Source: Escherichia phage vB_EcoS_HZ_ZJUN2
Strand: one strand, 5' to 3'
Sequence record: PP216084
Length of the DNA: 64,000 nucleotides
Shown: in pieces, positions 1 to 64,000 of the stretch
How the letters are laid out: every line of letters starts with the position of its first letter
How positions within the stretch are numbered: the first letter of the stretch is position 1
Program-made: the position numbers and the translations under genes
The notes under the pieces: model-generated
Database searches by the model: none
Seen by the model: the letters and a program-made list of their open reading frames with translations, nothing else
Told to the model about the DNA's origin: nothing

Positions 1-586
1 ACTTCATCAACTATAACAGTACCGAATACTTTAGACAGATTATTCGCATGTTTATTCACTGTTTGAATATTACTGACCACAATTGGTGGATCAATATTGT
101 ATTTCCCAGAACCTATGATACCCGGTTCAAACCCAAACCATTTACGAACTTCTGCCGCCCACATTTCACGAATAGATGTGTTGGTACAAATTACCAAAGT
201 TTTCTGGCCAAATTTATACGCAAGTGCAAGGGCTAGGATAGTTTTACCAAATCCAGGCTTACCATTAATAATACAGGTATCATCGCATTCTTCGTATATT
301 GGAAGCTGATCTTCTTCACGCAGCTTGAACTTAGGTTTTGGTATATCTACCGGAGCTAATGTGCGTTTATCAACTAATTCATATTTTACTCCTTTAACAT
401 CTAGTAAATCCAGACGCGTGATAGGAATCCACTTAATCTCTTTAGCAACAACACCACTATTCTTATACATAATAGGGTATTTACTAGTCATTGTCTCTAT
501 GTGATAAGTGGTTTGCTTACTACAATAATCCCAAAGTTCATCATCGGGCTTGAAATATGCTTTATTAGATATAACAACCTTCATAA
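1..586 (-). CDS. ATP-dependent helicase, N-terminal part (runs off the window edge)
   Basis: Minus-strand reading frame open from an ATG near 584-586 to position 1; Walker A motif GKPGFGKT in translation; start overlaps stop of upstream ORF (ATGA). Not in the ORF track because it is truncated. Confidence 0.55.
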
Positions 587-1078
587 TTTTATTCTAAGTC
601 TAGGAATTTCAGGCTCCTCTTGATGGACTTGATAAATAACAGGGCTATTATTTACCAGAATATAGCTTATATAAGCTGGAACATAGGATAATACAAATGG
701 ATATGGAACTTTAGCTACATAGCATTGGTATTTTCCGTTATAAATTCTAGCTGAATGCAAAACTTTAGAGGTGACAACATCATAGAACGTAGTTTTCTTC
801 CAGTTAATAAGATTTCCATCAGAATCTATAAATTGGCTACGCTTTGACCCAACTAATTGAGACAACATTGATATTCTACCCCTAATAGGATAGAGCTTGT
901 ATGGTAATTCTTTCCGTTTCTCAAATAGAATAAGTCTACGTTGAGAAAAAGTGCCAGGCAACTTCCTGTTATCTAGCACATATTTATTATACCTTGTTGT
1001 AATTACGGAATAATCACCTTCTTGCTCAATTGATACAAACGCCCGTAAAGCATATACGGGCAATTTGAAATCAAGCAC
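581..1078 (-). CDS. hypothetical protein (165 aa) between polymerase and helicase
   Basis: ORF track; 8-nt overlap with polymerase start and coupled ATGA with the downstream helicase; no recognisable motif. Confidence 0.5.
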   Translation of the reverse strand: MLDFKLPVYALRAFVSIEQEGDYSVITTRYNKYVLDNRKLPGTFSQRRLILFEKRKELPYKLYPIRGRISMLSQLVGSKRSQFIDSDGNLINWKKTTFYDVVTSKVLHSARIYNGKYQCYVAKVPYPFVLSYVPAYISYILVNNSPVIYQVHQEEPEIPRLRIKL

Positions 1079-3638
1079 CGAGAATCCTTCTCACGTTATC
1101 CAAATCTTTACATACAGCAATAAACTTATCATCCTTGTATTTGCTATGATCTGGATGCTCTTTATCCATTGCAGCTAGTTTCTTATACTCGAACTCTGCA
1201 TCAAGTAATACACCCTTGACATAACGAGTATATTCATCATCATCAATACAAGCGATTGATGGATGCTGCTTCTTCATCTTACCACAAGAGTAGTCACGAG
1301 AACCTCCAGCTTCAGAATCAGAATCAATACCAATCGGACAACCAGGAATACTGATACCACGATCTTTCTGAATATTACGAATCAGGATTTCATTGTATTG
1401 ATCGATCAAATCCTCACGAACAATAGCAACTACGGAGTCATGAACCAGCATAACAATCTTCATCTCTTGTTCTAGACCAAGAGAAATGATCTCATTATCT
1501 GCATCTACAGCACCTAAAAGGAGACTATCAGAAGAAGCAGACTGAATGATTGCGTTAAATCCAGAACGGATTTCTTCACCCTGAACACCACGGTCTTCGG
1601 AGTGGATATTATGCAGACGACGTTTACGACCAAAGTGACTATAGATAAATCCATGATTCTTGATCTGATCGTGGCACTTATCAATCCAACGCTTAAGCTG
1701 TGGGAACTGACCGAAGTAAGTTTCAATGTACTCTTTAGCATCTGCAACAGTACATTCTACAAACGGTTCGCCTGTCTTAGCAGCTTGTTCCAAAAGAGCC
1801 TCATTAACAGAATGAGCTACTTTAGCCGGGCCAGAACCATACAAAATACCAAAGGTGATTGCTTTAGCTGCTTGACGCAGGGCTGGGAATAACTTTTTAA
1901 CATCACGAGGTTCGCATTGGAGCTTAAATACCATGTGTGCGATGTTAGAGTGGAAGTCAGGGTATTTATCTGGTTCATTTCTCATGTTGATAAATACTTG
2001 TTGCATATTTCTATCACCAGATAGAACAGCAGCATAATAAACTTCCGCAGTTGTTAAGTCCCATGCAATTACACGATACCCAGGAGGAGCTACTACACAA
2101 CCCTTGATAATAGATTCATCACGAGGTAACTGTTGCAGGTTCAGTTTACCAGAAGAACTCAGGCGACCAGAAGTAGTCATATGCTCATGGAAGCCAGTAC
2201 GAATGCAACCATCAGCATCAATGCTCAGAAGAATCTTCTCAACGTAAGTAGAGATCAGCTTAGTCAGCTTACGAATCTCTAGTAGGGTCTTAGCAATTGG
2301 ATGTTGCGTAGACAATTCGTTCAGAGCTTCTGCATCTGTAGAGTCTGCTCCAGTATCAGTCAATTTACCTGTTGGAGTTAAGCCAACATAATCAAACAGA
2401 AGAACACGGAGTTGTTTAACAGAGTTTGGGTTAAACGCTTCGTTCTGATCTTTCTCTAGCTGAACGACTTCTGGATAAGTATACAGCTTTTCACGAGCTT
2501 TATTCAGATTATGAGTTAACTGGTACTGTGCTTCTTTCAAGCGATCAATAGAAATTGGTACACCACGATCCTCAACACGCTGGAGAAATACACAACCAGG
2601 CATTAGAACATCGTAATATAGACTGCAAAGTTTTTCATTCTTCTCAATTTTTGGTAAGAAGAAATTGTGCAAACGTAGGGTGGCATCAGTATCTTTCGCA
2701 GCGTAAGGCCACATAATATCAAACGGAATTAAATCATAGGTGAAATCTTCTTTCTTGATTTTATGTGCTTTGCAGTAATCCTCCTTGAACTTATCTAGTT
2801 CAAAGTCATAGTCACCCATATCGGTATACTTCATTGCTAGAGATTTCAAGCCATGAGTACCACGACGCTCATCTAGAGCATAATGCTGCAACATTGTATC
2901 ATGGAGCCTGCGTTCTTTATGTGCTTTATCAAAAGCAAGTCCCAGATGGTACTTATAAAAGTGCATATCAAACTTCAAGTTGTGAAAAACAATAGTGTGG
3001 TTTTCACTATCCAGAATTTTCTGGAGATAATATACTGCAACCTCTGTGAGACAATCAGAATCGATATACACACCCTGATACTCTTGGTGAGACATAGAAA
3101 CACCAAGCAGATAACCATCTCGACAGTATAGTGCTGAGGTTTCGGAGTCGAATGCGACAGGTCCGATAACCATATTATACACCATCTTGATATATTCTTC
3201 CGCCTCGTCAGGGTCAGTAATAGGACGGTAATCACCAGCTTTTGCAATCTTCTCACGACCATTGATAATATCGTGGATATTTTCTACTGTTGCATCGAAA
3301 ACTGGTTTCATTTCAGGCTTAAAGTGTAACTGGGCTGGGCTGATACTCGCAATCCAGTTAGCATATCCATTATACTCTACACGTTTACCAGTATAGTCAC
3401 CAATGCCTTTCTTACCTGCGAAATACAGGAAAGGTTCAGCACCTACTAGTATAACAAAATCGTAATCATTCGGATCAAATGGGTTTTCTGGTGTTCCAAT
3501 AGTAATGTGCTTTTTAAGCAAACGACCGGATAACCTCTCGTTACACATATGGAATACATCAACTTCCTCGCCGTATAGCTGGAAATGTTTATCGTAACGA
3601 GTGTTATTTAGAGCTTTATCAACTACTGCGATTTTCAA
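1071..3638 (-). CDS. DNA polymerase, family A (T5-type, 855 aa) with 3'-5' exonuclease domain
   Basis: 855-aa ORF; exonuclease-type FDSETSALY motif N-terminally and Pol A-like polymerase motifs C-terminally; size and context match T5-type polymerase. Confidence 0.9.
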   Translation of the reverse strand: MKIAVVDKALNNTRYDKHFQLYGEEVDVFHMCNERLSGRLLKKHITIGTPENPFDPNDYDFVILVGAEPFLYFAGKKGIGDYTGKRVEYNGYANWIASISPAQLHFKPEMKPVFDATVENIHDIINGREKIAKAGDYRPITDPDEAEEYIKMVYNMVIGPVAFDSETSALYCRDGYLLGVSMSHQEYQGVYIDSDCLTEVAVYYLQKILDSENHTIVFHNLKFDMHFYKYHLGLAFDKAHKERRLHDTMLQHYALDERRGTHGLKSLAMKYTDMGDYDFELDKFKEDYCKAHKIKKEDFTYDLIPFDIMWPYAAKDTDATLRLHNFFLPKIEKNEKLCSLYYDVLMPGCVFLQRVEDRGVPISIDRLKEAQYQLTHNLNKAREKLYTYPEVVQLEKDQNEAFNPNSVKQLRVLLFDYVGLTPTGKLTDTGADSTDAEALNELSTQHPIAKTLLEIRKLTKLISTYVEKILLSIDADGCIRTGFHEHMTTSGRLSSSGKLNLQQLPRDESIIKGCVVAPPGYRVIAWDLTTAEVYYAAVLSGDRNMQQVFINMRNEPDKYPDFHSNIAHMVFKLQCEPRDVKKLFPALRQAAKAITFGILYGSGPAKVAHSVNEALLEQAAKTGEPFVECTVADAKEYIETYFGQFPQLKRWIDKCHDQIKNHGFIYSHFGRKRRLHNIHSEDRGVQGEEIRSGFNAIIQSASSDSLLLGAVDADNEIISLGLEQEMKIVMLVHDSVVAIVREDLIDQYNEILIRNIQKDRGISIPGCPIGIDSDSEAGGSRDYSCGKMKKQHPSIACIDDDEYTRYVKGVLLDAEFEYKKLAAMDKEHPDHSKYKDDKFIAVCKDLDNVRRILGA

Positions 3639-3700
3639 ATTTAATCTCCTCTTGGTAAGTAAGTATAACTTCAGTGTTTCTTCTCTAACTTACCAATATA

Positions 3701-4591
3701 TTATACCAAATCTTTAAGCGATTCAGCAACTAAAATTTCAATACGTTTTGCTAACATATCAATTTCATCTTTGTTTAAATCACCAGGATCTTTGCCTTCG
3801 GGCAGAAGAAAGTTAGCAACTACAGGTGTTAAACGCGTTTTTGTACGAATTAGCTTGGCCAACGCTTGTGCAGCTTTATTACCCGAAGCATCATTATCTA
3901 GTAAGATAACAACAACTTTTACACCAGCAATAATATAAGGACTGAACTTATCTGCAATGTTATCTGAAGTGAACTGATGTGTACCAAAGCAGCAAGAAGC
4001 ATAGTCTATACCGTTATCCTCTAGGTTCAGCATATCAAAGATACCTTCAACTAGAATAAGAACTGGAGTATTATATCGTACAGGGAAAATCGGTGGTGAA
4101 ACTTGTTTTGGTTTTACTAAGTATTTAGGAGGGGCAGAACTGTTTATAGAACGACCCAAAAATAGGATATTGCGTCCAACAGCATCTGTGATTGGGAATA
4201 CAATTCTGCCTTCCCAGTCTGCTTGATGTTGGAAAGCAAAATATTTCTTCAAGGTCTTAGAACTTATACCTCGGAAATCACCTTCGAAAAGGTAAGCAGA
4301 TTCAGGAATTGCAAGATTCGTTGATCCATTCCTAATCTCTGAAATCTTTTTACGTACCTGTGATAGTCTTGGAGACTGTCGGTACTGAGTCTCATTAAAA
4401 TAATGGTAAATGCTCGGTATACCTTTACCGAAGCCACAACTCAAGCAGTGCATAATACCTGTTTCAGGATCAATACGCAAACTTGGGTGTTTATCGTCAT
4501 GATCTGGATTGAGACAACATATAAGAATATCACCACCTGTATCTTTATACTCAATGCCTTTCAGATCAAGTAGTTCTGTTATTCTACTCAT
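3701..4591 (-). CDS. DNA primase (DnaG-like: zinc finger + TOPRIM)
   Basis: N-terminal zinc-finger-like CCLNPDHDDKHPSLRID...CLSCGFGKG and TOPRIM-like LVEGIFDM / VVILLDNDASGNKAA. Confidence 0.8.
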   Translation of the reverse strand: MSRITELLDLKGIEYKDTGGDILICCLNPDHDDKHPSLRIDPETGIMHCLSCGFGKGIPSIYHYFNETQYRQSPRLSQVRKKISEIRNGSTNLAIPESAYLFEGDFRGISSKTLKKYFAFQHQADWEGRIVFPITDAVGRNILFLGRSINSSAPPKYLVKPKQVSPPIFPVRYNTPVLILVEGIFDMLNLEDNGIDYASCCFGTHQFTSDNIADKFSPYIIAGVKVVVILLDNDASGNKAAQALAKLIRTKTRLTPVVANFLLPEGKDPGDLNKDEIDMLAKRIEILVAESLKDLV

Positions 4592-5121
4592 GAGTTTAGC
4601 TCCTCTAGTGCAGGATAATTAGATATATCAAAAATCTCTATAACAGCACGTTCTCCATGTAGATTAGTTCTCAGTATATTTGCTGAGTTTACAGCTAATT
4701 CTAACTCTTCATACTTAAATCTGCCACCATTTTTAAGGTTGCCATTAGAGTCTCTTACCTGTACCCTCCATTTTTGTTTTTCAATATCCCAAGCAACTCC
4801 TAAGTACCCAGATTTACTACATGCTGTTTTATTTCTACTATTTTCCTGGGCTGTAGCATCTCTTAGATTACACCACCTATTATCAAAGGGTATTCTGTTT
4901 ACATGGTCTACTTTTTCAGGCAGTGTATTCTCCATAAATAGAAAAGCCATACGATGAGCTTTGTAATCCTTTCCATCTATGCCAATAATTATATAGTCAT
5001 TAGAGTCTTTTCTAGTTACTATACTCCCAGCTTTCTGATTGCCTCTAGATACTTTTCTAGTAAACTCCCCAGTTTCTGGGGAGTAATCAAATAACTCTTT
5101 TAGCCTTTCCTGTGTTATCAT
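4588..5121 (-). CDS. HNH homing endonuclease
   Basis: HNH-type motif HVNRIPFDNRWCNLRDAT; paralogous to ORFs at 33519-34342, 54339-54866 and 57830-58366; inserted between primase and helicase. Confidence 0.8.
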   Translation of the reverse strand: MITQERLKELFDYSPETGEFTRKVSRGNQKAGSIVTRKDSNDYIIIGIDGKDYKAHRMAFLFMENTLPEKVDHVNRIPFDNRWCNLRDATAQENSRNKTACSKSGYLGVAWDIEKQKWRVQVRDSNGNLKNGGRFKYEELELAVNSANILRTNLHGERAVIEIFDISNYPALEELNS

Positions 5122-6641
5122 ATATCGCTGGCCTGTTCACCTGTTGAATTTTCAGCTTTGTCTTTCTTAGCACGTTTAGGTTGAGCCGGCTTATCCTTCT
5201 CAATAGGGATAACGAACTCAGCTTCCATTTGAGATATATCTTCCATTGCTAGGTTGGTAGTGTTATCCATTCGCAGAGTTTCCCAGTTCATTTTAGGCAT
5301 AAACTTCACGCTATCAGAAGAACGAGTCTTAACGAAGTCAAACATAATAGCACCTTGACCATTATCAGCTTTTGCAGCATTAAGATTAGCAGCCATGTCT
5401 GCGGAATCAAGAATCCCCTTTGACATACGTGTTCTACCATCTTGATCGATCTGGTAAGGAGCTACACCAGCCACGTTATGTTTCTGGCAGATAGATTTGA
5501 AAGACGAGCTAACAACCATCTGTTCTTTCCAGTCATACATATCAATGGTTTTAGAGTCTGGAAGTCGGGTTTGGTTAATATAGTCCAGTAAGGCTACTGT
5601 AACTTTATCTCCATATCTAGCAACTAATTTATTTAGTTCTACGTCAACTGTTGTAATAGACAGCTCAGGGTCATAAACAATAATCATAGGAGTATGTAGT
5701 TCATACCCTTCTATTAGCTTACTCTCCATATCGTAGAAATCACTCATCTTAGCCATTGTGTATTGTTTAACGAAGTTATCAAAAAGCTCTTCACCACCAT
5801 TAAACATTCTAGCTCTAGTTCTGGCTAATCTCAACAGAGCTGCACCTTCTAGAGTATTATTACGCATTGCTAGTGCTGATACACCTGCTAACATGGCTAG
5901 ATTACGTCTAAATACTTCATGTTCTTTCATCTCAATTGAGAAGTATGGAGCAATATCTCCATTCAAATATTGCTGAACCTGTATGTTTGAACAGATAATG
6001 GATTTACCAGTACCACGCCAACCACCAAGCAGTAACGTTTCTGTGCGAGCTAAACCAATTTGAGCGTCGAACTCATTACAAATACCAAGAGCGATTAAGT
6101 TCAGTTTGGTATCTTCTTCTCTCTGGAAAATACGCATGTTATCTGCGTTGAATACTTTTCCAGTATTCGTTACTTTCTCTTCTAATTTTAAGTGAAGGGA
6201 GGCAACTCGGTTGAGAATTTCTCCCTGATCCAGCATTGTTAAATCTTGAAGCACGTCTGTTTCTAGAAGCTTCAGGAATAGATCCTGCGTATATTCGGCT
6301 TCTAGGACTTCAAGTGCCTGTTCCATGCTCACTTCTGGAATTTGAGTGTTAGCTAAGACGACTAGAGCTTGAGAAAGGCGGGCGTTCCTATTAGCTTCAA
6401 GCATAAGTGCGTCAATGGACGGCATTGTGTTATATTTTTTATAATAATTCTGGACGGCTTGGTAAATTGAGGAGAAAGCGTCATTAAAATGATCTTTATG
6501 CAGTTTTGAGAATGTTTCCAATGCTATTTGCTTCTGTTCTGAAGCAAGAAGCATCTTCAACACTACAGCTTGCACGTTAAACAAGGTCATTCTCCTTTGC
6601 ACGCTTTCGTGCCTTCTAAATGCAAAAAGGGGAAGGAGCAT
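5118..6641 (-). CDS. replicative DNA helicase (DnaB-like, RecA-fold ATPase)
   Basis: 507-aa ORF with Walker A GGWRGTGKS in C-terminal half; adjacent to primase. Confidence 0.75.
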   Translation of the reverse strand: MLLPLFAFRRHESVQRRMTLFNVQAVVLKMLLASEQKQIALETFSKLHKDHFNDAFSSIYQAVQNYYKKYNTMPSIDALMLEANRNARLSQALVVLANTQIPEVSMEQALEVLEAEYTQDLFLKLLETDVLQDLTMLDQGEILNRVASLHLKLEEKVTNTGKVFNADNMRIFQREEDTKLNLIALGICNEFDAQIGLARTETLLLGGWRGTGKSIICSNIQVQQYLNGDIAPYFSIEMKEHEVFRRNLAMLAGVSALAMRNNTLEGAALLRLARTRARMFNGGEELFDNFVKQYTMAKMSDFYDMESKLIEGYELHTPMIIVYDPELSITTVDVELNKLVARYGDKVTVALLDYINQTRLPDSKTIDMYDWKEQMVVSSSFKSICQKHNVAGVAPYQIDQDGRTRMSKGILDSADMAANLNAAKADNGQGAIMFDFVKTRSSDSVKFMPKMNWETLRMDNTTNLAMEDISQMEAEFVIPIEKDKPAQPKRAKKDKAENSTGEQASDI

Positions 6642-6650
6642 AGCCCCCTC
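6612..6650 (-). terminator. putative rho-independent terminator
   Basis: GC-rich hairpin (AGGGGAGGG...CCTTCCCCT on minus strand) followed by T-run, downstream of ORF 6673-7440. Confidence 0.4.
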
Positions 6651-6672
6651 CCCTTAGGTTTAATTTACCAGA

Positions 6673-7440
6673 TTATTCAGCAGCCGCAGCTTTTGCATCC
6701 AGTTTAGCACGCTTAGCGGCACCATCATAGTCCTTAGCAACCAGACCACGACGAGACAGCATAGATTTAACACCACGCTCAGACTTACCAGTTTTCTCAG
6801 CGATCTCAGCAACAGTCATGTTAACCAGATCCAGACCTTCTAACAGATCTTCACGAGTTTTAGCACTTGAAGTTTCCTGTACCGGCATAGCAGCGATACG
6901 ACCTTCACGAAGCAGGCTCAGAGCTTTACCACGGATCTGCTTAATATTGCGACCGAAGTGAGCAGCGATAGCTTCAATAGTAGCACCAGCAACAACCTGA
7001 TTAACAAAATCAGTTTCTTCATCCGGAGTGAAGGAACGAACAGCGGCAGCTTTTTCGGTTGGTTTAACAGAAGCGGTCATTTCCAGACTCAGGATCTTAC
7101 CCTGTACCTGTTTAGCACCGAACTGACCACCAGCTACAGCAGCAGCGATTTCAGCATAGGTATACTGACCAGCATGAGCGTTCAGGAAATCAACCAGCTC
7201 AGCTTCCTGCTCAGGAGTCCACGGGGATTTCTGTACTTCGTTAGCTTTCTGTACTTCAAAACCTTCTTTACGCAGTTTAGAGCCAACAGAGCGAGCAGTA
7301 ACATCTTTGCCAGTTTCAGCAGCTAGTTCAGCAGCAATAGCAGCTACTTGTTCTTGAGAGATTACAGCAACACCCAGAGCAGTGGCTTTTGCTTTCAGAG
7401 ACTCGGTTACACCTTCTACGTTCCAGTTCAGTTTAGACAT
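6673..7440 (-). CDS. putative DNA-binding protein with three internal repeats (possibly T5 D5-like)
   Basis: 255 aa, Ala-rich, three ~70-aa repeats each ending in an HTH-like segment (E/TIAA...G..K.V..K..SL); the D5 assignment is an inference. Confidence 0.55.
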   Translation of the reverse strand: MSKLNWNVEGVTESLKAKATALGVAVISQEQVAAIAAELAAETGKDVTARSVGSKLRKEGFEVQKANEVQKSPWTPEQEAELVDFLNAHAGQYTYAEIAAAVAGGQFGAKQVQGKILSLEMTASVKPTEKAAAVRSFTPDEETDFVNQVVAGATIEAIAAHFGRNIKQIRGKALSLLREGRIAAMPVQETSSAKTREDLLEGLDLVNMTVAEIAEKTGKSERGVKSMLSRRGLVAKDYDGAAKRAKLDAKAAAAE

Positions 7441-8215
7441 TATTATTTTTCTCCAATAGTTCTTTAATCGACAGGATTTCTATCCCATTCGTTTCGGCTT
7501 TCTTATAAGATGAGGAAGAACGTTTTGATTCATCCTCACAGATTAGGTATTTGACGTCTTTGGTAACGGATTTCTTAACCGTATACCCTAGACCTTCTAA
7601 ATAGTTTGTTGCATCCGTTCTATTTGCAAAATCTTGCAAAGATCCGGTAATACATACCGCGATTCCATTTGGCTTGGCAACTAATTCATCCGTAGTGATA
7701 ATATTAGCTTTAGTGCCCTTAATACCAGTTGAGAATTTCCACGGTAGTTCGATAACATCCTTGCCTTGTGGGGAATTTAGCCAGGCTTTGTAATTTTCTC
7801 CAGCCTTGCCGTCAGCCTTCACATCATGGAAGCTAGTGCAATTTTGGGATAATTTCTTTGCTGCAACCTCTCCAATTAGAGGGATTCCTAAAGAACCGAG
7901 AACTGAACCAAAGTCAATGTCTCCGCGAACTTTAGTATTTAATTCGCTAATTAACTTAGCGGCAACCTTGCTACCCACGGCTCTAACCAAATCTTCTTCG
8001 GTTAGGTAAAATAGTTCTGAAATCTTCGTCAGCTCCAGCTTCTCAATAGTTTTTGGGCCAAAGCCCTTTAACTTCATTTTTGAACAGAAGTTCTCAATTA
8101 ACTTGCTTGATTGCGCTGGACAGTTGGACTTATTACGACAGAATAATTGTCCGTTGACAAGATCTAGCTTAGAACCACAAGAGGGACATTGTGTTGGAAT
8201 TTCGATTTTCATCAA
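7433..8215 (-). CDS. NAD-dependent DNA ligase, C-terminal fragment (Zn finger/HhH/BRCT-like)
   Basis: CPSCGSKLDLVNGQLFCRNKSNCPAQ zinc finger at N-terminus, helix-hairpin-helix-like GFGPKTIEKL, sits downstream of the adenylation fragment. Confidence 0.7.
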   Translation of the reverse strand: MMKIEIPTQCPSCGSKLDLVNGQLFCRNKSNCPAQSSKLIENFCSKMKLKGFGPKTIEKLELTKISELFYLTEEDLVRAVGSKVAAKLISELNTKVRGDIDFGSVLGSLGIPLIGEVAAKKLSQNCTSFHDVKADGKAGENYKAWLNSPQGKDVIELPWKFSTGIKGTKANIITTDELVAKPNGIAVCITGSLQDFANRTDATNYLEGLGYTVKKSVTKDVKYLICEDESKRSSSSYKKAETNGIEILSIKELLEKNNNV

Positions 8216-8242
8216 ATTTCTTCCTTATCAATTTATATAAAT

Positions 8243-8271
8243 ATTATAGCAAGTATTTAAGCATTTAGCAA
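8243..8271 (-). promoter_or_regulatory. sigma70-type early promoter (minus strand) inside the ligase split
   Basis: -35 TTGCTA, 17-bp spacer, -10 TATAAT, followed by conserved leader ATTTATATAAATTGATAAGGAG and the ATG at 8215. Confidence 0.6.
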
Positions 8272-8414
8272 CTACAATTTTAATTAACTTTGCTTACCCT
8301 CGCCATAACTTTCTATCCCTCAACTGAATGATAATAGTATATACCTAAGCGGCGAAAATGTCAATAACCACTTTATAATTCCGATATGGTAGATGGGTAG
8401 CAAAGGGTTATGTA

Positions 8415-9389
8415 TTAATCGTATACTCGCTCTACTATGCACGGGATTACACCACCAGCACGAATCACTCGAATCTGGCAACCGATCTCTAGATCGAGAG
8501 AGTTAATATAATCAACGTTATTAAGAGTTGCTTTAACAATTGTAGCATCATCAATAATTACCGGTTCGAAATAACCAACTGGAGTTACTTTACCAGAAGC
8601 CCCTACCTGCCATTCAACTTTAGTAAGAGTTGTAATCTCGCCTTCTTCATCCTCTTTAATGGCGAAGGCTCCACGAGGGAATTTATTAGTCCAGCCTTCA
8701 CGGAAGAATTTGTTGTTGTCATTAATACGAACAACTTTACCGTCCGTCGGAATCCATTTAAAGAAGGAACGCACATTAACAACTGTTAAGAAGTTCTCAT
8801 TCTCTAGCCAAAGCATATCTTTTAAGTATGCTTCTGTAATACCTACAGATTCAGCAGAACATTGGATACCATAAGCAACAAAGATTAAACCGCCTTCTCC
8901 AATGCGTTGTACGAAAGCATCACTATCTTTGAGGTTAATAGCACCAGAGGCAAAGTTACGTTTATTTTCTACTTCTTTTGTAATTAGAACTTCACCAGTG
9001 ATTTGAGTAGGTACTTTTTGGGAAATCTTTTTAGGAATATTCAGCAATCTTACGTTGCTTGTGACATCATTCCCCAGAATACCATTACCACGAGTTAATG
9101 CTTGAACAAATTCACCGTTAATATATAATAGAGAAATTGCACAACCATCTAACTTATCAGTTTCTACCTGACCTAAAGGATTAAATGGTGGTTTATCCCC
9201 ACGATTATAATAAACTTTCTGTAAAGAATACATACGGTACAGATGTGGAATATCTCCCTTAGGCCCGATCTCTTCTTCTAGTGGGAAGCGTTTTACCAGG
9301 CAATCATACTCCTCATCAGAGATTAAAGACATGCCTTGATAATATGCTTCTTGACAACGCTTAATAAAGCCTCTTACATTATTCATCAT
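8415..9389 (-). CDS. NAD-dependent DNA ligase, N-terminal adenylation fragment
   Basis: KxDG adenylation motif (ETDKLDGCAISL) and LigA-like N-terminal domain. Confidence 0.8.
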   Translation of the reverse strand: MMNNVRGFIKRCQEAYYQGMSLISDEEYDCLVKRFPLEEEIGPKGDIPHLYRMYSLQKVYYNRGDKPPFNPLGQVETDKLDGCAISLLYINGEFVQALTRGNGILGNDVTSNVRLLNIPKKISQKVPTQITGEVLITKEVENKRNFASGAINLKDSDAFVQRIGEGGLIFVAYGIQCSAESVGITEAYLKDMLWLENENFLTVVNVRSFFKWIPTDGKVVRINDNNKFFREGWTNKFPRGAFAIKEDEEGEITTLTKVEWQVGASGKVTPVGYFEPVIIDDATIVKATLNNVDYINSLDLEIGCQIRVIRAGGVIPCIVERVYD

Positions 9390-9579
9390 CGGCGATTTCC
9401 ATCTTGAGTTCTTTATTATATTGTGTAACCATGTCCATCAAATCAGCAGATTCTTTCAGAAACGCATCTTTGTACACCTTTTGATTTACTGTGCCTATGC
9501 TATCTTGATAATTAATACGTGCTGTGGAAAGTAGATTAAGTTTTGCTTGAATCTTGGGAAGTGTTACTGTCATTGCCAT
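9379..9579 (-). CDS. hypothetical protein (66 aa)
   Basis: ORF track; overlaps neighbouring genes by a few nt (translational coupling). Confidence 0.45.
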   Translation of the reverse strand: MAMTVTLPKIQAKLNLLSTARINYQDSIGTVNQKVYKDAFLKESADLMDMVTQYNKELKMEIADDE

Positions 9580-9852
9580 TCACCGTACCTCATATGCTTT
9601 AGGCTGTCTAGTGGATCCGTGCCATGTATAATTTTTGCAAAGATGCAAATATGTAGTTTTTACTAGCCTATCCGATAATGGAGAGTATATTTCAGCTATT
9701 AATACTTCTTTTTCGTAATAAAGTGAAATCAGTTTATACCCAGTTCTAGTTTTAGTATACTTTTCCCCATTAATCTTTTCCTCCCACATGAGTATGAGAG
9801 GCTGTCCGATATATGGAAAAGGTTTAAGTGTACTTATATTTATCTTTTTCAC
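9580..9852 (-). CDS. hypothetical protein (90 aa)
   Basis: ORF track; preceded by early promoter at 9883-9911. Confidence 0.5.
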   Translation of the reverse strand: MKKINISTLKPFPYIGQPLILMWEEKINGEKYTKTRTGYKLISLYYEKEVLIAEIYSPLSDRLVKTTYLHLCKNYTWHGSTRQPKAYEVR

Positions 9853-9882
9853 TTTGCAACCCTCTCATTAATTTATATAAAT

Positions 9883-9911
9883 ATTATATAACAAAACTGA
9901 GTTGAAAGCAA
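9883..9911 (-). promoter_or_regulatory. sigma70-type early promoter (minus strand)
   Basis: -35 TTGCTT / 17 bp / -10 TATAAT plus conserved leader ATTTATATAAATTAATGAGAGGG. Confidence 0.6.
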
Positions 9912-9917
9912 ATACAT

Positions 9918-10229
9918 TTATTCTTTTTCCGCCAGGCGTTTAGCTTCTTTTTCTACTTCTAATAAAACCTCACTATTAGATAATATTTTAGTAAATGCCT
10001 TAAATAAATGAGATGTTGTTTCTAGAGTGTATGGCATACTGAATCCACTTTTTGTTGGAAACCATTCACCTTCTATATCTTGGAGCCAGTACCTAATTCC
10101 TAAGTATAGATTCCCCCTAAACTCAGATACAGTTAGCCTAACCTGTTGGCCATCTTCTCTCTCCCAGATAACTATGGACTGATCATCTACATGTCCAACA
10201 TAATCCTGATTTACATTATCTCCTGACAT
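9918..10229 (-). CDS. hypothetical protein (103 aa)
   Basis: ORF track. Confidence 0.5.
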   Translation of the reverse strand: MSGDNVNQDYVGHVDDQSIVIWEREDGQQVRLTVSEFRGNLYLGIRYWLQDIEGEWFPTKSGFSMPYTLETTSHLFKAFTKILSNSEVLLEVEKEAKRLAEKE

Positions 10230-10876
10230 TTTATTGCTCCCTGACTTAGGAGATATTCCTCTGCCTCCTCTGGTTGAATACTGAAAAACTCAGTAGAACC
10301 GTCAAATATTGACTCTGTAAATATCTGCATACTAGAAAAGAATTGATGGGCTTTATTTTCTAGGGTATATGCAGAGCCTTCATAAGAGTATACCCCATAT
10401 ATACTCAGATCCACCAAATTAGAATCTTTTTTAATCTCTTGAAGTCTTCTATCTGGGTTTTTAGATGTTCCTATTTTTGTTCCTAGCTGCGGGCTATAAA
10501 ATAGATACAAATAGCTTGTAGCCGCACAGATAGGGCAAGATCTTCTAGCATTTTTAATCTTATCCACGCTGCTAACCCATCTATGTCCTTCTACACACTC
10601 GAACTCTGCTTGACTACGGGAATTAATATAGGGAGATATAAGTTTTATACCCCTACTGGCTAGCTGTTGGTTTATTTGCTCTACAGTAAGCTTAGCTTTA
10701 TTACTACAATGTGGGCAACCACTACCCTTTCTTATATTATTTAGGTAAGCTTTCCATTGGTGGCCCTTTAAGCATTTAAACATGGCTGGTGTTCTTATGT
10801 TAACCCATTCACTTACTATACTAAAGCCTCGTGACTCTAATTCTTTATTTATTTGTTTTGCTGTTAACTTTTTCAC
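10211..10876 (-). CDS. zinc-finger protein with C-terminal T5orf172-type (GIY-YIG-like) domain
   Basis: Repeated CxxC zinc-finger modules (GCPHCSNK, CPICA) followed by LYLFYSPQLGTKIGTSKNPDRRLQEIKK; paralog of ORF 21353-22258. Confidence 0.6.
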   Translation of the reverse strand: MKKLTAKQINKELESRGFSIVSEWVNIRTPAMFKCLKGHQWKAYLNNIRKGSGCPHCSNKAKLTVEQINQQLASRGIKLISPYINSRSQAEFECVEGHRWVSSVDKIKNARRSCPICAATSYLYLFYSPQLGTKIGTSKNPDRRLQEIKKDSNLVDLSIYGVYSYEGSAYTLENKAHQFFSSMQIFTESIFDGSTEFFSIQPEEAEEYLLSQGAIKCQEIM

Positions 10877-10881
10877 TATAC

Positions 10882-10912
10882 TTTATATACAACAAAGGAG
10901 AGCCGAAGCTCT
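10882..10912 (-). terminator. putative bidirectional hairpin terminator
   Basis: AAGGAGAGCCGAAGCTCTCCTT perfect hairpin flanked by T-runs. Confidence 0.4.
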
Positions 10913-10923
10913 CCTTTTCTTTA

Positions 10924-11214
10924 CTATTTTTTACCTACTGGCGTAGCTCTATCAAGTTCACTAGACAATGAAGTGATACGTTTTACCTTATTTACCGGGA
11001 TGAATCGGAAGCTATCATTAGTACGGCTAAATACTAGAATCTCGTCGTCTTTTGGTTGGCGAATACGCTCCTGGGCGAATCGTTTACTGAGATACTTATC
11101 AGAAAAGTCCATAGTACCTTGAAGATACGTAGTACCTTTTTGACGTAATTTCTCATAATGAAGGTAGAACTCGTTATGAGCTTCACATGCGGAGATGATT
11201 TCTTGTTTATTCAT
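10924..11214 (-). CDS. hypothetical protein (96 aa)
   Basis: ORF track. Confidence 0.5.
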   Translation of the reverse strand: MNKQEIISACEAHNEFYLHYEKLRQKGTTYLQGTMDFSDKYLSKRFAQERIRQPKDDEILVFSRTNDSFRFIPVNKVKRITSLSSELDRATPVGKK

Positions 11215-11229
11215 GCAAAAATCCCCTTA

Positions 11230-11640
11230 TTACTTAGTGATAGCTCGGATTGCTTCTGCCAGATGAGCAGCCGCTTTACCGGTCAGTTTGTCGATAATTG
11301 CATCATCCAGAAAATCTGGTGCTAGGCCAGCATCAGAGAATGCTGAACGCAGGTCGGCATGAGCTTGGGCTTTGGAAGTACGAGAACCGCCAGAAGCTTT
11401 TTCTCCAGTAGATGCGCTAGATTTAGAAGCAGAGCCAGCAGCTTTCTTGATATACAAACCTGCTTTAGTCAGCTTCATACGAAAACCGTTCGGAGTTACA
11501 CCATTTTCCTGGGCAATTTCGCTAACAATTTCCATGCTAACACCCGGACGTTCATCCTCTGGGAATTGCTCCATACGAGCAACGTATTCGGAAGACATTT
11601 TTTCGAACAGTTCATCAGTCCACTGAGTTGGAGTAGTCAT
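11230..11640 (-). CDS. hypothetical protein (136 aa), Ser/Ala-rich, weak repeat similarity to ORF 6673-7440
   Basis: ORF track; own promoter at 11698-11726. Confidence 0.5.
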   Translation of the reverse strand: MTTPTQWTDELFEKMSSEYVARMEQFPEDERPGVSMEIVSEIAQENGVTPNGFRMKLTKAGLYIKKAAGSASKSSASTGEKASGGSRTSKAQAHADLRSAFSDAGLAPDFLDDAIIDKLTGKAAAHLAEAIRAITK

Positions 11641-11697
11641 ATTTTATATTTCCTTAATTAAGAATTAAACAGAATAGTTCTTTCAAACTATGAGAAT

Positions 11698-11726
11698 ATT
11701 ATATCAAGAATTATAGGATTAAGCAA
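11698..11726 (-). promoter_or_regulatory. sigma70-type early promoter (minus strand)
   Basis: -35 TTGCTT / 17 bp / -10 TATAAT. Confidence 0.55.
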
Positions 11727-11743
11727 CTGAAATTTTTCTGTAG

Positions 11744-12019
11744 TTACTCCACCAGGCCAACAGCGAGCATATCATCAATGCTGGCAATCTCCCAATCGTC
11801 GGCAATAGCTTCGCATACTGTTAACGTAACAACCTCACTATAGGGATAATTACCAGCTACCCAGGTATGCTGGGTAACTACATCCAAATCAGTATCCAAA
11901 GTTAATAATACTAAACCGTTATTATCGTTATTCCAACTTTTACGATATAAGGTTTTTGTTTCACCATCTTTCAGTAAATCTGTTAGTTTACTCACGGCGT
12001 TTTCCTTTTTCTTTATCAA
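11744..12019 (-). CDS. hypothetical protein (91 aa)
   Basis: ORF track. Confidence 0.45.
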   Translation of the reverse strand: MIKKKENAVSKLTDLLKDGETKTLYRKSWNNDNNGLVLLTLDTDLDVVTQHTWVAGNYPYSEVVTLTVCEAIADDWEIASIDDMLAVGLVE

Positions 12020-12692
12020 GTTTCAGGGCAGCCTTAACAGCTTCGTTAATCAACGTAATAATTTCTTCACGAGTCCATTTATATCCCAGAGACTTTACGT
12101 CAACCCCTAACTTTTCCAGATGTTTAACAGAAGCCAGCTCGTAATTCATATAATGGACGTTCTGTTGTTTGCCCTCTGATAGAAGCCATACACGGTAGCA
12201 ACCAACAGGATTATCCATTGCTTTTTTGATTTCACCGATACACTGGTATCCAGGAACCCAAACAAGCTCACCAACTGCAAATTCTTCTGCTACAGCATCA
12301 TCAGGAATAATTGGAGGATTCAATGGATCTACAATATCGTTCAAACGAAGTAGAGCACCGTATCGTTCCAGAACAGATTTAACCATTGCTACAGAGCGAT
12401 AATTACGATCGGCAATTTCTTCAAAAGAATCACCAGACAAATACTGCTCAATAACGTTAGCTAACTCAATGCCTTCAATGAGAGTGCCGCGTTTCTTTTT
12501 CTTCATTTCGGCAACTTGAATCTGGCGGTCTTGCCATTCTTCAATCATCCTTTCCATAGTTGGGTTGGACGATACGCCGAGCATTTCACATGCTGCTTTC
12601 TTAGTACCACCGTTCTCCAGATGCTCTATAACCTTTTTAAAGACTTCATCTGGGATTTCATGGATATGTTTCTTTCTACGAGAAACAGCCAT
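11988..12692 (-). CDS. putative HTH DNA-binding protein (234 aa)
   Basis: N-terminal HTH-like segment GGTKKAACEMLGVSSNPTMERM; driven by promoter at 12724-12752. Confidence 0.55.
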   Translation of the reverse strand: MAVSRRKKHIHEIPDEVFKKVIEHLENGGTKKAACEMLGVSSNPTMERMIEEWQDRQIQVAEMKKKKRGTLIEGIELANVIEQYLSGDSFEEIADRNYRSVAMVKSVLERYGALLRLNDIVDPLNPPIIPDDAVAEEFAVGELVWVPGYQCIGEIKKAMDNPVGCYRVWLLSEGKQQNVHYMNYELASVKHLEKLGVDVKSLGYKWTREEIITLINEAVKAALKLDKEKGKRRE

Positions 12693-12723
12693 ATTTAAAC
12701 TCCTCTCTCAAATTTATGAATCT

Positions 12724-12752
12724 ATTATACAGAAATTTTTTGCACTATGCAA
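12724..12752 (-). promoter_or_regulatory. strong sigma70-type early promoter resembling T5 PN25 (minus strand)
   Basis: Minus-strand reading TTGCAT-17bp-TATAAT followed by AGATTCATAAATTTGAGAGAGGAG and the ATG; close to the classic T5 PN25 sequence from memory. Confidence 0.7.
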
Positions 12753-12760
12753 ATAAATTT

Positions 12761-13003
12761 TTACGATTCCTTGAGCAAAGAAGCAAGTTCAGCATAGACT
12801 TTATCTAACTCAAAGCCGATGCGAAGAGACACGTTTGTTTTCCGTTGTTTAAGTAACCACTCGGATATGTTAGGGATGCCAGCTAGTCTAGCAGGAACCA
12901 CCCTACATAGCTTTTCCGAAGTATCATAAACAGGAACTTTACGTTCTTTTACTGGAAACTTCCTTGTTTCCCATTTTTTATTATTCACTGTCATTTCTAG
13001 CAC
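12761..13003 (-). CDS. hypothetical protein (80 aa)
   Basis: ORF track; overlaps 3' end of the large ATPase gene. Confidence 0.45.
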   Translation of the reverse strand: MLEMTVNNKKWETRKFPVKERKVPVYDTSEKLCRVVPARLAGIPNISEWLLKQRKTNVSLRIGFELDKVYAELASLLKES

Positions 13004-15767
13004 CTAGCTCTGACATTGCTTCTTCTGCCATAGCCTTCTCTTCCTCTGTCATGAATTTGAAAGGAATTGGCATACACTCGATTTTACAATAGGTTCTGTA
13101 CCAGTCTACGATATTCTCCGTGTTCATATCTTTACCAATACCCATCATACCAAGATACATTCTAGCATATTTTGGGTTAGCACTCTGGCCTGTTTTAAGG
13201 AAGAAATCCTTTTTCTTACCTTTTAGAGCTTCTATGAATGGTTTAATGGTTACATTTGAACACTTCTTAATGTCTTCCCAGAACATCTCGTGCATCTTAT
13301 GAAAGAATGCAGCTCGATCATTTGGTTTATCTTTGATATATTGTTCAACATGCTCAACTGTTACATCTTTAATAGACTCAAGATGATAATAGCGAACAAT
13401 AAGTAGTTTAGCTTCATACGCATCAGCATGACGTGGAGCACAATAATCCGGAGTTGAATGTAGAATAGCTTTGATTCGCTCTTCCGTATACTCTTTTCCT
13501 GCACCTTCGATAGTTCCCCAGCTTTCACTGAAAATATCAATAGTTGCACCCTGATCAAGCAAGTAATAGCGTAGAGTACTAGTATAGTTTCTAGATTCCA
13601 GCTCCCTGCGACGTGCATATAGTTGCTGTGCTAACTCCAGCCAACCCTCATCAATGTTATATTGCTCAGAACCTGCGGAGAATCCACTCGTAGATTTATC
13701 AATAAAATAATAAATGTTCTGAGCGCCACGGTCGCGCCTGATTGCTTGGAAACGCATGTTTGGCGCTTGGTTTGAGGTTCTAGTGATAACGAATACGTTA
13801 TCAAAATAGTTGAAGTCAACACCACTAGTTACGGATGGACTACATAATAAGCAATCAATTTGTTGGTCAATTAGCTCATTAGTTGTGTAATCCAGGATAC
13901 GTCGAATATCTACATCAGACGTAGAGTTTGAATGGATTTCCTTAACTAACGCACCCGTATTACGACGCAATGCCATGCCCTTCTCATTCAGTTCATCAGG
14001 GCCACAATCAGATACCAGAATAGATTTCTCCCCCATCTCTAGAGAAGTCTGAAGTGCAACCCAAATACTGGATTCGTCAGGGAATTCATAAGCATGAGCT
14101 TTTGATAGCATCTTACGGTGATGATTATAAAATGCTACTGGTTTATCAAAATCAATTAGAGAACCATATGCTTCAATAGTTTCGGCACTAATATCACCAT
14201 CTGATAGAATCACAGTTTTAGCTGTCATGAGGATGTCACGTAGAACTTGAATACATTCGCGACGTTGTTTAACAACTGGGGCGAATAATAGATCATTCAT
14301 TACAGCGTCACATTCATCAATAAAGATGGTGTCTATTTGACCAATAAAACTTTTGAACTTATGCAAAGAGTGAATAGTTGTGGACATACGATCAATAGCC
14401 CCACGTTTAAAGTTGAGCATATCTACAGACTTATCATATTGTCCTGCGCTAAATTTCTTAGCGTTTGAAGATACCAGCGCTCTAGTATTTGTAACTGCTA
14501 AAAAGTTGCCAGGAAGAACACCTGCGTCCAGCCATTTAGTTACTGCCGTAGTTTTACCAGTACCAAGACTTGCCTTAACAAAGGTTATGTGGCCTTTTGG
14601 AGGCACAATGTTAATCTTCAGGTATGGAACTTCTGGTGGAGAATCCACTTCTAATTTCTTGAGTGGAACACCCTTCAGATTTAATGGAATCTCACGTTTA
14701 GAATTATTAACAAACGCTTTGAGAGCCTGCTTACGACCGTTATTAAAGTAATCTTGAATATTACGACTGTTATCTTTAGTTGCAATATATTCAGATAAAG
14801 CGGGTTTAATCTCACGTTCTAGCCATGCGAAATCAACACCATCCTCTAATGCTCTATGGTATAGTTTAGGGATAATACGCAAGTACACCCCATCCTCAGC
14901 TTCTTCCAATTCGCTGATAGTTTCTTCTACTTTATCAGACGCGATCTTTTTGCCTTTAATTTGGTCAAGTAAGGAATAGAATTCCTCTTTGAACTCCCCT
15001 CTAGTTGTTTCATAGTCAACCAGATTATTAGGCAAATTTACCTTCGAACCTTTAACATACACCAGACGTGGCTTACTCTCCGCTTTAAACGGATCAACAA
15101 TACCATCACTAAATAAAGGATCGGCAAAATAATGGAGCTGGACAGATGAATAATAAGCTAAGTCGGCAATGTCAAAACCGAATTTTTGCTTACTACTATC
15201 ATTGATAGACGTAAATAAGAACTTTAACTGACCTTGAGTTACCTTGACGTTAGATTCTAGCATTAAGTGCATTCGGATACCTGGTTTTAGGCCAGCCGAA
15301 GACGATGCATGAGCAATAAATCCTGCATCAAGAGGAAACATGTCCTCACTAATACTATTCAACATCTTAATAATGTGGCGGGCCATACCTACAAGATTAA
15401 ACTTGTCGTATCCACCGGTATCTAGGATACCATCCACGTCCATAGCAATAATATTGCTATGGTTGGATACATTAAAGTTACCTTTCTTACGCCGCACGTT
15501 ATTTTTAGGTGCAAGACATCGACCTCGTACCGCAACGATATGAGGGTCTGACGTTAAACGTCTCATAAGAGGTAACATTTCGGCAAGGCTTTGCGGGTCA
15601 TGCTCTTCTATTACATCAAATTTGAATGGCATAGAGGCTGGTTTACCTTCTGGATGCTCTTTCGAGAATCGCTTGGCAAAGGTATAATCTTCCGCTTTGA
15701 TTTCTCGCCAAATACCTGTTGCTAAATCGCGAGAAAATCCGGCGTGACCTTGAAGAATAGAAAACAC
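12981..15767 (-). CDS. large SF2-type ATPase/helicase (928 aa), possibly replication-origin-binding/primase-helicase-like
   Basis: Walker A KASLGTGKTTAV and Walker B-like IFIDECDAV in the central region. Confidence 0.65.
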   Translation of the reverse strand: MFSILQGHAGFSRDLATGIWREIKAEDYTFAKRFSKEHPEGKPASMPFKFDVIEEHDPQSLAEMLPLMRRLTSDPHIVAVRGRCLAPKNNVRRKKGNFNVSNHSNIIAMDVDGILDTGGYDKFNLVGMARHIIKMLNSISEDMFPLDAGFIAHASSSAGLKPGIRMHLMLESNVKVTQGQLKFLFTSINDSSKQKFGFDIADLAYYSSVQLHYFADPLFSDGIVDPFKAESKPRLVYVKGSKVNLPNNLVDYETTRGEFKEEFYSLLDQIKGKKIASDKVEETISELEEAEDGVYLRIIPKLYHRALEDGVDFAWLEREIKPALSEYIATKDNSRNIQDYFNNGRKQALKAFVNNSKREIPLNLKGVPLKKLEVDSPPEVPYLKINIVPPKGHITFVKASLGTGKTTAVTKWLDAGVLPGNFLAVTNTRALVSSNAKKFSAGQYDKSVDMLNFKRGAIDRMSTTIHSLHKFKSFIGQIDTIFIDECDAVMNDLLFAPVVKQRRECIQVLRDILMTAKTVILSDGDISAETIEAYGSLIDFDKPVAFYNHHRKMLSKAHAYEFPDESSIWVALQTSLEMGEKSILVSDCGPDELNEKGMALRRNTGALVKEIHSNSTSDVDIRRILDYTTNELIDQQIDCLLCSPSVTSGVDFNYFDNVFVITRTSNQAPNMRFQAIRRDRGAQNIYYFIDKSTSGFSAGSEQYNIDEGWLELAQQLYARRRELESRNYTSTLRYYLLDQGATIDIFSESWGTIEGAGKEYTEERIKAILHSTPDYCAPRHADAYEAKLLIVRYYHLESIKDVTVEHVEQYIKDKPNDRAAFFHKMHEMFWEDIKKCSNVTIKPFIEALKGKKKDFFLKTGQSANPKYARMYLGMMGIGKDMNTENIVDWYRTYCKIECMPIPFKFMTEEEKAMAEEAMSELGARNDSE

Positions 15768-16265
15768 AACAATACTCCTGTGTTGGTTAATCGAAAATCT
15801 TTTCTTTAGGACTATTCAGAAAGAATAGAACAACTATTACTACTATTTACGTAAACATCAATTATCATCAAGCAATATGAATAAGTTATCATATCTCAGT
15901 GCTGTGCTCTCTTCGCTCATATACAGAATAGAACCTAGGTCATTGGCCGCTAAGCCGATTCTATTTGTCCTCACTATCCTATTGGTAGGTGACTACTGTA
16001 CGTGCCGCCATTCGCTGCTCTTTTCGTTCGCACCCCCATATAAAGCTCTGCCTATATAACGAGCTAAATATGCACGGTTTGGATTTACCTTTCCGAATTC
16101 AGGGTACACAGATCACTTAATTGAAGATTAACTAATGCAATATAAACACTAGTAATAGTTAAAACAACCCTTAATGGGGCAGCCTAACTGTTCCGTATCG
16201 CGGATTGTAAACAAGAAAAATTAGCAAAATCAATTTTTACTAATGTCTCTCAATTCAATATAAAT

Positions 16266-16294
16266 ATTATATCAAGATTTTGGGCATCATGCAA
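16266..16294 (-). promoter_or_regulatory. sigma70-type early promoter (minus strand) with no downstream ORF
   Basis: -35 TTGCAT / 17 bp / -10 TATAAT plus ATTTATATTGAATTGAGAGAC leader; downstream 450 bp has no ORF of 60 aa or more. Confidence 0.5.
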
Positions 16295-16385
16295 GTAAAT
16301 TTTTCCCAAAGGTGCTATCAGTGTCTTTGAGCATAGAGAAAACCGAGCCAAAATGACTCGGTAATCAGAGTTCAGCTAATAAAAA

Positions 16386-16778
16386 TCATTTGTCATTTAG
16401 GCCTGGAACATAGATCCCAACACGGTTTAATTGTTCTTTAGCTTCTTTGAGAATATCTGGAGTGTATTCCCAAATATCATCTTCCACCTGTAAAAGATGG
16501 GGCGAACAACCGTCATCCGGCACACGACATATGGCCAAACCACGTGGATGGAATATAGAGAAGTTTAGGGCAACAATCAAGCCCATAGCAGACAATTCAT
16601 TCCAATCCAATTCCCATTCCCCGGCGTATCCAGACAGGAAAACACCAACACAGGGATCATCTGTTTGCTGCTCAGGAAAAGTGAAGGAGGCTTGTCTTAC
16701 CCCCAACCAACGTTGTAGCAGCTTTTCCGCACGCTTCACCAAACTAGGGTCAATCTGACGCCAAAATACTTGTTCCAT
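16386..16778 (-). CDS. hypothetical protein, tandem paralog A (130 aa)
   Basis: ORF track; clear similarity to adjacent ORF 16788-17216 (e.g. shared WxELDxMGL / FALN / GxxxPGL segments). Confidence 0.6.
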   Translation of the reverse strand: MEQVFWRQIDPSLVKRAEKLLQRWLGVRQASFTFPEQQTDDPCVGVFLSGYAGEWELDWNELSAMGLIVALNFSIFHPRGLAICRVPDDGCSPHLLQVEDDIWEYTPDILKEAKEQLNRVGIYVPGLNDK

Positions 16779-16787
16779 TCTGCCTCC

Positions 16788-17216
16788 TTAAGCAGTTAAA
16801 CCTGGGATCATATACCCGAAACGTCGAAGTTTCTGAATCCCCTCATTTACTTCTTCCGGTGAGTAAGACCAACCATAACGTTCATTAACTTGAAAACCAG
16901 GAGATTCACTAGTTTTATAGTTAACAACGAGGCGATGCTTAGCAGGCATAAACAGCTTATAGTTTAACGCAAAAACTAAGCCCATTTCATCTAACTCTTT
17001 CCAGCCGACAATCTCTTCAAGACCATCCTCTACCTGAACAATTAAACCAATACAGGGAGCCTCATCAATATCATCTTTAAAGGCAAAGGAGATTTCGTTA
17101 TTCTCACACCATATTTTCAAAGAGTTAATAGCCTCATTATACAGGCTAGCCGGGAGAGTACGCCAAAAGTTAACCAAAATTGGGTTAGCTTCTTTAGAGA
17201 ATACATTATTGAACAT
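16788..17216 (-). CDS. hypothetical protein, tandem paralog B (142 aa)
   Basis: ORF track; paralog of 16386-16778. Confidence 0.6.
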   Translation of the reverse strand: MFNNVFSKEANPILVNFWRTLPASLYNEAINSLKIWCENNEISFAFKDDIDEAPCIGLIVQVEDGLEEIVGWKELDEMGLVFALNYKLFMPAKHRLVVNYKTSESPGFQVNERYGWSYSPEEVNEGIQKLRRFGYMIPGLTA

Positions 17217-17218
17217 AT

Positions 17219-17725
17219 TTACACCTTAAATTGCTGTAAGGATTTACACATTTCAAGATCTGGGCTAAATTCTAGCATATAGCTAACAGCTTTTAAATCT
17301 TGAAGATTTATCCCAGTCCTACCGTTGACTATAACCGTTGGATACTGATACATCATAGCACCCGCATCATCAAGCACACACCAATGTTTGAGCTTATGCT
17401 TTTCAACGAAGCGAAGAACAGAATTACCCCTAGATAATCCACCCCCAGTAAAATCCGTTGTACCAAGAAAACGATCGATAAGACCTAATCCGGTCATAAT
17501 CCGAACGTTCTCCATCTCATTTCTAACAGAGAACCAAGATGATACTCCAACAATCATTATCGGAGAAAGACGAATAAAGTCCTGAAAAGCCTTGAGAAGC
17601 GGTTTGAAAACCCAGTCACTTCCAAAGAAAATCTTTTCATCATCAGGTGCATGATGGTGGGAGATGCTCGAATTGAGCACTCCATCAATGTCCAGAAAAA
17701 TAATTGGAGTATTACTTATTTCCAT
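17219..17725 (-). CDS. HAD-superfamily hydrolase (putative phosphatase/nucleotidase)
   Basis: N-terminal HAD motif I IIFLDIDGVLN. Confidence 0.6.
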   Translation of the reverse strand: MEISNTPIIFLDIDGVLNSSISHHHAPDDEKIFFGSDWVFKPLLKAFQDFIRLSPIMIVGVSSWFSVRNEMENVRIMTGLGLIDRFLGTTDFTGGGLSRGNSVLRFVEKHKLKHWCVLDDAGAMMYQYPTVIVNGRTGINLQDLKAVSYMLEFSPDLEMCKSLQQFKV

Positions 17726-17894
17726 TTTTGTTCCTTTCTAAGAACGTATCATACTCAACCGTATCAACATATATAACACCATAGTCATCGGATTTATAGT
17801 CCATTTCCCACAGCTCACAGCGATAGCACCAACTACCATCCGCCCATACAAATATATCATCGGGATGTGTATAAACAGATTTAACTATGGACAT
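17712..17894 (-). CDS. small hypothetical protein (60 aa), paralog pair member
   Basis: ORF track; DIFVWADGSWCYRCEL resembles DIFITESGTWCYRFAY in the neighbour. Confidence 0.45.
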   Translation of the reverse strand: MSIVKSVYTHPDDIFVWADGSWCYRCELWEMDYKSDDYGVIYVDTVEYDTFLERNKNGNK

Positions 17895-18070
17895 ATCTGT
17901 TTCTCCTCATCTCCAGAGGATAACCATATATTATCCGTAGTATAGATAATTTTATATGTGTTGCCTAATCTTTCTTTTACATTAGGAAATCTATAGGCAA
18001 ACCTATAACACCAAGTGCCAGACTCAGTTATAAAAATATCCCATTCATTATTTCTTGCTTCTCGACACAT
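17885..18070 (-). CDS. small hypothetical protein (61 aa), paralog pair member
   Basis: ORF track; paralog of 17712-17894. Confidence 0.45.
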   Translation of the reverse strand: MCREARNNEWDIFITESGTWCYRFAYRFPNVKERLGNTYKIIYTTDNIWLSSGDEEKQICP

Positions 18071-18866
18071 AAGGTCTACCCTCTAAATGAGCTTCTACAC
18101 GAGCAATAAAATCAGGGTCACTGAAAGCATCCACCGCACCTTTACTCCAGTAAGGGACACCACGTTCTTCTAGCTGGTACATCTCACTACGAGTCATACC
18201 TTGATAGCCCGGTTCCGCCGCTAGGGCACTATCGTAGTAGTTAACAACCATAAGTTTCGCAGCAGTCAAATTAAGAACAGGAAATAATTCCCAGTAGAAG
18301 TTAATTACTTGGTTAGAGCAACCAACCACAATGATCATATCTTGACTGGTAATACCATCAAAAACATTATACATTTCTGTGTATGCAGGAGCATGCTCCC
18401 CAAAGAATATTACATTAGGTTTAACCCATTTATAATCATCTGGATCAATAGACTTGTACCCTACATCAATAATCCGTTTATTGCTACTATTATAGCTATC
18501 AGCTACAACAACCTCTTTTAAATATCCATGAATGTGTAGAATATCACTATGTGGAACGCCAGCACGCTCAATAAGGTCATCAACGTTGGTAGTCAAGTTT
18601 ACTACTTGACCTGGATATTGTTTATACCATTCACCAATACGCAAATGCGCAAGATTGGGTTCAACAGTTTTTAGCTCTTCACGACGCTTGTTGTAAAACA
18701 TATGGGTTTTATGATAAAAATTACCACGAAAGGCGTGAATATTACATACTTCTTCTAGATCATAATCATCCCACAGTGCTTTACCACTAGCAGTATCAGT
18801 ACGAAAAGCTCGTACACCACTTTCAACACTCAAACCTGCACCGCTAATAACAATTAATCTACGCAC
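18048..18866 (-). CDS. Sir2-family (sirtuin-like) NAD-binding protein
   Basis: Sirtuin signature motifs GAGLSVESGVRAFR, TTNVDDL, HIHG, KPNVIFFGE, IVVGCS; no obvious CxxC...CxxC zinc ribbon. Confidence 0.7.
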   Translation of the reverse strand: MRRLIVISGAGLSVESGVRAFRTDTASGKALWDDYDLEEVCNIHAFRGNFYHKTHMFYNKRREELKTVEPNLAHLRIGEWYKQYPGQVVNLTTNVDDLIERAGVPHSDILHIHGYLKEVVVADSYNSSNKRIIDVGYKSIDPDDYKWVKPNVIFFGEHAPAYTEMYNVFDGITSQDMIIVVGCSNQVINFYWELFPVLNLTAAKLMVVNYYDSALAAEPGYQGMTRSEMYQLEERGVPYWSKGAVDAFSDPDFIARVEAHLEGRPYVSRSKK

Positions 18867-19060
18867 TATACGATTCCTCGCTTAAGTCCTTCGATAATAT
18901 CTCGGAGTAAAATTGCTTCCTCCTGGCGTACCTTTTCTTGCTTAATAAGCATATCCAATCCAGCAATACAACTAGTTACACCAGCATTATAACCAGAGTT
19001 CCATTGCTCAATGAGCATGTTTTCTATATTACTTTTTAGATTCGGCTTCGAGAATGCCAT
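18866..19060 (-). CDS. hypothetical protein (64 aa)
   Basis: ORF track. Confidence 0.4.
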   Translation of the reverse strand: MAFSKPNLKSNIENMLIEQWNSGYNAGVTSCIAGLDMLIKQEKVRQEEAILLRDIIEGLKRGIV

Positions 19061-19232
19061 AAAGTTTCTCCTCTAGTTCCATAACACGATTTTCATAAGA
19101 GGCACGCAACTTTTCAATTGCCAGCGCACGCACTGTAACCTCATTAGAATTAATAGCTAATTGGGCCAGGTCTTCTGTTTCCATACGTCCGTTGTAAATT
19201 AAGCGATATTTAAGATGTTTTACGTTTTTCAT
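19029..19232 (-). CDS. hypothetical protein (67 aa)
   Basis: ORF track. Confidence 0.4.
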   Translation of the reverse strand: MKNVKHLKYRLIYNGRMETEDLAQLAINSNEVTVRALAIEKLRASYENRVMELEEKLYGILEAESKK

Positions 19233-19441
19233 TCTTGTTCCTCAAACATTTCAATTTCTGCATTAGCAATAGAAAGGGCGGGCTCAGATAAGCACAATCC
19301 CGCCCTAGGATCAATCTTCACTTCGTCCATCCAAGTATTTACTAAACATAATTTAGTTATGTCCTCACGGAGAATGGAACCATATGCCCCAGAATCCATA
19401 ATAAAATAGATACGTTCTTTATCTACCTTGTGAACTCTCAT
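19229..19441 (-). CDS. hypothetical protein (70 aa)
   Basis: ORF track; promoter at 19470-19498 immediately upstream. Confidence 0.45.
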   Translation of the reverse strand: MRVHKVDKERIYFIMDSGAYGSILREDITKLCLVNTWMDEVKIDPRAGLCLSEPALSIANAEIEMFEEQE

Positions 19442-19469
19442 ATCTTTCTCCCATCAAATTTATAAATCT

Positions 19470-19498
19470 ATTATATATAAATTTTTGGCTGAAAGCAA
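19470..19498 (-). promoter_or_regulatory. sigma70-type early promoter (minus strand)
   Basis: -35 TTGCTT / 17 bp / -10 TATAAT plus AGATTTATAAATTTGATGGGAG leader. Confidence 0.55.
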
Positions 19499-19539
19499 AT
19501 AAAATAAAAGCCAGGTCGACTAGCAACCCGGCTTTTATT

Positions 19540-21366
19540 TTATTTAAGATTTAAGTGCTTTACTCTACCAAGTACTTCTTTTTGTTTCCCAGAATTGAAT
19601 GGTCTACTGCCAGGAGACCCAAGATACCCACAAACCCTACGTGTAACTTCTATATCTTCAGATCCACAACTAGGGCATACAAAACCACGTTCAGAGGCAA
19701 TAGACTCACCCATATATCCACAGTTAAAGCACTCATCAATAGGTATGTTAACACCAATATAGTGGCTGCATTCCAATCCCTTATCTACTACATATTCAAG
19801 AGCTTTAGGGAATTTTTTCATCTGCGGCAACTCTACAAAAGAAATATTACCACCATTAGCTATTTTAGTAAAATGAGCCTCGTACTCAAATTTAATATCT
19901 GGGGCTACTTTTTCCCTTACGTCTAAATGATGACTATTAGTAAGATACCCTTTATCAGTTAGCCAGGAGTATTCTGGGAATCTATGTTCTAGTAACTTAT
20001 TAAAGCGATTACATAGAGACTCACTAGGAGTAGCATACAGACTAAACCCAAGATTAGTCTCATTAGCCTTAATTTCACAACGATTTTTTAAGTGAGTAAG
20101 AACTTCTTCCGTAAATTCAATACAATCCCTATGAGTTTGTGGTAATCCAAACATTATTTGGCACATCTCATATACCCCAATATATCCGAGAGATACAGAA
20201 GATCTACCCTCAAAAATAGGCCAGACGTATTCCTCCGCACCCAAACGTACACCAAAACCTCCGTGCATATATAGAATAGGGGCTTGTTTAGCTTTTACTT
20301 TCTTCAGCCTACCCAAGAAAAAATCATGTGCTTCAAAAGCCTCATCTACATACTTATCCAGAATATCCCAGAAATCTTCAAAAACTCCATCCGCTTCTGC
20401 AGCAACCATAGGTAGATTAATAGATACTACACCAAGATTATTACGTCCTGCAACTTCGCCAGAAGGGATAGCGGATAAAAAACTACGACAACCCATAGGG
20501 GCTTTAAAATCGCCAGTAACAGCTACAACCTTCTCATAGCTTAAATAATCTGGATACATACGTGTAGCGGAACATTCAAGTGCTAGCTGTTTTATATCAT
20601 AGTTAGGATCCCCTGGATTTTTGTTTAATCCTTCTTTAACTGAGAATACTAATTTGGGGAAGATAGGGGTTGACTCAGCAGCTCCCAAACCTTTAATACG
20701 ATTTTGAAGAATGGCTTTTTGAATCATTCTTTCCTCCCACTCTTGTCCCAGACCAAAGCCCAGAGTAACAAAGGGAGTCTGCCCATTAGAGTTAAATAAC
20801 GAATTGGTTTCATACTCTAGAGCCTGGAATGCATCATAACATTCTTTTTCAGTAAGTTCAGTAGCATATACAGCAGCTTTTCTTTCATCCTTAAGCCAAC
20901 GTAGGCCACGCCCCAGATGTTTATTGTAGGACTTCCTAACATACGGAGCTAGAACTTCATCAATACGATCAATGGAAGTACCACCATACTGAGCACCTGA
21001 TACTTGAGCAATAATCTGAGCAGTAATCGCACATGCAGTAGTTATGGATTTAGGAGTTTCAATATTCGCATTACCAATTTTAGTGCCATTTTTCAACATA
21101 CCGCCTAGGTCTACTAAACAACAGTTAGTGTACCCCTGCGCCCTATAATCCATATCATGGATATGTATTTTACCTAGATTATGGGCGTCTAATAAATGTT
21201 TAGGTAATTCTTGTGATACTAAATACTTGTTGATTTCTCCAGCTAGTAAGTCCCTCTGCGTATGAAACATCTCGCTAGGTTTATTAGCATTATTATGCTG
21301 CAAGTCTTTGTCAGCAGTTAGAGTAAGTAAACCTTTGCAATTTTCAATTAGTTCATTTTCTGTCAT
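19540..21366 (-). CDS. nrdD: anaerobic ribonucleoside-triphosphate reductase (class III, NrdD)
   Basis: 608 aa; C-terminal glycyl-radical motif RRVCGYLGS with upstream Cys-rich CFNCGY...CPSCG zinc site. Confidence 0.9.
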   Translation of the reverse strand: MTENELIENCKGLLTLTADKDLQHNNANKPSEMFHTQRDLLAGEINKYLVSQELPKHLLDAHNLGKIHIHDMDYRAQGYTNCCLVDLGGMLKNGTKIGNANIETPKSITTACAITAQIIAQVSGAQYGGTSIDRIDEVLAPYVRKSYNKHLGRGLRWLKDERKAAVYATELTEKECYDAFQALEYETNSLFNSNGQTPFVTLGFGLGQEWEERMIQKAILQNRIKGLGAAESTPIFPKLVFSVKEGLNKNPGDPNYDIKQLALECSATRMYPDYLSYEKVVAVTGDFKAPMGCRSFLSAIPSGEVAGRNNLGVVSINLPMVAAEADGVFEDFWDILDKYVDEAFEAHDFFLGRLKKVKAKQAPILYMHGGFGVRLGAEEYVWPIFEGRSSVSLGYIGVYEMCQIMFGLPQTHRDCIEFTEEVLTHLKNRCEIKANETNLGFSLYATPSESLCNRFNKLLEHRFPEYSWLTDKGYLTNSHHLDVREKVAPDIKFEYEAHFTKIANGGNISFVELPQMKKFPKALEYVVDKGLECSHYIGVNIPIDECFNCGYMGESIASERGFVCPSCGSEDIEVTRRVCGYLGSPGSRPFNSGKQKEVLGRVKHLNLK

Positions 21367-22258
21367 TGATTATTTCCTCGATAAATTTTATAGCTACTTC
21401 TGGCTCAATATTGAAGAATTCCGTAGCACCATCAAAATCTTTGTATTGGCAATTCTGTTCTTTAAAGTAATTATGGGCTAATTTTTCGATTTGAACTGCA
21501 TCACTATATTCTCCAATTTCAAATACTTTAATTACTTCCAGATCAGTAAGGTGACTACTAGATTTAATATGTAAAAGTCTACGCTCTGGATTGTTAGACC
21601 TACCTATTTTAACACCATGTGAAGGGCTATGCATAATATATACCTTAGTATTTTCTAAATCCCTATATTTACAGTAAGGACAACCATTTCCTCCTAACAC
21701 GGATCCTGGAGTAGCTTCCCACTGGTGCCCTGCACCACAGAGAAAGGTGGTCTTAGTATTTGCATTACTATATTCACCTACTATTCTAATATTCCTAGCA
21801 GTAAGACGATCGTTTATATTATTAATACTAAGTTTTTGTTTACTAATAGCACAAGATGGGCAGCCACTACCTCTATTGATTATACTATTAAGTGTAGTAG
21901 ACCACTCATGACCACAAACACACCTAAATTTAGTATTTATATCGGCACTATTTTTATAGCCCTCCAACAATGTAATACCACGGCCCTGTAATACAGTATT
22001 AATTTTATCAATATCTAGTTTACGGCTATTAATAGAACAAGTAGGACAATTGGTCTTTCCATTCCTAATAGCATCAAATTTAGATGTCCATTGATGACCA
22101 TATTCACACTGATACGTATGCCTATACCTAGAATTTTGATAAGGCTTATCCACCATAGTAAAACCACGTTCGGCTAGGCATTTATCCACTTCTTCTTGAG
22201 TTAATTTTTTCGGCATTCCTCTTCTCCACAGAATTTTTACACCTATTATACTAAACAT
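21353..22258 (-). CDS. zinc-finger repeat protein with C-terminal T5orf172-type (GIY-YIG-like) domain
   Basis: Three CPxC zinc-finger modules then IMHSPSHGVKIGRSNNPERRLLHIK; paralog of 10211-10876. Confidence 0.6.
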   Translation of the reverse strand: MFSIIGVKILWRRGMPKKLTQEEVDKCLAERGFTMVDKPYQNSRYRHTYQCEYGHQWTSKFDAIRNGKTNCPTCSINSRKLDIDKINTVLQGRGITLLEGYKNSADINTKFRCVCGHEWSTTLNSIINRGSGCPSCAISKQKLSINNINDRLTARNIRIVGEYSNANTKTTFLCGAGHQWEATPGSVLGGNGCPYCKYRDLENTKVYIMHSPSHGVKIGRSNNPERRLLHIKSSSHLTDLEVIKVFEIGEYSDAVQIEKLAHNYFKEQNCQYKDFDGATEFFNIEPEVAIKFIEEIINDRK

Positions 22259-22410
22259 TATCCACTATGTCAATTAAAATTTTCTTTCGTCATCTAATAC
22301 TGTAATATTTCGCGTATAAATAAATGATTATCTAGTATCATACTTCTACCTTTATAAGCAAGCAAATTTTTTATTTAAATGCAATATCATAGGCTTATTT
22401 AAAATTGTAG

Positions 22411-22439
22411 TTGCTTTTTACTGCATATACTGGTATAAT
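22411..22439 (+). promoter_or_regulatory. sigma70-type early promoter (plus strand) for phoH; start of rightward transcription
   Basis: -35 TTGCTT / 17 bp / -10 TATAAT. Confidence 0.6.
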
Positions 22440-22506
22440 ATATTTGTAAGTTGATAAACAAGATCTCTTTGTTGATCCTCTGTTAGAAGCGAAGTACACT
22501 ATAGGA

Positions 22507-23268
22507 GTGTTATTTATGGGAAAAGCACGTCAAAAAAGAGAGAACCGCAATGGTTCAAGAAAGCGTGGCAACAAATATGAGAATAACGTAATTCAGGCTG
22601 ATTTTTCTAATGATTACGCTAACCCAGTTGCTAAATCCCTAGTAGGTAAAAACCGCGAGCAAAAATCATATATCAATATGATCAAGAACAACACAGTGAC
22701 TGTGGGTATCGGTGAGCCAGGTACAGGTAAAACCTTTATCCCGTCTGTTCTTGCAGCTCAGGAACTCGTAGACATTCACTCAGATATTGAGCAAGTGATC
22801 CTCGTACGTCCTAATGAACCTCTAGGTAAGTCTCTTGGTATGCTTCCTGGTGATCTAGCAGAAAAGCTAGAGCCTTGGTTGGAGCCAATAGCTGATGGTA
22901 TGAAATGGGCCATCGGTGATCATGCCTATAAGGGATACGTCGAACGTCAGAAAATTAAATTTTTGGCTATAGAACATGCTCGTGGCAGAACTTTCAACAA
23001 CTCCTATGTAATTGTCGATGAAGCTCAGAATATTTCCGTTGAGGCAATGGTTTGTCTCCTAACTCGTGTAGGACAAGACTGCCGCTTAATTATCTGCGGG
23101 GATATAGCTCAGAAAGACATTAAAGGTGACTCAGGTCTAGCACTTCTTATGGAAGTTTATGAGAAATATGAAAATGCTCCATTCTCAATGATTGAATTGA
23201 TTGATAACGTTCGTTCTGTTGAGTCTAAAGCATTCTATGATATTTTTAAAGACATGGGGAAGGTGTAA
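22507..23268 (+). CDS. phoH: PhoH-like ATPase
   Basis: Walker A GEPGTGKTF, Walker B-like YVIVDEAQN, PhoH-like length. Confidence 0.85.
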   Translation: MLFMGKARQKRENRNGSRKRGNKYENNVIQADFSNDYANPVAKSLVGKNREQKSYINMIKNNTVTVGIGEPGTGKTFIPSVLAAQELVDIHSDIEQVILVRPNEPLGKSLGMLPGDLAEKLEPWLEPIADGMKWAIGDHAYKGYVERQKIKFLAIEHARGRTFNNSYVIVDEAQNISVEAMVCLLTRVGQDCRLIICGDIAQKDIKGDSGLALLMEVYEKYENAPFSMIELIDNVRSVESKAFYDIFKDMGKV

Positions 23269-23269
23269 T

Positions 23270-23467
23270 ATGGGAGACGTTGTACATCTACACCGAAAAA
23301 CTAAAATACATCGTACTTCACTGAGTGCTGCTAATATGATTACACGTAAGGAAGGGGAAGAAAGTCCTAAGACTACCCTAGCGTGGAAAATTGTAACCTC
23401 AAATCCAAATCGGCCCTTCAGCTATAATGAACTAAGTACCTCGATAGATATTCTGCTGAGAACTTAA
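23270..23467 (+). CDS. small hypothetical protein (about 66 aa)
   Basis: ATG at 23270 directly after phoH stop; track ORF 23201-23467 trimmed to this start. Confidence 0.4.
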   Translation: MGDVVHLHRKTKIHRTSLSAANMITRKEGEESPKTTLAWKIVTSNPNRPFSYNELSTSIDILLRT

Positions 23468-23611
23468 GTGGCCAAAAACTAGACTGACAACACAGAAGGC
23501 CTGGGTATGAAAATACTCGGGCCTTTTCTATCAGAAAATTTTATTTGCCAAATGACCGAGAATAAAGTAAACTATTTCCTAAATCCTGATAACTATAAAA
23601 AGGAAAACCAA

Positions 23612-25942
23612 ATGAGCCATCGCATTGAAAAAGTAATTAAACGTGACGGTACTGTAGAAGACTTTGCTCCTGAAAAACTCAATGGTTGGGCAGAGTATGG
23701 TTGTAAAACAGTTGATGTAAGTTGGTCAGCCATTACTATGGCTGCCCAAAAAACTCTGCCTAAAGGGGTTGTAGATTCCGACACTCTGATGGATGCTTTA
23801 ATTAAGGCCGCTGAAAGTCTTATCAAAGATAATCCAGCATACGACGTGCCAGCAAAGGAATTACGTCTTGCACAGATGCGTAAACGCCTTTATGATTCCT
23901 TTGAACCACCTTCTCTACGCTTCTTCCATGATCATATGGTTAGTGTAGGTGCATGGGAAGACATGAGTGCATGGATTACCGATGAGCAGTTTGAGGCTTT
24001 GAATCAGGTTATTGACCATGATCGTGACCGTCTTTTCACTAGTGGAGGACTGAAACAATTCTTTGATAAGTATTCTCGCCGTAATATAGCAACTGGCGAA
24101 ATTTACGAAACCCCGCAGTTTGCCTACATGGGTATGGCAATGGCGATGTTATCTCAACCTAACTGGACAATTCTAGATGCAATCGACCTCTACAATGCAA
24201 TGTCACTCCACAAAATCAACGTTCCTACGCCGCCATTGGTTGGCTTGCGCTCTAGTGATCGTGGATTTGCTAGTTGTTGCCTCGTTGATTCCACTGACAC
24301 ATTGGATTCAATCGACACAGCCGAGCACATCGTTTTTAAAATGGTCGCAGCCAGAGCGGGAATCGGGTATCATCTTGAAAGCCGATCAATTGCTGATCCG
24401 GTGCGAAATGGGGCATTCCCGCATTCCGGAAAACTGCCATATTATCGACACATTGACCGCTCAGTAAAGGCCAACACTCAGCAAACTCGTGGTGGTTCTG
24501 CTACAGTGTCTTATCCATACTTTGATCCTGAAATCATCCAGTTGATGCAGGTTAAGCAACAACGTGCTACAGACGAGAATAAAATCGATAAGATGGATTA
24601 TTCTCTGAGCTTTAACAATCTTTTGTTAAAACGTTATCTTAAAAATGAAGATATTACGCTAATGTCATATTTCTATGCTCCAGAAGTTCATGAAGCGTTT
24701 TATAGTGATGACGAGGCTAAATTTGAAGAAATCTATGTGGCAGCGGAGAAACGTGTGGCATCTCTTACAAAGATCGACCACGAAGGAAAAACAGTTCCAG
24801 CAGCTCCTAAAGTCTCTGCAAAAGAAATCCTAGATACTTGGCTGCGTATCCGAATGGAAACAGGACGTATGTATGCCCACCACATTGGGGAATCTAATCG
24901 TCACGGTAACTTCCTTGATCCGATCCGTATGACAAACCTTTGTGTTGAAATTACCCAGCCTACACACCCGTTCCATCACATTACAGAGCTGTATAAGACA
25001 AAAGAGCAGCTTGACCAAATGAAGCCGGAGGATATTGGGGAAGTATCTCTATGTAACTTAGGTGGTGTTGTACTAGGACGCATGGAATCTCTGGCTGAGT
25101 GGGAAAAGACTTGCTATATTCTTCTGAAATTCGTTGATACCATCATTGAAATTCAGGATTATCCGTTCCCAACTATGGAATATACGGCTAAGAAACGTCG
25201 TAATGTTGGTATTGGCCTGATGAACGCAGCAGGTGCAATGGCGGCAGAAGGTCTGGCTTATGAAGGTATTGAAGCCCGTAACTGGATTCACCGTGAGGCT
25301 GAAAAACTGTCTTACTTCCTGCATAAAGCCTCTGTACGCCTAGCTAAAGAACAGGGTGCATGTGAGTGGTTTGATCGTACTAAACCATCTAAAGGAATTC
25401 TGGTAATCGACACGTACAAGAAAACTGTTGATGAACTGGTATCCGTAGGTCTAGAAATGGATTGGGAGTCTCTGCGCGCAGATATTCTGAAATATGGTAT
25501 GCGTAACTCTGTTCTGACTGCTCAGATGCCAGGAGAAAGTTCTTCTGTTCTGTTAGGTGTTACTAACTCTATTGAACCGCCTCGTAAGATTGTATCTATC
25601 AAGGGTAGTGCAGTAAATAAAGTAATTGCAATTGCTCCGGGTGCAACCGATTGGGAAACGTTAATGAGCTATAAACTAGCTTATGATGTAGATCGTATCG
25701 AGTGGATCAAGTGGGTAGCAACTATGCAGAAATTCTTCAGTCAGTCTATCAGTACGAATATGTACTATGACTACACCAAGTTTGAGAATGAAATCATTCC
25801 TGGCCCAGTAGTAGTTCGTGATTTCATGACTGCTGTTAAGTATGGGTGGAAAACTTGGTATTATGCTAACTTCAATACCGCAAATGGTGGAGGTGCTGGA
25901 GAAGAAGCAGCCGGTTGTGCATCCGGTGGTTGTACTATTTAA
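23612..25942 (+). CDS. nrdA: ribonucleotide reductase large subunit (class Ia NrdA)
   Basis: Start moved to in-frame ATG at 23612 with RBS AAAAGGAAAACC; ATP-cone N-terminus, active-site NLCVEI, C-terminal CxxC tail. Confidence 0.9.
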   Translation: MSHRIEKVIKRDGTVEDFAPEKLNGWAEYGCKTVDVSWSAITMAAQKTLPKGVVDSDTLMDALIKAAESLIKDNPAYDVPAKELRLAQMRKRLYDSFEPPSLRFFHDHMVSVGAWEDMSAWITDEQFEALNQVIDHDRDRLFTSGGLKQFFDKYSRRNIATGEIYETPQFAYMGMAMAMLSQPNWTILDAIDLYNAMSLHKINVPTPPLVGLRSSDRGFASCCLVDSTDTLDSIDTAEHIVFKMVAARAGIGYHLESRSIADPVRNGAFPHSGKLPYYRHIDRSVKANTQQTRGGSATVSYPYFDPEIIQLMQVKQQRATDENKIDKMDYSLSFNNLLLKRYLKNEDITLMSYFYAPEVHEAFYSDDEAKFEEIYVAAEKRVASLTKIDHEGKTVPAAPKVSAKEILDTWLRIRMETGRMYAHHIGESNRHGNFLDPIRMTNLCVEITQPTHPFHHITELYKTKEQLDQMKPEDIGEVSLCNLGGVVLGRMESLAEWEKTCYILLKFVDTIIEIQDYPFPTMEYTAKKRRNVGIGLMNAAGAMAAEGLAYEGIEARNWIHREAEKLSYFLHKASVRLAKEQGACEWFDRTKPSKGILVIDTYKKTVDELVSVGLEMDWESLRADILKYGMRNSVLTAQMPGESSSVLLGVTNSIEPPRKIVSIKGSAVNKVIAIAPGATDWETLMSYKLAYDVDRIEWIKWVATMQKFFSQSISTNMYYDYTKFENEIIPGPVVVRDFMTAVKYGWKTWYYANFNTANGGGAGEEAAGCASGGCTI

Positions 25943-25952
25943 TAAAAACAAG

Positions 25953-25978
25953 GAGATCTTCGGGTCTCCTTTTTCTTT
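25953..25978 (+). terminator. rho-independent terminator after nrdA
   Basis: GGAGATCTTCGGGTCTCC hairpin + TTTTTCTTT. Confidence 0.6.
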
Positions 25979-25988
25979 GAAATTTTAC

Positions 25989-26017
25989 TTGCTAATCGCT
26001 ACCAGATTTGCTATAAT
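25989..26017 (+). promoter_or_regulatory. sigma70-type early promoter
   Basis: -35 TTGCTA / 17 bp / -10 TATAAT. Confidence 0.55.
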
Positions 26018-26041
26018 ATCTCTATATTAAGGAGATATACT

Positions 26042-26560
26042 GTGAAACCTAAACTAACAAAAGAATTTCTAGAGAAATATCTAGAACTTAGAGAAGATAC
26101 TCTCTATTGGAAGCCAAGAGAGACTAATAAAGGTGGATTTAACACTAGATTTGCGGGAAAACCTGTAGGGGCCGTCAATGGAAATGGCTACCTATGCTTC
26201 CGACTTAATGTGGAAGGTTATAGATGGGAATTAAGAAATCATGTAGTAATCTACTGTCTCTATTATGGGTATTACCCAACTAAGACAGTAGACCACAAAG
26301 ATACAAATAAACTTAATAACCATCCTTTAAATCTACGAGAATCAACCGATGCTGGTAATGCTCAAAATAGGGGAGCCGGTAAGAATAATACCCATGGACA
26401 TAAAAACCTAGAGCCTCTTAGTTCAGGAAACTGGAGGGTTAGGATAACACACAACGGTACTGTTTACAGATCTTCCGCAATGCCTCTAGAAAAAGCTCTA
26501 GAACATAGAGATATTAAACTTAAAGAATTTCATGGCGAATATGCTAACAATGGAGAATAA
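26042..26560 (+). CDS. HNH homing endonuclease (between nrdA and nrdB)
   Basis: GTG start with RBS AAGGAGA; HNH-type motif VDHKDTNKLNNHPLNLRESTDAGNAQN. Confidence 0.7.
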   Translation: MKPKLTKEFLEKYLELREDTLYWKPRETNKGGFNTRFAGKPVGAVNGNGYLCFRLNVEGYRWELRNHVVIYCLYYGYYPTKTVDHKDTNKLNNHPLNLRESTDAGNAQNRGAGKNNTHGHKNLEPLSSGNWRVRITHNGTVYRSSAMPLEKALEHRDIKLKEFHGEYANNGE

Positions 26561-26563
26561 TTA

Positions 26564-27709
26564 ATGACTACTTTACTAAACCTGAACTGGGATCCTGCTA
26601 CTAAAGATTTATTTTTAGGTGATTCTCTAGGAATCGCGGACTATGTTCGTGTAGCTCATCCAGAACTAGAACGACTAGCTCTATTAGCTCGTTCTCAGTT
26701 TTGGACTGAGACTGAGATCAGTCTAGAAAGTGACAAAAAGCAATGGCCTAATCTTCCAAGAGAAATACAAGAAATTACTCTGCTGAACTTAGCTTGGCAG
26801 ACTCAGTGTGATTCCTTTATCAGTCGTGCTCCTGAAGCAGCTATTATGCCGCTTGTAAGTCGTCCAGAATTGGAAGGTATGCTCAAACAGTGGAGCTACT
26901 TCGAAGATCTGCATAGTCGTGCTTATAGCAATATTATTCGTAATGTGCTAACTGATCCAGCAGAATTTATTGATTCTGTAACCAAAAACCAAGAAGCATT
27001 CGCACGCATCGCTGATTCTGTTGAACTATTCGATGAACTGTACCAGTTAGGTCAGTATTTCATCGCAGTACGCGATCATCGTGGCGACAATACATATCCA
27101 GAAACTGAGTTCCCTGAAGTTAAACGTGAAACTCAGGCTAAACTATTAGACGCTTACTTTGCGATCTATGGTCTGGAAGCAATGCAGTTTTACGCATCCT
27201 TTGCATGTACCTTTGCATTAGCAGAGAACGATATTCTGCAAGGTATTGCTAAAAACCTACAATTAATCGCTAAAGATGAAGCTCTACACACTCAGATGTC
27301 TAAAGCAATCATCCAGATTATGTTCCAGCAGTTTGACAAAGACCTGGTAGATGAAGCATTGGCTAAAGCACCAGCACAGCTTCTGAAAACTCTGAAAACT
27401 GAAATTGAATGGGGTCACTTCATTTTCAAAGGTCGTAGTCTGATTGGCTTGAATGCAGAACTTCTAGAAGAATATCTGTACTTTGTGGGGCGTAATGCAT
27501 TTATGCACATCGGTGTAGAATGGCCTAGTCATTTACCAGTAATCACTAAGAACCCCATTCCGTGGATCATGAACTGGTTGGATACTACTTCTCTACAGCC
27601 TGCTCCGCAAGAAATCCAGATTGGTGCAGCCTACCGTGTAGGTCAGGTCACAGAAACGTCTACTGATACTCTGAAAGATCTGGGCAATGAATTTGGAGAT
27701 TTCCTATGA
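26564..27709 (+). CDS. nrdB: ribonucleotide reductase small subunit (NrdB)
   Basis: Ferritin-like di-iron protein (EDLHSRAYS, KDEALHTQ), 381 aa. Confidence 0.9.
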   Translation: MTTLLNLNWDPATKDLFLGDSLGIADYVRVAHPELERLALLARSQFWTETEISLESDKKQWPNLPREIQEITLLNLAWQTQCDSFISRAPEAAIMPLVSRPELEGMLKQWSYFEDLHSRAYSNIIRNVLTDPAEFIDSVTKNQEAFARIADSVELFDELYQLGQYFIAVRDHRGDNTYPETEFPEVKRETQAKLLDAYFAIYGLEAMQFYASFACTFALAENDILQGIAKNLQLIAKDEALHTQMSKAIIQIMFQQFDKDLVDEALAKAPAQLLKTLKTEIEWGHFIFKGRSLIGLNAELLEEYLYFVGRNAFMHIGVEWPSHLPVITKNPIPWIMNWLDTTSLQPAPQEIQIGAAYRVGQVTETSTDTLKDLGNEFGDFL

Positions 27710-28236
27710 TTACAGCAATGTATGCAGTTGGGCCGAATGGAGAGTTCGGCCTCCGAGGTAAACTTCCCTGGGGTTCCTTCAAAGAAGAGTTAGATGCTTT
27801 CTATTCTCAACTGGACGTGTTGAATCCAGATAACATCATCATTGGTGCGGGTACTTATTTAGCACTTCCAGAAGTTGTTAGGCAACGTATGATTGGAGAG
27901 GCTGATCTATTTATTCGTGCTGACCGACCTCTGGCTGATAGCATCAAAGAAACTTACACTGCCATATCAAGGATAGGTGATACACTACCTACTTTCCTAA
28001 AAGATCAGCAAACAGTAGTTCTAGGCGGAGCTAATCTTCTCCTAGAAATGTATCAGCATGGGCATATAGAAAGTGCTTTTGTATCTACAATCTTTAGTGA
28101 GCAGAAGCTAGAGGCAGATACATACCTAGATAGTATGATACTGGATTATAACTATGAATCCACTCGATTAGTCTATGCAGTTGGCGCAAACAGTGATAAC
28201 AGCCTGCGATTTGTACAGGAATTGGTTACTTATTAA
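27706..28236 (+). CDS. dihydrofolate reductase
   Basis: DHFR-like N-terminus MITAMYAVGPNGEFGLRGKLPW; position between nrdB and thyA. Confidence 0.75.
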   Translation: MITAMYAVGPNGEFGLRGKLPWGSFKEELDAFYSQLDVLNPDNIIIGAGTYLALPEVVRQRMIGEADLFIRADRPLADSIKETYTAISRIGDTLPTFLKDQQTVVLGGANLLLEMYQHGHIESAFVSTIFSEQKLEADTYLDSMILDYNYESTRLVYAVGANSDNSLRFVQELVTY

Positions 28237-29075
28237 TGCAACAATATTTAAAAATTTTGACAGATGTAATTTTACTAGGTGAACCCCGTAATGACCGTAC
28301 AGGAACAGGCACAGTTTCAATTTTTAATTCCTATGCTAAGTTCGATCTACGTGAGGGATTCCCTGCCGTAACCACTAAACGTCTAGCTTGGAAATCGGTA
28401 GTTGGAGAACTCTTATGGTTCTTGTCTGGTTCCACAAATCTCCATGATCTACGTGTATTCACATTTGGGCGTGACGAAGGACAGTGGACTATCTGGACCC
28501 CAAATTATGAAGACCAAGCTATAAGCATGGGTTATGACAATGGTAATCTAGGACCAGTATATGGTAAACAGTGGCGCAACTTTGGCGGACGAGATCAGAT
28601 TCTAGAGCTTATTGAAGGACTCAAGAATAATCCTCATGGCCGCAGACATCTAGTTTCTGCATGGAACGTAGCTGAACTTGATAAAATGGCATTACCACCC
28701 TGTCACTACGGCTTCCAGTGTTATGTAAGTAACGATGGATACCTAGATCTTAAATGGACACAACGCTCTGTGGATTGTTTCCTCGGTTTACCTTTCAATA
28801 TTGCTAGTTATGCTTTATTAACGCATATATTAGCAAAACTGACAGGATTAAAACCTCGTTATCTTATCTTTAGTGGCGGTGATACTCATATCTATAATGA
28901 CCACATGGAGCAGGTAGAAGAACAGGTAAAACGCAAGCCACGCCCTCTGCCAACTCTAGTAATGCCAGAGTTTGTAGATCTTTACGATTTATTAGAAAAT
29001 AATACGGCAGCTTGGTCCTTCCAGCTTGAAGGATATGATCCGCATCCGGCTCTTAAAGCTAAAATGTCCTCTTAA
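28236..29075 (+). CDS. thyA: thymidylate synthase
   Basis: Active-site LPPCHYGFQCYV and SGGDTHIYNDH motifs. Confidence 0.9.
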   Translation: MQQYLKILTDVILLGEPRNDRTGTGTVSIFNSYAKFDLREGFPAVTTKRLAWKSVVGELLWFLSGSTNLHDLRVFTFGRDEGQWTIWTPNYEDQAISMGYDNGNLGPVYGKQWRNFGGRDQILELIEGLKNNPHGRRHLVSAWNVAELDKMALPPCHYGFQCYVSNDGYLDLKWTQRSVDCFLGLPFNIASYALLTHILAKLTGLKPRYLIFSGGDTHIYNDHMEQVEEQVKRKPRPLPTLVMPEFVDLYDLLENNTAAWSFQLEGYDPHPALKAKMSS

Positions 29076-29082
29076 CTTAAAT

Positions 29083-29100
29083 AGCCCTTCGGGGCTATTA
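29083..29100 (+). terminator. rho-independent terminator after thyA
   Basis: TAGCCCTTCGGGGCTA hairpin + T-rich tail. Confidence 0.55.
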
Positions 29101-29114
29101 TATTTAAATTTCAT

Positions 29115-29143
29115 TTGCTTACTGAGTGAAATTTAGATATAAT
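29115..29143 (+). promoter_or_regulatory. sigma70-type early promoter
   Basis: -35 TTGCTT / 17 bp / -10 TATAAT. Confidence 0.55.
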
Positions 29144-29167
29144 ATATTTTATAAATCGGAGACAACT

Positions 29168-29422
29168 ATGGGACTCTTTAAAAAGAAAGTTTATTTAACA
29201 CAAAGTCAAGAACGTAGGTTCTTAGCTCTGTCTCAGTATTATCACTTACCTTTCGATCATTTCGTAGAACGGGCGTTAGAACAATTCCTAGAAAAGGAAT
29301 TAAAGGCAATTAGACCTGAACCGCCAAGAGTACCAAATGATGCACAGAGAGGTCATCCATGTATTCCTCCTATGCCGCCAATTCCTCCAGCGACTAGGGT
29401 AATTATAGAAGGCGAAAACTAA
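29168..29422 (+). CDS. hypothetical protein (about 84 aa), Pro-rich C-terminus
   Basis: Track ORF 29126-29422 trimmed to the first ATG downstream of the promoter (MGLFKK...). Confidence 0.5.
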   Translation: MGLFKKKVYLTQSQERRFLALSQYYHLPFDHFVERALEQFLEKELKAIRPEPPRVPNDAQRGHPCIPPMPPIPPATRVIIEGEN

Positions 29423-29691
29423 TGTCTATTCTTTTATCTGCTTTAGAAGCAAAACAAAATACTATTGCTGTTATTAGACAGGAAGTAATTAATCTAGAGT
29501 CACTTATTGCCGCAGAGATTGATAAAGCAATCAAAGAAAAAGAATTTAACTGCCATATTCAGGGATTAACTGAATATTCAGAAAACGCCAGAAACAGCGT
29601 TATGCAACGACTCACTAAACTAGGCTATGTCGTAGAAGCTAAGTATGAGCAGCGTGAAGGCTATTGGGTAACTATTGATTGGAGCAAATAA
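29422..29691 (+). CDS. hypothetical protein (89 aa)
   Basis: ORF track; coupled to neighbours. Confidence 0.5.
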   Translation: MSILLSALEAKQNTIAVIRQEVINLESLIAAEIDKAIKEKEFNCHIQGLTEYSENARNSVMQRLTKLGYVVEAKYEQREGYWVTIDWSK

Positions 29692-30167
29692 TGTCGGTTT
29701 TCCACATTTACACAGATGGTGCTTGTAAGTCTAATCCAGGTCCCGGTGCTTGGGGTTTTATTGTCTATGATGATAACGACGATCGTTTAGGTTCTAAATC
29801 TGGTTATAATCCTAAAACTACAAATAATGAGATGGAACTCACGGCTATTGTAGAGGCTCTACGTTGGTCAGTTAAAAAAGATAATAGACCAATTGTTATC
29901 TATACTGATTCTGCTTATTGCAAAAATGGTATGGAAAGCTGGATGTTCTCTTGGCAAAGGAAAGGCTGGAAGAAAGCAGATGGTGAAGTTCCTCTTAATT
30001 TAGAACTTTGGCAGGAAGCATTTAAATTAACACAGCAGTATATCAACTTCCACAATACTAATCCTACCTTTATTAAGGTAAAAGGGCACTCAGGAATTAG
30101 TGGTAATGAAGCTGTAGATGCATTATGTAACACAGTTATTACTGAGCAAGAACTTGCCGAGATGTGA
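29691..30167 (+). CDS. ribonuclease H
   Basis: RNase H1 motif HIYTDGACKSNPGPGAWG and TNNEMELTA; start set to ATG 29691 with RBS GGAGCAAATA. Confidence 0.85.
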   Translation: MSVFHIYTDGACKSNPGPGAWGFIVYDDNDDRLGSKSGYNPKTTNNEMELTAIVEALRWSVKKDNRPIVIYTDSAYCKNGMESWMFSWQRKGWKKADGEVPLNLELWQEAFKLTQQYINFHNTNPTFIKVKGHSGISGNEAVDALCNTVITEQELAEM

Positions 30168-30188
30168 TAAATAAATTAAAAAATTTTC

Positions 30189-30217
30189 TTGCTTAAAGCC
30201 CTCTAATTTAGTATAAT
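30189..30217 (+). promoter_or_regulatory. sigma70-type early promoter
   Basis: -35 TTGCTT / 17 bp / -10 TATAAT. Confidence 0.55.
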
Positions 30218-30244
30218 ATTCGTATTGAAAGTGAGGAGGGCTTT

Positions 30245-30523
30245 ATGCGGATTTATAACTCAAATTCACTAGGATTTAAACCATTGAGAAAACGTGCACA
30301 ATCACCTCGTCAAATAAGAAAGGCTAATATTGGTGAACCAGAAACACGTCTTCCACCCCCTCCAGAACAACGTTTAGTTTATCTGGATGAAGAATTAGCT
30401 GAACGCGAAAGAAAAGCTCAAGAAGAGATTGAGCGTAAGAAAATGTGTACTGCTCCAGCGTATAATAAAGGAGCGTATCAATATGTTTCCGATGCAGAAC
30501 AAGCCAAGATGGTTGGTAGATAA
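30245..30523 (+). CDS. hypothetical protein (92 aa)
   Basis: ORF track; RBS GAGGAGGG. Confidence 0.5.
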   Translation: MRIYNSNSLGFKPLRKRAQSPRQIRKANIGEPETRLPPPPEQRLVYLDEELAERERKAQEEIERKKMCTAPAYNKGAYQYVSDAEQAKMVGR

Positions 30524-30539
30524 TTTTTAAAAAATTCAG

Positions 30540-30568
30540 TTGCTAAACGCTTCAAATTCTCGTATAAT
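30540..30568 (+). promoter_or_regulatory. sigma70-type early promoter
   Basis: -35 TTGCTA / 17 bp / -10 TATAAT + leader ACTTCATAAATTGATAAACAAAAAGGAAAAC. Confidence 0.6.
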
Positions 30569-30606
30569 ATACTTCATAAATTGATAAACAAAAAGGAAAA
30601 CAAATA

Positions 30607-31122
30607 ATGGCTAAGCAAAAAAACGCAAAAACTCAAGCAGCTACTACAGTTAAAACTTTCCCGCAGACTGAGGCTAACCGCAAAGCTCGTCTGGAACGCC
30701 ACCTGCGCAAGCATCCTACTGATGCTCAAGCTGCACAGGCACTGAATCGTCCGGCTCCGATTCGTCAAAAGCCGAAGGCTAAGAATGCTACTCGTTCTGT
30801 AACCCGCCTTGTGACCTATGTACAGGGTTATGGCCACAAATCTGTTCCAGTAACACTGAGTTTCAATGCTGGAGCTGAATTGTTCTCTCGTAATGGCATG
30901 GCCATGAAAGATTATGAGAAAGCAGTTAACCAGAAACGCAAGCCAACGGCAGATCTGCTTCGTGACACTCGTGGACAGTTTGGCTCTGTTAAGCCAAATA
31001 TCTTTGGCGTAGAGTATAGTAAAGATAGTGTTCGTGCTCTGTGTTACGGTGTAGGCATTAAGTTCACTGGTGATTCTGCTCGTAAATCTGCTAAACCAGC
31101 TCGTAAACGTAAAGCGAAGTAA
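30607..31122 (+). CDS. highly basic hypothetical protein (171 aa), possibly nucleic-acid binding
   Basis: ORF track; Lys/Arg-rich termini. Confidence 0.55.
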   Translation: MAKQKNAKTQAATTVKTFPQTEANRKARLERHLRKHPTDAQAAQALNRPAPIRQKPKAKNATRSVTRLVTYVQGYGHKSVPVTLSFNAGAELFSRNGMAMKDYEKAVNQKRKPTADLLRDTRGQFGSVKPNIFGVEYSKDSVRALCYGVGIKFTGDSARKSAKPARKRKAK

Positions 31123-31163
31123 TAGATAGGAGGGGCTTTCGCCCCTCATAGTTTGGAGAAACT

Positions 31164-31400
31164 ATGCGTAATTTTGTAGTAAAGAATGATTTTAACCGTG
31201 CTAGCACCCATAAGTCCGCTAGAGATTATACAAGACTTTCTAGTCATGAGGTAATGGACACCTGTTATGAAGAGCTGGAAGGTAGCTGGAATGAATGGCC
31301 CAACTTCTCTATGGAAGAAAACTGGGATGTCAGTGAGGATATGCTTCCTGGTTTTAAAGACCCCAAGAAGTGGGAGTCTATTAAAGAGACAGCTCTTTAA
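31164..31400 (+). CDS. hypothetical protein (78 aa)
   Basis: ORF track; RBS GGAGAAACT. Confidence 0.5.
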   Translation: MRNFVVKNDFNRASTHKSARDYTRLSSHEVMDTCYEELEGSWNEWPNFSMEENWDVSEDMLPGFKDPKKWESIKETAL

Positions 31401-31428
31401 TAGTTTTCTACACAATAAAGGATAAGTT

Positions 31429-32130
31429 ATGAAAGTAAAACCATTTGGTATGCTAGATATTGAATCTCTAGGAACTCCAGGAGATTGTGGTACTACTCAT
31501 ATCGTAATGCCTTCTTTCGCTTTTGTGGCTATGCATGGGATTGATAAAGACCCTGACTTAGTATTTGCTACTTTGGATGTGCAGGATCAGCTTAATTCTG
31601 GTGCCAAAGTTACAGCATCTACTCTAGCATTCTGGATGGATCAAGCTAAAAATAGCCCGTCTGCTATTCACATTATGGAAGCTATGAAGGAACGTAATCC
31701 AAAACTGATTGCCTTCCAAAATGGTAAACATCATTGCACTAATAAATTAGGCTCAAACTATGCTGCCTTCTCTATGGCTCAAAATATTATGGAGTTGGCT
31801 CTAGGCGAAAATGCTTTGTATTATGGCAATGGCCCAGAGTTTGATATGACTATCTACTCTGCAAACACGTTCCATGCTGGAACCAATGAAGAGGTAGTTC
31901 CGTGGAAATTCTGGAATTTAGGCAATGTTCGATCTCTTCGTAATCTCTGGATGCAAGCTGGTTATAGTTACAAAGATCTAGAGGCTGAAGGTATTAGCTG
32001 GGCAAAAGCTAAAATGGAGAAGATGGACACCATTCGTTATGGGATCTATCCGGTTAAGCACGACCCAGCATTCGATGCCCTAGTTGAGGGCTATTGTGTT
32101 GCAGCTATGATCGAAAAAATGAAAATTTGA
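31429..32130 (+). CDS. hypothetical protein (233 aa), possibly DEDD-type exonuclease
   Basis: ORF track; N-terminal FGMLDIESLG resembles Exo I motif (weak). Confidence 0.45.
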   Translation: MKVKPFGMLDIESLGTPGDCGTTHIVMPSFAFVAMHGIDKDPDLVFATLDVQDQLNSGAKVTASTLAFWMDQAKNSPSAIHIMEAMKERNPKLIAFQNGKHHCTNKLGSNYAAFSMAQNIMELALGENALYYGNGPEFDMTIYSANTFHAGTNEEVVPWKFWNLGNVRSLRNLWMQAGYSYKDLEAEGISWAKAKMEKMDTIRYGIYPVKHDPAFDALVEGYCVAAMIEKMKI

Positions 32131-32131
32131 T

Positions 32132-32160
32132 TTGCTTCCGGCTCCAAAATTCTGTATAAT
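32132..32160 (+). promoter_or_regulatory. sigma70-type early promoter
   Basis: -35 TTGCTT / 17 bp / -10 TATAAT. Confidence 0.55.
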
Positions 32161-32201
32161 ATATTCATAAATTTGAGAAAACAATAAAAGGAAAAACAAA
32201 T

Positions 32202-32384
32202 ATGCCAGTATCTAAAAATGTTCGTAAAAATGGTAAGAAAGCTACTCGTAATCTGGGTATCCGTCGTATGGCTGAACGTCAATCAGGTGTCCAGAAAATC
32301 TTTGATCTGCTAAATCGTGCTAACCCTAAAATTGATAACAATAACGATACTGTTCTGCGCACTCTGCTGGCAATTGGTCTGTAA
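32202..32384 (+). CDS. hypothetical protein (60 aa)
   Basis: ORF track; RBS AAAGGAAAAAC. Confidence 0.5.
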   Translation: MPVSKNVRKNGKKATRNLGIRRMAERQSGVQKIFDLLNRANPKIDNNNDTVLRTLLAIGL

Positions 32385-32437
32385 TAGACCAACTTTAAAC
32401 AAATTCAAATCTCAAACTTCATATAAGGAAGCAAATA

Positions 32438-33076
32438 ATGACTACTCGTATCTCTAAAACTCGCGCTCTGGCAACTATCAAATCTCTGGAAGCTAAAATC
32501 CGTAAAGCTACTGAACAGCAGCTTCTGATCGCTGTTGGCGAAGGTAAGGATAAAAACCAGGTTGTAGTTGGCGCTGCAATCGAAGTAGCTGATCTGTCTA
32601 CTCGTATTAAGGCAGATTTCCAATCTCTCCTGGATATGATGTCCCAGCGTGATCGTATCAAAGCCGCTCTGATTAAGAGCAATGCGGAAACAGTAGTTGA
32701 GATTGGTTCTCGTAAGATGACTGTTGCGGAAGCAATTGAAGCTAAGCGTTCTATGGAACTTAAAGCCCAACTGCTGGCTAATATGCGTAAGCAGTTCCAT
32801 GCCGCTACGGTTAAGTTTAATACGCAGAAAGCACAGTTTGATGCTAAATATGAGCGTTTGCAGGATAGCATGGCTACCCGCGATAAGAAAACTTCCGAAG
32901 ATGAAGTTAAAATGCAGCTCAACCTGCTGGAACTCAAGAATACTCCATTCTTGATTGATCCGCTGGAACTGGAAAAGCTGATTAAGCAGCATGACGAGGA
33001 ATATCAGGACTTTGCAACAAATGTTGACTTTGTTCTGTCCGAGTCTAACGCCTCTACCTTCATTGAAGTAGAGTAA
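32438..33076 (+). CDS. coiled-coil hypothetical protein (212 aa)
   Basis: ORF track; RBS AAGGAAGC; the two antisense ORFs over the same region are rejected. Confidence 0.55.
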   Translation: MTTRISKTRALATIKSLEAKIRKATEQQLLIAVGEGKDKNQVVVGAAIEVADLSTRIKADFQSLLDMMSQRDRIKAALIKSNAETVVEIGSRKMTVAEAIEAKRSMELKAQLLANMRKQFHAATVKFNTQKAQFDAKYERLQDSMATRDKKTSEDEVKMQLNLLELKNTPFLIDPLELEKLIKQHDEEYQDFATNVDFVLSESNASTFIEVE

Positions 33077-33459
33077 TAATTTAAAAGCTAGTAAATCGGT
33101 AGACGAAAGCCCAAGCATCTTACCTCGCAGCAGCGGTTGAAATACGAGGTTAAATAGGACCGCTGACCATACTATAAAGTATAATCTATTGGAGATTATG
33201 TTTATTACACCAGCCTTTTAAGCTGACACGTAAGAACAAAGCGTCGTTGATATTACCGACACAACTTCAAAGATCAACATTTAAGTATGAAAGCTGAAAA
33301 GTTTAAAGAACTCAAACTTCTAAACTTCTAAATCTAAAAGATGCAAAGTATTCGTTGATGATTCAAACCCTAGATCAAAGGTACATGGCTCATAAGATAT
33401 GGCCTGTGGCGCCTCTAGGCTGTTTATCGGTTTACTAGTTTCACAATTTAAAAATGTAT

Positions 33460-33488
33460 TTGCTAATCTACTAAATTATATGTATAAT
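33460..33488 (+). promoter_or_regulatory. sigma70-type early promoter
   Basis: -35 TTGCTA / 17 bp / -10 TATAAT. Confidence 0.55.
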
Positions 33489-33518
33489 ATATTTTTAAAT
33501 TGATGAAACGAGGCTATT

Positions 33519-34342
33519 ATGGGTAAATTACAAAAACAAATACTACCATATATAGATTATATTCGAGAAATTATAGAGTATAATCCTTATACCGGTAAAT
33601 TATTTTATAAGCCTAATAAATACAAGAATAAAACTTGGCACACCCTATATGCTGGGAGAGAGAGATATGTAGTAAGAACTCTGATGGGTATATCAGAGTT
33701 AGTTTGCTCTTAGATAACAAACCCACAATTATTTATGGACACCGAATAGCGTGGTTGCTACATTATGGTGAAGAGCCGCCTCATATGATCGACCATATAA
33801 ATACCATACCGTGGGATAACAGAATTATTAATTTAAGAGAGACAAATTTTAAGTTAAATAGAATTAATACTAATAAAACCATAGGTGTAGAACTCCTCCC
33901 AGAGGGTTTTGTATATAGCATTACATTAGATGGAAAGTTCTTCGTATCTCCTGGCTTCACCACTTTCGAACAAGCTAAAGGGGAAAGAGAAAAACTAGTA
34001 AATGGCTTATGTAACGCAGAAATTGGGAAGCAGACCAATATCCTAATAGACGATGTTAGAAATCTACCTGAAATGTCTATTATTTGTCGTACAGTTGTAT
34101 GTGCGCTAGAATTATCAGACGCGTTTAGTTTCACAGGCTCATACCTATTTATGGACTCAGATCTAGGAGATCCAGAGGTACAAGGAAAAGATTTATTAGA
34201 TCATATACTATTTTTAGGTCAAAGACCTTTAAAAGTGGTTTTAGTAACATCTAACCCCGTTGACGCAGAGTACATGAGAGGTACTCTTACATCTTATGGA
34301 TACAGAGAAAATCCCAATAGATTAGAATATGATCTATTTTAA
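33519..34342 (+). pseudogene. HNH homing endonuclease interrupted by a frameshift
   Basis: ORF 33519-33713 matches the N-terminal module of the paralogs at 4588, 54339 and 57830; ORF 33635-34342 in another frame carries the HNH core HRIAWLLHYGEEPPHMIDHINTIPWDNRIINLRETN. Confidence 0.6.
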
Positions 34343-34354
34343 GGAGTAAAAAGA

Positions 34355-34804
34355 ATGAAGGCAGCTTTGCTTTTAGTAGCTGCCCTTACCGTCAGCTTTA
34401 GTAGTCAGGCATCGCACGATGCAAAAGAAATAGATTGCATTGCTAAAAATATCTATTTCGAAAGTCGTGGTGAGGGCATAAAGGGAATGACGGCGATTGC
34501 ACATGTTACTAAAAACCGTGTAAACTCCGGTAAATTCCCAGATTCCTACTGTAAAGTAGTATATCAGTCTAACCAGTTCTCTTGGGTATCCAAGAGACCA
34601 AAAGTTGATAAAACCGATGAGGCTTGGAAAACCGCCAAGAATTTAGCTAGAGTGATATACTACGTTGATTTACCACAAGATCCTACACATGGGGCTTTAT
34701 ACTTCCATAGCGGTAAAGATAAACCTTACTGGACAAAGAAATTTAAGAAAACAACTAAGATTAAGGGGCATACATTCTATAAACCTGTTGTCACTAAAAC
34801 TTAA
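34355..34804 (+). CDS. secreted SleB-like cell-wall hydrolase (Hydrolase_2-type)
   Basis: Signal peptide MKAALLLVAALTVSFSSQA; motifs NIYFESRGEGIKGMTAIAHVTKNRV and QSNQFSWV typical of SleB-family hydrolases. Confidence 0.6.
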   Translation: MKAALLLVAALTVSFSSQASHDAKEIDCIAKNIYFESRGEGIKGMTAIAHVTKNRVNSGKFPDSYCKVVYQSNQFSWVSKRPKVDKTDEAWKTAKNLARVIYYVDLPQDPTHGALYFHSGKDKPYWTKKFKKTTKIKGHTFYKPVVTKT

Positions 34805-34811
34805 AAATTTA

Positions 34812-34840
34812 CTTGCTTAAATACTTAAATTTCCGTATAA
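34812..34840 (+). promoter_or_regulatory. sigma70-type early promoter
   Basis: -35 TTGCTT / 17 bp / -10 TATAAT. Confidence 0.55.
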
Positions 34841-34872
34841 TACTTCCATAAATTAATGAGAGGAAGCGAAAT

Positions 34873-35043
34873 ATGAAATCAGTTGTAATTATTGGTGTTA
34901 ACACTCGCGGTATTCGTACTACGAAAACTGTTAAAACTTCTAACGTTGCTGAAATCACTATGAACCCTAAAAAGTTTGATTTCGCCAAAGTCTCAGCAGT
35001 TATGACAGAACAATCTTTTAACCAAGCATTAGGAATGAAGTAA
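34873..35043 (+). CDS. small hypothetical protein (about 56 aa)
   Basis: ATG with RBS GAGAGGAAG; stop overlaps next ATG (TAATG); below ORF-track cutoff. Confidence 0.45.
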   Translation: MKSVVIIGVNTRGIRTTKTVKTSNVAEITMNPKKFDFAKVSAVMTEQSFNQALGMK

Positions 35044-35486
35044 TGGAAGAGAATATTTTAGATGTTTTGCGTAGAGCTTTGCAGGATTCTAAGTTTAATG
35101 GTTCTGATAAAGAAGTCGCTAAAAGCTATCAGACCATAATCGGGGATCTTCAGCGTATTGATAAAGATTTCATCACTTCTGAACAATTTGTGTCTTATCT
35201 CAAAGCTCAACTAAAAAGCATTAACCAGATGAAAGCTAAACTTCATGGTCAAGATCTCGATAGTTATAGCTTACAGTCTGCTCAGTATGAGTATATTCTA
35301 AATAAATGGTTGCAGGAGTATCTGCCTCCTCAGTTATCTGATACTGAGATTCGTAAATACTTTGCAGAATTAGTTAAGCTAAACCCTGGAATTACAAAGG
35401 GTATGCTGATGAAAGCGATTAAGGAAGAATTTCCTGGGCGTTATGATGGTGGTACTGCTGCTCAGATTGCTGGCGAATTTAATTAA
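35043..35486 (+). CDS. GatB/YqeY-domain protein
   Basis: C-terminal segment EIRKYFAELVKLNPGITKGMLMKAIKEEFPGRYDGGTAAQIAGE resembles YqeY domain. Confidence 0.5.
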   Translation: MEENILDVLRRALQDSKFNGSDKEVAKSYQTIIGDLQRIDKDFITSEQFVSYLKAQLKSINQMKAKLHGQDLDSYSLQSAQYEYILNKWLQEYLPPQLSDTEIRKYFAELVKLNPGITKGMLMKAIKEEFPGRYDGGTAAQIAGEFN

Positions 35487-35494
35487 AAATTTAT

Positions 35495-35523
35495 TTGCTA
35501 AATGCCTTTAAATTCTGTATAAT
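35495..35523 (+). promoter_or_regulatory. sigma70-type early promoter at head of tRNA region
   Basis: -35 TTGCTA / 17 bp / -10 TATAAT; no ORF follows. Confidence 0.55.
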
Positions 35524-35746
35524 ATATTCATAAATTAGGGAACAGCGAGCCGATTACGCTGAATGCAGAATCCCAACCGGAGCGCATTGAATAGAGTCGG
35601 TGGGTTAGTTGTAAAACTAGTACACAGGGGGCGGCAATCCCGGTTAGTGGCTAGAACGTGTAAAATGAGGCGTCTGAAACCTCTCCCCTAAACTCTTCTC
35701 TAATTTATAAATAGTGGGGTGTGGAAATCACTTATGTAGTAACACT

Positions 35747-35818
35747 GCCGATCTAGTATAAACGGTATTATCAAGCCGTAACTGGTGGAAGATGTAGGTT
35801 CGAATCCTACGATCGGTA
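35747..35818 (+). tRNA. tRNA-like element (anticodon not resolved; no encoded CCA)
   Basis: Canonical T-arm GTAGG-TTCGAAT-CCTAC and 7-bp acceptor pairing GCCGATC/GATCGGT; D and anticodon arms could not be folded cleanly by eye. Confidence 0.35.
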
Positions 35819-35857
35819 AGAACTGGATAACTGGTGCTTTTAACGTAAAAGCTTCCG

Positions 35858-35930
35858 AGGTTAGTTGCGCACTGCCTAAACCACGCGGTAGTTGGTTCCA
35901 GACTAACCAACCAGTCTGCTGAATAGTTTT
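35858..35930 (+). terminator. hairpin + T-run (terminator or processing site)
   Basis: GTTGGTT-CCAGACT-AACCAAC hairpin followed by TTTTATT. Confidence 0.3.
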
Positions 35931-36319
35931 ATTACGATTTAACTATGTCCAGGCTAAAGAAGAACTTTAGAAGGTATTCTAGGTAGTGAAGTTTTTCCTC
36001 CATATCGGAGTAGTTTTTCAAGCTACCAACAAAGTGGGAAATGCTGACATGAGAGATGTCACTAATGGTGCACAATAGCACAGGTAATTCGCGATAACTC
36101 CTGTTGAGTAGCAGCAAAAGGCGGGAAGTCATGACCCCAAGCCTAACCGAGTCCTCAATATACCGCAGGACATAACCACTAAGTCACCCTGACTTAAACT
36201 GGAAAATAATAGACGTTACTGTATTTTGTCTTGAAATACTTAATGAGTGAGACTTATGACTCTCCCGGTATCGTCTGTATTTTTAAGAGTTTTTACGAGA
36301 GTTCTTAAAAATACTTAAA

Positions 36320-36391
36320 CGGGGTGTAGTCTAAGGGAGAGGCAGGAGTCTTCTAAATTCCTTTATGCAGGTTCGAATCCTGTCACCTCGG
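36320..36391 (+). tRNA. tRNA-Arg (anticodon UCU), CCA encoded
   Basis: Manual cloverleaf: acceptor CGGGGTG/CACCTCG, D-stem GTCT/AGGC, anticodon stem GGAGT/ATTCC with loop CTTCTAA, T-arm GCAGG-TTCGAAT-CCTGT, then G-CCA. Confidence 0.6.
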
Positions 36392-36428
36392 CCAATTTTA
36401 TTAACTGTAACTAAAACAAAGGAAATAT

Positions 36429-37376
36429 ATGTTTGCTACTAAAAACACTAAAGAACTGACTTATGAGCAAAAATTGATGCGTAATATCAAACGTTGGGGT
36501 ATTGGTGTTGCAGTTGGTTTGGTAGGTTTAGTTCTGGCCCTTAACTCCTATACTGTGGTTCAAGACGGTACTGTTAAAACCCAGACTTTCCTGGGTAAAG
36601 TTGACCCTAGCCCAGTATTACCAGGCTTTCATATTGTAAATCCTTTTGCTTCTTTCGATACTTTTAGTACTAAAGATATTGCTGTAAAATTAGATAAACT
36701 TCAGGTTCCTAGCCAGGATAAGTTTAAATCCACTGTTGACCTGACTGTTATGTTGCAGTTTGATGGTTCTAAGGCACCGATCAACCGTATTAATGCAGGT
36801 ACTCAGGATCAGGCGTTAGACAAATATGTAACTGAAAAATTACTGTCTACCATCCGTGAGTTTGGTAAGTCTGTACCTAAAGCACAAGATTTGTTTGATG
36901 CTAAAATTCAAGCACAATTACAAACTGCAATTCAACAGGAAGTTGAAGAGTATGCACGCCCTTATGGTTACACAGTTAAGCAAGTGTTCCTTCAGGATAT
37001 CACATTACCACCGGTAATTATGGAACAGGTACAGAATACCAAAGTTCGTGAAGAACAAGTTAATGCTGCGAAAGCTGAATTGGCTCGTGTTGAACAAGAA
37101 GCACAGCAGAAGGTTAAACAAGCAGAAGCAGATCGTGAAGCTCGTAACAACCAAGCTATTGCAAACGAACGTGATGCAGATGCTAAACTGTATGCAGCTA
37201 AGAAAGAAGCCGAAGCTAACGCCGCTCTGCAACGTACTATTACTCCTGAGATGATTCGCTGGAAACAACTAGAAGTTGAAATGACTCGTGCTCAGAAGTA
37301 TCAAGGTGGTGTGCCGCAAACAGTAGTTGGCACTGGGTACGATGGCCGGATGATTATGGATATGCGTAACAAGTAA
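36429..37376 (+). CDS. SPFH/band-7 (prohibitin/HflK-like) membrane protein
   Basis: N-terminal TM helix (WGIGVAVGLVGLVLAL), SPFH-like core, long charged coiled-coil C-terminal region (EQEAQQKVKQAEADREARNNQAIANERDADAKLYAAKKEAEANA). Confidence 0.65.
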   Translation: MFATKNTKELTYEQKLMRNIKRWGIGVAVGLVGLVLALNSYTVVQDGTVKTQTFLGKVDPSPVLPGFHIVNPFASFDTFSTKDIAVKLDKLQVPSQDKFKSTVDLTVMLQFDGSKAPINRINAGTQDQALDKYVTEKLLSTIREFGKSVPKAQDLFDAKIQAQLQTAIQQEVEEYARPYGYTVKQVFLQDITLPPVIMEQVQNTKVREEQVNAAKAELARVEQEAQQKVKQAEADREARNNQAIANERDADAKLYAAKKEAEANAALQRTITPEMIRWKQLEVEMTRAQKYQGGVPQTVVGTGYDGRMIMDMRNK

Positions 37377-37400
37377 TTCCCACACGTAATATTCGAAGTA

Positions 37401-37440
37401 AGCCCTGTGTTCCCTGGAGAGCGCAGGGCTTTTCTGTTTT
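37401..37440 (+). terminator. rho-independent terminator
   Basis: AGCCCTG...CGCAGGGCT hairpin + TTTCTGTTTT. Confidence 0.6.
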
Positions 37441-37602
37441 AAGGTAGAGGATAAGTGTGTCTCTTTGGTCACTCAGCTATGACAAATACTTTACACTATA
37501 TCACATTGAAAATCAAGTGGGGATAACAATTTTGGGGTCTATCCACTTACCTGCTACCATTAAGCATCCTGTTATTTTCCTCTAAAAAGTTAAAAAATTC
37601 AA

Positions 37603-37631
37603 TTGCTTGAATGCTAAATTCTCTGTATAAT
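37603..37631 (+). promoter_or_regulatory. sigma70-type early promoter
   Basis: -35 TTGCTT / 17 bp / -10 TATAAT. Confidence 0.55.
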
Positions 37632-37661
37632 ATATTTATAAATTTGAGAGAGGAATCTAGT

Positions 37662-38180
37662 ATGACTGTTGATGAACTAACAGAACATCTCTTATCTAGA
37701 GGGTTTGATACAGATAAGTATCATTGCTGGTTAAGCCAGGAAGGATGGCTAACAGTCCCGTTGTATGACTTCTCTGGGATGTTGAGAGGCTATCAAACTT
37801 ATAATCCTTCTGCTCCAAAAGGTCATGGTAAGTGTCCCTTTGAAGCTAAATATTTTACTTATTCTACTACCCAGTGTGTATGGGGATTAGAAACTCTCAA
37901 TGGAGATGAAAAAGTAGTATTGATTGCTGAATCTGTATTTAAGGCAGTTGCGTTACATAACGCTGGTTATCCAGCCCTGGCAATGTTGGGTTCTTCCCCC
38001 GGAAAAGCATTATTAAAGCAATTGAAATTATTACCTTTTAAATTGGTAGCTGTAGGAGATAATGATCCTGCGGGTGAAAAATTTGCTAGAAAATTAAACG
38101 GCTTTGTTTCTCCTGTAGATGTAGATGAGATGTCTACCGAAAACTTGAAAAATTTTCTTGCTATGAAGCTAAATTTCTAA
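37662..38180 (+). CDS. TOPRIM-domain protein (about 172 aa)
   Basis: Track ORF 37611-38180 trimmed to ATG 37662 downstream of the promoter; TOPRIM-like VVLIAESVFKA...LVAVGDNDPAGEKFA. Confidence 0.55.
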   Translation: MTVDELTEHLLSRGFDTDKYHCWLSQEGWLTVPLYDFSGMLRGYQTYNPSAPKGHGKCPFEAKYFTYSTTQCVWGLETLNGDEKVVLIAESVFKAVALHNAGYPALAMLGSSPGKALLKQLKLLPFKLVAVGDNDPAGEKFARKLNGFVSPVDVDEMSTENLKNFLAMKLNF

Positions 38181-38186
38181 TATAAT
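38158..38186 (+). promoter_or_regulatory. sigma70-type promoter overlapping the 3' end of the TOPRIM gene
   Basis: -35 TTGCTA / 17 bp / -10 TATAAT; drives the two following tRNAs. Confidence 0.5.
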
Positions 38187-38200
38187 ATATTTATAAATTC

Positions 38201-38286
38201 GGAAGAATAGCATAACGGTATTGCAGCAGATTGCTAATCTGTCGGTTTGAAATATAGCCTTGTGGGTTCGATTCCCACTTCTTCCG
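38201..38286 (+). tRNA. tRNA-Ser (anticodon GCU), class II, CCA encoded
   Basis: Acceptor GGAAGAA/TTCTTCC, anticodon stem GCAGA/TCTGT with loop TTGCTAA, long variable arm, T-arm GTGGG-TTCGATT-CCCAC, G-CCA. Confidence 0.65.
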
Positions 38287-38295
38287 CCAAATTCT

Positions 38296-38370
38296 GGTTC
38301 TCAAGCTCATATGGTATGAGCACCCAGCTCATAACTGGAAGGTACGTAGGTTCGAATCCTCGGGGAGCCA
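38296..38370 (+). tRNA. tRNA with anticodon CAU (Met/fMet/Ile2 not distinguished)
   Basis: Acceptor GGTTCTC/GGGAGCC, D-arm GCTC-ATATGGTAT-GAGC, anticodon loop CTCATAA, TTCGAAT T-loop with imperfect T-stem, A-CCA. Confidence 0.5.
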
Positions 38371-38396
38371 CCAACTTAATTAGAAAGTAGTAAACT

Positions 38397-39080
38397 ATGA
38401 GAACTGATATACTCGATAGAAAGGAAGAAATAACTCAGTGGATAGCTCAGGGAAAATCTAAAGCAGAGATAGCAAGAATGCTATCTTGTGCCTCGAATAC
38501 TCTAGAAGCATATTTAGGAAAACTAGGGATAATAATTACTCCTACTAATAGGCAGCAGGATAATAAATATAAGTCTGCAACAGAGTATTTATATAATGGC
38601 AGTCCTATCTCTTCCTATAGACTAAAGAATAAAATTCTTAACGAGGGACTAAAACCACATAAATGTGAGGGTTGCGGACTAGAAAGCTGGTTAAATAAAC
38701 CAATTCCCTTAGAACTCGAGCATAAAGATGGAGACCACTATAATAATGAGTGGGACAACTTAGCCCTCCTATGCCCAAATTGTCATGCACTAACACCTAC
38801 TCATGCAGGCAAAAATATTGGCAGGTATACAGAAAGGGTGGTAAATACATGTGCTATTTGTCATTGCGAAATTAGCCCAAAGGCAACGCACTGTAAATCA
38901 TGTACCCCGAAAGAACTAACTATAAATCCAGATATTACTGCGGAGCAAATAGAGTATTGGGTATCTAAGTATTCCTGGGTTCGTGCCTCCAAAGAATTAG
39001 GATTATCTGACACGGGGTTAAGAAAAAGATATACGTCCTTAACAGGAAAAGATCCTAAAAGTATTAAGAAAAGTAGGTAG
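38397..39080 (+). CDS. HNH endonuclease (227 aa)
   Basis: HNH motif CEGCGLESWLNKPIPLELEHKDGDHYNNEWDNLALLCPNCH; C-terminal tail paralogous to ORF 41268-41849. Confidence 0.7.
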   Translation: MRTDILDRKEEITQWIAQGKSKAEIARMLSCASNTLEAYLGKLGIIITPTNRQQDNKYKSATEYLYNGSPISSYRLKNKILNEGLKPHKCEGCGLESWLNKPIPLELEHKDGDHYNNEWDNLALLCPNCHALTPTHAGKNIGRYTERVVNTCAICHCEISPKATHCKSCTPKELTINPDITAEQIEYWVSKYSWVRASKELGLSDTGLRKRYTSLTGKDPKSIKKSR

Positions 39081-39109
39081 TATAATTAACACCAAATTAA
39101 GGAAATAAG

Positions 39110-39277
39110 ATGTATAGACATCCACCTCCGCCAACACGTCGTTCTAGAGAAGTTATTCTCATGGAATTGACTAAAAACTTCAAGGCAACTCTTGAAGATA
39201 GAGATCTAGGCACGGATGAAGATATTGATTTTATTTGTAGACTATTAAAGATGAAACTGGAGAAACAACATGGCTAA
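39110..39277 (+). CDS. small hypothetical protein (about 55 aa)
   Basis: ATG with RBS AAGGAAATAAG; below ORF-track cutoff. Confidence 0.35.
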   Translation: MYRHPPPPTRRSREVILMELTKNFKATLEDRDLGTDEDIDFICRLLKMKLEKQHG

Positions 39278-39476
39278 TCCTGAAATTACCGCACAACGTT
39301 TCATGCTTAAAGGCATGATTGCTGAGGCAGGTATAACTCAAGAGGTTGCAGATTTTCATAAGCAATTTCTTGACATTATAACTCTAGCTAAAGAGACTGG
39401 AGAAAAAGAACACGGTGCAGCAATTATGGCTATAACTCTTATTAGTCTAGACTTGGCAGAAGAATCTGGAGTTTAG
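39270..39476 (+). CDS. hypothetical protein (68 aa)
   Basis: ORF track. Confidence 0.45.
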   Translation: MANPEITAQRFMLKGMIAEAGITQEVADFHKQFLDIITLAKETGEKEHGAAIMAITLISLDLAEESGV

Positions 39477-39506
39477 CTCCTCCGAACAGAATTTTTAAAA
39501 ATGTAC

Positions 39507-39536
39507 TTGCCTTTTGCTTTAAATTTCTGGTATAAT
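39507..39536 (+). promoter_or_regulatory. sigma70-type early promoter
   Basis: -35 TTGCCT / 18 bp / -10 TATAAT. Confidence 0.5.
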
Positions 39537-39566
39537 AGTTATATAAATTGATGAAGGAGTTAACGA

Positions 39567-39842
39567 ATGCAAAATCGTGTTATAGCAACTGGTATTGAAA
39601 GTGCAATCTGTAAATCCTGGGAAGGCTGGGAAGGTGAGATTGAATGGCTTTATTTCTACGATGTAGAACTTCTGCCGGAAATTAAAGCTAAATGTGTTGA
39701 AGCTGGCATGGCTCCAGATGCAAAAGCTGATATTGATATTTCAATGTCTGAACTTAAAGGTCGTGTAATTACTGTTAGTGATGGGGGCGAAGAAGTTTTC
39801 GAACTTCCATTCTCCTTAACTGTCGCTCCTAAGTTCGACTAA
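39567..39842 (+). CDS. hypothetical protein (91 aa)
   Basis: ORF track; RBS GAAGGAG. Confidence 0.5.
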   Translation: MQNRVIATGIESAICKSWEGWEGEIEWLYFYDVELLPEIKAKCVEAGMAPDAKADIDISMSELKGRVITVSDGGEEVFELPFSLTVAPKFD

Positions 39843-39878
39843 CTAATACAGCACTGAGCAAGTTCTTTAAAATTTGAC

Positions 39879-39907
39879 TTGCTCAGTGCCTTAAAACTTG
39901 GTATAAT
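39879..39907 (+). promoter_or_regulatory. sigma70-type promoter embedded in an inverted repeat
   Basis: -35 TTGCTC / 17 bp / -10 TATAAT; the -35 lies in the 3' arm of hairpin GCACTGAGCAAG...CTTGCTCAGTGC (39851-39890). Confidence 0.5.
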
Positions 39908-40041
39908 AGTTATCTAATTTGGAAAGTTCTTTTTAAGGTAGTTCTTACTTTAGCAGAGTAAACTTTCGGCAGATGGCGGCAGCCACTTTACCGATATTCC
40001 ATAGTCAGTGCCGCAAACACTGGCTACCTTAAAGAGAATTT

Positions 40042-40126
40042 GGGCGTTTATTCCGTAAGTGGTAGCGGAGGGGAATGTAAATCCCTGGTCATTGCGACTC
40101 GAGTGGTTCGACTCCATTAACGCCCA
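40042..40126 (+). tRNA. tRNA-Tyr (anticodon GUA), class II, CCA encoded
   Basis: Acceptor GGGCGTT/AACGCCC, anticodon stem GGGGA/TCCCT with loop ATGTAAA, long variable arm, T-arm GTGG-TTCGACT-CCAT, A-CCA. Confidence 0.6.
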
Positions 40127-40137
40127 CCAAATTTAAT

Positions 40138-40209
40138 GCACCTATCGTCTAATGGTTAGGACATCAGGATTTCAATCTGAGAATCGGAGTTCAATTCTCC
40201 GTGGGTGTA
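40138..40209 (+). tRNA. tRNA-Glu (anticodon UUC), CCA encoded
   Basis: Anticodon stem TCAGG/TCTGA with loop ATTTCAA, T-arm CGGAG-TTCAATT-CTCCG, acceptor GCACCTA/TGGGTGT. Confidence 0.55.
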
Positions 40210-40220
40210 CCAATTTCTGC

Positions 40221-40294
40221 ATTCCTAGAGTGTTACTGGACAGCATGTCGGTCTCCAAAACCGTACGGTCTAGGTTCGAGTCCTAGTAGGTTTG
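40221..40294 (+). tRNA. tRNA-Trp (anticodon CCA), tentative
   Basis: D-stem TGTT/AGCA, anticodon loop CTCCAAA, T-arm CTAGG-TTCGAGT-CCTAG, G-CCA; acceptor stem has two mismatches. Confidence 0.45.
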
Positions 40295-40303
40295 CCAAAA
40301 TTT

Positions 40304-40375
40304 GCACCTTTAGCTGAGATGGATTAGCGCTTGCCTGAAGAGCTTGAAAGGTTGGATCGTTACCAACGGGGTGCA
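40304..40375 (+). tRNA. tRNA (anticodon uncertain, possibly CUG)
   Basis: Acceptor GCACCTT/GGGGTGC with A-CCA, T-stem GTTGG/CCAAC with unusual T-loop ATCGTTA. Confidence 0.4.
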
Positions 40376-40395
40376 CCAAATTGAAGGAGCTGCTG

Positions 40396-40668
40396 ATGCA
40401 TCCTGAAAACTTCTTTATTTACTGCGCGGATAAGTCGCTGAAACGTAGAATTAACAAAGTCTATCATTATCGTGCTAGTCAACAGCCTTATGTATACGCT
40501 TTTGACGGTGATCACATTCCACTAGAACAATTATCTTGTGATTACATGATATTGAAGAACTTTGACGAGACGAAGATCTCAAGCGTTTATAATCGACAGA
40601 ATCCATTAACGTGGAAATATAAGAAGAAAAAGAAAGGCATCAAATTCTTAAAAAATATAGTTGCTTAG
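40396..40668 (+). CDS. hypothetical protein (about 90 aa)
   Basis: Track ORF 40381-40668; likely start ATG 40396 after RBS GAAGGAG. Confidence 0.45.
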   Translation: MHPENFFIYCADKSLKRRINKVYHYRASQQPYVYAFDGDHIPLEQLSCDYMILKNFDETKISSVYNRQNPLTWKYKKKKKGIKFLKNIVA

Positions 40669-40689
40669 TTTCCAAAAGTTCTGTATAAT
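40661..40689 (+). promoter_or_regulatory. sigma70-type promoter driving tRNAs
   Basis: -35 TTGCTT / 17 bp / -10 TATAAT; -35 overlaps the stop region of ORF 40396-40668. Confidence 0.5.
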
Positions 40690-40737
40690 AATTACATAAA
40701 TTGAACTGGAGAAGCAACATGATAGAACAAGATAAAT

Positions 40738-40810
40738 CGACCGTTGGCTGAATGGCTTAGGCGAAGGATTGCAAATCCTTTTTATGTGAGTTCAAATCTC
40801 ATGCGGTCGT
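40738..40810 (+). tRNA. tRNA-Cys (anticodon GCA), CCA encoded
   Basis: Acceptor CGACCGT/GCGGTCG, anticodon stem AAGGA/TCCTT with loop TTGCAAA, T-arm GTGAG-TTCAAAT-CTCAT, T-CCA. Confidence 0.65.
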
Positions 40811-40815
40811 CCAAT

Positions 40816-40956
40816 TTGCTGAAAGAATTGTTAAATCAATTCAGGCACGCGTAGGAACACTGTCTCCGTAATTGAAAGATGAGGCACGGTTTGGAGAGGT
40901 ATGCCGCTACACGCTACGGTGCTAACTCCGTCTAGGTGAAAATCCTAGTCAGCAAT
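40816..40956 (+). ncRNA. ~141-nt tRNA-like structured RNA candidate
   Basis: Perfect 7-bp terminal pairing TTGCTGA/TCAGCAA, T-arm-like hairpin CTAGG-TGAAAAT-CCTAG at the 3' side, internal hairpin GAATTG-TTAAAT-CAATTC; too long for a tRNA. Confidence 0.3.
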
Positions 40957-40965
40957 GTAAATTTA

Positions 40966-41048
40966 GGGTCGTTGGCTGAACGGTTTAAGCGCCGGACTGT
41001 TAATCCGTATCCGCAAGGATAAAGTAGGTTCAACTCCTACACGGCCCG
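40966..41048 (+). tRNA. class II (long variable arm) tRNA with anticodon GUU (Asn-type anticodon on a Ser/Tyr-type body)
   Basis: Acceptor GGGTCGT/ACGGCCC, Ser-like D-arm TG-GCT-GAACGGTTTAA-AGC, anticodon stem CCGGA/TCCGT with loop CTGTTAA, variable arm ATCC-GCAA-GGAT, T-arm GTAGG-TTCAACT-CCTAC, discriminator G, CCA. Confidence 0.5.
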
Positions 41049-41078
41049 CCAAATTCACTAACAACTGAGGAAATAGAT

Positions 41079-41264
41079 ATGACAACTCGTGCAATTGCTC
41101 GACTAGAAGCTGATCGTGATAATATGATTAATAATATTAAGGTTCGTGGTAATATTATTAAGGCTCTGAAAGCTGAACTTCTTGAGGAACTTCAAGGTCA
41201 AGTAGAGCGTCGTGAAGCTCTAAAAGAGGTTGAGGAAGCTATCGAAAAACTCAAGGCTGAATAA
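41079..41264 (+). CDS. small coiled-coil hypothetical protein (61 aa)
   Basis: ORF track; RBS GAGGAAATAG. Confidence 0.45.
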   Translation: MTTRAIARLEADRDNMINNIKVRGNIIKALKAELLEELQGQVERREALKEVEEAIEKLKAE

Positions 41265-41267
41265 ATT

Positions 41268-41849
41268 ATGCACGGAATATCCTTACCCATTCCAGGGTTT
41301 GAGGAGTACTTAGTAAGTTTGGATGGGTTAGTATTTAGTATCAAATCAAACAAAATACTAACCCCAATAACCAGTAATTACGGATACTTATCTATACGTC
41401 TCCATAAAAATGGTCAACAGAGAAATACCGGTGTACATAGGATTTTAGCATGTGCATTTAAGAAATTACCAAGTCTAGACTCTGAACTAGAAGTTGACCA
41501 TATTAACACAGACATTACTTATTGGGGTCTTAATAACTTACAAGTGCTCACAAAAGAGCAGCATCTAGAAAAGACTTTAAAAGATAAAGGATTTAGTAAA
41601 CTAAACCATGATAATTGTTGTAAGGATTGTGGTAAAGCTATTTCTTTAAAAGCTGAAAAATGTCAGGAGTGCTCTTCACATAAACCAAAAGATATCTCTA
41701 TAACTAAAGAAATAATCGAGGTTACAGTAAGAGAGCTAGGCTGGTCAGGTGCAGGGAGAAAGTTAAGTTATTCAGATAATGGGTTGCGTAAAAGATACAC
41801 TTCTTTAGGAGGCAATCCTAAAGAACTTAAAAAGTTAAAGGTACTATAG
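41268..41849 (+). CDS. HNH endonuclease (193 aa)
   Basis: HNH motif LEVDHINTDITYWGLNNLQVLTKEQH with Cys cluster CCKDCGK...CQEC; stop codon lies inside the 5' acceptor stem of the following tRNA-Asp. Confidence 0.7.
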   Translation: MHGISLPIPGFEEYLVSLDGLVFSIKSNKILTPITSNYGYLSIRLHKNGQQRNTGVHRILACAFKKLPSLDSELEVDHINTDITYWGLNNLQVLTKEQHLEKTLKDKGFSKLNHDNCCKDCGKAISLKAEKCQECSSHKPKDISITKEIIEVTVRELGWSGAGRKLSYSDNGLRKRYTSLGGNPKELKKLKVL

Positions 41850-41911
41850 TCTAACGGTTAGGATACTCCCCTGTCACGGGAGAGGTAGGGTTTCGATTAC
41901 CCTTAGTACCG
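41840..41911 (+). tRNA. tRNA-Asp (anticodon GUC), CCA encoded
   Basis: Acceptor GGTACTA/TAGTACC, anticodon stem CTCCC/GGGAG with loop CTGTCAC, T-arm GTAGG-GTTTCGATTA-CCCTT region, G-CCA. Confidence 0.65.
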
Positions 41912-41931
41912 CCAAATAAGGTAGGTTAGCT

Positions 41932-42090
41932 ATGGAACGTAGGGAGTTTACTCCAGAAGAGATAGAGCAGATAAAAGAATCTGCTATGAAAAATGCTAGA
42001 ATATCTCTGTCACTGGAAGGTATCATTATTAGTGATGTAAACTTTGAAAAAATCAAAGCCATAGCTGATGAACTGGAAAAAGTAATTTAA
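41932..42090 (+). CDS. small hypothetical protein (about 52 aa)
   Basis: ATG with RBS AAGGTAGG; below ORF-track cutoff; sits between two tRNAs. Confidence 0.35.
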   Translation: MERREFTPEEIEQIKESAMKNARISLSLEGIIISDVNFEKIKAIADELEKVI

Positions 42091-42091
42091 T

Positions 42092-42164
42092 ACATCCATA
42101 GCTCAATGGTTAGAGCTACCGCCTCTTAAGCGGAGGGTTCTAGGTTCAAGTCCTAGTGGGTGTA
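42092..42164 (+). tRNA. tRNA-Lys (anticodon CUU), tentative
   Basis: D-arm GCTC-AATGGTTAG-AGC, anticodon stem CCGC/GCGG with loop CTCTTAA, T-arm CTAGG-TTCAAGT-CCTAG, A-CCA. Confidence 0.5.
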
Positions 42165-42193
42165 CCAAATTAAACTAGCACGAGAAATATGCT

Positions 42194-42541
42194 ATGATTA
42201 ATGCTAAAGAAGAATTGTTACTTGCCCTAAAGAATACTAATTCTGAAGTTAAGTGTATTAAGATAGAATTCGGTTATTATGGGGATAAAGAAGTTTGGGT
42301 ATTACCCGTAGGTTATACAGAAAAAGATATTGAAGATTTTCTAAATAATCTAGACTTTAAATATGATTCTGGTTATGGTGGGCAATTGCTTTATGGTAAC
42401 GTGTGGTTTACTGATGGAACTTGGTTAGAACGCGGTGAATACGACGGTTCTGAATGGTGGGAATATAAGGCTACGCCAGCAATCCCAGAAGAATGCCGAA
42501 CAATTAATGGTGAAGTAGATCATACATTACTACTAAATTAA
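42194..42541 (+). CDS. hypothetical protein (115 aa)
   Basis: ORF track. Confidence 0.5.
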   Translation: MINAKEELLLALKNTNSEVKCIKIEFGYYGDKEVWVLPVGYTEKDIEDFLNNLDFKYDSGYGGQLLYGNVWFTDGTWLERGEYDGSEWWEYKATPAIPEECRTINGEVDHTLLLN

Positions 42542-42551
42542 TAAAAATTAA

Positions 42552-42625
42552 CAGTGCGTAGCTCAGCTTGGTAGAGCGTCTGCTTTGGGAGCAGAATGTC
42601 GCAGGTTCGAGTCCTGCCGCACTGA
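42552..42625 (+). tRNA. tRNA-Pro (anticodon UGG), CCA encoded
   Basis: Acceptor CAGTGCG/CGCACTG, D-arm GCTC-AGCTTGGTAG-AGC, anticodon stem TCTGC/GCAGA with loop TTTGGGA, T-arm GCAGG-TTCGAGT-CCTGC, A-CCA. Confidence 0.7.
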
Positions 42626-42634
42626 CCAAACAAT

Positions 42635-42707
42635 TGCGGGTGGGAGGCATAGAGTTCTTCTTAGTCTCATAAGCTAAGTAAGTCCAGGGCAGTACTGGAA
42701 CCCGCTA
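42635..42707 (+). tRNA. tRNA with anticodon CAU and non-canonical T-loop
   Basis: Correct cloverleaf spacing; anticodon stem TTAGT/GCTAA with loop CTCATAA; T-stem TCCAG/CTGGA but T-loop GGCAGTA instead of TTCRANY; A-CCA. Confidence 0.45.
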
Positions 42708-42727
42708 CCAATTTCAAGAAAAACTCA

Positions 42728-42756
42728 TTTGCTTAATGCTTAATTTCTTGTTATAA
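42728..42756 (+). promoter_or_regulatory. sigma70-type promoter driving an untranslated RNA
   Basis: -35 TTGCTT / 17 bp / -10 TATAAT; downstream ~320 nt lack any ORF of 60 aa or more before tRNA-Ala. Confidence 0.5.
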
Positions 42757-42764
42757 TATTTATA

Positions 42765-43089
42765 TAAATTGATGCGAAAATAGCTGCCTAGATACCAGGT
42801 GTATGACGTCTACACTAGCAGAGCTACCGAAAAAGAGATCCTCAGGATAAACGTCGTAGCAAAATTAGTCTGGTATCCATCAATTTAGTTCACTAAGGTA
42901 TTAGCTCGACCTAGGACTGGCTGCCAAAAAGCACGATCCCTACGACTTGGGAGAAGTTCTAGATTAGTCCACTAGATTCAGCGGCAACTGAATAGTGTAT
43001 TGGGTTTGCGAGATGACGCGGTTCCTTCCGCTCGAAGCGAAGGTGCTGTAGTTACGCCGAGCTAATAGCCTTAGTAAACTAAAGAATTT
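42765..43089 (+). ncRNA. candidate structured non-coding RNA (~320 nt) co-transcribed with tRNAs
   Basis: Promoter-proximal, no plausible ORF, several complementary segments (e.g. GATACCAGG / CTGGTATC; AGCTGCCTAG / CTAGGACTGGCTGCC). Confidence 0.3.
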
Positions 43090-43160
43090 GGGGATATAGT
43101 TTAATGGTAGAACATCTGCTTTGCACGCAGAAGACGAGGGTTCAACTCCCTCTTTCTCCA
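43090..43160 (+). tRNA. tRNA-Ala (anticodon UGC), CCA encoded
   Basis: Anticodon stem TCTGC/GCAGA with loop TTTGCAC, T-arm GAGGG-TTCAACT-CCCTC, A-CCA. Confidence 0.6.
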
Positions 43161-43168
43161 CCAAATTC

Positions 43169-43250
43169 GGGGCTATGCTGGAACTGGTAGACAATACGGC
43201 CTTAGATTCCGTAGCTTAAATGCGTGGGAGTTCGAGTCTCCCTAGCCCCA
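43169..43250 (+). tRNA. tRNA-Leu (anticodon UAG), class II, CCA encoded
   Basis: Acceptor GGGGCTA/TAGCCCC, anticodon stem ACGG/CCGT with loop CTTAGAT, long variable arm, T-arm GGGAG-TTCGAGT-CTCCC, A-CCA. Confidence 0.55.
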
Positions 43251-43377
43251 CCAAATTTGATGGTCAGAGTAAATTAAACCTACTATCTCGGTTGAGCTGT
43301 TTTAATGGGTTCGAATCCCAGCGAGGCGTAACTGCCTGGTGTGATAGAGGCATCATTCCACTAATATTGGAAAACTA

Positions 43378-43608
43378 ATGAAACGAGAATTAAAAAAATC
43401 TTATATAATTAAGATAAATAAGCTAAGAAGTAGGGCAAAAGGATGGCCACTTCGGATATTAATTGCGGATAACCATATTAGATACCATGCGGAACAACGT
43501 CATTATAAACAGTGGGAGTCATACTGCCGCTCAAAAGCAGGTCGTTTAGATGGATCTTATGAGTTTCTATTTGGTAAGAAGCCTACTAGAGTAGCTTTAG
43601 GTAATTAA
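43378..43608 (+). CDS. hypothetical protein (76 aa)
   Basis: ORF track. Confidence 0.45.
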   Translation: MKRELKKSYIIKINKLRSRAKGWPLRILIADNHIRYHAEQRHYKQWESYCRSKAGRLDGSYEFLFGKKPTRVALGN

Positions 43609-43613
43609 TACTT

Positions 43614-43701
43614 GGAAGAGCAAATCGAATTGGCGACGAAAACCGCTTGGAAAGTGGCTGACTGGTAAAACGGCTTGAGAGTTCAAATCTCTCCTCTTCC
43701 G
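43614..43701 (+). tRNA. tRNA-Ser (anticodon GGA, tentative), class II, CCA encoded
   Basis: Acceptor GGAAGAG/CTCTTCC, anticodon loop TTGGAAA, long variable arm, T-arm GAGAG-TTCAAAT-CTCTC, G-CCA. Confidence 0.55.
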
Positions 43702-43711
43702 CCAAACAAAT

Positions 43712-43798
43712 AGAAGGTAGGGCGTAGTGGTACGCAACTAGTCTTGAAAACTAGCCCGCTGTAGTGATACGGTGATGGTTCGACTCCATTACCTTCTG
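43712..43798 (+). tRNA. tRNA-Ser (anticodon UGA), class II, CCA encoded
   Basis: Acceptor AGAAGGT/ACCTTCT, anticodon stem CTAGT/ACTAG with loop CTTGAAA, long variable arm, T-arm with TTCGACT loop, G-CCA. Confidence 0.6.
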
Positions 43799-43817
43799 CC
43801 AACTTATAAGGTAATAT

Positions 43818-44000
43818 ATGTCTTTAACGAAAACTGTGAAGGTTACACTAACTGATGGCACAGAGTTTAGTGCACAAGTAACCTTACTAGAAGACGGTTA
43901 TTGGGAAGTATATCTTCCACACGTTAATTCTACTGGTAGAGGATGGACTCAACAACAGGCTATTGTTGATGCTTTAAATGAGGCTTCTGCTGGTTTATAA
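43818..44000 (+). CDS. hypothetical protein (60 aa)
   Basis: ORF track. Confidence 0.45.
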   Translation: MSLTKTVKVTLTDGTEFSAQVTLLEDGYWEVYLPHVNSTGRGWTQQQAIVDALNEASAGL

Positions 44001-44008
44001 AAATTCTT

Positions 44009-44106
44009 GGAATATGCCGGAATTGGTAGACGGGACTGCCGAATAGGTTTACTAGGAACATCCACTCCTAGAAATATACCTTAAAAGCGGTTGAGTTAAA
44101 TGGTCT
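44009..44106 (+). ncRNA. irregular tRNA-like element (Leu-like D-arm plus T-arm, about 45 nt too long)
   Basis: D-arm CCGG-AATTGGTAGA-CGGG resembling bacterial tRNA-Leu, T-arm GAAGG-TTCAAGT-CCTTC, acceptor-like pairing GGAATA/TATTCC, but extra hairpins lie between D- and T-arms. Confidence 0.3.
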
Positions 44107-44367
44107 AACTCATGAAGGTTCAAGTCCTTCTATTCCTTGATACATCAATGGCTCAAAGTGTAACGGTGCTATTTGATGCTCTTGGCAAGACTTCCCCGAC
44201 ATGCGTTCGGGAGTAAGCTGCTAAGACTAGAATAGAAGAGTTTCTGAGAGCCGCCACAATTGAAAATTCGTACTCGTCTTGAGCTGCGTGCAATAGGAGA
44301 TAACTTGATTAGTATTCTAGAACATGCTAATTGAGGAAGGTTTCGCTAACCCTGCGAGTTTTCAATT

Positions 44368-44441
44368 GTGGCTATATCATAATTGGTTAATGATCCTGAT
44401 TGTGAATCAGGCCTATGTGGATTCGAATTCCACTAGCCACC
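44368..44441 (+). tRNA. tRNA-His (anticodon GUG), CCA encoded
   Basis: Acceptor GTGGCTA/TAGCCAC, anticodon stem CCTGA/TCAGG with loop TTGTGAA, T-arm GTGGA-TTCGAAT-TCCAC, C-CCA. Confidence 0.65.
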
Positions 44442-44469
44442 CCAAATTAACTTAAATAGGAAATAAAAT

Positions 44470-44664
44470 ATGGCTGATTTCTGCAAACAATGCTCCATTG
44501 ATATGTGGGGTAAAGATACTGGTGACTTAGCTGGTCTGATTACAGAAGCCGAAGTCAAAGAAGGTTATGGTGCAGTTGTGGTTTGCGAAGGATGCGGAGT
44601 CATTCGAGTAGATCATGAAGGCAAACGTTTGGAAGAATCTGAGCCAACAACAATTTTTCCGTAG
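44470..44664 (+). CDS. small Cys-rich hypothetical protein (64 aa)
   Basis: ORF track; RBS AGGAAATAAAAT; CxxC...CxxC pattern. Confidence 0.5.
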   Translation: MADFCKQCSIDMWGKDTGDLAGLITEAEVKEGYGAVVVCEGCGVIRVDHEGKRLEESEPTTIFP

Positions 44665-44677
44665 AGTAAAGAATTAT

Positions 44678-44750
44678 TGGGATGTAGATCAATTGGCAGA
44701 TCGTCGGCCTCTGACTCCGAAGGTTCCACGTTCGATCCGTGGCATCCCAG
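44678..44750 (+). tRNA. tRNA-Gln (anticodon CUG), CCA encoded
   Basis: Acceptor TGGGATG/CATCCCA, anticodon loop CTCTGAC, T-arm CCACG-TTCGATC-CGTGG, G-CCA. Confidence 0.6.
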
Positions 44751-44759
44751 CCAAATTAT

Positions 44760-44832
44760 TGGAGAGTAGTGTAACGGTTAGCACAACGGCCTTTGACTCC
44801 GTTAATGGTAGGTTCGATTCCTCCTTCTCCAG
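44760..44832 (+). tRNA. tRNA-Gln (anticodon UUG), CCA encoded
   Basis: Acceptor TGGAGAG/TTCTCCA, anticodon loop CTTTGAC, TTCGATT T-loop, G-CCA. Confidence 0.55.
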
Positions 44833-44842
44833 CCAAATTAAT

Positions 44843-44914
44843 GCGTGATTAGTTCAGTGGCTAGAATAACTGGCTTCCAACCAGTAGACACGAGTTCGAC
44901 TCTCGTATCCCGCA
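44843..44914 (+). tRNA. tRNA-Gly (anticodon UCC), CCA encoded
   Basis: Anticodon stem ACTGG/CCAGT with loop CTTCCAA, T-arm ACGAG-TTCGACT-CTCGT, A-CCA. Confidence 0.6.
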
Positions 44915-44931
44915 CCAAATAAGGAATCTCT

Positions 44932-45153
44932 ATGCACGTTTTTGAGTTTCGTAATAAAAGTACCAATAAACGAGTTATTGTTATTGGGGAAACATATCGA
45001 GCATATGAACAAACTGACGGCTCTGTTATCTTGAATGATGAGAAAGGGGGTTTTAGCTTTTATCCAGAAGAAACATATGAAGAGTTTCGTACCAAGTTTC
45101 TTTTACCAGACTGGCTAGCAGTAGCCGAGCAACGAGAATCCGAAGATGGCTGA
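44932..45153 (+). CDS. hypothetical protein (73 aa)
   Basis: ORF track; RBS AAGGAATC. Confidence 0.5.
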   Translation: MHVFEFRNKSTNKRVIVIGETYRAYEQTDGSVILNDEKGGFSFYPEETYEEFRTKFLLPDWLAVAEQRESEDG

Positions 45154-45211
45154 TAACCTAAAATTAAGGGTTGACAAACAAAAGAAATCCCATTGAAATA
45201 ATGGGATTATC

Positions 45212-45283
45212 GCTCCTAAAGCATTGTTGGCGATGCAGTTGCCTTGTAAGCATCTGAGCTGGGTTCGATTCCTAGTGGGAGCA
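45212..45283 (+). tRNA. tRNA-Thr (anticodon UGU), CCA encoded
   Basis: Acceptor GCTCCTA/TGGGAGC, D-stem GCAT/ATGC, anticodon loop CTTGTAA, T-arm CTGGG-TTCGATT-CCTAG, A-CCA. Confidence 0.55.
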
Positions 45284-45301
45284 CCAAATTTAAAAATTCA
45301 T

Positions 45302-45330
45302 TTGCTTTCTCTCTTATTTATTGTTATAAT
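45302..45330 (+). promoter_or_regulatory. sigma70-type early promoter
   Basis: -35 TTGCTT / 17 bp / -10 TATAAT + leader ATTTACATAAATTAATGAGAGGGAAACC. Confidence 0.55.
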
Positions 45331-45360
45331 ATTTACATAAATTAATGAGAGGGAAACCAA

Positions 45361-45651
45361 ATGAAACGTTATCTTTCTGTTATGTTCCAAACCGGCGGCC
45401 AAAGATACACCTATGAATTTCCACCTTCCTGGAAAATCAGGGAAGGTGATCAAGTAGTTGTGTTAACACCGCGTGAAGAATATAAAGTAGTGACGGTTAA
45501 ACAAGTATTTCCAAAAGATCATGAACCAGCTATAGGCATCCGATATAAGATGATTCATGGCGTGGTTCGTCAAGTACCACGAACTGAGGTAGAAGTAGAT
45601 AATACTGGAGAAACTAAATTCCATTATACTTCTCACTTAGACAGTGTGTGA
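45361..45651 (+). CDS. hypothetical protein (96 aa)
   Basis: ORF track. Confidence 0.5.
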   Translation: MKRYLSVMFQTGGQRYTYEFPPSWKIREGDQVVVLTPREEYKVVTVKQVFPKDHEPAIGIRYKMIHGVVRQVPRTEVEVDNTGETKFHYTSHLDSV

Positions 45652-45666
45652 TGTAAATATTTTAAT

Positions 45667-45740
45667 GCTTCGGTAGCTTAGCGATCTAAAGCACTCGGCT
45701 GATAACCGAGAGATCGGGGGTTTAAATCCCTCCCGAAGTA
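45667..45740 (+). tRNA. tRNA-Ile (anticodon GAU), CCA encoded
   Basis: Acceptor GCTTCGG/CCGAAGT, anticodon stem CTCGG/CCGAG with loop CTGATAA, T-arm GGGGG-TTTAAAT-CCCTC, A-CCA. Confidence 0.65.
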
Positions 45741-45837
45741 CCAAATCTAGGAATTAAGACTATGCGTCCAGGAAAGTTTAAAAAAGCTAGTTGGTCCAAA
45801 GAGTACAAAGAATACTTACTTAGCCTAGTAAAACGTA

Positions 45838-45910
45838 ATAGTTAGTTGGCAGAGTGGTTATGCACCTCCTTCATACGGAGCGACTACAGTGGTTCAAATC
45901 CACTACTAAC
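45838..45910 (+). tRNA. tRNA-Met-type (anticodon CAU), CCA encoded
   Basis: Acceptor AGTTAGT/ACTAACT, anticodon loop TTCATAC, T-arm AGTGG-TTCAAAT-CCACT, A-CCA; a 27-codon mini-ORF (45762-45841) ends inside its 5' end. Confidence 0.6.
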
Positions 45911-45928
45911 TACCAAACAGGAGATCTA

Positions 45929-46297
45929 ATGAAAGCGTATCAAAATCTTAAATCTGGCGTAATTAATATTGTTCATAATAACCAGATTATTCAACTGTAC
46001 TCTAAAGATGGTGAACTTAAACAAAAAGTTCTAGTTGAAGATCTAGAGAGTATCACACCTCATTTTGACCCCGAATCCTTTCGTGAAGTCAAAGTGGAAG
46101 TCGCCCCTCAAATTGAAGGTGGTCAACACCTAAATGTCAATGTGTTAAGTCGTGATCAGCTTTTGGATGCGCAGAAACATCCTGAAAAATACCCTCAATT
46201 AACTATCCGTGTTTCAGGGTATGCTGTGCGTTTTAACGCACTGACGCGTGAACAGCAGAACGACGTTATTAGTCGTACATTTACTCAGGTGATGTAA
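45929..46297 (+). CDS. hypothetical protein (about 122 aa)
   Basis: Track ORF 45854-46297 trimmed past the tRNA to ATG 45929 with RBS CAGGAGATC. Confidence 0.5.
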
Positions 46298-46378
46298 TGG
46301 GGCTTGGATACGGCTTCTACGAACTACGTAGGGTAGTCGAGCAAACTCCATTTATCTCCCAAGTTTTAGGAGAAATGT

Positions 46379-46693
46379 GTGGATCGAGCATTAAGACGTC
46401 ACCATCGGCAACGTGTGAAAAACAATCGCAAGAAATATTGGACAGTCTTCCCACATGAAGAAAGCCCTAAACGGTTAGGTATTATCACTACTACTCCTTG
46501 CATCTGTTCTTGTTGGATGTGCGGGAATCCTCGCAAACACTTTAAGAATAGTAAAGCAGGGATGAAAACCTCGGAGATTAGGAAAATGGAAGCAATGATT
46601 ACGGATATTTCAAATGATGAATTTGATGGCTTTGTAGGATTCGGAGAAGGAATTAGCTCAGACTGTTTCGAAGATGAACGCCCCGATCTGTGA
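46379..46693 (+). CDS. hypothetical protein (104 aa), Cys-containing
   Basis: ORF track. Confidence 0.45.
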   Translation: MDRALRRHHRQRVKNNRKKYWTVFPHEESPKRLGIITTTPCICSCWMCGNPRKHFKNSKAGMKTSEIRKMEAMITDISNDEFDGFVGFGEGISSDCFEDERPDL

Positions 46694-46699
46694 TTAATA

Positions 46700-46737
46700 A
46701 CAAACCCCAGCTATTGAATAAGTAGTCTGGGGTTTTT
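46700..46737 (+). terminator. rho-independent terminator
   Basis: AACCCCAG...CTGGGGTTTTTCTG. Confidence 0.55.
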
Positions 46738-46814
46738 CTGTATATAGGTAAATAATTTATGTATAATAAAATTCACCCACATTAGGTTAATTTAAAAGAC
46801 TTAATGGAGGTAAT

Positions 46815-47162
46815 ATGAGCCGTACTTATCGTAAACAATCTGGTGATCAGTGGTGGAAGTCTAAAGCTAATTACACCCAGGGATATGCTTTCCTCAAAGC
46901 AAGTGGCTACTACATTCGTGTTACTTATGCTAAATCCTGGGATGAGGTAGAACAGGAAATGGAAGAAGCAACCATTCGTAATGAGAAAAAGGATGGTTAT
47001 AGCTGGAATTCTGTTAGTAAGAATGTTAAGTGGCATTCTAATAAAATGGTTCGTCAAGGAAATCGTCAGGAACTCCACCGCGTGATGAAAGACCCAGAAA
47101 ATTACGACTATAATCGCGATCATGACATGCGTAAGCGTGGATTATGGTGGTGCTACGACTAA
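46815..47162 (+). CDS. hypothetical protein (115 aa)
   Basis: ORF track; RBS TAATGGAGGTAAT. Confidence 0.5.
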   Translation: MSRTYRKQSGDQWWKSKANYTQGYAFLKASGYYIRVTYAKSWDEVEQEMEEATIRNEKKDGYSWNSVSKNVKWHSNKMVRQGNRQELHRVMKDPENYDYNRDHDMRKRGLWWCYD

Positions 47163-47179
47163 TTTCTGAAATAATTCAT

Positions 47180-47208
47180 TTGCTAAACCTCTCTTTTCTT
47201 GTTATAAT
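47180..47208 (+). promoter_or_regulatory. sigma70-type early promoter
   Basis: -35 TTGCTA / 17 bp / -10 TATAAT + leader ATTTATAAATTGATGAGAGAGG. Confidence 0.55.
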
Positions 47209-47238
47209 ATATTTATAAATTGATGAGAGAGGTTTGAA

Positions 47239-47520
47239 ATGAAAACTCGTCTAGACTGTGCTATTCACGTTGTCGAGCATAGTGTTGTTGGAACCTATAT
47301 GTCTTATCATGAGGCAGGTCGCTTAATTAAAGAACGTGTGGCAGATGTGTGTGGATTGAAGATTACTGCTGAGGAAGCTGATGATCTTTTAGGCCAAGCA
47401 CTTGAGAAAACCGAAATATTCCTCTGTGATTCTTGTTCTTGGTGGTGTGAAGCTCACGAACATTCCTTCAATGATTATGATGTATGTCGTGATTGTAGTG
47501 GGGAGGATGAAGATGAATAA
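47239..47520 (+). CDS. hypothetical Cys-rich protein (93 aa)
   Basis: ORF track; C-terminal CDSCSWWCEAHEH...CRDCSGEDEDE. Confidence 0.5.
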   Translation: MKTRLDCAIHVVEHSVVGTYMSYHEAGRLIKERVADVCGLKITAEEADDLLGQALEKTEIFLCDSCSWWCEAHEHSFNDYDVCRDCSGEDEDE

Positions 47521-47812
47521 GTTTATTATTGCACTGATGATCTCCGCAGTTAGTTTCGGTTCTCTAGCATCTACCAAAGTTTTTATGAAAAATGGCAATG
47601 TTAAAGTCCAACAGAACGGTATTATTACCGAGTATGGTAAAGTTCGTGATGTTAAGGAACGTAACGGCAGAGTAGAAATATATACTAATAAAAACTTCTC
47701 TACTCCGGCTGTTACTGTTAGCAAACGTGGTGAGATAACTACTCAACGTACTAATAGCTCTAGTTCTTTTACTTGTCGTTATGATTGCGACTTTGAAGGT
47801 GAAGATGAATAA
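47507..47812 (+). CDS. small secreted protein (about 101 aa) with signal peptide
   Basis: Track ORF 47402-47812 trimmed to ATG 47507 (MKMNKFIIALMISAVSFGSLASTK...). Confidence 0.5.
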   Translation: MKMNKFIIALMISAVSFGSLASTKVFMKNGNVKVQQNGIITEYGKVRDVKERNGRVEIYTNKNFSTPAVTVSKRGEITTQRTNSSSSFTCRYDCDFEGEDE

Positions 47813-48200
47813 TTTAGATCCTAGAATTAAATTTGCAATTACAGAAATCCAAGATCAAATTGATGAGGATTTCACTGTTTGGTCAAGGTCTGGTAATGGA
47901 GAATATTGCCAGCTTTATAGTATGAAAATGGGTATCTCAATTGAGCTTAATATCAACTCTGAAGGTAGAGTAGAAGCCCAACCCATGTTCAGTGTTCCAG
48001 GCTTCTCTGGATTTGTTGCAGGTATAAAATTGTGTCTACCAAATAACCATCTTCATCGAGTTATTTGTCAGTTAGAGACTATTAAGCATTTCTTGCCAGA
48101 AGGTAACATTAATGACTACTACCATGAAGTTGTAGCAGCTCATATGATGAAAGAAAGTAAACGTCGGAGAGAAGAACGTGAAAAGACTAAACATCAATAG
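47805..48200 (+). CDS. hypothetical protein (about 131 aa)
   Basis: Track ORF 47781-48200 trimmed to ATG 47805, overlapping previous stop (ATGAATAA). Confidence 0.5.
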   Translation: MNNLDPRIKFAITEIQDQIDEDFTVWSRSGNGEYCQLYSMKMGISIELNINSEGRVEAQPMFSVPGFSGFVAGIKLCLPNNHLHRVICQLETIKHFLPEGNINDYYHEVVAAHMMKESKRRREEREKTKHQ

Positions 48201-48474
48201 CACAGTGCAGATTCCAGCAACTAAGGATGTTTTAACATTCCTACGGAGTGAAAACGCCCAGTTTTGGCATGATCATGTTGTAAAGAACGGTAGTACTCCA
48301 GATGTAGTTGCCTTTGCTAAAAAACGTATCGAAGAATATAAAGATCCAGAGATTAAAGATGGGATGATCACTATGCAATTGTGGGTAGCCATGAATACGT
48401 TTGGACCTACTATGAGTCTAGGAGTTACTCCACTGTTTACTAATATTCTAATTAATGAAAAGGATCTGAAATGA
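48178..48474 (+). CDS. hypothetical protein (98 aa)
   Basis: ORF track. Confidence 0.5.
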   Translation: MKRLNINSTVQIPATKDVLTFLRSENAQFWHDHVVKNGSTPDVVAFAKKRIEEYKDPEIKDGMITMQLWVAMNTFGPTMSLGVTPLFTNILINEKDLK

Positions 48475-48755
48475 TTATCTCTCCTTTTGCTCTTTGGTTC
48501 GTCATCGGGTCTGTGGTTGCTATTTACAGCTTGATTGATGATCTATATATTTCTAAGAATAAAGATGTAATATTATACGTTATACATAAAACCCGACCAT
48601 TAGACCTACCACCTCTTGATGATAAAACATTACTCAGGTGTGCTAGATCTGTGATACTTATTATGGATATTCTGCTAGGCCCAGCATCTGTATTCTTCTT
48701 TTATAGAAAAACTCGTAATATGAAAAAATTTAAAGCTGAAATGCAGAATATCTAA
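48471..48755 (+). CDS. small membrane protein (94 aa)
   Basis: ORF track; hydrophobic N-terminal segment. Confidence 0.5.
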   Translation: MIISPFALWFVIGSVVAIYSLIDDLYISKNKDVILYVIHKTRPLDLPPLDDKTLLRCARSVILIMDILLGPASVFFFYRKTRNMKKFKAEMQNI

Positions 48756-48829
48756 AGAACTCGCGTAGGACCGAGTTGCGTCACCTGCAACTGTTACGGA
48801 TAAGGGAGTCGTGCCCCTTAGTGTGGTAA

Positions 48830-49210
48830 GTGGTGAGGTGGCTGCTAGCCCTAACTGGAGATAATATGACTATATTACTAATTCTTGTTACAACTTGGTT
48901 TTTAATCGGTGCTGTATATGCGATAGCTATTATTAGACATTTGGATGAACATTCTGCTGAATGGTTTGTTAAGTATCTACGTATTGATGATCAAGAACAG
49001 AAGTTTAAAGATGAAAAGCATAAAAAAGCAGTAAATAATATGACAGCCAAAGAATGCTTGTTCTACATGCGTATTGTAGGGTTCTTTGGACTATTAGTTG
49101 CTGGCCCAATTGGTTCTACCATTGCTCCATATAAAGAAACAGTTGCTGACATCAAATTGTGGAGAAATGCAGGGGTACTACGCAAAGCTAGAGAAACTAA
49201 TATTACATAA
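48830..49210 (+). CDS. membrane protein (126 aa)
   Basis: ORF track; two hydrophobic segments. Confidence 0.5.
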   Translation: MVRWLLALTGDNMTILLILVTTWFLIGAVYAIAIIRHLDEHSAEWFVKYLRIDDQEQKFKDEKHKKAVNNMTAKECLFYMRIVGFFGLLVAGPIGSTIAPYKETVADIKLWRNAGVLRKARETNIT

Positions 49211-49253
49211 GATTGATACTAAATCAACTTACTAGCAAAAGCAAATAATGACA

Positions 49254-49290
49254 AAGCCCAGCCTGCACTTTTGCGACTGGGCTATTTTTA
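49254..49290 (+). terminator. rho-independent terminator
   Basis: GCCCAGCC...GACTGGGC hairpin + TATTTTTAT. Confidence 0.5.
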
Positions 49291-49304
49291 TAATAAAATT
49301 TTAG

Positions 49305-49333
49305 TTGCTTAGATGCCCAAACTTTTGTATAAT
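49305..49333 (+). promoter_or_regulatory. sigma70-type early promoter
   Basis: -35 TTGCTT / 17 bp / -10 TATAAT. Confidence 0.55.
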
Positions 49334-49364
49334 ATGTTTATAGATTGAGGCAAGAGGATTAAAT

Positions 49365-50063
49365 ATGAGGATTATTTCTAAGTTCGCCGATGTGTATGAT
49401 TTGCAGAACAGTTTGTTCGACCCAGATCGCGTTTGGGAGCGTAAAACTGAAGAGTTGCTGGTTAAAGTAACCGATGATGCAGAAAAGAACATTGTGCATA
49501 CTCGCCAGGTATTTCGTGATGGCTCGCTATCTTTTCGTGGTGATTTCGAATATTTTGTAAACCCACTATTTGTTGCAGGTGAAGTTTACTGGTTGCACGA
49601 GCTGTACTGCTGGCATCCAGCATTTAGCTTCAAAACGTTTAATCTCGACACTATGTTCGATAAAATGGAAGAGATGGGATTGCATGCTCGCTCTTACTTA
49701 ATGGATAAGAGTCGCGGAGATGTTCGTGAAACAATGCGTGATTTGCTCGCTGAAGCAAAACCTAAAGCAGAACGTATCTTATCCGAACTGCGTGTACCGA
49801 TTGCATATGTGAAAGGTATTAAAAAGAACGATAACGATGATGTTCGTAACTTCGTGATTCAGACTAACATTCGTTTCCATCAATCAGGTATTCCGTGGCA
49901 GGAAATTGAAAGTAACTTATACCGTTTACACCAAGTTCTCGAACAGTATATCTTCGGTGTACTAGGAACTGGTGAGCCTGATATGATTAAAGTATCAGAT
50001 AAAGACAGGTTAGCAGCGCATGGATTTGATACAAAAACTTCTTTCAGGAATATGGCGCGGTAA
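49365..50063 (+). CDS. hypothetical protein (232 aa)
   Basis: ORF track; RBS GAGGATTAAAT. Confidence 0.55.
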   Translation: MRIISKFADVYDLQNSLFDPDRVWERKTEELLVKVTDDAEKNIVHTRQVFRDGSLSFRGDFEYFVNPLFVAGEVYWLHELYCWHPAFSFKTFNLDTMFDKMEEMGLHARSYLMDKSRGDVRETMRDLLAEAKPKAERILSELRVPIAYVKGIKKNDNDDVRNFVIQTNIRFHQSGIPWQEIESNLYRLHQVLEQYIFGVLGTGEPDMIKVSDKDRLAAHGFDTKTSFRNMAR

Positions 50064-50469
50064 GTGGTATATCCTGGGAGCAGGTCTAGCGATAGGCATC
50101 GGGTTCGGTGCTTATCACTTAGTAGATAGAGTGGAGACTTTAGCGGGAGATCTTGCAGTAGCTACTAAAAAGATCTCTTCTCTAGAGACTTCCCTTAATA
50201 AGGTGAAAGCTGAAAGCGAACTTCGTGAGACTAGAATGAATCAGTATTTCACAATGAATAATATTTCGCAAGCAGATCTAGACAAAAAGATTAAGCAGTT
50301 AGATAAAGCTCTTAGTCGCCAAGATATTATAGCTGCAAAGCCTGGATTGGTAACATTAATTGCTAAAAAGCAGAGTAAAGAATTTGAGGAGAGATTAGCA
50401 TGTCTTTCTGGAAGTGTGGAATACTGCTCGCAGCCGCAATCACAATCACAGGCTGTGCACAAGAAATAA
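50020..50469 (+). CDS. putative inner-membrane spanin-like protein (Rz-like: N-terminal TM + coiled coil)
   Basis: TM helix WYILGAGLAIGIGFGAY then coiled-coil LAGDLAVATKKISSLETSLNKVKAESELRE. Confidence 0.45.
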   Translation: MDLIQKLLSGIWRGKWYILGAGLAIGIGFGAYHLVDRVETLAGDLAVATKKISSLETSLNKVKAESELRETRMNQYFTMNNISQADLDKKIKQLDKALSRQDIIAAKPGLVTLIAKKQSKEFEERLACLSGSVEYCSQPQSQSQAVHKK

Positions 50470-50753
50470 AGCCAGAGCCCTCTCATGAGCTACCAACAGC
50501 TCACGTAGATTGGCCTAAAGGACTTCAACCTTGTAGCTTTGACTTTAAGTTTGAAAAGAAAGTAGCTACAAATGGAGAAGATGGCGTAGTAGTTGTTGTA
50601 CCATATAAAGATTGGAATATGTTGGCAAAATGCCGTGAGGCAGAATATTCCTTTATTTCACGATTGACTAGTATGGTTTGCTTCTATCGCCAAGATTTAC
50701 AAGAAAAACGTTGCTTAGTTTACTATCCACCCATTAACAATAGGAAAGATTAA
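50400..50753 (+). CDS. putative outer-membrane lipoprotein, spanin-like (Rz1-like), start overlapping previous ORF
   Basis: Lipoprotein signal with lipobox LAAAITITGC; start embedded in a different frame in the 3' end of ORF 50020-50469. Confidence 0.45.
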   Translation: MSFWKCGILLAAAITITGCAQEIKPEPSHELPTAHVDWPKGLQPCSFDFKFEKKVATNGEDGVVVVVPYKDWNMLAKCREAEYSFISRLTSMVCFYRQDLQEKRCLVYYPPINNRKD

Positions 50754-51505
50754 TGTCAGTATTAGTAGGTTTACATGGCGAGGCAGGTGCAGGAAAAGAT
50801 ACCGTTGCAAAATTAATTATCGATTGGTGTAATGACACGTATCCAACGTGTTCACCCCGTCGTTACAGTTTTGCTAAACCAGTTTATGAGCTTGCATCCG
50901 TAATCCTCGGGGTAACTCCAGAGTTTCTGGGAGAGCGCAGGGGAAAAGAAATTGACCAATGGTTTACTGTCACACAATCTCAATTGGAGCGAGCTAGAGA
51001 CGTATGGTTTAAATACGGTATCGATAAGTTTGAAGACTTCTCGTACGTTTGGCCGATTTTTGAGGAAAAATATCTTAATCCTCAACAACTTATCTCAGAG
51101 AATAAAGAAGACGGACTTTACAGTTTATTTATTTCTCCGAGAAAAATGTTACAGCTCGTAGGAACAGAGCTAGGAAGGCAGCTGGTACATGAACGCATTT
51201 GGCTCATAATTCTGGAGCAATCCATCGCTAAAGACGACCCAGATGTCGCCGTAATAACAGATGTGAGATTCCCCAATGAAGGAGAGTTACTCAGAGAAAC
51301 GAACCATTTAGATATGGATTCTTTACTAATAAATGTAGTGCCCGCTGAGCAGAAGTTCACTATTAAATCAGATCATCCATCTGAAAGTGGTATTCCTGCA
51401 AAATATATCACCCACGAATTAGTTAATAAATTCGATGGTATCAATAACCTTAAACTAGAAGTGTATAACTTCTGTGACTTAGAGCTAGAACCACTAGTTG
51501 GATAA
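50753..51505 (+). CDS. deoxynucleoside monophosphate kinase (P-loop NMP kinase)
   Basis: N-terminal Walker A VGLHGEAGAGKDTVAKL; ~250 aa as for phage dNMP kinases. Confidence 0.7.
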   Translation: MSVLVGLHGEAGAGKDTVAKLIIDWCNDTYPTCSPRRYSFAKPVYELASVILGVTPEFLGERRGKEIDQWFTVTQSQLERARDVWFKYGIDKFEDFSYVWPIFEEKYLNPQQLISENKEDGLYSLFISPRKMLQLVGTELGRQLVHERIWLIILEQSIAKDDPDVAVITDVRFPNEGELLRETNHLDMDSLLINVVPAEQKFTIKSDHPSESGIPAKYITHELVNKFDGINNLKLEVYNFCDLELEPLVG

Positions 51506-51517
51506 TCAAGGATCGCT

Positions 51518-52102
51518 ATGACTAATAAAAAAGAAGAAAAGACTAACCTGTTTCACTCCATTCGCCAATCTAATGAGTATACCTTTTTCTTTGATGAAGA
51601 ATTAGGCCCGCCGGATGAATACCGTGATTTATCAATGGTACTTATGCAGGCAAATGAGGACGACGAAATTAATCTGATGATTAATGGTCCGGGTGGTTAT
51701 GTTGATACTGCTGCACAGTTATCTAACTTAATTGCTAATTGCCGTGGAACAGTTATAGGACATCTGGTTGGTCCTAGTGCTTCTGCTTACTGCACAATTT
51801 TCCTATCCTGCCATGGATGGGTAGTACATCCACATGCTACGCTAATGGGGCACACGTTCTCTGGCGGATTCTGTGAGAAGGGTCAAGAAATCAAGAAAGC
51901 CTATGAATCTTACAACAAGTTCGTAGAAGATATGATGCTAGATGTCTACTATCCGTTCTTCTCTATAGACGAAATCGACGAGATGGTAAAAGACAACAAA
52001 AATATCTATCTAGATAGCAAAGAAATCCATAAGCGTATTGAAATCTTGGCAAAATATCGATCTGAGCAATGTAATAAAGCCCAGTTATCTCAATCAGAGT
52101 AG
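51518..52102 (+). CDS. ClpP-like serine protease (S14 family) homolog
   Basis: ClpP-like core LMINGPGGYVDTAAQLSNLI...VIGHLVGPSASAYCTIFLSCHG...HPHATLMGH. Confidence 0.55.
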   Translation: MTNKKEEKTNLFHSIRQSNEYTFFFDEELGPPDEYRDLSMVLMQANEDDEINLMINGPGGYVDTAAQLSNLIANCRGTVIGHLVGPSASAYCTIFLSCHGWVVHPHATLMGHTFSGGFCEKGQEIKKAYESYNKFVEDMMLDVYYPFFSIDEIDEMVKDNKNIYLDSKEIHKRIEILAKYRSEQCNKAQLSQSE

Positions 52103-52119
52103 CATAACGAAGAGTAAGT

Positions 52120-52155
52120 AGTTTTAAGCCAGGGTTTAACGACCCTGGCTTTTCT
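52120..52155 (+). terminator. rho-independent terminator
   Basis: GCCAGGGTTTAACGACCCTGGC + TTTTCTTTT. Confidence 0.6.
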
Positions 52156-52275
52156 TTTATCTAAAATTCTTATTGACAACGACAAAATTTTATGCTCCAG
52201 AAGTGATCTTTAAAAACACATTGTAATTTTCCTCTAGAATTAGTATAATGGTACTGGTTAGAGGAGGTTACAAAA

Positions 52276-52932
52276 TTGGAAAAGTTCTTACAACTATTAA
52301 CGGTACTGCTCCAAGAAGCGAAAGATCCAGCATCGCTTCTTAAACGTCTGCTAACTATCTTAGTTGCTGTCATTATTTTCTTATTTGTTAGTAATACTAG
52401 TGAGGTGATGTCATTCTTAAAGACTTTTTCCACGTCTGCGGTTCTACAGGATGTTCAAACTCAAAGGATAGATAACTTTCCTAATGTAGCTAGAGAAAAG
52501 AGCATGGTGCTTTTCTCCCAAACGGGTGCGGATGCTGTTTTTGTCGTCAAGTATAAACCCGATGCTATCAATGATTATTCCAATATTATTGCATGGGAAA
52601 GTGATGCGCAATTAGATAGGGCTGACTTGGCTGATAAAGCGGTAAATAAAACGTCTGAATTATACAGACGTCACTTGGAAGGCTTTAACTACGCATCGGA
52701 TTTAAGTGTAAAAGTAAATAAATACATGGGGTTAAATATACCTGCGTTTAAGAACGTTACCTTTAATTACATATACACTTGTCCGTATTTCAATCTAAAC
52801 AATATCTATGCTGGATATATTGGTATTGCTTGGAAAGATAATCCTGTAGATGCAGCCGATTCTGAGAAATTTAACGAGTACTTAACAAAGCTCTGTTCCC
52901 CACAACAGAGATCTTTAGGTAGATCAATATGA
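52276..52932 (+). CDS. putative holin (membrane protein immediately upstream of and coupled to endolysin)
   Basis: 218 aa, N-terminal TM segment LLTILVAVIIFLFV; stop overlaps endolysin start (ATGA). Confidence 0.5.
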   Translation: MEKFLQLLTVLLQEAKDPASLLKRLLTILVAVIIFLFVSNTSEVMSFLKTFSTSAVLQDVQTQRIDNFPNVAREKSMVLFSQTGADAVFVVKYKPDAINDYSNIIAWESDAQLDRADLADKAVNKTSELYRRHLEGFNYASDLSVKVNKYMGLNIPAFKNVTFNYIYTCPYFNLNNIYAGYIGIAWKDNPVDAADSEKFNEYLTKLCSPQQRSLGRSI

Positions 52933-53342
52933 GTTTTAAATTTAGTCAAAGAAGTTTAGATAGATTAAAAGGTGTTCACCCCGACTTAGTAAAAGTAACA
53001 CATAGGGCTTTAGAATTAAGCCCCTATGATTTTACTATTACAGAAGGACTTCGTTCCCTAGAACAAAGTGCTAAGAACATTGCTAATGGTACATCTTTCT
53101 TAAAAGATCCTAGCAAATCTAAGCATGTTCAAGGTAGGGCGGTAGATTTTGCTCCGCTTAAGGATGGAAAGATTGACTGGAATGATCTAGAATCCTTTAA
53201 GTTAGTGGCAGATGCCTTCTTTAAGGCAGCGGAAGAGCTAGGAGTAAAGATTAGATGGGGTGGTGATTGGAACCAGAATGGAAGTTATAAGGATGAAATC
53301 CAACGTGGTACTTTTGATGGCCCACATATAGAATTGATTTAA
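52929..53342 (+). CDS. endolysin, L-alanyl-D-glutamate peptidase (M15-type), 137 aa
   Basis: Zn-ligand context HVQGRAVDFAP...DW...IRWGGDW; size matches the T5 endolysin. Confidence 0.8.
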   Translation: MSFKFSQRSLDRLKGVHPDLVKVTHRALELSPYDFTITEGLRSLEQSAKNIANGTSFLKDPSKSKHVQGRAVDFAPLKDGKIDWNDLESFKLVADAFFKAAEELGVKIRWGGDWNQNGSYKDEIQRGTFDGPHIELI

Positions 53343-53349
53343 GTAAAAT

Positions 53350-53375
53350 ACGGCGGGAATACTCCCGCCTTTTAG
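53350..53375 (+). terminator. rho-independent terminator after endolysin
   Basis: GGCGGGAATACTCCCGCC + TTTTAGG. Confidence 0.6.
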
Positions 53376-53415
53376 GCAAAAGGGCTCTAATAATTTTTGA
53401 AAATAGGAGAAAGCC

Positions 53416-53838
53416 ATGTTTGCAGAACTATTCACCATGATGCTGCTAGGTATCTGGAAAATAAGTCTAGTAGTATTCGTTTTAATAATAGTCTTTACTA
53501 TCCTTGCACTAACTACCCAAAATAGCTTATTAATAAAGGTTATTCATGTACTAGAGTATATAATTATGGGTTCATTCGGCGTTTGTAAATGTAAATGCAA
53601 TTGCCATAGAGATACGAAGTATTGTTGGTTATGGATGGAACTAGAGAATCCTATATCCATAGCTTTGGCTGTTTCATTCGGTATGATTCTTATGGCCCTT
53701 ACTCTAGCATTAATACCTTTGATGTTAGCTGAGGGAGTTACAGCGTATTTCACCCTTTTCTCCCCGATACTTATGTACTCAATTTACCCAATAACTATGT
53801 ATCTAGTTAGGAAAAGATTTATACATGTAGTAGATTAA
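53416..53838 (+). CDS. multi-pass small membrane protein (140 aa)
   Basis: ORF track; several hydrophobic helices and a Cys cluster CKCKCNCH. Confidence 0.5.
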   Translation: MFAELFTMMLLGIWKISLVVFVLIIVFTILALTTQNSLLIKVIHVLEYIIMGSFGVCKCKCNCHRDTKYCWLWMELENPISIALAVSFGMILMALTLALIPLMLAEGVTAYFTLFSPILMYSIYPITMYLVRKRFIHVVD

Positions 53839-53851
53839 GATAAAAAAGTAG

Positions 53852-53880
53852 TTGACTTTTAGCCCTAGTTATTATATAAT
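53852..53880 (+). promoter_or_regulatory. sigma70-type early promoter
   Basis: -35 TTGACT / 17 bp / -10 TATAAT. Confidence 0.55.
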
Positions 53881-53913
53881 ATATACATAAATTAGTTAAG
53901 AGAGGTATATATT

Positions 53914-54342
53914 ATGTCTGATCGTTTCTATACTCAAATGGCGGAACATTTTCGTATACCACATTACGAGCTAAACATTGCACTCCGTGACCATGACTCT
54001 CCTGAGTACAAAAAGCTCGAAAAGAAGGCGGAAAAATCTATTGATACAAAGGTAGGTGCACCTATGTCTAAGGGCAAAAAGTTAACTCGTCTTGATCTTA
54101 ATAAAATTTTAACTGAACTTTTGGGTACTGATATTGAAGGTGCTAAATTACCACTTCTTGTACTAGAGACTATGATTAAAAAGGTCAAAAATAAAGAATA
54201 TAAGAAGGTAGAAGTCCCAGAAGGCAGATTAAAGGCTCCGTATCAGGAAGCATTAACCGAGTGTTTGGGTGTAAATCTTGATCTGAGCACCGCAACTGTT
54301 AAGTGCATGAAAAACTTCTTAGAAGCTATTAATAAACTATGA
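53914..54342 (+). CDS. hypothetical protein (142 aa)
   Basis: ORF track; RBS AGAGAGG. Confidence 0.5.
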   Translation: MSDRFYTQMAEHFRIPHYELNIALRDHDSPEYKKLEKKAEKSIDTKVGAPMSKGKKLTRLDLNKILTELLGTDIEGAKLPLLVLETMIKKVKNKEYKKVEVPEGRLKAPYQEALTECLGVNLDLSTATVKCMKNFLEAINKL

Positions 54343-54866
54343 TTACACAGGATACTCTTAAACAGATGTTCAATTACGACCCTGAAACGGGAATCTTTAC
54401 ATGGAAAGTAAGTAGAGGACCGAAAAAGAAGGGCGATATAGCAGGAACACTCACCAAAGATGGATACATTAGAATAACCATTAATAAACGCCCTTATTAT
54501 GCGCAGCAATTAGCATGTCTATACATGACTGGAGAATGGCCAGAGCATGAGATGGACCATGAAAATCGCATAACCTATGATAATAGGTGGTGTAATATTC
54601 GTAATGCTACTAAACAGGAAAATCTAAGAAATAGGAAGGCATGGGGTAAATCCGGCTATTTAGGAGTTTCATGGAATCGAGGTAAGTGGCAAGTCTACGT
54701 CGTGAACTCAAATGGAGAAAGTATATCCGGCGGGCGTTTTGAACATAAAGATTTAGAATTGGCAGTTAAATCAGCCAATACTTTAAGAGCAAAATTGCAC
54801 GGGGAACGTGCAATTTTTGAAGAATTTACAGGATATATACCTGATATTGGAGAGTTAAATAAATGA
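54339..54866 (+). CDS. HNH homing endonuclease
   Basis: N-terminal module FNYDPETGIFTWKVSRG and HNH core DHENRITYDNRWCNIRNAT; paralog of 4588, 33519 and 57830. Confidence 0.75.
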   Translation: MITQDTLKQMFNYDPETGIFTWKVSRGPKKKGDIAGTLTKDGYIRITINKRPYYAQQLACLYMTGEWPEHEMDHENRITYDNRWCNIRNATKQENLRNRKAWGKSGYLGVSWNRGKWQVYVVNSNGESISGGRFEHKDLELAVKSANTLRAKLHGERAIFEEFTGYIPDIGELNK

Positions 54867-55153
54867 GTAAATTAGTATATCTATTGAAAGGTTCCACTTG
54901 CAATCCTTGCAAAATGTTTGAGCCAGTATTTGATAAAGTAGTCAGTGACTATAATTTGGAAATCCATAAAGAGACTGATAATACAGAATTAATGCAGAAA
55001 TTTGGTGTGCGCCAAGTTCCTGTAGTAGTTCTGGCGGATCGTTTACCTAATGGTCGAGTAGAAGCTAATCATATTTTGATTGGACGTCAGCTTCGTAAAG
55101 AAACTATGCACGAAGCTATTAAAAATTTCCTGGATGATAATCCAGAGGACTAA
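54863..55153 (+). CDS. thioredoxin/glutaredoxin-like protein (CxxC)
   Basis: Active-site-like STCNPCKM near N-terminus, ~96 aa; plausible RNR reductant. Confidence 0.55.
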   Translation: MSKLVYLLKGSTCNPCKMFEPVFDKVVSDYNLEIHKETDNTELMQKFGVRQVPVVVLADRLPNGRVEANHILIGRQLRKETMHEAIKNFLDDNPED

Positions 55154-55157
55154 TAAA

Positions 55158-55190
55158 CAAAGCCTGATCTTAGCTGATCAGGCTTTTATT
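55158..55190 (+). terminator. rho-independent terminator
   Basis: AAGCCTGATCTTAGCTGATCAGGCTT + TTATTTT. Confidence 0.6.
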
Positions 55191-55194
55191 TTAC

Positions 55195-55223
55195 TTGCTT
55201 TTTGCTAAAAATTTTGATATAAT
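55195..55223 (+). promoter_or_regulatory. sigma70-type early promoter
   Basis: -35 TTGCTT / 17 bp / -10 TATAAT. Confidence 0.55.
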
Positions 55224-55250
55224 ACTTATATAAATTGATTGGAGGATTAA

Positions 55251-55496
55251 ATGTTAGCGGAACAAGCAAAACGTTTAGCCAGGATAAATAGAGCTGCACT
55301 TCTTAATAGCAGAAAGAAACCATATAAGTATGTTAAAAAGAGAATAGTTTCTTCTGTGGGGATTGGGGGTTCTTTTGTGCAGTTTAATCGTGATGAAATT
55401 AGTTATGAAGCTATAAAAGCCCTCTATAAAGAGGGTTATACTCTCCAACTATCTAACGACTATGGCACAACTATTTTAACTGTTATTTGGGAATAA
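55251..55496 (+). CDS. hypothetical protein (81 aa)
   Basis: ORF track. Confidence 0.5.
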   Translation: MLAEQAKRLARINRAALLNSRKKPYKYVKKRIVSSVGIGGSFVQFNRDEISYEAIKALYKEGYTLQLSNDYGTTILTVIWE

Positions 55497-55498
55497 TT

Positions 55499-56362
55499 AT
55501 GAAAAAAGAATTTAATGTACATAAAACTCTAGTAGTGCCGGATGACGCTAATTTGTTTTTCGTTGGTGATATTCATGGATGCAATGATTTGCTAGAAGAT
55601 GCGTTGAAATTAGCTGGGTATAATAGCAAAAAAGATTGCGTAGTATGTGTCGGAGACTTAATAGACCGAGGCACACAAAACCTACAAGTTTTAGCCAAAT
55701 TCCTGTATAATCCACGTTTTATCAGTGTACGTGGTAATCATGACCAATTTATGATTGTGGGAGATTGGGCTAATTGGATGTATAATGGTGGTATGTGGGC
55801 CATGAATGAACTAGATGCAGACACAATTAAAAATATTGCCGAAGATATGGCTGAAAAAATGCCAGTATTCCTAACTGTTAGACATCGTGGTAAGAAATTT
55901 GGTGTTGTTCACGGTGGCGTACCTTTTACGTACAAAGAATGTGGTAATGAAGTAGAAACCCCAGTATGGGATAATCTTATTGCACAAGTAGAAGCAGCTA
56001 AGGAAGACCCACATGACCATCCTGGATACCATATTGAACCATATTTATGGGATCGAGATGTAATCCAAGAAATAGGCTTCTACTTGTCCAAAAATGGTGA
56101 GGAACACCCGTATTTCCAGCGTTATGCAGGATTTAAAGAAAAATACATGGTAGAAGTGCCAGAAGTTAAAGGTGTAGATTTCGTGTTTCACGGGCATACT
56201 GGAGTTCCTTACCCACTTCTTTATAAGAACCGTGTTTATCTTGATACTGGCGGTGTTTTCAACGGGCAGTTGACGGTTGCGCAAGTTAACGATGAAACTG
56301 GCAAAATCACCACATTTACCACAGACAAAATTGATAGCTGCGGTGTACAGAGGATTCTTTAA
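55499..56362 (+). CDS. Ser/Thr protein phosphatase-like metallophosphoesterase (calcineurin-like)
   Basis: Motifs GDIHG, GDLIDRG, GNHD; track ORF 55487 trimmed to ATG 55499. Confidence 0.8.
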   Translation: MKKEFNVHKTLVVPDDANLFFVGDIHGCNDLLEDALKLAGYNSKKDCVVCVGDLIDRGTQNLQVLAKFLYNPRFISVRGNHDQFMIVGDWANWMYNGGMWAMNELDADTIKNIAEDMAEKMPVFLTVRHRGKKFGVVHGGVPFTYKECGNEVETPVWDNLIAQVEAAKEDPHDHPGYHIEPYLWDRDVIQEIGFYLSKNGEEHPYFQRYAGFKEKYMVEVPEVKGVDFVFHGHTGVPYPLLYKNRVYLDTGGVFNGQLTVAQVNDETGKITTFTTDKIDSCGVQRIL

Positions 56363-56883
56363 TGAAAGTTCGCTTTTGGAGTGACCTCCACTTGGGGCAT
56401 GCAAATATTACTAAATTCAGACCAATCTTCTCTACTATGGAAGAGCATGACGAATTTATTATGGACACTATCACATCCGTGAAGGATAAGCGTACAGTAT
56501 TCTATATTTTAGGAGACGCATTTGTATCTAGAAATGGTTTGGAGAAGTTCGAAAAACTCTTTGGTAATGTTAGAACTACGTTAGTTTTGGGAAACCACGA
56601 CTTAGAACGAGAAGGATTATCTTTCAAAGACTTAATAGGGATTGTAGATAACGTACAATCCCTAGTTAAGTATAAAAACTTCTGGCTTTCCCATGCCCCA
56701 ATACACCATGGGGAGCTGAGAGGTAAGAAGAACTTACATGGGCATACTCACTTTGAGCTAATGGGGGATCCTCGTTATATTAACGTTTGTGTCGAGTATG
56801 CAAAATCACCAGTACGTCTGGAAGACATCATGAGTGGTAAGTATACCTCACATGATAAAACTAGCTGGATGTTAAATGTCTGA
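56362..56883 (+). CDS. second metallophosphoesterase (calcineurin-like)
   Basis: Motifs SDLHLGH, ILGDAF, LGNHD, HGHTH; start overlaps previous stop. Confidence 0.65.
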   Translation: MKVRFWSDLHLGHANITKFRPIFSTMEEHDEFIMDTITSVKDKRTVFYILGDAFVSRNGLEKFEKLFGNVRTTLVLGNHDLEREGLSFKDLIGIVDNVQSLVKYKNFWLSHAPIHHGELRGKKNLHGHTHFELMGDPRYINVCVEYAKSPVRLEDIMSGKYTSHDKTSWMLNV

Positions 56884-56991
56884 GTATATAGCTGAGGCTA
56901 TTATTAAACGAATCATACAAGCGATAGCAATACTTATAATCATTTGTATTGCTATTGGTACAGGATTAGGCATTTTAATTAAAAGTTTTAT

Positions 56992-57020
56992 TTGCTAAAA
57001 TGCTTAAGTTTCTGTATAAT
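56992..57020 (+). promoter_or_regulatory. sigma70-type early promoter
   Basis: -35 TTGCTA / 17 bp / -10 TATAAT. Confidence 0.55.
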
Positions 57021-57050
57021 TACTTTATAAATTGATGAGAAGGAATCAAA

Positions 57051-57479
57051 ATGAACAAAGTTGATAAAGCTCTAGTTTTCGCAGCAGCAGATAAATTTGA
57101 ACAAGTTAAGGCAACTTTCCGAACCTTGTTCCAGTCTTACGTTCAGGATAAGTCTAATCCTATCTCTGAACGTTTGATGGTCTGGGAATGTTACGCAACT
57201 GATGCCCTATTAATGGCAGATTACAGGGGTGAGGCAGACGAAGAGATAGAAGAACTTTTTGCTGAAGAAGCTCCACGTTATCAGGCAGTTTATTTCCAAG
57301 ATCTAGCTGAACGCATCATTCCTGACGATCTTTGGGATAAATACTACGGTAATCCTGAAGATGATGGAATGACGCCAGAAGCGTGTATTGAACTGATTTG
57401 CAAAAATCATCCTGAAATTGCAGAAAAATTTGAGCAAGTATTGGCTTCTGAGTTCTCAGGTTTCGTTAACGATTGGTAA
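57051..57479 (+). CDS. acidic hypothetical protein (142 aa)
   Basis: ORF track; RBS AGAAGGAATC. Confidence 0.5.
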   Translation: MNKVDKALVFAAADKFEQVKATFRTLFQSYVQDKSNPISERLMVWECYATDALLMADYRGEADEEIEELFAEEAPRYQAVYFQDLAERIIPDDLWDKYYGNPEDDGMTPEACIELICKNHPEIAEKFEQVLASEFSGFVNDW

Positions 57480-57496
57480 GTAATTAAAAAATTCAG

Positions 57497-57525
57497 TTGC
57501 TTTAAGCCTTAAAATTCTGTATAAT
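57497..57525 (+). promoter_or_regulatory. sigma70-type early promoter
   Basis: -35 TTGCTT / 17 bp / -10 TATAAT. Confidence 0.55.
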
Positions 57526-57557
57526 AAGTTCATAAATTAATGAGAGAGGAAATTCTA

Positions 57558-57836
57558 ATGGAAAACATGACTAAAGACTTCGACGCCTCTAACCTTACTA
57601 AGACTGAGATGGCCAATGTATTAGCAATTCTCCTCGATATGCAAGGATTTGAGGGGCAACTGATGAAAATGTCTATTCCAGCGATGAAGAAGATGTACGA
57701 TTCCCTTAACAAGAACGCAATGGCCTTTAACCTGGCAAAACAAGAGGCACGCTTTGCTAAAGAGCACCAAGCAGTGGCAGAACGCCGAGCAGCTAGCTTT
57801 GAGCGTGAAGTTAAGCAATTGAAGAAAAAATGCTAA
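57558..57836 (+). CDS. hypothetical protein (about 92 aa)
   Basis: Track ORF 57540 trimmed to ATG 57558 with RBS GAGAGAGGAA. Confidence 0.5.
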   Translation: MENMTKDFDASNLTKTEMANVLAILLDMQGFEGQLMKMSIPAMKKMYDSLNKNAMAFNLAKQEARFAKEHQAVAERRAASFEREVKQLKKKC

Positions 57837-58366
57837 CACAAAAAAGATTAAAAGAGCTATTCGAATACCGCCCGGAAACGGGCGAGTTTATTAGGAGGGT
57901 GAGCAGAGGCCGAGCTAAGGCAGGCTCTGTAGCTGGAACATCAGATAAAGATGGGTATATTATCATAGGGATCGATAGGGAAAGGTATAAAGCTCACCGA
58001 CTGGCCTTTTTGTACATGGATGGTAAAATTCCCGAAGAAGTCGACCATAAAAATAGGATTACATGGGATAATAGGTGGGATAACCTGAGGGATACTACTT
58101 CTAGTGAAAATAACAAAAATAGAACTACATATAGTAATTCAGGTTATTTAGGGGTTTCTTGGCATAAAGCTGCCCAAAAATGGCAAGTACAAAATAAAGA
58201 TATTAATAAAAAACCTGTGTATGGTGGACTATTTGATTACTTAGATTTAGGATTAGCGGTTAAAAGAGCTAACGAGCTACGATTAGAGCTACACGGGCCT
58301 ACCGCTGTTATAGAAACTTTTGATCATACAAAACCCTTACCTACTTTAGAGGAATTAAATAAATGA
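57830..58366 (+). CDS. HNH homing endonuclease
   Basis: N-terminal FEYRPETGEFIRRVSRG and HNH core DHKNRITWDNRWDNLRDTT. Confidence 0.75.
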   Translation: MLTQKRLKELFEYRPETGEFIRRVSRGRAKAGSVAGTSDKDGYIIIGIDRERYKAHRLAFLYMDGKIPEEVDHKNRITWDNRWDNLRDTTSSENNKNRTTYSNSGYLGVSWHKAAQKWQVQNKDINKKPVYGGLFDYLDLGLAVKRANELRLELHGPTAVIETFDHTKPLPTLEELNK

Positions 58367-58644
58367 TTACAGAAATTCTCATTGGACTACTAGTTCTTAT
58401 GACACTAGCAGCGATTGGTGGGATTATTGGTATTGTAAGCATGAGAAAAAATATAGAGAGTATGCTTATTACTAATAGTGGACTTCACGGCCGCTTAATA
58501 GAACAAGAACAAGATATTGAACTAGCGCAAAGACGCTCAGATATTCTAAAAGAAAAACTAAACAATATTGAAGCAATAGCTGGGAATACAAAATTACCTA
58601 ATAAAGTAATGCGTGCACAGATAATTACGGAGATTAAAAAATGA
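58363..58644 (+). CDS. membrane-anchored coiled-coil protein (93 aa)
   Basis: ORF track; N-terminal TM. Confidence 0.45.
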   Translation: MITEILIGLLVLMTLAAIGGIIGIVSMRKNIESMLITNSGLHGRLIEQEQDIELAQRRSDILKEKLNNIEAIAGNTKLPNKVMRAQIITEIKK

Positions 58645-58886
58645 TGATGTTTATTCTAGCGTTTTATCTAATTGTGGTTGGTGTACTGGTTACCAAGTAC
58701 CACACATGGACACCAAAGAATGTAGCTAAGGTAGCATTATTTATTATTCCAGTCCCGCTTATTATCTTTTCTATGTTACTAGTGATGTTAGTTGGTAAAG
58801 TAACAAAAACCGATATTAAACGTATTGCCGATGAATTGCAACAGTCTTGTGACATGGTAGAGGATATTCTTAAAGATGAAGCTTAA
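58641..58886 (+). CDS. small membrane protein (81 aa)
   Basis: ORF track; two TM segments. Confidence 0.45.
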   Translation: MMMFILAFYLIVVGVLVTKYHTWTPKNVAKVALFIIPVPLIIFSMLLVMLVGKVTKTDIKRIADELQQSCDMVEDILKDEA

Positions 58887-59202
58887 TTTTAATGAATTAA
58901 ATACCTTACATGAGATATTACAGTTTGTGAATAATAATATTAGTATTCCAGATGATACATTAGAAGTTCTCAGGATAATTGAGAAAAAGGTAGGGATTGA
59001 AATTGAGGACTCCTGGAAACCACTTTCTGTATTAACACCTCTTAATATGAAAGTGATAGTTAAAAATATCGATACTGGTGAAGAATGTAAGATGATTCGT
59101 AAAGAGCTAGCTGATAGTTATTCACCAAAGTCTGTAGTAATGTATCATGATGACACACCTAAGATCCTACAGACAGCTAATTACGTATGGCGTCTCCCAT
59201 GA
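58876..59202 (+). CDS. hypothetical protein (108 aa)
   Basis: ORF track. Confidence 0.5.
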   Translation: MKLNFNELNTLHEILQFVNNNISIPDDTLEVLRIIEKKVGIEIEDSWKPLSVLTPLNMKVIVKNIDTGEECKMIRKELADSYSPKSVVMYHDDTPKILQTANYVWRLP

Positions 59203-59301
59203 TTGATTTAGTACCAATTACTGCGGGGCTATTAGCACTATTAGTGCTCGCAGTTTTTATTATTGTGGAGCAGGCCAAAGTAATAAGGAGACTTAAAAAC
59301 A

Positions 59302-59502
59302 ATGATAAAACGTCTTGTTTATCAGGCACCAAAGATTGTAACTGAGTATTTTGTATTACTGCCTCAGATTGTATTTCTAACAGCATTATTTAATATACTT
59401 TTTCGACATCTAGGAATAACAGAAAATATCTTCTACACTTCTGAACTACTTCCTTTTATGTACGAAGGCATCATCGTGGCAATTAACGGAGTTCGTAAAT
59501 GA
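59302..59502 (+). CDS. small membrane protein (66 aa)
   Basis: ORF track. Confidence 0.45.
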   Translation: MIKRLVYQAPKIVTEYFVLLPQIVFLTALFNILFRHLGITENIFYTSELLPFMYEGIIVAINGVRK

Positions 59503-59960
59503 CAGCACTACAACAACTACAGAATTACTGGTTTGATAACCAATTTAACGATCTCTTTATCCAGTTATTTGTCGAAACGAACGGACGCTTCAACTACCGA
59601 TTCTTTAATAAGTTTCACGAGACAAAATTCTCGCATACAGAAATTAATGCAGCGATCCAAGACCTAACTGGTTCTAAAGTAGTTCAGTATCGTGAAGTAG
59701 ATTTTACACCAGATTGTTTTGGGTTTGAATTGTTTAAGAAAGCATATAAATTTGGTAAGTTTGAAGATGCTCGTCAATGGGTTTATGATTTCTGGTATAA
59801 TACCGATATTGTTCCTAGTCGTGTACTGATTCTTAACTGGATTGCTAAACAACATCCACCTAAAGCTCAATCGTCCTTCTTACCAACTGACACAGGAAAC
59901 CTTTACCATGACAGAAAAGAAAAATCCATTGCTGGAGCAGATGAAGGAATGGGAGAGTAA
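59499..59960 (+). CDS. hypothetical protein (153 aa)
   Basis: ORF track. Confidence 0.5.
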   Translation: MTALQQLQNYWFDNQFNDLFIQLFVETNGRFNYRFFNKFHETKFSHTEINAAIQDLTGSKVVQYREVDFTPDCFGFELFKKAYKFGKFEDARQWVYDFWYNTDIVPSRVLILNWIAKQHPPKAQSSFLPTDTGNLYHDRKEKSIAGADEGMGE

Positions 59961-60279
59961 TATTGAATCTGGTCTGGTAGACGGAGAAGATATTGTTAAC
60001 TCTATGCTAGAAGTAACAATAGATAATATAAATCCTATTTTGGCCAGTGAAACCTCAGATCTTATAGGACTTTCTAGTACTTTCGATTCTTTGGCTAAAT
60101 TAGCTTTAGATGACGAAGAGATAACCAAAGAAGATCTAGCCTCAGCTATGAATATGGCTATTAACGCTTACATTGGCAAACGTACCGATGAACTCGACAA
60201 ACAAATCAAAAAGCGTGATACAACACTAAATCTTATGGAAACGGCCACTATTTTAAGAAGTGGTAAACAACTTCATTAA
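59905..60279 (+). CDS. acidic hypothetical protein (about 124 aa)
   Basis: Track ORF 59842-60279; probable start at internal ATG 59905 (MTEKKNPLLEQ). Confidence 0.45.
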   Translation, partial: TMTEKKNPLLEQMKEWESNIESGLVDGEDIVNSMLEVTIDNINPILASETSDLIGLSSTFDSLAKLALDDEEITKEDLASAMNMAINAYIGKRTDELDKQIKKRDTTLNLMETATILRSGKQLH

Positions 60280-60284
60280 TTCTA

Positions 60285-60315
60285 GAGGCCAGGACTTGAT
60301 TGTTCTGGCCTTTTG
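60285..60315 (+). terminator. rho-independent terminator
   Basis: GGCCAGGACTTGATTGTTCTGGCC + TTTTGTGTTT. Confidence 0.55.
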
Positions 60316-60537
60316 TGTTTCAAGGAACTTCAAATGCAAGTATATGTCCTTACTAGAGATATAAATGAGTATAATCAGGATGGTGAATATTTTGTAAAAG
60401 TATTCGCTGAAAAGCCAAGCAAACAACAATTATTAGATGCTGGAGTACCAGAAGACCAAGCTAAGTGTATACTACAAGATAAAGAGTTTACTGGTGATGC
60501 TTACGAATGTTTCTACCTTAGATGTGAGAATATCTAA
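60313..60537 (+). CDS. hypothetical protein (74 aa)
   Basis: ORF track. Confidence 0.45.
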   Translation: MCFKELQMQVYVLTRDINEYNQDGEYFVKVFAEKPSKQQLLDAGVPEDQAKCILQDKEFTGDAYECFYLRCENI

Positions 60538-60539
60538 TA

Positions 60540-60979
60540 TGAGAGAAAAAGTAAATGAATTATTAATCGAGGAAGCTAACAACTTCCCAATAAATAGGTT
60601 TATCAAATCGGATGGATCTATTAATAGAACTAAGATTAAGCAACTACATCCCGACTTTCAACAAGAAGCATTAAACCTTATATTTATCAAGAAAGCTGTT
60701 GCAGTTCATGGAGCTTTCTTTGGATATGAGCGTGTAAATTACAAAACAATGCAACAGCAAGTCGAGATCTATTGTCCAGACCATGAAGGGTATTATTGGC
60801 AAACTGCTAGATCTCATTTAGAAGGACATGGTTGTCGACTGTGTGCACACAAGGTTGTGCAGCGTGTCACGGATTATGGAACCTATACCGTACCAGCATG
60901 TTATCATAAATTTGTAATTGACGATAATCATATAGTTTGGTATAATAAGTTTTCAAAGTTAAGAATGGAGATAAAATAA
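60540..60979 (+). CDS. hypothetical Cys/His-containing protein (about 146 aa)
   Basis: Track ORF 60437-60979 trimmed to ATG 60540 (MREKVNELL...). Confidence 0.45.
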
Positions 60980-61164
60980 TGGAAACTCTTTTTCTTTTAA
61001 TGCTCGTAGGTTCTCTGTTACTAATACTAGCACTTCTACTAATCTGCAATATTCTTAACAACAAGAATCTAGAACTAAAGTGTGAGAACCAAATCCTTAA
61101 TCGTGAACTTAAACAATATAACATCGCAGCCCATAAACTGTTAGACAAACTGGAGAATAAATAA
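60979..61164 (+). CDS. small membrane protein (61 aa)
   Basis: ORF track; TM segment LFLLMLVGSLLLILALLLI. Confidence 0.5.
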   Translation: METLFLLMLVGSLLLILALLLICNILNNKNLELKCENQILNRELKQYNIAAHKLLDKLENK

Positions 61165-61769
61165 TGACTTTTAATGCACAACAACCTATTCAAGTAGTAC
61201 CAGACCATGAACTGAATACATGGGATTATAGCTTTAAAGATTTAACTGCTACTATACAATTCAAATCTATGAAGCTAACATTTGCACACACTGATCTTAG
61301 AGCCTGTAAAGATCTTGAAGGTAAGCTCGAAGATGCTCGTAAGATTTTTGGTAAGGCTCGCATCCCGGCTGATAATCTAATTAACGCATTAATCGATGCA
61401 GGATACAAACTCGTGAAGACTGAGGTGAACCGCCCTAGTACTCCAGTGACTATTAGAGATCCGTGGCAGCCAGGGACAATCTCAATGCTAAATAAATCAT
61501 CGGATATACACAATGTTCCTTGTGGGGGTGTGATAAGTAGTACGCAGTCCTATCGAGTTGGTGAAGATTACGGCCCATCTGTACAGTTGAAACATACTCA
61601 AGAAGCTTTTGAATCTGATATGCGAAGCGTAGCACCTGCGGATGCTGGAGTTTCTAGGAGTTCTGTTTGTACTATTCATTTTAATAATCCTGGTAAACAT
61701 GGAAGTTTAGAAGATGCTATTATGGAGGCGTTGGGAGCTGTCATTAATGAAGATAAGAGAGGTAGCTAA
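61164..61769 (+). CDS. hypothetical protein (201 aa)
   Basis: ORF track. Confidence 0.5.
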   Translation: MTFNAQQPIQVVPDHELNTWDYSFKDLTATIQFKSMKLTFAHTDLRACKDLEGKLEDARKIFGKARIPADNLINALIDAGYKLVKTEVNRPSTPVTIRDPWQPGTISMLNKSSDIHNVPCGGVISSTQSYRVGEDYGPSVQLKHTQEAFESDMRSVAPADAGVSRSSVCTIHFNNPGKHGSLEDAIMEALGAVINEDKRGS

Positions 61770-61780
61770 TCCTCTAATAT

Positions 61781-61800
61781 ATGAGCCTCTACGGAGGCTC
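61781..61800 (+). terminator. putative hairpin terminator
   Basis: GAGCCTCTACGGAGGCTC followed by A/T-rich tract. Confidence 0.4.
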
Positions 61801-61847
61801 TAAAATAAAAAGAAGGTCATCCAGACCTTAAAAATGAGAGATAAATA

Positions 61848-62732
61848 ATGTATAACTTTAAAGACAAACTAAGACAAAATGCTGGTAAAGGAAAGACAAA
61901 GGAGAATAATAGTGTTCCTAATGCTAAAGTACTTCCGTTTCCTGAACTAACTCAAGAAGAAAAAGATAAACTAGCATTTATGTTCGATGCACTTATAGGA
62001 TTAAGTGGACGACTATACTCCACCCTTAGTCTTAATGAGAAACGTCTAGTAGAGATGTTTTGTAAACGTTACCCAGTTACTTCAAAGGGCAACGCCCATA
62101 AAGAAGGTGAAAAAGCATTCACAGTCTTAAAAATCAGTGCATATGCACATCGTTTCTTAGTTTATGGATTACAGATGGAATACTTCACCATTCCCCCATT
62201 TAAGTCATTTCACATTTTTGAAGATGAACGAATGAATATTGATGATCTCTATGGGGATACGTACAAATATTCAGGAAGTCCATTCCATGATGCATTAAGA
62301 AGCTATCCTACTAGTTATCTACCAGTTAGGGCATCACAAGGTAAAGCTAGCATCTTTGCTGTATACTCAGGATCTAAAGCATCTGATCTAGAAACTTATA
62401 TATTTAAAGAGCGTAAATCTGTGCTTCCAGATGAAGCATTATATAATAATCCGTTGCTTCCAGAAAAAGAACCAGAGAAAATTGATGTAACCCCACCAAT
62501 CCCATCTGATTCTCCTTACCTGAAGTTTGAAAACCACGTTGGATGGGTTCTAGAAATGGGTGTAGCTTCACCGCTTGCTGCAGCATTCATCAATAGGTAT
62601 CTAGAAATTCCTGACGAGTTCCACACACGTTATAATACGAATATTCAGATTACAGATGAATTAATAGCCATTGCAAAAGGTACACCTACTGACACTGAGG
62701 CGTATCAAAAAGCATACCAAGAGTTACTGTAA
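61848..62732 (+). CDS. hypothetical protein (294 aa)
   Basis: ORF track; RBS GAGAGATAAATA. Confidence 0.55.
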   Translation: MYNFKDKLRQNAGKGKTKENNSVPNAKVLPFPELTQEEKDKLAFMFDALIGLSGRLYSTLSLNEKRLVEMFCKRYPVTSKGNAHKEGEKAFTVLKISAYAHRFLVYGLQMEYFTIPPFKSFHIFEDERMNIDDLYGDTYKYSGSPFHDALRSYPTSYLPVRASQGKASIFAVYSGSKASDLETYIFKERKSVLPDEALYNNPLLPEKEPEKIDVTPPIPSDSPYLKFENHVGWVLEMGVASPLAAAFINRYLEIPDEFHTRYNTNIQITDELIAIAKGTPTDTEAYQKAYQELL

Positions 62733-62741
62733 GATCCTGCA

Positions 62742-62775
62742 TGTCTCGGTGCACAATACCTGTACCGAGACTCAA
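62742..62775 (+). terminator. putative hairpin terminator after last gene
   Basis: GTCTCGGTGCACAATACCTGTACCGAGAC. Confidence 0.45.
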
Positions 62776-63278
62776 ATACAAACTCTCGTTGACAGATAGC
62801 TAAATGTATGTTATCATAACTCTATGAGTTAATAGAATTAACCATTTAGAGTTGCCACACAGAAGGTGTGGTGGTTCAGTAATTTAAAATTACTAACTTG
62901 TAGCGGAGGATACGGAGCGACAGGACAAGTTAATAAGTAATTTAATATAAATTGCTAGAAACACCACGAGACCTTCTGGCGGGGGCAAAGCTCTATATGA
63001 GAACCCTGGGGGATCTTATACTTAAAATAAAAGTAAAACTTTTGACCACATAATTTACATTCAAGATGATACACCTGTTGCCGCTCATCTGCTAGGATGG
63101 CACAACACTTTCCTAGAAACTCTAGAGTTCTCACGAAATACTCACGAGATACCACACTTCTAGTGGGCGGTTCTCCTAAGTTTCTAGGAACATATACTAG
63201 GCGGTTAATACAGGGCGGTTATGGGGAGGGCGGTTATTTCTAGACAACATTTTTTGAAAACACTTTTCCAGAAATTAC

Positions 63279-63881
63279 TGTCGGATTTGCACATTGTGTT
63301 TCTAGAAATTTATGGTCGGATTTGCACAATTGCCTAAGTTTTCATGAACATATAATCTCTTGAAAATGGCAGCATTATTTCGGGCCGAAGGCCCATGATT
63401 GCCTGAGTTTTTAGAGCCACAGAAATTTTCACTTGTCAAGCTATTTTGCCTCATTTTGCTAATAAAATTTTACTTTATCTCCTCTAATCTCAAATTAACC
63501 CAAATCTTCTCAACTCTTCCCCAAAATCCCCGCAAATCGGGTGCCCCGCACCAAACATGCGCCCCTCTAGCTTCCCCCCTAATTTTCTCTCGCTCTCTCA
63601 ACTTCTCCCCAAACCCATACAATCACACACCCTCCAATCGAAGTCACAAAAATTTCATCGGATTCGCACAAATAAACCCATGTCGGATTTGCACATATTC
63701 TAGCTAATTCCACAGGATTGATGCGCAGCATCGGATTGCTGGAGTTTTTGGGAAAATTCATTGTCGGATTCGCACACTATAAAAATTTTTGGGGTCGGAT
63801 TTGCACACTACCAAAAATTGTCGGATTCGCACATACATGCCCGCACGTAACACCCGTGGAGCAATGTCGGATTTGCACAAA
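63279..63881. repeat. array of at least 8 dispersed direct repeats, consensus GTCGGATTYGCACA
   Basis: Copies at about 63279, 63314, 63659, 63681, 63761, 63793, 63819 and 63866; non-coding context; followed by palindrome GCGCAGGGCAATTGCCCTGCG at 63883-63905. Confidence 0.75.
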
Positions 63882-63911
63882 AGCGCAGGGCAATTGCCCT
63901 GCGACTTTGAA

Positions 63912-64000
63912 TGAGAATAATTATCATTTAAGAAGTGGAATGCGAATGATAATTATTCTCATTTAAGAAGTGGAATGATTCTCATTTAAGAAGTGGAATG
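63912..64000. repeat. palindrome plus 3 tandem copies of TCATTTAAGAAGTGGAATG
   Basis: Inverted repeat GAGAATAATTATCAT / ATGATAATTATTCTC and three direct repeats at 63924, 63959 and 63982, running to the window edge. Confidence 0.75.

What the first reader, a model, noticed from the sequence alone, without database searches (positions are those of the whole stretch)
15768..16385. 600-bp gene-free interval with an outward-facing early promoter and no ORF
Between the large SF2 ATPase and the paralog pair there is a canonical minus-strand promoter (16266-16294) whose transcript would cover ~450 nt with no ORF of 60 aa or more (longest about 21 codons, poor RBS). Its position next to the replication ATPase makes a replication origin or regulatory/ncRNA locus plausible.
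Basis: inference. Interest (0 to 1): 0.45.

Follow-up and report, generated by a model that had tools for sequence, protein, structure and literature searches.

The report
Large structured RNA before T5 initiator
The "empty" 618-bp gap in this T5-like phage encodes a roughly 490-nt, intricately folded RNA. It starts at a strong early promoter just ahead of the replication-initiator helicase gene, its fold is kept by compensatory mutations across T5-like phages, and it matches no catalogued RNA family. It is probably an undescribed regulatory or replication-linked RNA.

Summary
The window is a T5-like phage (97-98% identical to T5). The gap 15768-16385 is real and unusual. The promoter at 16266-16294 is real and is a T5 early promoter of the PN25 kind. 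It is not outward-facing: the terminator, the promoter, the gap and both flanking genes all lie on the minus strand, so the transcript runs 492 nt into the GTG start of the D2/OBP helicase gene. No small ORF in the gap is conserved.

The gap encodes a large structured RNA. Its parts are a 5' hairpin, a conserved single-stranded block, a long-range closing helix about 300 nt across, a multi-helix core and an invariant UUAGCG hexaloop hairpin. Compensatory changes are frequent within and between lineages (7 of 150 pairs within type A; 26 of 35 pairs across four lineages). Folding is strand-specific. A covariance model built from one lineage finds the others at the right place and strand. Rfam 15 has no match, and I found no paper describing it.

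A long gene-free stretch precedes this gene in every Demerecviridae lineage examined. In Aeromonas phages it is a structured RNA of about 1.26 kb bounded by a promoter and a terminator.

Function is inferred. The most likely role is RNA-level control of the initiator gene. An origin-linked transcript or a trans-acting RNA remain live rivals.

The parts
16335..16362 (-). Intrinsic terminator that ends the upstream operon (stem ACCGAGTC/GGCTCGGT followed by a U tract)
   Evidence: The stem covaries between lineages: Klebsiella GACCAGAGG/CCTCTGGTC, My1 GTCCGAGTC/GACTCGGAC.
16266..16305 (-). Early sigma-70 promoter: an A/T-rich upstream block, -35 TTGCAT (16294-16289), a 17-nt spacer and an extended -10 TGaTATAAT (16274-16266)
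   Evidence: Read directly. Annotated as a putative early promoter in T5. It shares the PN25-type signature, found 3 times against 0.2 expected. Its position is conserved across lineages.
15768..16259 (-). The whole predicted RNA: 492 nt from the predicted start (A at 16259) to the base before the GTG of the helicase gene
   Evidence: The sense strand folds at -126.8 kcal/mol, z = -3.15, with 0 of 100 shuffles as good. The antisense strand folds at -98.6 kcal/mol, z = -1.44. The consensus structure has 150 pairs, and 99.9% of cells are paired.
16213..16251 (-). 5'-terminal hairpin HP1. It begins with the conserved initial transcribed sequence UUGAGAG (16253-16247).
   Evidence: Helix 1. The inner stem has a different sequence but stays complementary in Klebsiella, My1 and L109.
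16176..16198 (-). Conserved block CS1, AUACGGAACAGUUAGGCUGCCCC. Its 5' half is predicted to be unpaired.
   Evidence: Invariant in types A and B. Nearly identical in My1 and L109, and 18 of 23 bases identical in Klebsiella.
16106..16161 (-). 5' strand of the long closing rod (helices 4-6)
   Evidence: The closing helix differs by lineage but stays complementary: A TAACTATTACTA/TAGTAATAGTTG; B AACTGTTAC/GTAACAGTT; My1 16 bp (0 of 1000 shuffles); L109 13 bp (18 of 1000).
15908..16105 (-). Central multi-helix domain. Its sequence is type-specific. In the window it is type A, the divergent version.
   Evidence: Model R2, built without any type-A sequence, gives its best hit in the window at 15918-16004 on the minus strand (E = 0.025). 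It gives a full-length hit in the type-A relative L035 (E = 0.0012).
15927..15965 (-). CS2 module: a flanking helix (AAUAGAAUC/GGUUCUAUU) enclosing the hairpin GGC-UUAGCG-GCC (15956-15945; hexaloop at 15953-15948)
   Evidence: The hexaloop is invariant in every enterobacterial lineage and is also present in Aeromonas phages. The flanking helix has a different sequence in each lineage. Helices 5 and 6 show 8 of 11 pairs with changes on both sides.
15831..15907 (-). 3' strand of the closing rod, including a small hairpin (15874-15895)
15812..15828 (-). CS3 hairpin CUAUUC-UUUCU-GAAUAG, immediately 3' of the closing helix
   Evidence: Helix 19. The Klebsiella version is CUAUC-CUU-GAUAG.
15780..15811 (-). 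A/U-rich linker between the structured domain and the ribosome-binding site. It is the most variable stretch of the leader.
   Evidence: Conservation lines.
12981..15779 (-). Shine-Dalgarno AGGAG (15779-15775), GTG start (15767-15765) and the 928-aa D2/OBP SF2 helicase gene
   Evidence: Matches Pfam Herpes_ori_bp and PHROG 'replication origin binding'. The T5 protein was characterised as the D2 bipolar helicase (PMC3632103).

Best explanation
The gap is the template for a large, highly structured RNA of about 390 folded nucleotides within a 492-nt leader.

**What is shown**
- A terminator closes the upstream operon.
- A promoter with strong consensus features follows it.
- The sequence downstream folds into a 5' hairpin, a conserved single-stranded block (CS1), a closing helix about 300 nt across, a multi-helix core and a hairpin with an invariant UUAGCG loop.
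- This fold is maintained by selection on the sense strand.

**What is inferred**
- Host RNA polymerase starts at about 16259 early in infection, and the RNA is made as the 5' part of the D2/OBP mRNA.
- Most likely mechanism (about 40%): the folded domain acts at the RNA level on expression of the initiator gene it always precedes. A phage or host factor, possibly a replication protein, would bind the invariant loop and CS1 and so set transcript stability, read-through or translation.
- Relatives seem to pair the same domain with different downstream arrangements: direct read-through in T5, a terminator in Aeromonas phages and a second promoter in L111. This pattern is expected of a cis-acting leader.

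That it is a functional RNA of some kind I put at about 0.9.
For: **Structure within lineages**
- Type A (16 sequences): 7 pairs with compensatory changes on both sides, against 0 when the 3' partners are slid by -3 to +2. 99.9% of cells are paired.
- Type B (9 sequences): 6-7 compensatory pairs.

**Structure across lineages**
- A model built from type B alone finds full-length matches at the right place and strand in L109 (E = 3e-5), Klebsiella (E = 6e-5) and My1 (E = 1.5e-3).
- In the resulting alignment 26 of 35 pairs show changes on both sides, against 4-10 in slid controls and 0 of 500 shuffles.
- The closing helix and the CS2 flanking helix have different sequences in each lineage but stay complementary.

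**Strand**
- Sense folds at -126.8 kcal/mol (z = -3.15); antisense at -98.6 (z = -1.44). The sense strand is also the more stable one in five other lineages.
- Ten one-sided changes keep pairing through G.U, against one of the A.C type.

**Boundaries match transcription signals**
- A promoter sits at the 5' edge in all lineages.
- A terminator sits at the 3' edge in Aeromonas phages.

**Other support**
- Not coding.
- A long gene-free stretch lies directly upstream of, and co-oriented with, the helicase gene in four further Demerecviridae lineages annotated in GenBank: My1, two Vibrio lineages and Aeromonas.
- Insertions in relatives avoid the folded core.
Against: - There is no transcript data. 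The start site and the RNA itself are predicted.
- The ribosome-binding site is not consistently sequestered by the large domain. In the window the Shine-Dalgarno is predicted to be mostly unpaired, so no clear expression platform is seen.
- L111/L112 have a perfect consensus promoter between the RNA and the gene. Aeromonas phages have a terminator there. Both fit an independent RNA gene as well as a leader.
- The window's own version (type A) lacks two modules conserved in other lineages: GAGAAGUG and the GUUGCCAC loop.
- The model does not reach Vibrio or Aeromonas sequences, so homology across the whole family is not shown.
- A fold of 390 nt is far larger than known protein-binding operators.
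Confidence: 0.5

Rival explanations
1. Origin-linked transcript. The locus is, or activates, a T5 replication origin. Transcription from the strong promoter opens the DNA, or the folded RNA forms a persistent hybrid that primes synthesis. The adjacent D2/OBP helicase then acts there.
For: - The adjacent gene encodes a relative of the herpesvirus origin-binding protein, which has been proposed as the T5 initiator (PMC3632103).
- The locus lies at about 48.5% of the T5 genome, and T5 origins are reported near the centre (bioRxiv 10.1101/866236).
- The arrangement is a promoter followed by an A/T-rich start region (85% A+T at 16228-16272).
- The RNA centre and the N-terminal half of OBP diverge together between type A and type B phages, while the C-terminal part of OBP and the upstream gene stay nearly identical.
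- From my own knowledge, origin transcripts have precedents: ColE1 RNA II, T4 ori(uvsY) and herpesvirus oriLyt RNAs.
Against: - No iterons are conserved across lineages, and there are no DnaA boxes.
- The match to the UL9 box occurs only in type A.
- Selection acts on RNA pairing with G.U pairs, not on double-stranded sites.
- Co-divergence with OBP can be simple linkage.
- The published origin mapping is of low resolution, and I could not read it.
Confidence: 0.2
2. Independent trans-acting RNA. The folded domain is released, or separately terminated, and works away from its gene. It could be a cofactor or scaffold for the OBP helicase or another phage protein, or a decoy against a host factor.
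For: - In Aeromonas phages the structured region, about 1.26 kb, is bounded by its own promoter and a strong terminator.
- L111/L112 give the helicase gene its own perfect promoter downstream of the RNA.
- The linker to the ribosome-binding site is the least constrained part of the leader.
- The size and complexity resemble large noncoding RNAs more than operators.
- The central cassette has been swapped between close relatives.
Against: - No terminator or known processing signal follows the fold in T5, Klebsiella or My1 types.
- Strict synteny with one gene is unusual for a free-acting RNA, unless that gene's product is its partner.
- No partner has been identified.
Confidence: 0.25
3. Strand-specific single-stranded DNA structure, such as a priming or primosome-assembly signal. 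It would be formed by the displaced sense strand rather than by RNA.
For: RNA and same-sense single-stranded DNA share the same sequence, so covariation alone cannot separate them.
Against: - About 15-20% of pairs are G.U, and these are weak in DNA.
- The structure begins exactly at a promoter. In Aeromonas phages it ends at a terminator.
- Known signals of this kind are far smaller (my own knowledge).
Confidence: 0.03
4. Nothing functional beyond the promoter: a decayed gene, a spacer or missed small protein genes.
For: Small ORFs exist on both strands. Annotators of Vibrio phage D233 called six tiny ORFs in the equivalent gap.
Against: - None of the ORFs is conserved, even at 92% nucleotide identity.
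- Substitutions are compensatory in helices.
- The gap persists across subfamilies.
Confidence: 0.02

Closest known systems
Structured cis-regulatory 5' leaders (riboswitches, T-boxes, and phage translational operators such as those of T4 genes 32 and 43). Comparison from my own knowledge.
   Same: It lies between a promoter and one specific gene, in the same orientation. It has a conserved fold with covariation and invariant unpaired nucleotides. Relatives have different downstream arrangements: read-through, a terminator or a second promoter.
   Different: It is 2 to 10 times larger. No ligand or binding protein is known. No mutually exclusive terminator or anti-Shine-Dalgarno switch was found in the window. 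It matches no Rfam family.
ColE1 RNA II and other origin transcripts (T4 ori(uvsY)/ori(34) R-loops, herpesvirus oriLyt RNAs). Comparison from my own knowledge.
   Same: It is an untranslated, folded transcript of about 500 nt made from a strong promoter, and it sits next to replication functions. The neighbouring protein is related to the herpesvirus origin-binding protein.
   Different: No origin has been mapped here. There is no RNase H or hybrid-forming signature that I could test. There is no antisense partner like RNA I. The transcript continues into a protein gene.
Large phage-associated noncoding RNAs of unknown function (GOLLD, ROOL) and other large bacterial RNAs (OLE, HEARO, raiA)
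   Same: It is several hundred nucleotides long, multi-helix and phage-encoded. It was recognised only through covariation, and its function is unknown.
   Different: It does not match any of their covariance models, even at E up to 10 on the window's gap and E up to 0.5 on ten related loci. GOLLD and ROOL sit near tRNA genes; this RNA sits before the initiator helicase gene and is fused to its mRNA in T5.
HK022 put and lambda nut antitermination RNAs. Comparison from my own knowledge.
   Same: It is a structured RNA just downstream of an early promoter and ahead of a long early operon. In Aeromonas phages a terminator lies between the RNA and the gene.
   Different: put is about 70 nt. I did not search systematically for boxA/boxB elements, and none stood out when I read the sequence. 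An effect on polymerase cannot be tested here.

Membership tests
Any Rfam 15 family (4227 models, including riboswitches, group I/II introns, RNase P, tmRNA, 6S, GOLLD, ROOL, OLE, HEARO) | A covariance-model match at or near the family's gathering score | tested here: not met
   The window at gathering threshold gives only tRNAs. The gap at E up to 10 gives only noise of 18 bits or less. Ten related loci at E up to 0.5 give nothing in the homologous regions.
T5 early (sigma-70, PN25-type) promoter | A -35 element, a 17-nt spacer, an (extended) -10, an A/T-rich upstream block and the initial transcribed sequence UUGAGAG | tested here: met
   TTGCAT-17-TGaTATAAT, with upstream AAAAATTTAC and downstream TTGAGAG. 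The signature is shared with the annotated PN25 promoter. Promoter activity itself cannot be tested here.
Structured functional RNA (generic) | Base pairs kept through compensatory changes, more often than in controls, on one strand | tested here: met
   (with slid and shuffled controls). (sense against antisense). (cross-lineage detection by a model built from one lineage).
Riboswitch-like cis-regulator | An expression platform (a terminator or Shine-Dalgarno sequestration) that competes with the sensing fold | tested here: inconclusive
   In the window the Shine-Dalgarno is predicted to be mostly unpaired. Its partners differ by lineage. A terminator lies downstream of the fold only in Aeromonas phages.
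Riboswitch-like cis-regulator | A defined ligand or binding factor | not testable with these tools
   The invariant UUAGCG loop and CS1 are candidate contact sites only.
Iteron/DUE-type replication origin | Repeated initiator-binding sites conserved among relatives | tested here: not met
   The AGAATAGAAC repeat (3 copies) is confined to type A, and two copies are strands of RNA helices. There are no DnaA boxes. The GTTCGCAC match occurs only in type A.
Iteron/DUE-type replication origin | Replication initiates at the site | not testable with these tools
   The only available statement is that T5 origins lie near the genome centre (bioRxiv 10.1101/866236). The primary paper is not held.
Self-splicing intron (group I or II) | Interrupts a gene, with exons on both sides, and has the core conserved elements | tested here: not met
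   It is flanked by a terminator and promoter on one side and a complete ribosome-binding site and start on the other. No match to the intron models.
Small protein-coding gene(s) | An ORF conserved in relatives, with a coding substitution pattern | tested here: not met
   All ORFs of 25 aa or more on the window's sense strand are lost in L035. The only cross-lineage peptide matches were short and faint. Several overlie the nucleotide-conserved 5' part of the leader, without a conserved start codon or reading frame.

The most novel reading that the evidence does not exclude
T5-like phages carry a previously unrecognised class of large structured RNA, about 430 nt in T5 and about 1.26 kb in Aeromonas phages. 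It would be an obligate partner of the herpes-UL9-like initiator helicase. It could be the RNA that specifies or primes the phage origin, or a cofactor bound by the N-terminal half of OBP, which co-diverges with the RNA.
Probability: 0.3. Interest if true: 0.85.

Novelty: new variant of a known kind. Interest (0 to 1): 0.68.

Why it matters
T5 is a classical model phage. Its replication origin and the way its initiator gene is controlled are still unknown.

A conserved folded RNA of 400 nt or more beside the initiator gene gives both questions a concrete, mutable target. The candidate sites are the UUAGCG loop, CS1 and the closing helix.

Large structured RNAs without an assigned function are rare. 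Several earlier ones turned out to be ribozymes or RNA-protein machines. A family that spans E. coli, Salmonella, Klebsiella and Pectobacterium phages, and probably Aeromonas phages, would be a useful addition to RNA family databases. It would also stop annotators calling spurious small ORFs in this gap.

Tried and rejected
- **Rfam:** searched at gathering and permissive thresholds; no match.
- **Coding:** the small ORFs are not conserved.
- **Origin signals:** no DnaA boxes. The repeats and the 9-nt match to HSV UL9 Box I (CGTTCGCAC, 16025-16033) are specific to type A, so I judged them coincidental.
- **Shine-Dalgarno sequestration by the large fold:** not consistent across lineages.
- **Loop-loop pairing of UUAGCG with UGCUAA:** the partner is not conserved in position.
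- **Pattern scans of IMG/VR:** CS1 added one new lineage (L067/L109) plus chance coding hits. AGAAGTG...CTTAGCGG gave almost only chance hits.
- **Structure-aware MAFFT:** not installed, so I made cross-lineage alignments with covariance models instead.
- **Vibrio phages:** too little diversity among the held sequences to test covariation. The models do not reach Vibrio or Aeromonas.
- **Literature:** word and sequence-string searches found no description of this RNA. Bourguignon 1976, on T5 origins, is not held. The retron paper concerns D10, not D2.
- **Time-out:** one script timed out before folding L111, Vibrio and Aeromonas.

Full report
**Identity of the window and the locus.** The region is 97-98% identical to phage T5, in reverse orientation (T5 AY543070 58.8-59.7 kb). 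In T5 records the gap lies between T5.107 and T5.108. T5.108 is annotated as a 'replication origin binding protein'. The records annotate only a putative early promoter and a terminator in the gap. T5.108 is the 928-aa SF2 helicase. It matches Pfam Herpes_ori_bp and was studied as the D2 bipolar helicase, a proposed initiator (PMC3632103). The two upstream paralogs are DUF7415 proteins.

**The observation.**
- The gap 15768-16385 is real. It is exceptional in a genome where neighbouring genes are at most about 55 nt apart.
- The promoter is at the stated place: TTGCAT, 17 nt, TGaTATAAT.
- It carries the PN25-type signature of a -10 followed by UUGAGAG. This signature occurs 3 times in the window against 0.2 expected, and one copy is PN25 itself.
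- Everything here is on the minus strand. The order is: terminator 16362-16342, promoter, 492 nt, then AGGAG and the GTG of the helicase gene. The promoter is therefore not outward-facing, and its transcript is the leader of that gene.
- ORFs of 38, 38 and 26 aa (sense) and 60 and 43 aa (antisense) exist. They vanish in a relative with 92% identity and are not shared between lineages.

**What is in the gap.**
- Thirty-one versions of the gap from related phages fall into sequence types. Type A includes T5 and the window. Type B covers many Salmonella and E. coli phages. Type C is found in Klebsiella phages.
- The flanks are nearly identical between A and B, but the centres cannot be aligned. 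The overall length stays the same, and conserved islands remain.
- The islands are ACGGAACAGUUnGGCUGC (CS1), GGCUUAGCGGCC (CS2) and GUUCUAUUC-loop-GAAUAG (CS3).
- Further lineages were added: Pectobacterium phage My1, a My1-like contig (L067/L109), Providencia phages, and L111/L112.

**Evidence for an RNA structure.**
1. *Within type A.* For 16 sequences with 98% mean identity, the consensus fold has 150 pairs and 99.9% of cells are paired. Seven pairs changed on both sides. The count was 0 when partners were slid by -3 to +2, and 1 at +3. Ten further changes are one-sided and keep pairing through G.U. Only one is of the A.C type that would favour the other strand.
2. *Within type B.* For 9 sequences, 6-7 pairs are compensatory.
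3. *Long-range closing helix.* It sits at the same position in each lineage, with arms about 290-307 nt apart, but with different sequences: A TAACTATTACTA/TAGTAATAGTTG; B AACTGTTAC/GTAACAGTT; My1 16 bp (0 of 1000 shuffles); L109 13 bp (18 of 1000).
4. *CS2.* It is a short hairpin with an invariant UUAGCG hexaloop. Its 3-bp stem covaries (GGC/GCC, GAC/GUC, GCC/GGU, AGC/GUU). The helix that flanks it differs in every lineage.
5. *Covariance models.* A model of a 133-nt sub-domain built from type B alone found full-length matches at the right site and strand in L109 (E = 3e-5), Klebsiella (E = 6e-5) and My1 (E = 1.5e-3). In the resulting alignment 26 of 35 pairs changed on both sides, against 4-10 in slid controls and 0 of 500 shuffles. 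That alignment is fitted to the model, so it leans toward the structure. A second model found type A, which it had never seen: L035 at E = 0.0012, T5 at E = 0.03, and the window's best hit at 15918-16004 on the minus strand, E = 0.025.
6. *Strand.* Sense folds at -126.8 kcal/mol (z = -3.15); antisense at -98.6 (z = -1.44). Five other lineages also fold more stably in sense, by 13-45 kcal/mol.
7. *Insertions avoid the fold.* HNH endonuclease genes sit upstream of the -10. An insertion of about 170 nt precedes the terminator. An element of about 97 nt with 8-bp direct repeats sits between the 5' hairpin and CS1.

**Breadth.**
- A long gene-free stretch directly upstream of, and co-oriented with, this helicase gene is present in four further lineages of the family: My1 590 bp, Vibrio Brizo 712 bp, and Aeromonas TS3 1590 bp. 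In Vibrio D233 annotators filled the stretch with tiny ORFs.
- Two Aeromonas phages, 65% identical in this stretch, share a consensus fold of -277 kcal/mol with 79 compensatory pairs. Column-shuffled controls gave -94 to -108 kcal/mol and 34-36 pairs.
- That region runs from an extended -10 promoter to a strong terminator and contains two UUAGCG hairpins.
- L111/L112 have perfect consensus promoters on both sides of the structured region.
- My models do not reach Aeromonas or Vibrio sequences. Homology across the whole family is therefore suggested, not shown.

**What it is not.**
- It matches none of the 4227 Rfam families.
- It is not coding.
- It is not an intron, because complete transcription and translation signals flank it.
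- Origin-type DNA signals are absent or specific to type A.

**How it probably works.**
- *Shown:* the fold, its strand, and its fixed position between a promoter and the initiator gene.
- *Inferred:* transcription from about 16259.
- *Cis-acting RNA (about 40%):* I favour an RNA that tunes expression of the helicase gene through a factor binding the invariant loop and CS1. The reasons are that the domain always precedes this gene and that relatives attach different downstream arrangements to it. The weakness is that no clear switch was found, and the Shine-Dalgarno is predicted to be open in the window.
- *Trans-acting RNA or helicase cofactor (about 25%):* this fits the Aeromonas and L111 layouts and the unconstrained linker.
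- *Origin-linked transcript (about 20%):* this fits the neighbouring gene and the mid-genome position (bioRxiv 10.1101/866236). It also fits a mosaic block in which the RNA centre and the first 500 aa or so of the helicase diverge together between types A and B (80-94% identity). The last third of the helicase is 98-100% identical, and the upstream gene stays similar in both types. Linkage alone could explain that block.

**Novelty.** I found no description of this RNA in the searchable literature. Subscription-journal papers are not covered, so prior mention cannot be excluded.

Noticed in passing
window 35746-45915 (+): A cluster of 21-22 tRNA genes, typical of T5-like phages.
   Followed up: no
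L014:2460-2548, L019:2458-2546, L034:2457-2545: An insertion of about 97 nt, flanked by the 8-bp direct repeat TTTTTCTT, lies between the 5' hairpin and CS1. It occurs in three phages that carry either RNA type. It was found only at this site in the loci held. It could be a small mobile element, or an ancestral segment lost in other phages by deletion between the repeats.
   Followed up: partly
L009, L013, L026, L017 (about 1875-2500 of each locus); Salmonella phage S132: Insertions of about 500-630 bp, annotated in S132 as an HNH homing endonuclease, replace the terminator and -35 region. Homology resumes exactly at the -10, so the RNA is left intact.
   Followed up: partly
window 16025-16033 (+): CGTTCGCAC equals the first 9 nt of HSV-1 UL9 Box I (recalled from memory). 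The 8-nt core GTTCGCAC within it occurs once in the 64-kb window. It is absent from types B, D and D'. Types C and E have only a one-mismatch form elsewhere. I judged it a coincidence.
   Followed up: yes
window 15754-15763, 15822-15831, 15925-15934 (+): Three direct copies of AGAATAGAA(C/A). One lies in the first codons of the helicase gene, and two are strands of RNA helices. They are not conserved in type B.
   Followed up: partly
window 12981-16105 (-), compared with L023 and L021: A mosaic block: the RNA centre and the first 500 aa or so of the helicase diverge together between type A and type B phages (80-94% amino-acid identity). The last 300 aa are 98-100% identical, and the upstream DUF7415 gene is 93-97% identical in both types.
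   Followed up: partly
L039:970-2232 and L122:970-2232: Aeromonas T5-like phages have a structured region of about 1.26 kb between a promoter and a terminator. It includes a GUAA-capped hairpin whose stem covaries between the two phages, and two UUAGCG hairpins. This is larger than most known bacterial noncoding RNAs.
   Followed up: partly
window 17219-17725 (-): A 168-aa protein with a HAD_SAK_2 domain ('Swiss Army Knife RNA repair' HAD domain) lies just upstream of the two DUF7415 paralogs.
   Followed up: no
window 12705-12729 (-) and 37626-37650 (+): Two further promoters carry the same -10 plus UUGAGAG signature. The first is the classical PN25 promoter.
   Followed up: no
L038:1721-2345 (Vibrio phage D233): Annotators called ORFs of only 29-55 aa in the stretch upstream of the helicase gene. 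These are probably overcalls in a noncoding region.
   Followed up: no
window about 22000-23000: The cumulative GC skew reaches its minimum here, where the long ORFs are still on the minus strand just upstream (to about 21.4 kb). I did not check the orientation of genes beyond it. There is no skew feature at the finding itself.
   Followed up: no

What the first reader, a model, noticed from the sequence alone, without database searches (positions are those of the whole stretch)
16386..18866. Sir2-like protein flanked by a HAD hydrolase and two tandem paralog pairs
ORF 18048-18866 has the sirtuin motifs (GAGxS...FR, TTNVDDL, HG, VIFFGE, VVGCS) but no obvious zinc ribbon. It sits in an operon with a HAD-type hydrolase (IIFLDIDGVLN) and two sets of tandemly duplicated small genes (16386/16788 and 17712/17885). 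Sir2 domains are NAD-consuming enzymes that feature in bacterial immunity; a phage-borne copy next to a phosphatase could act on NAD/ADP-ribose metabolism or as counter-defence. Tandem duplication suggests diversifying selection.
Basis: partly seen in the sequence, partly recalled or inferred. Interest (0 to 1): 0.6.

Follow-up and report, generated by a model that had tools for sequence, protein, structure and literature searches.

The report
T5 phage sirtuin–phosphatase early operon
This is the known, conserved early-gene block T5.102–T5.107 of T5-like phages: a zinc-less CobB-type sirtuin, an RNA-repair-type HAD phosphatase and two pairs of unknown paralogs. It was already predicted in print to be an NAD-dependent RNA-end repair module but has never been tested.

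Summary
The window is a T5-like phage, and 16386-18866 (minus strand) holds the orthologs of T5.107-T5.102.

- **Sir2:** a real sirtuin (Pfam E 6e-25; AlphaFold pLDDT 91; closest sequence and fold match is E. coli CobB, then Af-Sir2 and SIRT5). Every catalytic and NAD-binding residue is invariant in 50 phage homologs, including the class III Y-x-x-R anion pocket. All four zinc cysteines are lost.
- **HAD_SAK_2 phosphatase:** Pfam E 8e-20, catalytic motifs intact.
- **DUF7415 pair:** 32% identical, a confidently predicted fold with no solved relative.
- **Small pair:** two 60-aa proteins, both phrog_5116.

The block is the 3' part of a nine-gene, tightly overlapping unit with a conserved promoter and flanking terminators.

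All six genes are under strong purifying selection (dN/dS 0.04-0.2), not diversifying selection. The sirtuin matches no defence-system model.

The sirtuin-HAD neighbourhood in T5-like phages was described by Iyer et al. 2022 as a predicted Tpt1/KptA-like NAD-dependent RNA-repair system. I confirmed the supporting contexts.

New here:
- DUF7415 is the steadiest sirtuin partner in Demerecviridae.
- T5-likes also carry cREC and a metallophosphoesterase, but no RNA ligase or kinase.

No experiments exist.

The parts
19499..19543 (-). Terminator-like hairpin (20-bp stem) ending nrdD; upstream boundary of the unit
   Evidence: T5 annotates a terminator at the equivalent place. Nearly invariant in T5 and IrisVonRoten.
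19470..19498 (-). Sigma-70-type promoter of the operon: -35 TTGCTT (19498-19493), 17-nt spacer, -10 TATAAT (19475-19470)
   Evidence: T5 annotates a promoter here. The sequence is invariant in three phages. No transcript data are available.
19229..19441 (-). 70-aa gene (phrog_20147), function unknown; first gene of the unit; homolog lies directly upstream of the sirtuin in Klebsiella phage Sugarland
19029..19232 (-). 67-aa gene, ortholog of T5.101 (phrog_5236), function unknown
18866..19060 (-). 64-aa gene (phrog_5827), function unknown; absent from T5, present in IrisVonRoten
18048..18866 (-). Zinc-less class III-like sirtuin, ortholog of T5.102 (272 aa, GTG start)
   Evidence: Pfam SIR2 E 5.9e-25. 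CobB is the best PDB match by sequence (1.3e-17 for the single sequence; 5.8e-31 for the profile) and by fold (Foldseek E 8e-18, TM 0.84). AF2 pLDDT 91. Invariant residues: G9 A10 G11 S13, F21 R22, Y58 R61, N94 D96, H113 G114, F154 F155 E157, G182 S184, N209.
17885..18070 (-). 61-aa gene, ortholog of T5.103 (phrog_5116); the variable copy of the small paralog pair
   Evidence: Missing in IrisVonRoten and Sugarland. dN/dS 0.11.
17712..17894 (-). 60-aa acidic gene, ortholog of T5.104 (phrog_5116), with the WxxGSWCYR motif; the conserved copy
   Evidence: Homolog in Sugarland (45% by tblastn) and a 53%-identical gene in S114. pI 4.35.
17219..17725 (-). HAD_SAK_2 phosphatase, ortholog of T5.105 (168 aa)
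   Evidence: PF18143 E 7.7e-20, full-length match. Catalytic motifs conserved. dN/dS 0.04.
16788..17216 (-). DUF7415 protein a, ortholog of T5.106 (142 aa, acidic)
16386..16778 (-). DUF7415 protein b, ortholog of T5.107 (130 aa, acidic); paralog of the preceding gene
   Evidence: PF24187 E 1.3e-31. 32% identical to copy a, E 3e-21.
16342..16362 (-). Terminator-like hairpin; downstream boundary of the unit
   Evidence: T5 annotates a terminator at the equivalent place.
33635..34342 (+). Candidate distal partner (inferred, not linked): cREC 'cyclic-phosphate processing receiver' domain (residues 135-219), here in one ORF with an HNH domain; homolog of T5.084
   Evidence: Pfam cREC_REC E 7.6e-13 and HNH_3 E 1.8e-11. 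T5.084 cREC E 3.4e-15. cREC sits just upstream of the sirtuin in Vequintavirinae, directly in V5 or with only the kinase gene between in SSE121 and Ro1.
56362..56880 (+). Candidate distal partner (inferred, not linked): calcineurin-like phosphoesterase, ortholog of T5.034
   Evidence: 93% identical to T5.034, which hits Pfam Metallophos (E 4e-6). Weakly similar to the phosphoesterase in the Ro1 sirtuin neighbourhood (E 0.005).

Best explanation
The block is an early-expressed module of T5-like phages built around an NAD+-consuming sirtuin. The sirtuin most likely transfers ADP-ribose onto an anionic, phosphate-type acceptor at damaged RNA ends, which is Tpt1/KptA-like chemistry on a sirtuin scaffold. 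It probably does not act as a housekeeping protein deacetylase.

Proposed steps:
1. Host ribonucleases cut tRNA or mRNA, leaving 2',3'-cyclic phosphate ends. Inferred.
2. A cyclic-phosphate-opening enzyme (the phage's cREC, encoded elsewhere) or a phosphoesterase converts these ends to monoesters. Inferred.
3. The sirtuin binds NAD+, and an oxygen of the substrate attacks C1' of the nicotinamide ribose. The catalytic His then activates the ribose 2'-OH to resolve the adduct, releasing nicotinamide and an ADP-ribose (cyclic) phosphate. Inferred; what is shown is only that all residues needed for sirtuin chemistry are invariant.
4. The HAD_SAK_2 phosphatase removes a terminal phosphate, either from the RNA end or from the ADP-ribose-phosphate by-product. 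Inferred.
5. Sealing is left to a host ligase, since T5-likes have no RNA ligase of their own. Inferred.

The two acidic DUF7415 paralogs and the small WCYR proteins are obligate-looking partners of unknown role. Their acidity suggests protein-binding regulators or adaptors, possibly a DUF7415 heterodimer, rather than RNA binders.
For: Shown here:
- The sirtuin is catalytically intact and under purifying selection.
- It keeps the class III Y-x-x-R anion-binding motif in every lineage examined, from T5 to KVP40. It has changed CobB's peptide-binding V-Y-P loop to V-I-N and lost the zinc site.
- It belongs to one tight phage clade with the Vequintavirinae sirtuins (56-69% identity in the pairs compared). 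Those sit in the order T4-type RNA ligase - cREC - AAA_33 kinase - sirtuin, with a metallophosphoesterase nearby, as found in Ro1; V5 and SSE121 show matching parts of it.
- In T5-likes it is operonic with a HAD of the 'Swiss-army-knife RNA repair' family. That linkage survives rearrangement: in Erwinia phage KEY the order is HAD - T5.100-like - sirtuin.
- T5 and this window also encode a cREC and a calcineurin-like phosphoesterase, plus 21 or more tRNAs.
- In Aeromonas phage Ah1 the HAD homolog, T4 Rnl1 and a DUF7415 C-domain protein lie within 2.6 kb, and the DUF7415 gene overlaps the ligase stop codon.

Published prediction of exactly this role for the SP15/T5-type neighbourhood: PMC9503650, section 3.7.3.

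From established chemistry (my knowledge): the two steps of Tpt1 (attack on NAD+ C1'', then attack by the ribose 2''-OH) parallel the two steps of sirtuin deacylation.
Against: - No sirtuin has ever been shown to act on RNA or on a phosphate ester, and no experiment exists for any phage sirtuin.
- T5 and the window lack any Rnl1-type RNA ligase or AAA_33 kinase, so the pathway would be incomplete without host enzymes.
- The HAD is dispensable in whole lineages that keep the sirtuin: Sugarlandvirus, the Slocum-like contig and metagenomic contig L019.
- Linkage within one virus family is partly explained by shared ancestry.
- The sirtuin (pI 5.7), both DUF7415 proteins (pI 4.6-4.7) and T5.104 (pI 4.35) are acidic, which is not typical of RNA-binding proteins.
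- A HAD homolog also pairs with a NARP1-like NAD-rebuilding pair in Serratia phage Kashira. That would fit a small-molecule ADP-ribose-phosphate substrate as well as an RNA one.
- DUF7415 C-domain genes in T4-like Klebsiella phages sit by nrdD/nrdG, not by RNA enzymes.
Confidence: 0.4

Rival explanations
1. The sirtuin is a genuine NAD+-dependent protein lysine deacylase (CobB/SIRT5-like, perhaps a desuccinylase). Early in infection it would strip acyl marks from host or phage proteins to retune metabolism or activate enzymes. The neighbouring genes would be unrelated early accessory genes or protein-level regulators of it.
For: - The closest relatives by sequence and by fold are all characterised deacylases: E. 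coli CobB, Af-Sir2 and SIRT5.
- Every residue used for deacylation is invariant: catalytic His113, N94/D96, FGE-type loop F154-F155-x-E157, and the Y58/R61 pair that binds succinyl or malonyl carboxylates in class III enzymes.
- The acidic partner proteins would suit protein-protein regulation.
- This reading was proposed for the KVP40-like phage sirtuin (PMC5107563).
Against: - It falls far below every NCBIfam CobB equivalog cut-off (best 101 bits against a cut-off of 243).
- The zinc module ligands are lost, and the V-Y-P peptide-binding loop reads V-I-N.
- It recurs next to RNA-end-processing enzymes in three different phage groups.
- The hosts already have CobB.
Confidence: 0.27
2. The sirtuin acts on small molecules or as an ADP-ribosyltransferase/NADase in the NAD-centred arms race. 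It could destroy or modify ADP-ribose-derived immune signals, or modify a host defence protein. The HAD would then dephosphorylate an ADP-ribose-phosphate product so that it can be recycled.
For: - In Serratia phage Kashira a HAD_SAK_2 homolog overlaps by 4 nt a Prs-like + NAMPT-like pair, the gene signature of NARP1 ADP-ribose-to-NAD+ recycling.
- A T5-like phage of the BASEL collection (TrudiRoth, Bas30) carries the NAD+-rebuilding NARP3 pair (PMC13464706).
- The unit is transcribed from a promoter that T5 annotates and that is conserved; that this is an early promoter is my own knowledge of T5.
- Small acidic partners resemble typical anti-defence inhibitors.
Against: - No PADLOC defence-type Sir2 model is matched, and the fold is nearest to deacylases rather than NADases.
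- A free NADase would hurt a phage that depends on an NAD+-dependent DNA ligase.
- The Kashira arrangement is rare (3 records) and has no sirtuin nearby.
- There is no Macro, NADAR, Nudix or SLOG partner in the operon.
Confidence: 0.15
3. The genes are functionally unrelated early accessory genes that merely share a syntenic 'slot' between nrdD and the origin-binding helicase gene in Demerecviridae. On this view the apparent module is inheritance, not function.
For: - In every Demerecviridae-like locus examined whose flanks are visible, the block sits between nrdD/phoH and the origin-binding helicase gene.
- Content varies: HAD, DUF7415, T5.100 and the small genes each come and go.
- The sirtuin shows a mosaic history relative to its neighbours.
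Against: - Sirtuin-DUF7415 adjacency persists when DUF7415 identity has fallen to 19-25%.
- HAD-sirtuin linkage survives a change of gene order in KEY.
- HAD and a DUF7415 domain recur together near an RNA ligase in an unrelated T4-like phage.
- Overlapping stop/start codons indicate co-translation.
Confidence: 0.13

Closest known systems
T5 genes T5.102-T5.107 and the 'sirtuin + Swiss-army-knife HAD' phage neighbourhood typified by Escherichia phage SP15 (Iyer, Burroughs, Anantharaman, Aravind 2022, PMC9503650)
   Same: Orthologous. DNA is 92-97% identical over the block in the phages listed, and gene order matches T5 gene for gene. SP15 itself carries a 92%-identical DUF7415 protein (P0004). 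It has the same sirtuin clade and the same HAD family.
   Different: Nothing essential differs. This window has different small genes upstream (no T5.100). The publication's text, as far as I could search it, mentions only the sirtuin and HAD, not the DUF7415 pair or the small paralogs.
E. coli CobB / human SIRT5 (class III sirtuin deacylases)
   Same: Same fold (TM 0.84 to CobB). Same NAD-binding and catalytic residues and the same Y-x-x-R motif.
   Different: Identity is only about 25%, below all NCBIfam equivalog cut-offs. There are no zinc ligands, V-Y-P reads V-I-N, and there is an extra C-terminal ~60 residues. The genomic context is RNA-end enzymes rather than metabolism.
Vequintavirinae (rV5/SSE121/Ro1) sirtuin neighbourhood: RNA ligase 1 - cREC - AAA_33 kinase - sirtuin
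   Same: The sirtuins are 58-66% identical to the window's, as close as those of the sister genus Epseptimavirus. cREC and metallophosphoesterase homologs also exist in T5 and the window.
   Different: In T5-likes these partners are scattered, the RNA ligase and kinase are absent, and the HAD, DUF7415 and phrog_5116 genes take their place next to the sirtuin.
Tpt1/KptA RNA 2'-phosphotransferase
   Same: Proposed functional analogy only: NAD+-dependent removal of a phosphate monoester through an ADP-ribosylated intermediate, in an RNA-repair gene context (PMC9503650).
   Different: An unrelated fold: ART superfamily versus Rossmann-type sirtuin. There is no sequence similarity, and the activity is untested.
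Defence-associated SIR2 NADases (ThsA, DSR1/DSR2, SIR2-HerA, SIR2-pAgo)
   Same: Same superfamily and the same cofactor.
   Different: No match to any PADLOC model. No SLOG, HerA, pAgo or sensor partner. It is phage-encoded, and its nearest structures are deacylases.

Membership tests
Sirtuin (SIR2, PF02146) superfamily | Profile match above the curated threshold over the whole catalytic domain | tested here: met
   88.7 bits against a cut-off of 24, profile positions 1-178 of 180.
Sirtuin (SIR2, PF02146) superfamily | Rossmann fold with GAGxS, FR, (T/Q)N(V/I)D, catalytic HG, and GxS motifs | tested here: met
   All are invariant in 50 homologs. The AF2 model superposes on CobB.
Sirtuin (SIR2, PF02146) superfamily | Zinc-binding small domain with four Cys ligands | tested here: not met
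   The protein has only C41 and C183. The CobB zinc-ligand positions align to non-Cys residues. The sheet of the small domain is still predicted.
Sirtuin (SIR2, PF02146) superfamily | NAD+-dependent catalysis | not testable with these tools
   Needs an enzyme assay.
CobB / class III protein deacylase | NCBIfam equivalog or subfamily score cut-off | tested here: not met
   Best is NF001753 at 100.9 bits against a cut-off of 243; NF040867 CobB scores 90.9 against 320.
CobB / class III protein deacylase | Y-x-x-R motif that binds acidic acyl groups | tested here: met
   Y58/R61 align to CobB Y92/R95; the 6RXS Y92A chain confirms the register. Invariant in the clade.
CobB / class III protein deacylase | V-x-P peptide-backbone binding loop after the GxS strand | tested here: not met
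   CobB G-T-S-G-H-V-Y-P aligns to phage G-C-S-N-Q-V-I-N. V187 is invariant and I188 nearly so, but there is no Pro.
CobB / class III protein deacylase | Lysine deacylase activity | not testable with these tools
   Needs peptide assays.
Phage sirtuin-centred predicted RNA-repair system, type 3 (SP15-like; PMC9503650) | Sirtuin of the distinct proteobacterial-phage clade | tested here: met
   94% identical to T5.102. 58-69% identical to the T5-like and V5-like sirtuins compared.
Phage sirtuin-centred predicted RNA-repair system, type 3 (SP15-like; PMC9503650) | Conserved adjacency to a Swiss-army-knife-type HAD phosphatase | tested here: met
   HAD_SAK_2 lies two small genes downstream in the same overlapping operon. 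It is also linked in KEY, My1 and S114.
Phage sirtuin-centred predicted RNA-repair system, type 3 (SP15-like; PMC9503650) | No adjacent Macro domain (which distinguishes it from sirtuin-Macro toxin-antitoxin pairs) | tested here: met
   No Macro hit in any of the nine operon proteins.
Phage sirtuin-centred predicted RNA-repair system, type 3 (SP15-like; PMC9503650) | Action on RNA 2'/3'-phosphate ends | not testable with these tools
   This is a prediction only, in the literature as well.
HAD_SAK_2 (PF18143) phosphatases | Profile match above threshold and the HAD catalytic motifs (DxD nucleophile, Ser/Thr, basic residue, DD) | tested here: met
   72.1 bits against a cut-off of 27.5, positions 1-138 of 139. 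D12-x-D14, S62/S63, R99 and D119-D120 are conserved.
Defence-associated SIR2 NADases (Thoeris ThsA, DSR, SIR2-HerA, SIR2-pAgo) | Match to defence-system SIR2 models and presence of a sensor or partner domain | tested here: not met
   Zero PADLOC hits at E<=0.01 for all nine proteins. It is a single-domain protein.
Tpt1/KptA 2'-phosphotransferase | ART-superfamily fold | tested here: not met
   The fold is Rossmann-type sirtuin. Only a functional analogy is proposed.
DUF7415 (PF24187) | Profile match above threshold | tested here: met
   109 and 120.8 bits against a cut-off of 27. The family has only 55 cluster representatives in 1.84 billion proteins. No PDB fold relative and no paper mentions it.

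The most novel reading that the evidence does not exclude
The zinc-less class III-like sirtuin, the two DUF7415 paralogs (a fold with no solved relative) and the WCYR mini-proteins would form a Demerecviridae-specific complex. In it, a sirtuin uses NAD+ on a non-protein, phosphate-bearing substrate: an RNA end or an ADP-ribose/nucleotide phosphate. That would be the first sirtuin shown to act on nucleic acid. The DUF7415 heterodimer would be a new kind of substrate adaptor or regulator.
Probability: 0.25. Interest if true: 0.75.

Novelty: already known. Interest (0 to 1): 0.33.

Why it matters
If the published prediction is right, phage sirtuins would extend sirtuin chemistry from acyl-lysine to RNA phosphate ends. 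T5, a classic and tractable phage, would then be a ready test bed with cheap knock-outs and assays.

The block also shows that about half of a conserved, constrained NAD-linked operon still has no fold or function assignment: the DUF7415 pair and the phrog_5116 proteins.

In practical terms, database labels in this region are unreliable. The HAD is propagated as a second 'Sir2', and DUF7415 is labelled 'exonuclease' or 'tail tube protein'.

As a discovery from this window, though, it adds little. The genes, their conservation and the leading hypothesis are already in the literature.

Tried and rejected
- **Defence or counter-defence Sir2:** no PADLOC hit for any operon protein.
- **Diversifying selection:** rejected by dN/dS of 0.04-0.2.
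- **Internal repeat in DUF7415:** Pfam reports two stretches, but hhalign of the N-half against the C-half gave only 3% probability. Left unresolved.
- **The 118-aa gene upstream of the sirtuin in KEY and Slocum as a divergent cREC:** rejected. KEY's is a T5.100 homolog, Slocum's is unrelated, and neither has a cREC signal.
- **RNA ligase or kinase hidden in T5 or the window:** none found by annotation or by tblastn with Rnl1 and AAA_33 seeds. Rnl2 and RtcB were not searched because I had no seed sequences.
- **HAD relatives in the PDB by sequence:** none at E<=1.
- **HAD-NARP1 link as a general rule:** rejected as rare, 3 records.
- **DUF7415-RNA ligase link as a general rule:** not general. 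In T4-like Klebsiella phages the C-domain gene lies by nrdD/nrdG.
- **Rfam scan and repeat scan of the operon and flanks:** nothing significant.
- **Literature:** no experimental study of any phage sirtuin and no paper naming DUF7415.


Full report
**Source and observation**

The window is a T5-like phage (Tequintavirus). The region 16000-19500 matches 530 phage records, the best at 95-97% identity, and matches T5 itself at 92%.

They are the orthologs of T5.107 to T5.102, in the same order.

It is also coding sequence under constraint. Pairwise dN/dS against T5 and phage IrisVonRoten is 0.04-0.2 for every gene.

**Anatomy of the unit**

The finding is the 3' two-thirds of a nine-gene unit running from 19441 to 16386.
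- Six of the eight gene junctions overlap by 1-32 nt, and two have gaps of 2 and 9 nt.
- Upstream, the nrdD gene ends in a 20-bp-stem hairpin (19543-19499).
- Directly after it comes a promoter: -35 TTGCTT at 19498-19493, a 17-nt spacer, and -10 TATAAT at 19475-19470. T5 annotates a promoter at this place, and the sequence is invariant in T5, IrisVonRoten and the window.
- Downstream, a second hairpin (16362-16342) closes the unit where T5 annotates a terminator.
- The three small upstream genes are mosaic. The window lacks T5.100 but has two small genes that T5 lacks: a homolog of the gene found upstream of the sirtuin in Klebsiella phage Sugarland, and a 64-aa gene shared with IrisVonRoten.

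**The sirtuin (18048-18866)**

- Pfam SIR2 matches at E 5.9e-25 over the whole profile.
- The best solved relative by sequence is E. coli CobB: 1S5P at E 1.3e-17, or 5.8e-31 with a 50-sequence clade profile.
- An AlphaFold model built on that alignment is confident (pLDDT 91, pTM 0.90).
- By Foldseek its nearest structures are CobB (E 8e-18, TM 0.84), Archaeoglobus Sir2 and SIRT5. All are deacylases, and none is a defence NADase.
- Across 50 phage homologs of 55-86% identity, every residue of the NAD pocket and catalytic centre is invariant: G9 A10 G11 S13, F21 R22, N94 D96, H113 G114, F154 F155 E157, G182 S184, N209.
- The class III Y-x-x-R motif is also invariant. Phage Y58/R61 align to CobB Y92/R95, and the register is confirmed by the Y92A mutant chain 6RXS. 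'FYNxRR' is present in every lineage I examined, out to KVP40.

Three things differ from CobB:
- The four zinc cysteines are gone; the protein has only C41 and C183.
- CobB's V-Y-P substrate loop reads V-I-N.
- The score is far below every NCBIfam CobB equivalog cut-off.

No PADLOC defence model is matched by this or any other protein of the operon.

**The HAD (17219-17725)**

It matches PF18143, 'HAD domain in Swiss Army Knife RNA repair proteins', at E 7.7e-20 over the full profile. The nucleophile motif DxDGV, the SSW serine, a GGGxxR motif and the DD motif are conserved in homologs as distant as 29-40% identity. No solved structure is detectable by sequence.

RefSeq's 'Sir2 (NAD-dependent deacetylase) x2' in T5-like genomes is an annotation artefact. 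The second 'Sir2' is this HAD, picked up through phrog_18062.

**The DUF7415 pair (16386-16778 and 16788-17216)**

- The two proteins are 32% identical (E 3e-21), and both match PF24187.
- By tblastn the family is found in 525 phage records with 1037 places, about two per record. The duplication is therefore old and stably kept.
- An exhaustive HMMER search of 1.84 billion cluster representatives finds only 55 at E<=1e-3. The C-terminal ~65 residues also occur alone and, once, fused to a thymidylate-kinase-like domain.
- Both proteins are acidic, pI 4.6-4.7.
- No paper in the searchable library mentions the family.

**The small pair (17712-17894 and 17885-18070)**

Both match phrog_5116 and share a WxxG[ST]WCYR motif. 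T5.104 is the conserved copy, with a homolog in Sugarland (45% by tblastn) and a 53%-identical gene in S114. T5.103 is missing in IrisVonRoten and Sugarland.

**Comparative context**

Within Demerecviridae-like phages, the locus lies between nrdD/phoH and the origin-binding helicase gene wherever the flanks are visible. It always holds the sirtuin, while its partners vary.

| Phage or contig | Gene order at the locus |
|---|---|
| Tequintavirus, Epseptimavirus | sirtuin - one or two small genes - HAD - DUF7415 x2 |
| Pectobacterium phage My1 | sirtuin - 62 aa - HAD - 90 aa - DUF7415 |
| Sugarland | sirtuin - small gene - DUF7415 x2, no HAD |
| Slocum-like contig | sirtuin - one DUF7415, no HAD |
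| Two metagenomic contigs (L018, L019) | sirtuin - one gene - DUF7415 |
| Erwinia phage KEY | HAD - T5.100-like - sirtuin, no DUF7415 |

So DUF7415 follows the sirtuin even when its identity to the window's copy is only 19-25%. It is the steadier partner, which the published description does not mention.

Outside this family:
- The sirtuin clade continues into Vequintavirinae. There it sits in the order metallophosphoesterase ... T4-type RNA ligase - cREC - AAA_33 kinase - sirtuin - ATP DNA ligase, as found in Ro1; V5 and SSE121 show matching parts of it.
- Those sirtuins are 58-66% identical to the window's. That is as close as the sister genus Epseptimavirus (61%), although the HAD is 88% and DUF7415 is 74-75% identical across that genus boundary. 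The sirtuin gene thus has a mosaic history, and one biochemical function probably applies in both contexts.
- T5 and the window also carry a cREC (T5.084, E 3.4e-15; window 33635-34342, E 7.6e-13) and a calcineurin-like phosphoesterase (T5.034; window 56362-56880) elsewhere in the genome.
- They have no RNA ligase or polynucleotide kinase, either by annotation or by tblastn with Rnl1 and AAA_33 seeds.
- In the T4-like Aeromonas phage Ah1, a HAD homolog, T4 Rnl1 and a 77-aa DUF7415 C-domain protein lie within 2.6 kb. The last of these starts on the ligase stop codon.

Two counter-examples temper this:
- In T4-like Klebsiella phages the DUF7415 C-domain gene lies by nrdD/nrdG.
- In Serratia phage Kashira the HAD homolog overlaps a Prs-like/NAMPT-like pair, the NARP1 signature, with no sirtuin nearby. 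That arrangement is rare.

**What is already known**

- T5.102 has been annotated as 'putative Sir2-like protein' since the T5 genome record.
- A 2016 paper noted zinc-less phage sirtuins, listed T5 among their carriers, and proposed deacetylation of host enzymes (PMC5107563).
- Iyer, Burroughs, Anantharaman and Aravind (2022, PMC9503650, section 3.7.3) defined a distinct phage sirtuin clade with three neighbourhood types. [quoted passage not shown] They proposed that these sirtuins act like KptA in removing 2'-phosphates during RNA repair.
- SP15 is a T5-like phage carrying a 92%-identical DUF7415 protein.
- I found no experimental work on any phage sirtuin.

**Mechanism and rivals**

I favour the published reading at about 0.4. 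The sirtuin would use NAD+ to ADP-ribosylate a phosphate-type acceptor at damaged RNA ends. The HAD would trim a terminal phosphate on the RNA or on the ADP-ribose-phosphate by-product. cREC and the phosphoesterase would act from elsewhere in the genome, and a host ligase would seal the break.

What is shown:
- an intact and constrained sirtuin active site;
- an invariant anion pocket;
- an altered peptide loop;
- membership of the same clade as sirtuins embedded among RNA ligase, cREC and kinase genes;
- operonic linkage to an RNA-repair-family HAD.

What is inferred is every chemical step.

The main weaknesses are the absence of a phage RNA ligase or kinase, the dispensability of the HAD in several lineages, and the acidity of the sirtuin and its partners.

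The rivals, with my estimates:
- a true CobB/SIRT5-like protein deacylase, 0.27;
- a small-molecule or ADP-ribosyl-transfer role in the NAD arms race, 0.15;
- mere synteny of unrelated early genes, 0.13.

The active-site residues I examined (catalytic His, NAD pocket, Y-x-x-R) do not separate the first two, because Tpt1-like and deacylase chemistry would use the same catalytic residues. Only context and the changed substrate loop favour the RNA model.

**Verdict**

The finding is accurate as an observation and ordinary as a discovery. It is a known, conserved T5 block whose leading functional hypothesis is already published but untested.

The residual interest lies in three points: the DUF7415 pair as the constant, structurally orphan partner of the sirtuin; the scattered cREC and phosphoesterase genes; and the fact that a tractable model phage could settle whether a sirtuin can work on RNA.

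Noticed in passing
window 33635-34342 (+): A single 235-aa ORF carries an HNH_3 homing-endonuclease domain (residues 35-69) and a cREC 'cyclic-phosphate processing receiver' domain (residues 135-219) in frame. T5.084 is a stand-alone 105-aa cREC, and the window has no start codon at the equivalent position. This is either a real fusion or a homing-endonuclease insertion that captured the cREC start.
   Followed up: partly
window 17219-17725 and 16386-17216; public records: Database labels here are wrong or unsupported. RefSeq/PHROG annotation calls the HAD a second 'Sir2 (NAD-dependent deacetylase)', because phrog_18062 matches HAD residues 77-168. DUF7415 genes are called 'exonuclease', 'Phage exonuclease (ACLAME 70)' or 'tail tube protein' in several records.
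   Followed up: yes
L011 (Serratia phage Kashira) 5001-8221: A HAD_SAK_2 homolog overlaps by 4 nt a Prs-like gene, which is followed by a NAMPT-family gene. This is the gene signature of the NARP1 ADP-ribose-to-NAD+ pathway. It lies next to a tRNA cluster with no sirtuin nearby, and hints that this HAD family may act on ADP-ribose phosphates. The arrangement is rare (3 records).
   Followed up: partly
L012 (Aeromonas phage Ah1) 4968-7529: The gene order is td - HAD_SAK_2 homolog - DUF4326 - DenA - T4-type RNA ligase 1 - 77-aa DUF7415 C-domain protein, which starts on the ligase stop codon. This is an independent co-location of two of the T5 block's families with an RNA ligase.
   Followed up: partly
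window 18048-18866 compared with L016, L003, L005, L008: The sirtuin is no closer to the sister genus Epseptimavirus (61%) than to Vequintavirinae (58-66%). The adjacent HAD (88%) and DUF7415 genes (74-75%) do follow the genus relationship. This suggests exchange of the sirtuin gene between phage groups, or faster evolution of it.
   Followed up: partly
window 18866-19441; L001 5922-6528: The small genes upstream of the sirtuin are mosaic among close relatives. T5 has T5.100, whose homolog sits next to the sirtuin in Erwinia phage KEY. The window lacks it and instead has a 70-aa gene shared with IrisVonRoten and with Klebsiella phage Sugarland, and a 64-aa gene shared with IrisVonRoten.
   Followed up: partly
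window 35746-45915 (+); 7436-9386 (-): There are 21 tRNA genes in a 10-kb cluster. There is also a split NAD+-dependent DNA ligase (ligA/ligB orthologs, 96-98% identical to T5.116/117). The phage therefore depends on NAD+ for replication while also encoding an NAD+-consuming sirtuin.
   Followed up: no
window 16386-18070: The products of the function-unknown genes downstream of the sirtuin are mostly acidic and Trp-rich: the DUF7415 proteins have pI 4.6-4.7 with 4-5 Trp, and T5.104 has pI 4.35 with 3 Trp in 60 aa. T5.103 is milder (pI 5.25, 3 Trp). This is more typical of protein-binding inhibitors or adaptors than of nucleic-acid binders.
   Followed up: no
P0182 (metagenomic protein): This is the one fusion found of a DUF7415 domain (residues 50-93) with a thymidylate-kinase-like P-loop kinase domain (residues 283-460). 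It is a possible functional hint linking DUF7415 to nucleotide or polynucleotide phosphate chemistry.
   Followed up: no

Follow-up and report, generated by a model that had tools for sequence, protein, structure and literature searches.

A predicted endonuclease gene in Escherichia phage vB_EcoS_HZ_ZJUN2 lies in two reading frames, which raises the question of whether the break is a genuine mutation, an error of sequencing or assembly, or a site of recoding. The gene was analysed within a 64,000-nucleotide stretch of sequence record PP216084 (the window). The phage is T5-like and belongs to the Demerecviridae; the complete genomes nearest to it, that of Escherichia phage HildyBeyeler among them, share about 96% identity over 24 kb. 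An earlier note, based on the letters of the sequence, described two pieces of one endonuclease lying in different frames and overlapping by about 80 nt. Both open reading frames (ORFs) indeed exist, they share 79 nt, and the 64-aa and 235-aa products both match a single family of 273-aa proteins. The coordinates of these and the other features are collected in Table 1.

Table 1. Positions of the disrupted gene, its flanks and its paralogues in the window.
Feature	Position	Strand	Size, basis or remark
Putative sigma-70-like promoter	33460-33488	+	TTGCTA, 17 nt, TATAAT; consensus scan, 10/12 matches
5' fragment	33519-33713	+	64 aa, ATG start; 48 native HNH-module codons, then 16 out-of-frame codons, TAG 33711-33713
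3' part of the gene	33632-34342 (ORF 33635-34342, 235 aa)	+	-1 frame; rest of HNH_3 (catalytic D-H...N...N motif) and cREC_REC
(GA)5 run with 2-nt insertion	33656-33665	+	Alignment with relatives; repeat census of the window
185-aa ORF from internal ATG 33785	33785-34342	+	Identical to GenBank WVX92510.1
cREC_REC domain (cyclic-phosphate processing receiver)	34037-34291	+	aa 173-257 of the repaired protein; Pfam PF20274
Downstream flank: RBS and SleB-like cell-wall hydrolase gene (34355-34804)	34343-34804	+	Alignment; cREC-only homology restarts exactly here
Intact free-standing HNH_3 paralogue	4588-5121	-	23-33% identity to this gene (range of the four)
Intact free-standing HNH_3 paralogue	26042-26560	+	23-33% identity to this gene (range of the four)
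Intact free-standing HNH_3 paralogue	54339-54866	+	23-33% identity to this gene (range of the four)
Intact free-standing HNH_3 paralogue	57830-58366	+	23-33% identity to this gene (range of the four)

When the HildyBeyeler orthologue was searched against the window (tblastn), residues 1-48 matched in one frame with 100% identity and residues 41-273 in the other with 91.8%. BLASTP with the repaired product gave E values of 3e-31 and 4e-172, far past chance. Positions 33519-34342 are thus one gene in two frames, with an intact form of 273 aa. The 3' part carries no further lesion and is 92-98% identical to intact orthologues. In GenBank, the 64-aa fragment (WVX92509.1 of vB_EcoS_HZ_ZJUN2, identical) and the 185-aa product WVX92510.1 are entered as adjacent genes of one NCBI contig of 110,208 bp, both labelled hypothetical proteins; for annotation, the two are better read as one disrupted gene, or as one 273-aa gene if the additional GA described below is erroneous.

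The lesion was pinpointed by alignment with SelmaRatti, RUS_R2 and Kenya-K38, and the comparison was extended to 14 fetched relatives. From position 33654 the window reads GGGAGAGAGAGATATG, which contains a (GA)5 run; Kenya-K38 and Kenya-K44 have (GA)4 at this point, and the other 12 relatives have (GA)3 followed by AA. An uninterrupted 822-nt ORF for 273 aa is present in all 14, and deletion of one GA from the window run brings the 273-aa ORF back. In the 39-member protein cluster to which the gene belongs, all members listed are 273 aa long except the vB_EcoS_HZ_ZJUN2 fragment. The extra GA therefore sits where the indel had been expected (near 33655-33670), although the guide proposed for finding it, the intact paralogues in the window, proved too distant for the purpose, and it is the orthologues of other phages that fix its place. 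The (GA)5 run is the longest dinucleotide repeat of the window, in which only four runs reach at least 4 units. The form with the added GA is absent from IMG/VR, the JGI metagenomes and the GTDB genomes and occurs in a single GenBank assembly (vB_EcoS_HZ_ZJUN2); the in-frame form was found on two IMG/VR contigs and one metagenome contig. A phase-variable contingency repeat was considered and rejected: the run is just 5 units long, and (GA)3 versus (GA)4 in the relatives reflects a synonymous GAA/GAG substitution, not a change in length.

The 235-aa ORF matches Pfam HNH_3 with an E value of 1.8e-11 and 43.9 bits (cut-off 24.8), and the HNH motif in the window is encoded solely in the -1 frame. 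Residues D91, H92, N100, N104, N113 and N116 are invariant across the orthologues and four window paralogues, and an I-HmuI-like HNH_3 module spans aa 1 to about 170, where it is fused in frame to a cREC_REC domain. The description of 33635-34342 as an HNH core thus holds for the HNH_3 part but not for the last ~100 codons, which encode cREC_REC, so that the gene is not one for an endonuclease alone. The count of three intact paralogues in the window also needed correction, as four were found, all of them distant; the N-terminal ~170 aa align with these free-standing HNH_3 ORFs over their full length. On these sequence grounds, the module is a predicted homing endonuclease. Like free-standing HNH_3/AP2-type phage homing endonucleases related to I-HmuI, it has an HNH_3 domain with the invariant D-H...N...N residues, an N-terminal "EY-P-TG" region common to the four window paralogues, and presence/absence polymorphism among near-identical phages. 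Unlike them, it lacks a terminator codon: the frame continues into cREC_REC, and the promoter, RBS and ATG are those of the resident gene. No AP2 domain was detected by Pfam in this protein; two paralogues show weak AP2 matches below the cut-off. The four window HNH_3 ORFs adjoin core genes (primase/helicase, nrdA/nrdB and others), and at the corresponding places in HildyBeyeler the nuclease genes are different or absent, with weak matches only.

In an AlphaFold model of P0001, an intact orthologue, only aa 10-110 are predicted with confidence. The cREC half is poorly modelled (mean pLDDT 57.6, with values of 24-50 across much of aa 160-235), and only the fold match of the HNH part was therefore used. 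The sole significant PDB fold match of the model was the HNH homing endonuclease I-HmuI (1u3e; E 5.7e-4 at a threshold of 1e-3), and a sequence search of the PDB returned no significant match. Three strands and a helix are modelled at aa 119-164, at a pLDDT below 55.

The C-terminal domain matches PF20274 with an E value of 7.6e-13 and 49.4 bits (cut-off 27), and its acidic motifs, ILIDD and MDSDLG, have ILIDD and MDNDLA as their counterparts in a shorter, cREC-only protein of T5-like phages. The cRec domain is a predicted cADP-ribose or 2',3'-cyclic-phosphate phosphoesterase (PMC7824862). The T5-like cREC-only gene (105 aa, PHROG 1479) resembles the window allele in slot, flanks, domain and acidic motifs, at about 52% amino acid identity, and differs from it in that the window allele carries a 170-aa N-terminal nuclease module and the frameshift. 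In a search of 1.84 billion representative proteins, no other protein among the best 150 matches matched both halves, and the nine two-stretch matches scanned among those 150 were tandem HNH_3 proteins; among the matches listed, an E value below 1e-30 was reached by the family's own cluster only. Since the HNH and cREC parts share one reading frame, the frameshift also removes the cREC domain, which is not a selfish element.

How the fused gene relates to the short one can be seen from its distribution. Among 443 matching phage records, 414 carry the 105-aa cREC-only gene and 28 the fused form, in the same slot. Identity is bimodal: the 28 records at 90% or above all have the HNH module, and the 414 below 60% are cREC-only (about 52% in every listed row). 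Homology between fused and cREC-only loci is perfect through the start codon (33519-33521) and resumes at the RBS of the gene for the downstream SleB-like hydrolase; between these two points, the encoded proteins are only ~52% identical. The flank containing the promoter is identical in cREC-only loci. HNH-cREC is thus a whole-ORF allelic cassette that takes the place of the resident cREC-only gene. The simple insertion of a nuclease gene into a resident cREC gene was rejected, given that the cREC part is just ~52% identical to the short allele and that there are no intermediates.

The window flanks are 97-100% identical to those of cREC-only phages versus 82-99% to those of other cassette carriers, the window SleB-like hydrolase protein is 100% identical to that on contigs with the cREC-only allele, and the cassette is found in both Tequintavirus and Epseptimavirus records. 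As its flanks are closer to cREC-only phages than to other carriers, the cassette moves separately from the sequence around it, a pattern that fits exchange driven by nucleases (PMC10448857).

Further nuclease genes were observed around this slot. In Salmonella phage 1586 (PP438655), an extra free-standing HNH endonuclease gene lies in the intergenic region directly upstream of the HNH-cREC gene (L009:1152-1664), which suggests that nuclease genes also land in the promoter region of the slot. In SelmaRatti, another putative homing endonuclease gene is located just downstream of the hydrolase gene (L001:3015-3704); neither the window nor RUS_R2 carries it there. The promoter-like site of the window is also overlapped by a 34-aa ORF (33399-33503), which some relatives list as a hypothetical protein (e.g., L002:1600-1704) and which is probably not a real gene.

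The orthologues in the BASEL phages SelmaRatti and HildyBeyeler are annotated as "intein-containing", and the gene does share features with inteins, namely an in-frame extra segment relative to a shorter allele and a nuclease of the homing-endonuclease type. Unlike inteins, the annotated segment (K3 to Q171) neither opens with Cys, Ser or Thr nor closes with His-Asn: it starts at Lys3 and ends at Lys170-Gln171, and only the +1 residue (Thr172) fits the junction rules. No Hint, splicing or intein family was found in the Pfam search at E<=1. The 169 aa of the segment align along their length with free-standing HNH paralogues, leaving no room for a splicing domain, and the flanking "extein" is so different from the short allele that it points to a cassette swap, not an insertion. 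The intein reading was therefore rejected, the grounds being the missing Hint domain, the wrong junction residues, a segment fully explained by HNH architecture, and I-HmuI as the only fold match. "HNH endonuclease fused to a cREC domain" would be a better label for the orthologues in the two BASEL phages.

Selection on the fused protein bears on the age of the break. Compared pair by pair with its relatives, the repaired window gene shows a dN/dS of 0.03-0.15 both in the HNH part and in the cREC part, and a 76%-identical variant (P0002) is also intact; together, these observations indicate that selection has maintained the fusion as a working protein. Only seven substitutions are private to the window copy, five synonymous and two non-synonymous, with no stop in the remaining 225 codons and no second lesion. 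With so few private changes and a downstream frame that is still open, the break is either very recent or not real. Whether disrupted or mis-assembled, this gene of a narrowly distributed HNH-cREC cassette represents a familiar type of event in a familiar type of element.

Between these two possibilities, we lean, with some reserve, towards a real mutation, produced by slippage, that very recently inactivated this copy of a mobile endonuclease cassette. From the sequence we infer a biological insertion, slippage as its cause and a null product. One GA unit would have joined a (GA)4 run at codons 47-49 through slipped-strand mispairing during replication; translation would then stop after 64 aa, and the nuclease active site and the cREC domain would be absent or made in traces only. 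Such an allele may represent the first step of homing-endonuclease decay, with the cREC domain knocked out as well on account of the fusion. Frameshifted homing-endonuclease genes are common among phage isolates, and decay by frameshift is typical of the class (PMC10448857). Across the window, about 85 HildyBeyeler coding sequences were matched with no other split between frames, and ORFs of 797-929 aa are intact. The assembly is thus not generally indel-prone, which mildly favours a real mutation, and the gene hit by the sole frame break is selfish and probably dispensable, as would be expected of a real mutation that survived more than of an error striking at random. Counting against a real mutation is the presence of a cREC gene in 443 phage records, such that its loss might be costly. 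The contrary account, in which the phage truly has (GA)4 and an intact 273-aa gene and the GA arose from library PCR, base-calling or consensus polishing, is the less likely of the two but retains substantial weight. The inserted form is a singleton in one record, missing from the other collections searched, and the longest dinucleotide repeat of the window is the likeliest place for slippage in vitro or during assembly, as it is in vivo. An artefact would also leave what is observed, i.e., no second lesion and a substitution pattern still like that of a selected gene. Moreover, record PV785641, from the same phage group, has two 1-nt deletions in its cREC-only gene, an example of errors or lesions here being deposited. 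The matched genes without a frame split speak against an artefact, however, as does the dispensable nature of the gene that was hit, and sequencing platforms do not typically add 2 nt to a run as short as 4-5 units. A real mutation would make the phage a ready-made natural knock-out with which to ask whether the widespread, uncharacterised cREC gene of T5-like phages is dispensable.

Other readings would have the cell make use of the broken gene. A programmed frameshift had been raised in the earlier note, along with the idea of looking for a conserved slippery site in related phages. The locus does resemble programmed -1 sites of phages, such as those of the tail chaperone G/GT type, in that two ORFs overlap, the second of them being in the -1 frame, and that a hairpin follows soon after the putative shift region. 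It differs from them in lacking a slippery heptamer (no X_XXY_YYZ anywhere in 33519-33711) and a conserved two-frame layout, and its hairpin seems poorly conserved; the relatives have (GA)3-4 and are in frame in 14 of 14 cases, with nothing kept as a shift site. The 10-bp hairpin (33677-33700) starts 11 nt after the GA run in a region whose folding is only modestly better than that of shuffled sequence (z of -2.16; matched or exceeded by 5 of 200 shuffles), and it lies in conserved coding sequence (NSDGYIRV), where the SelmaRatti-type sequences, which are the majority, have a mismatch that breaks its pairing. A programmed -1 frameshift was accordingly rejected as very unlikely. Recoding of a looser kind, by a -1/+2 shift within the GA run that yields the full-length protein, is highly improbable as well. 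A tRNA-Arg(UCU) could, for example, move from AGA 33657-33659 to AGA 33659-33661; a +2 move of this kind on AGA-GA-GA keeps the pairing perfectly cognate, and the product, with ...GREICSK..., would be identical to wild type. A tRNA-Arg(UCU) gene is present in the phage itself (36320-36394), and the hairpin might help. The missing heptamer, the in-frame relatives and the mismatch in the hairpin tell against this possibility too, and we know of no established mechanism for efficient +2 shifts in E. coli phages.

Partial rescue has only a small probability. Here, translation would restart at TTG 33704 or ATG 33785 after the TAG and give a truncated protein with a working cREC domain and no nuclease activity. 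In favour, the TTG precedes the stop by 5 nt, the restart frame holds an intact cREC domain, and the 185-aa ORF was called by the GenBank annotators. ATG 33785, however, is 72 nt beyond the stop, and there is no Shine-Dalgarno sequence at a useful spacing, the sole such element being GGTGA, 13 nt before ATG 33785; in view of the lack of a usable internal start before the cREC domain, translation of the 185-aa ORF is doubtful. Finally, there is a slight chance that HNH-cREC is a selected two-domain protein and not a passive parasite, in which case the window phage would be a natural double knock-out or would make some full-length protein via +2 re-pairing. A homing nuclease permanently wired to a domain predicted to process cADP-ribose or cyclic phosphates would account for purifying selection as strong as that seen on the two halves over a divergence of 24%.

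Several minor observations concern other genes in the window and in related phages. The cREC-only gene noted above in PV785641 (Salmonella phage MET_P1-197_41, partial, 41.7 kb; L019:1192-1510) is annotated as a 29-aa ORF; its deletions, of 1 nt each, change CCCCA to CCCC and CTCTTA to CTCTA, and the gene is either an assembly error or another disrupted cREC allele. Apparent in-frame stops were met elsewhere in the window: the gene for a Clp-like protease (52100) ends 3 codons before its HildyBeyeler counterpart and a 155-aa hypothetical gene (59958) 2 codons before. These reflect natural variation in stop position and are not lesions. ARAGORN predicts a tRNA-Ser with anticodon ACT at 35746-35819, where HildyBeyeler has no annotated tRNA; the site overlaps the match to a small hypothetical HildyBeyeler coding sequence (locus 36508-36645, corresponding to window 35785-35919) and, placed at the margin of the cluster of 21 tRNA genes (35746-45915), is probably a doubtful tRNA prediction. 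The NAD-dependent DNA ligase is encoded on the minus strand by two ORFs, 7436-8212 and 8418-9386, separated by a gap of about 200 nt; the two are annotated as A and B subunits in HildyBeyeler, and the arrangement is a conserved split gene of this phage group.
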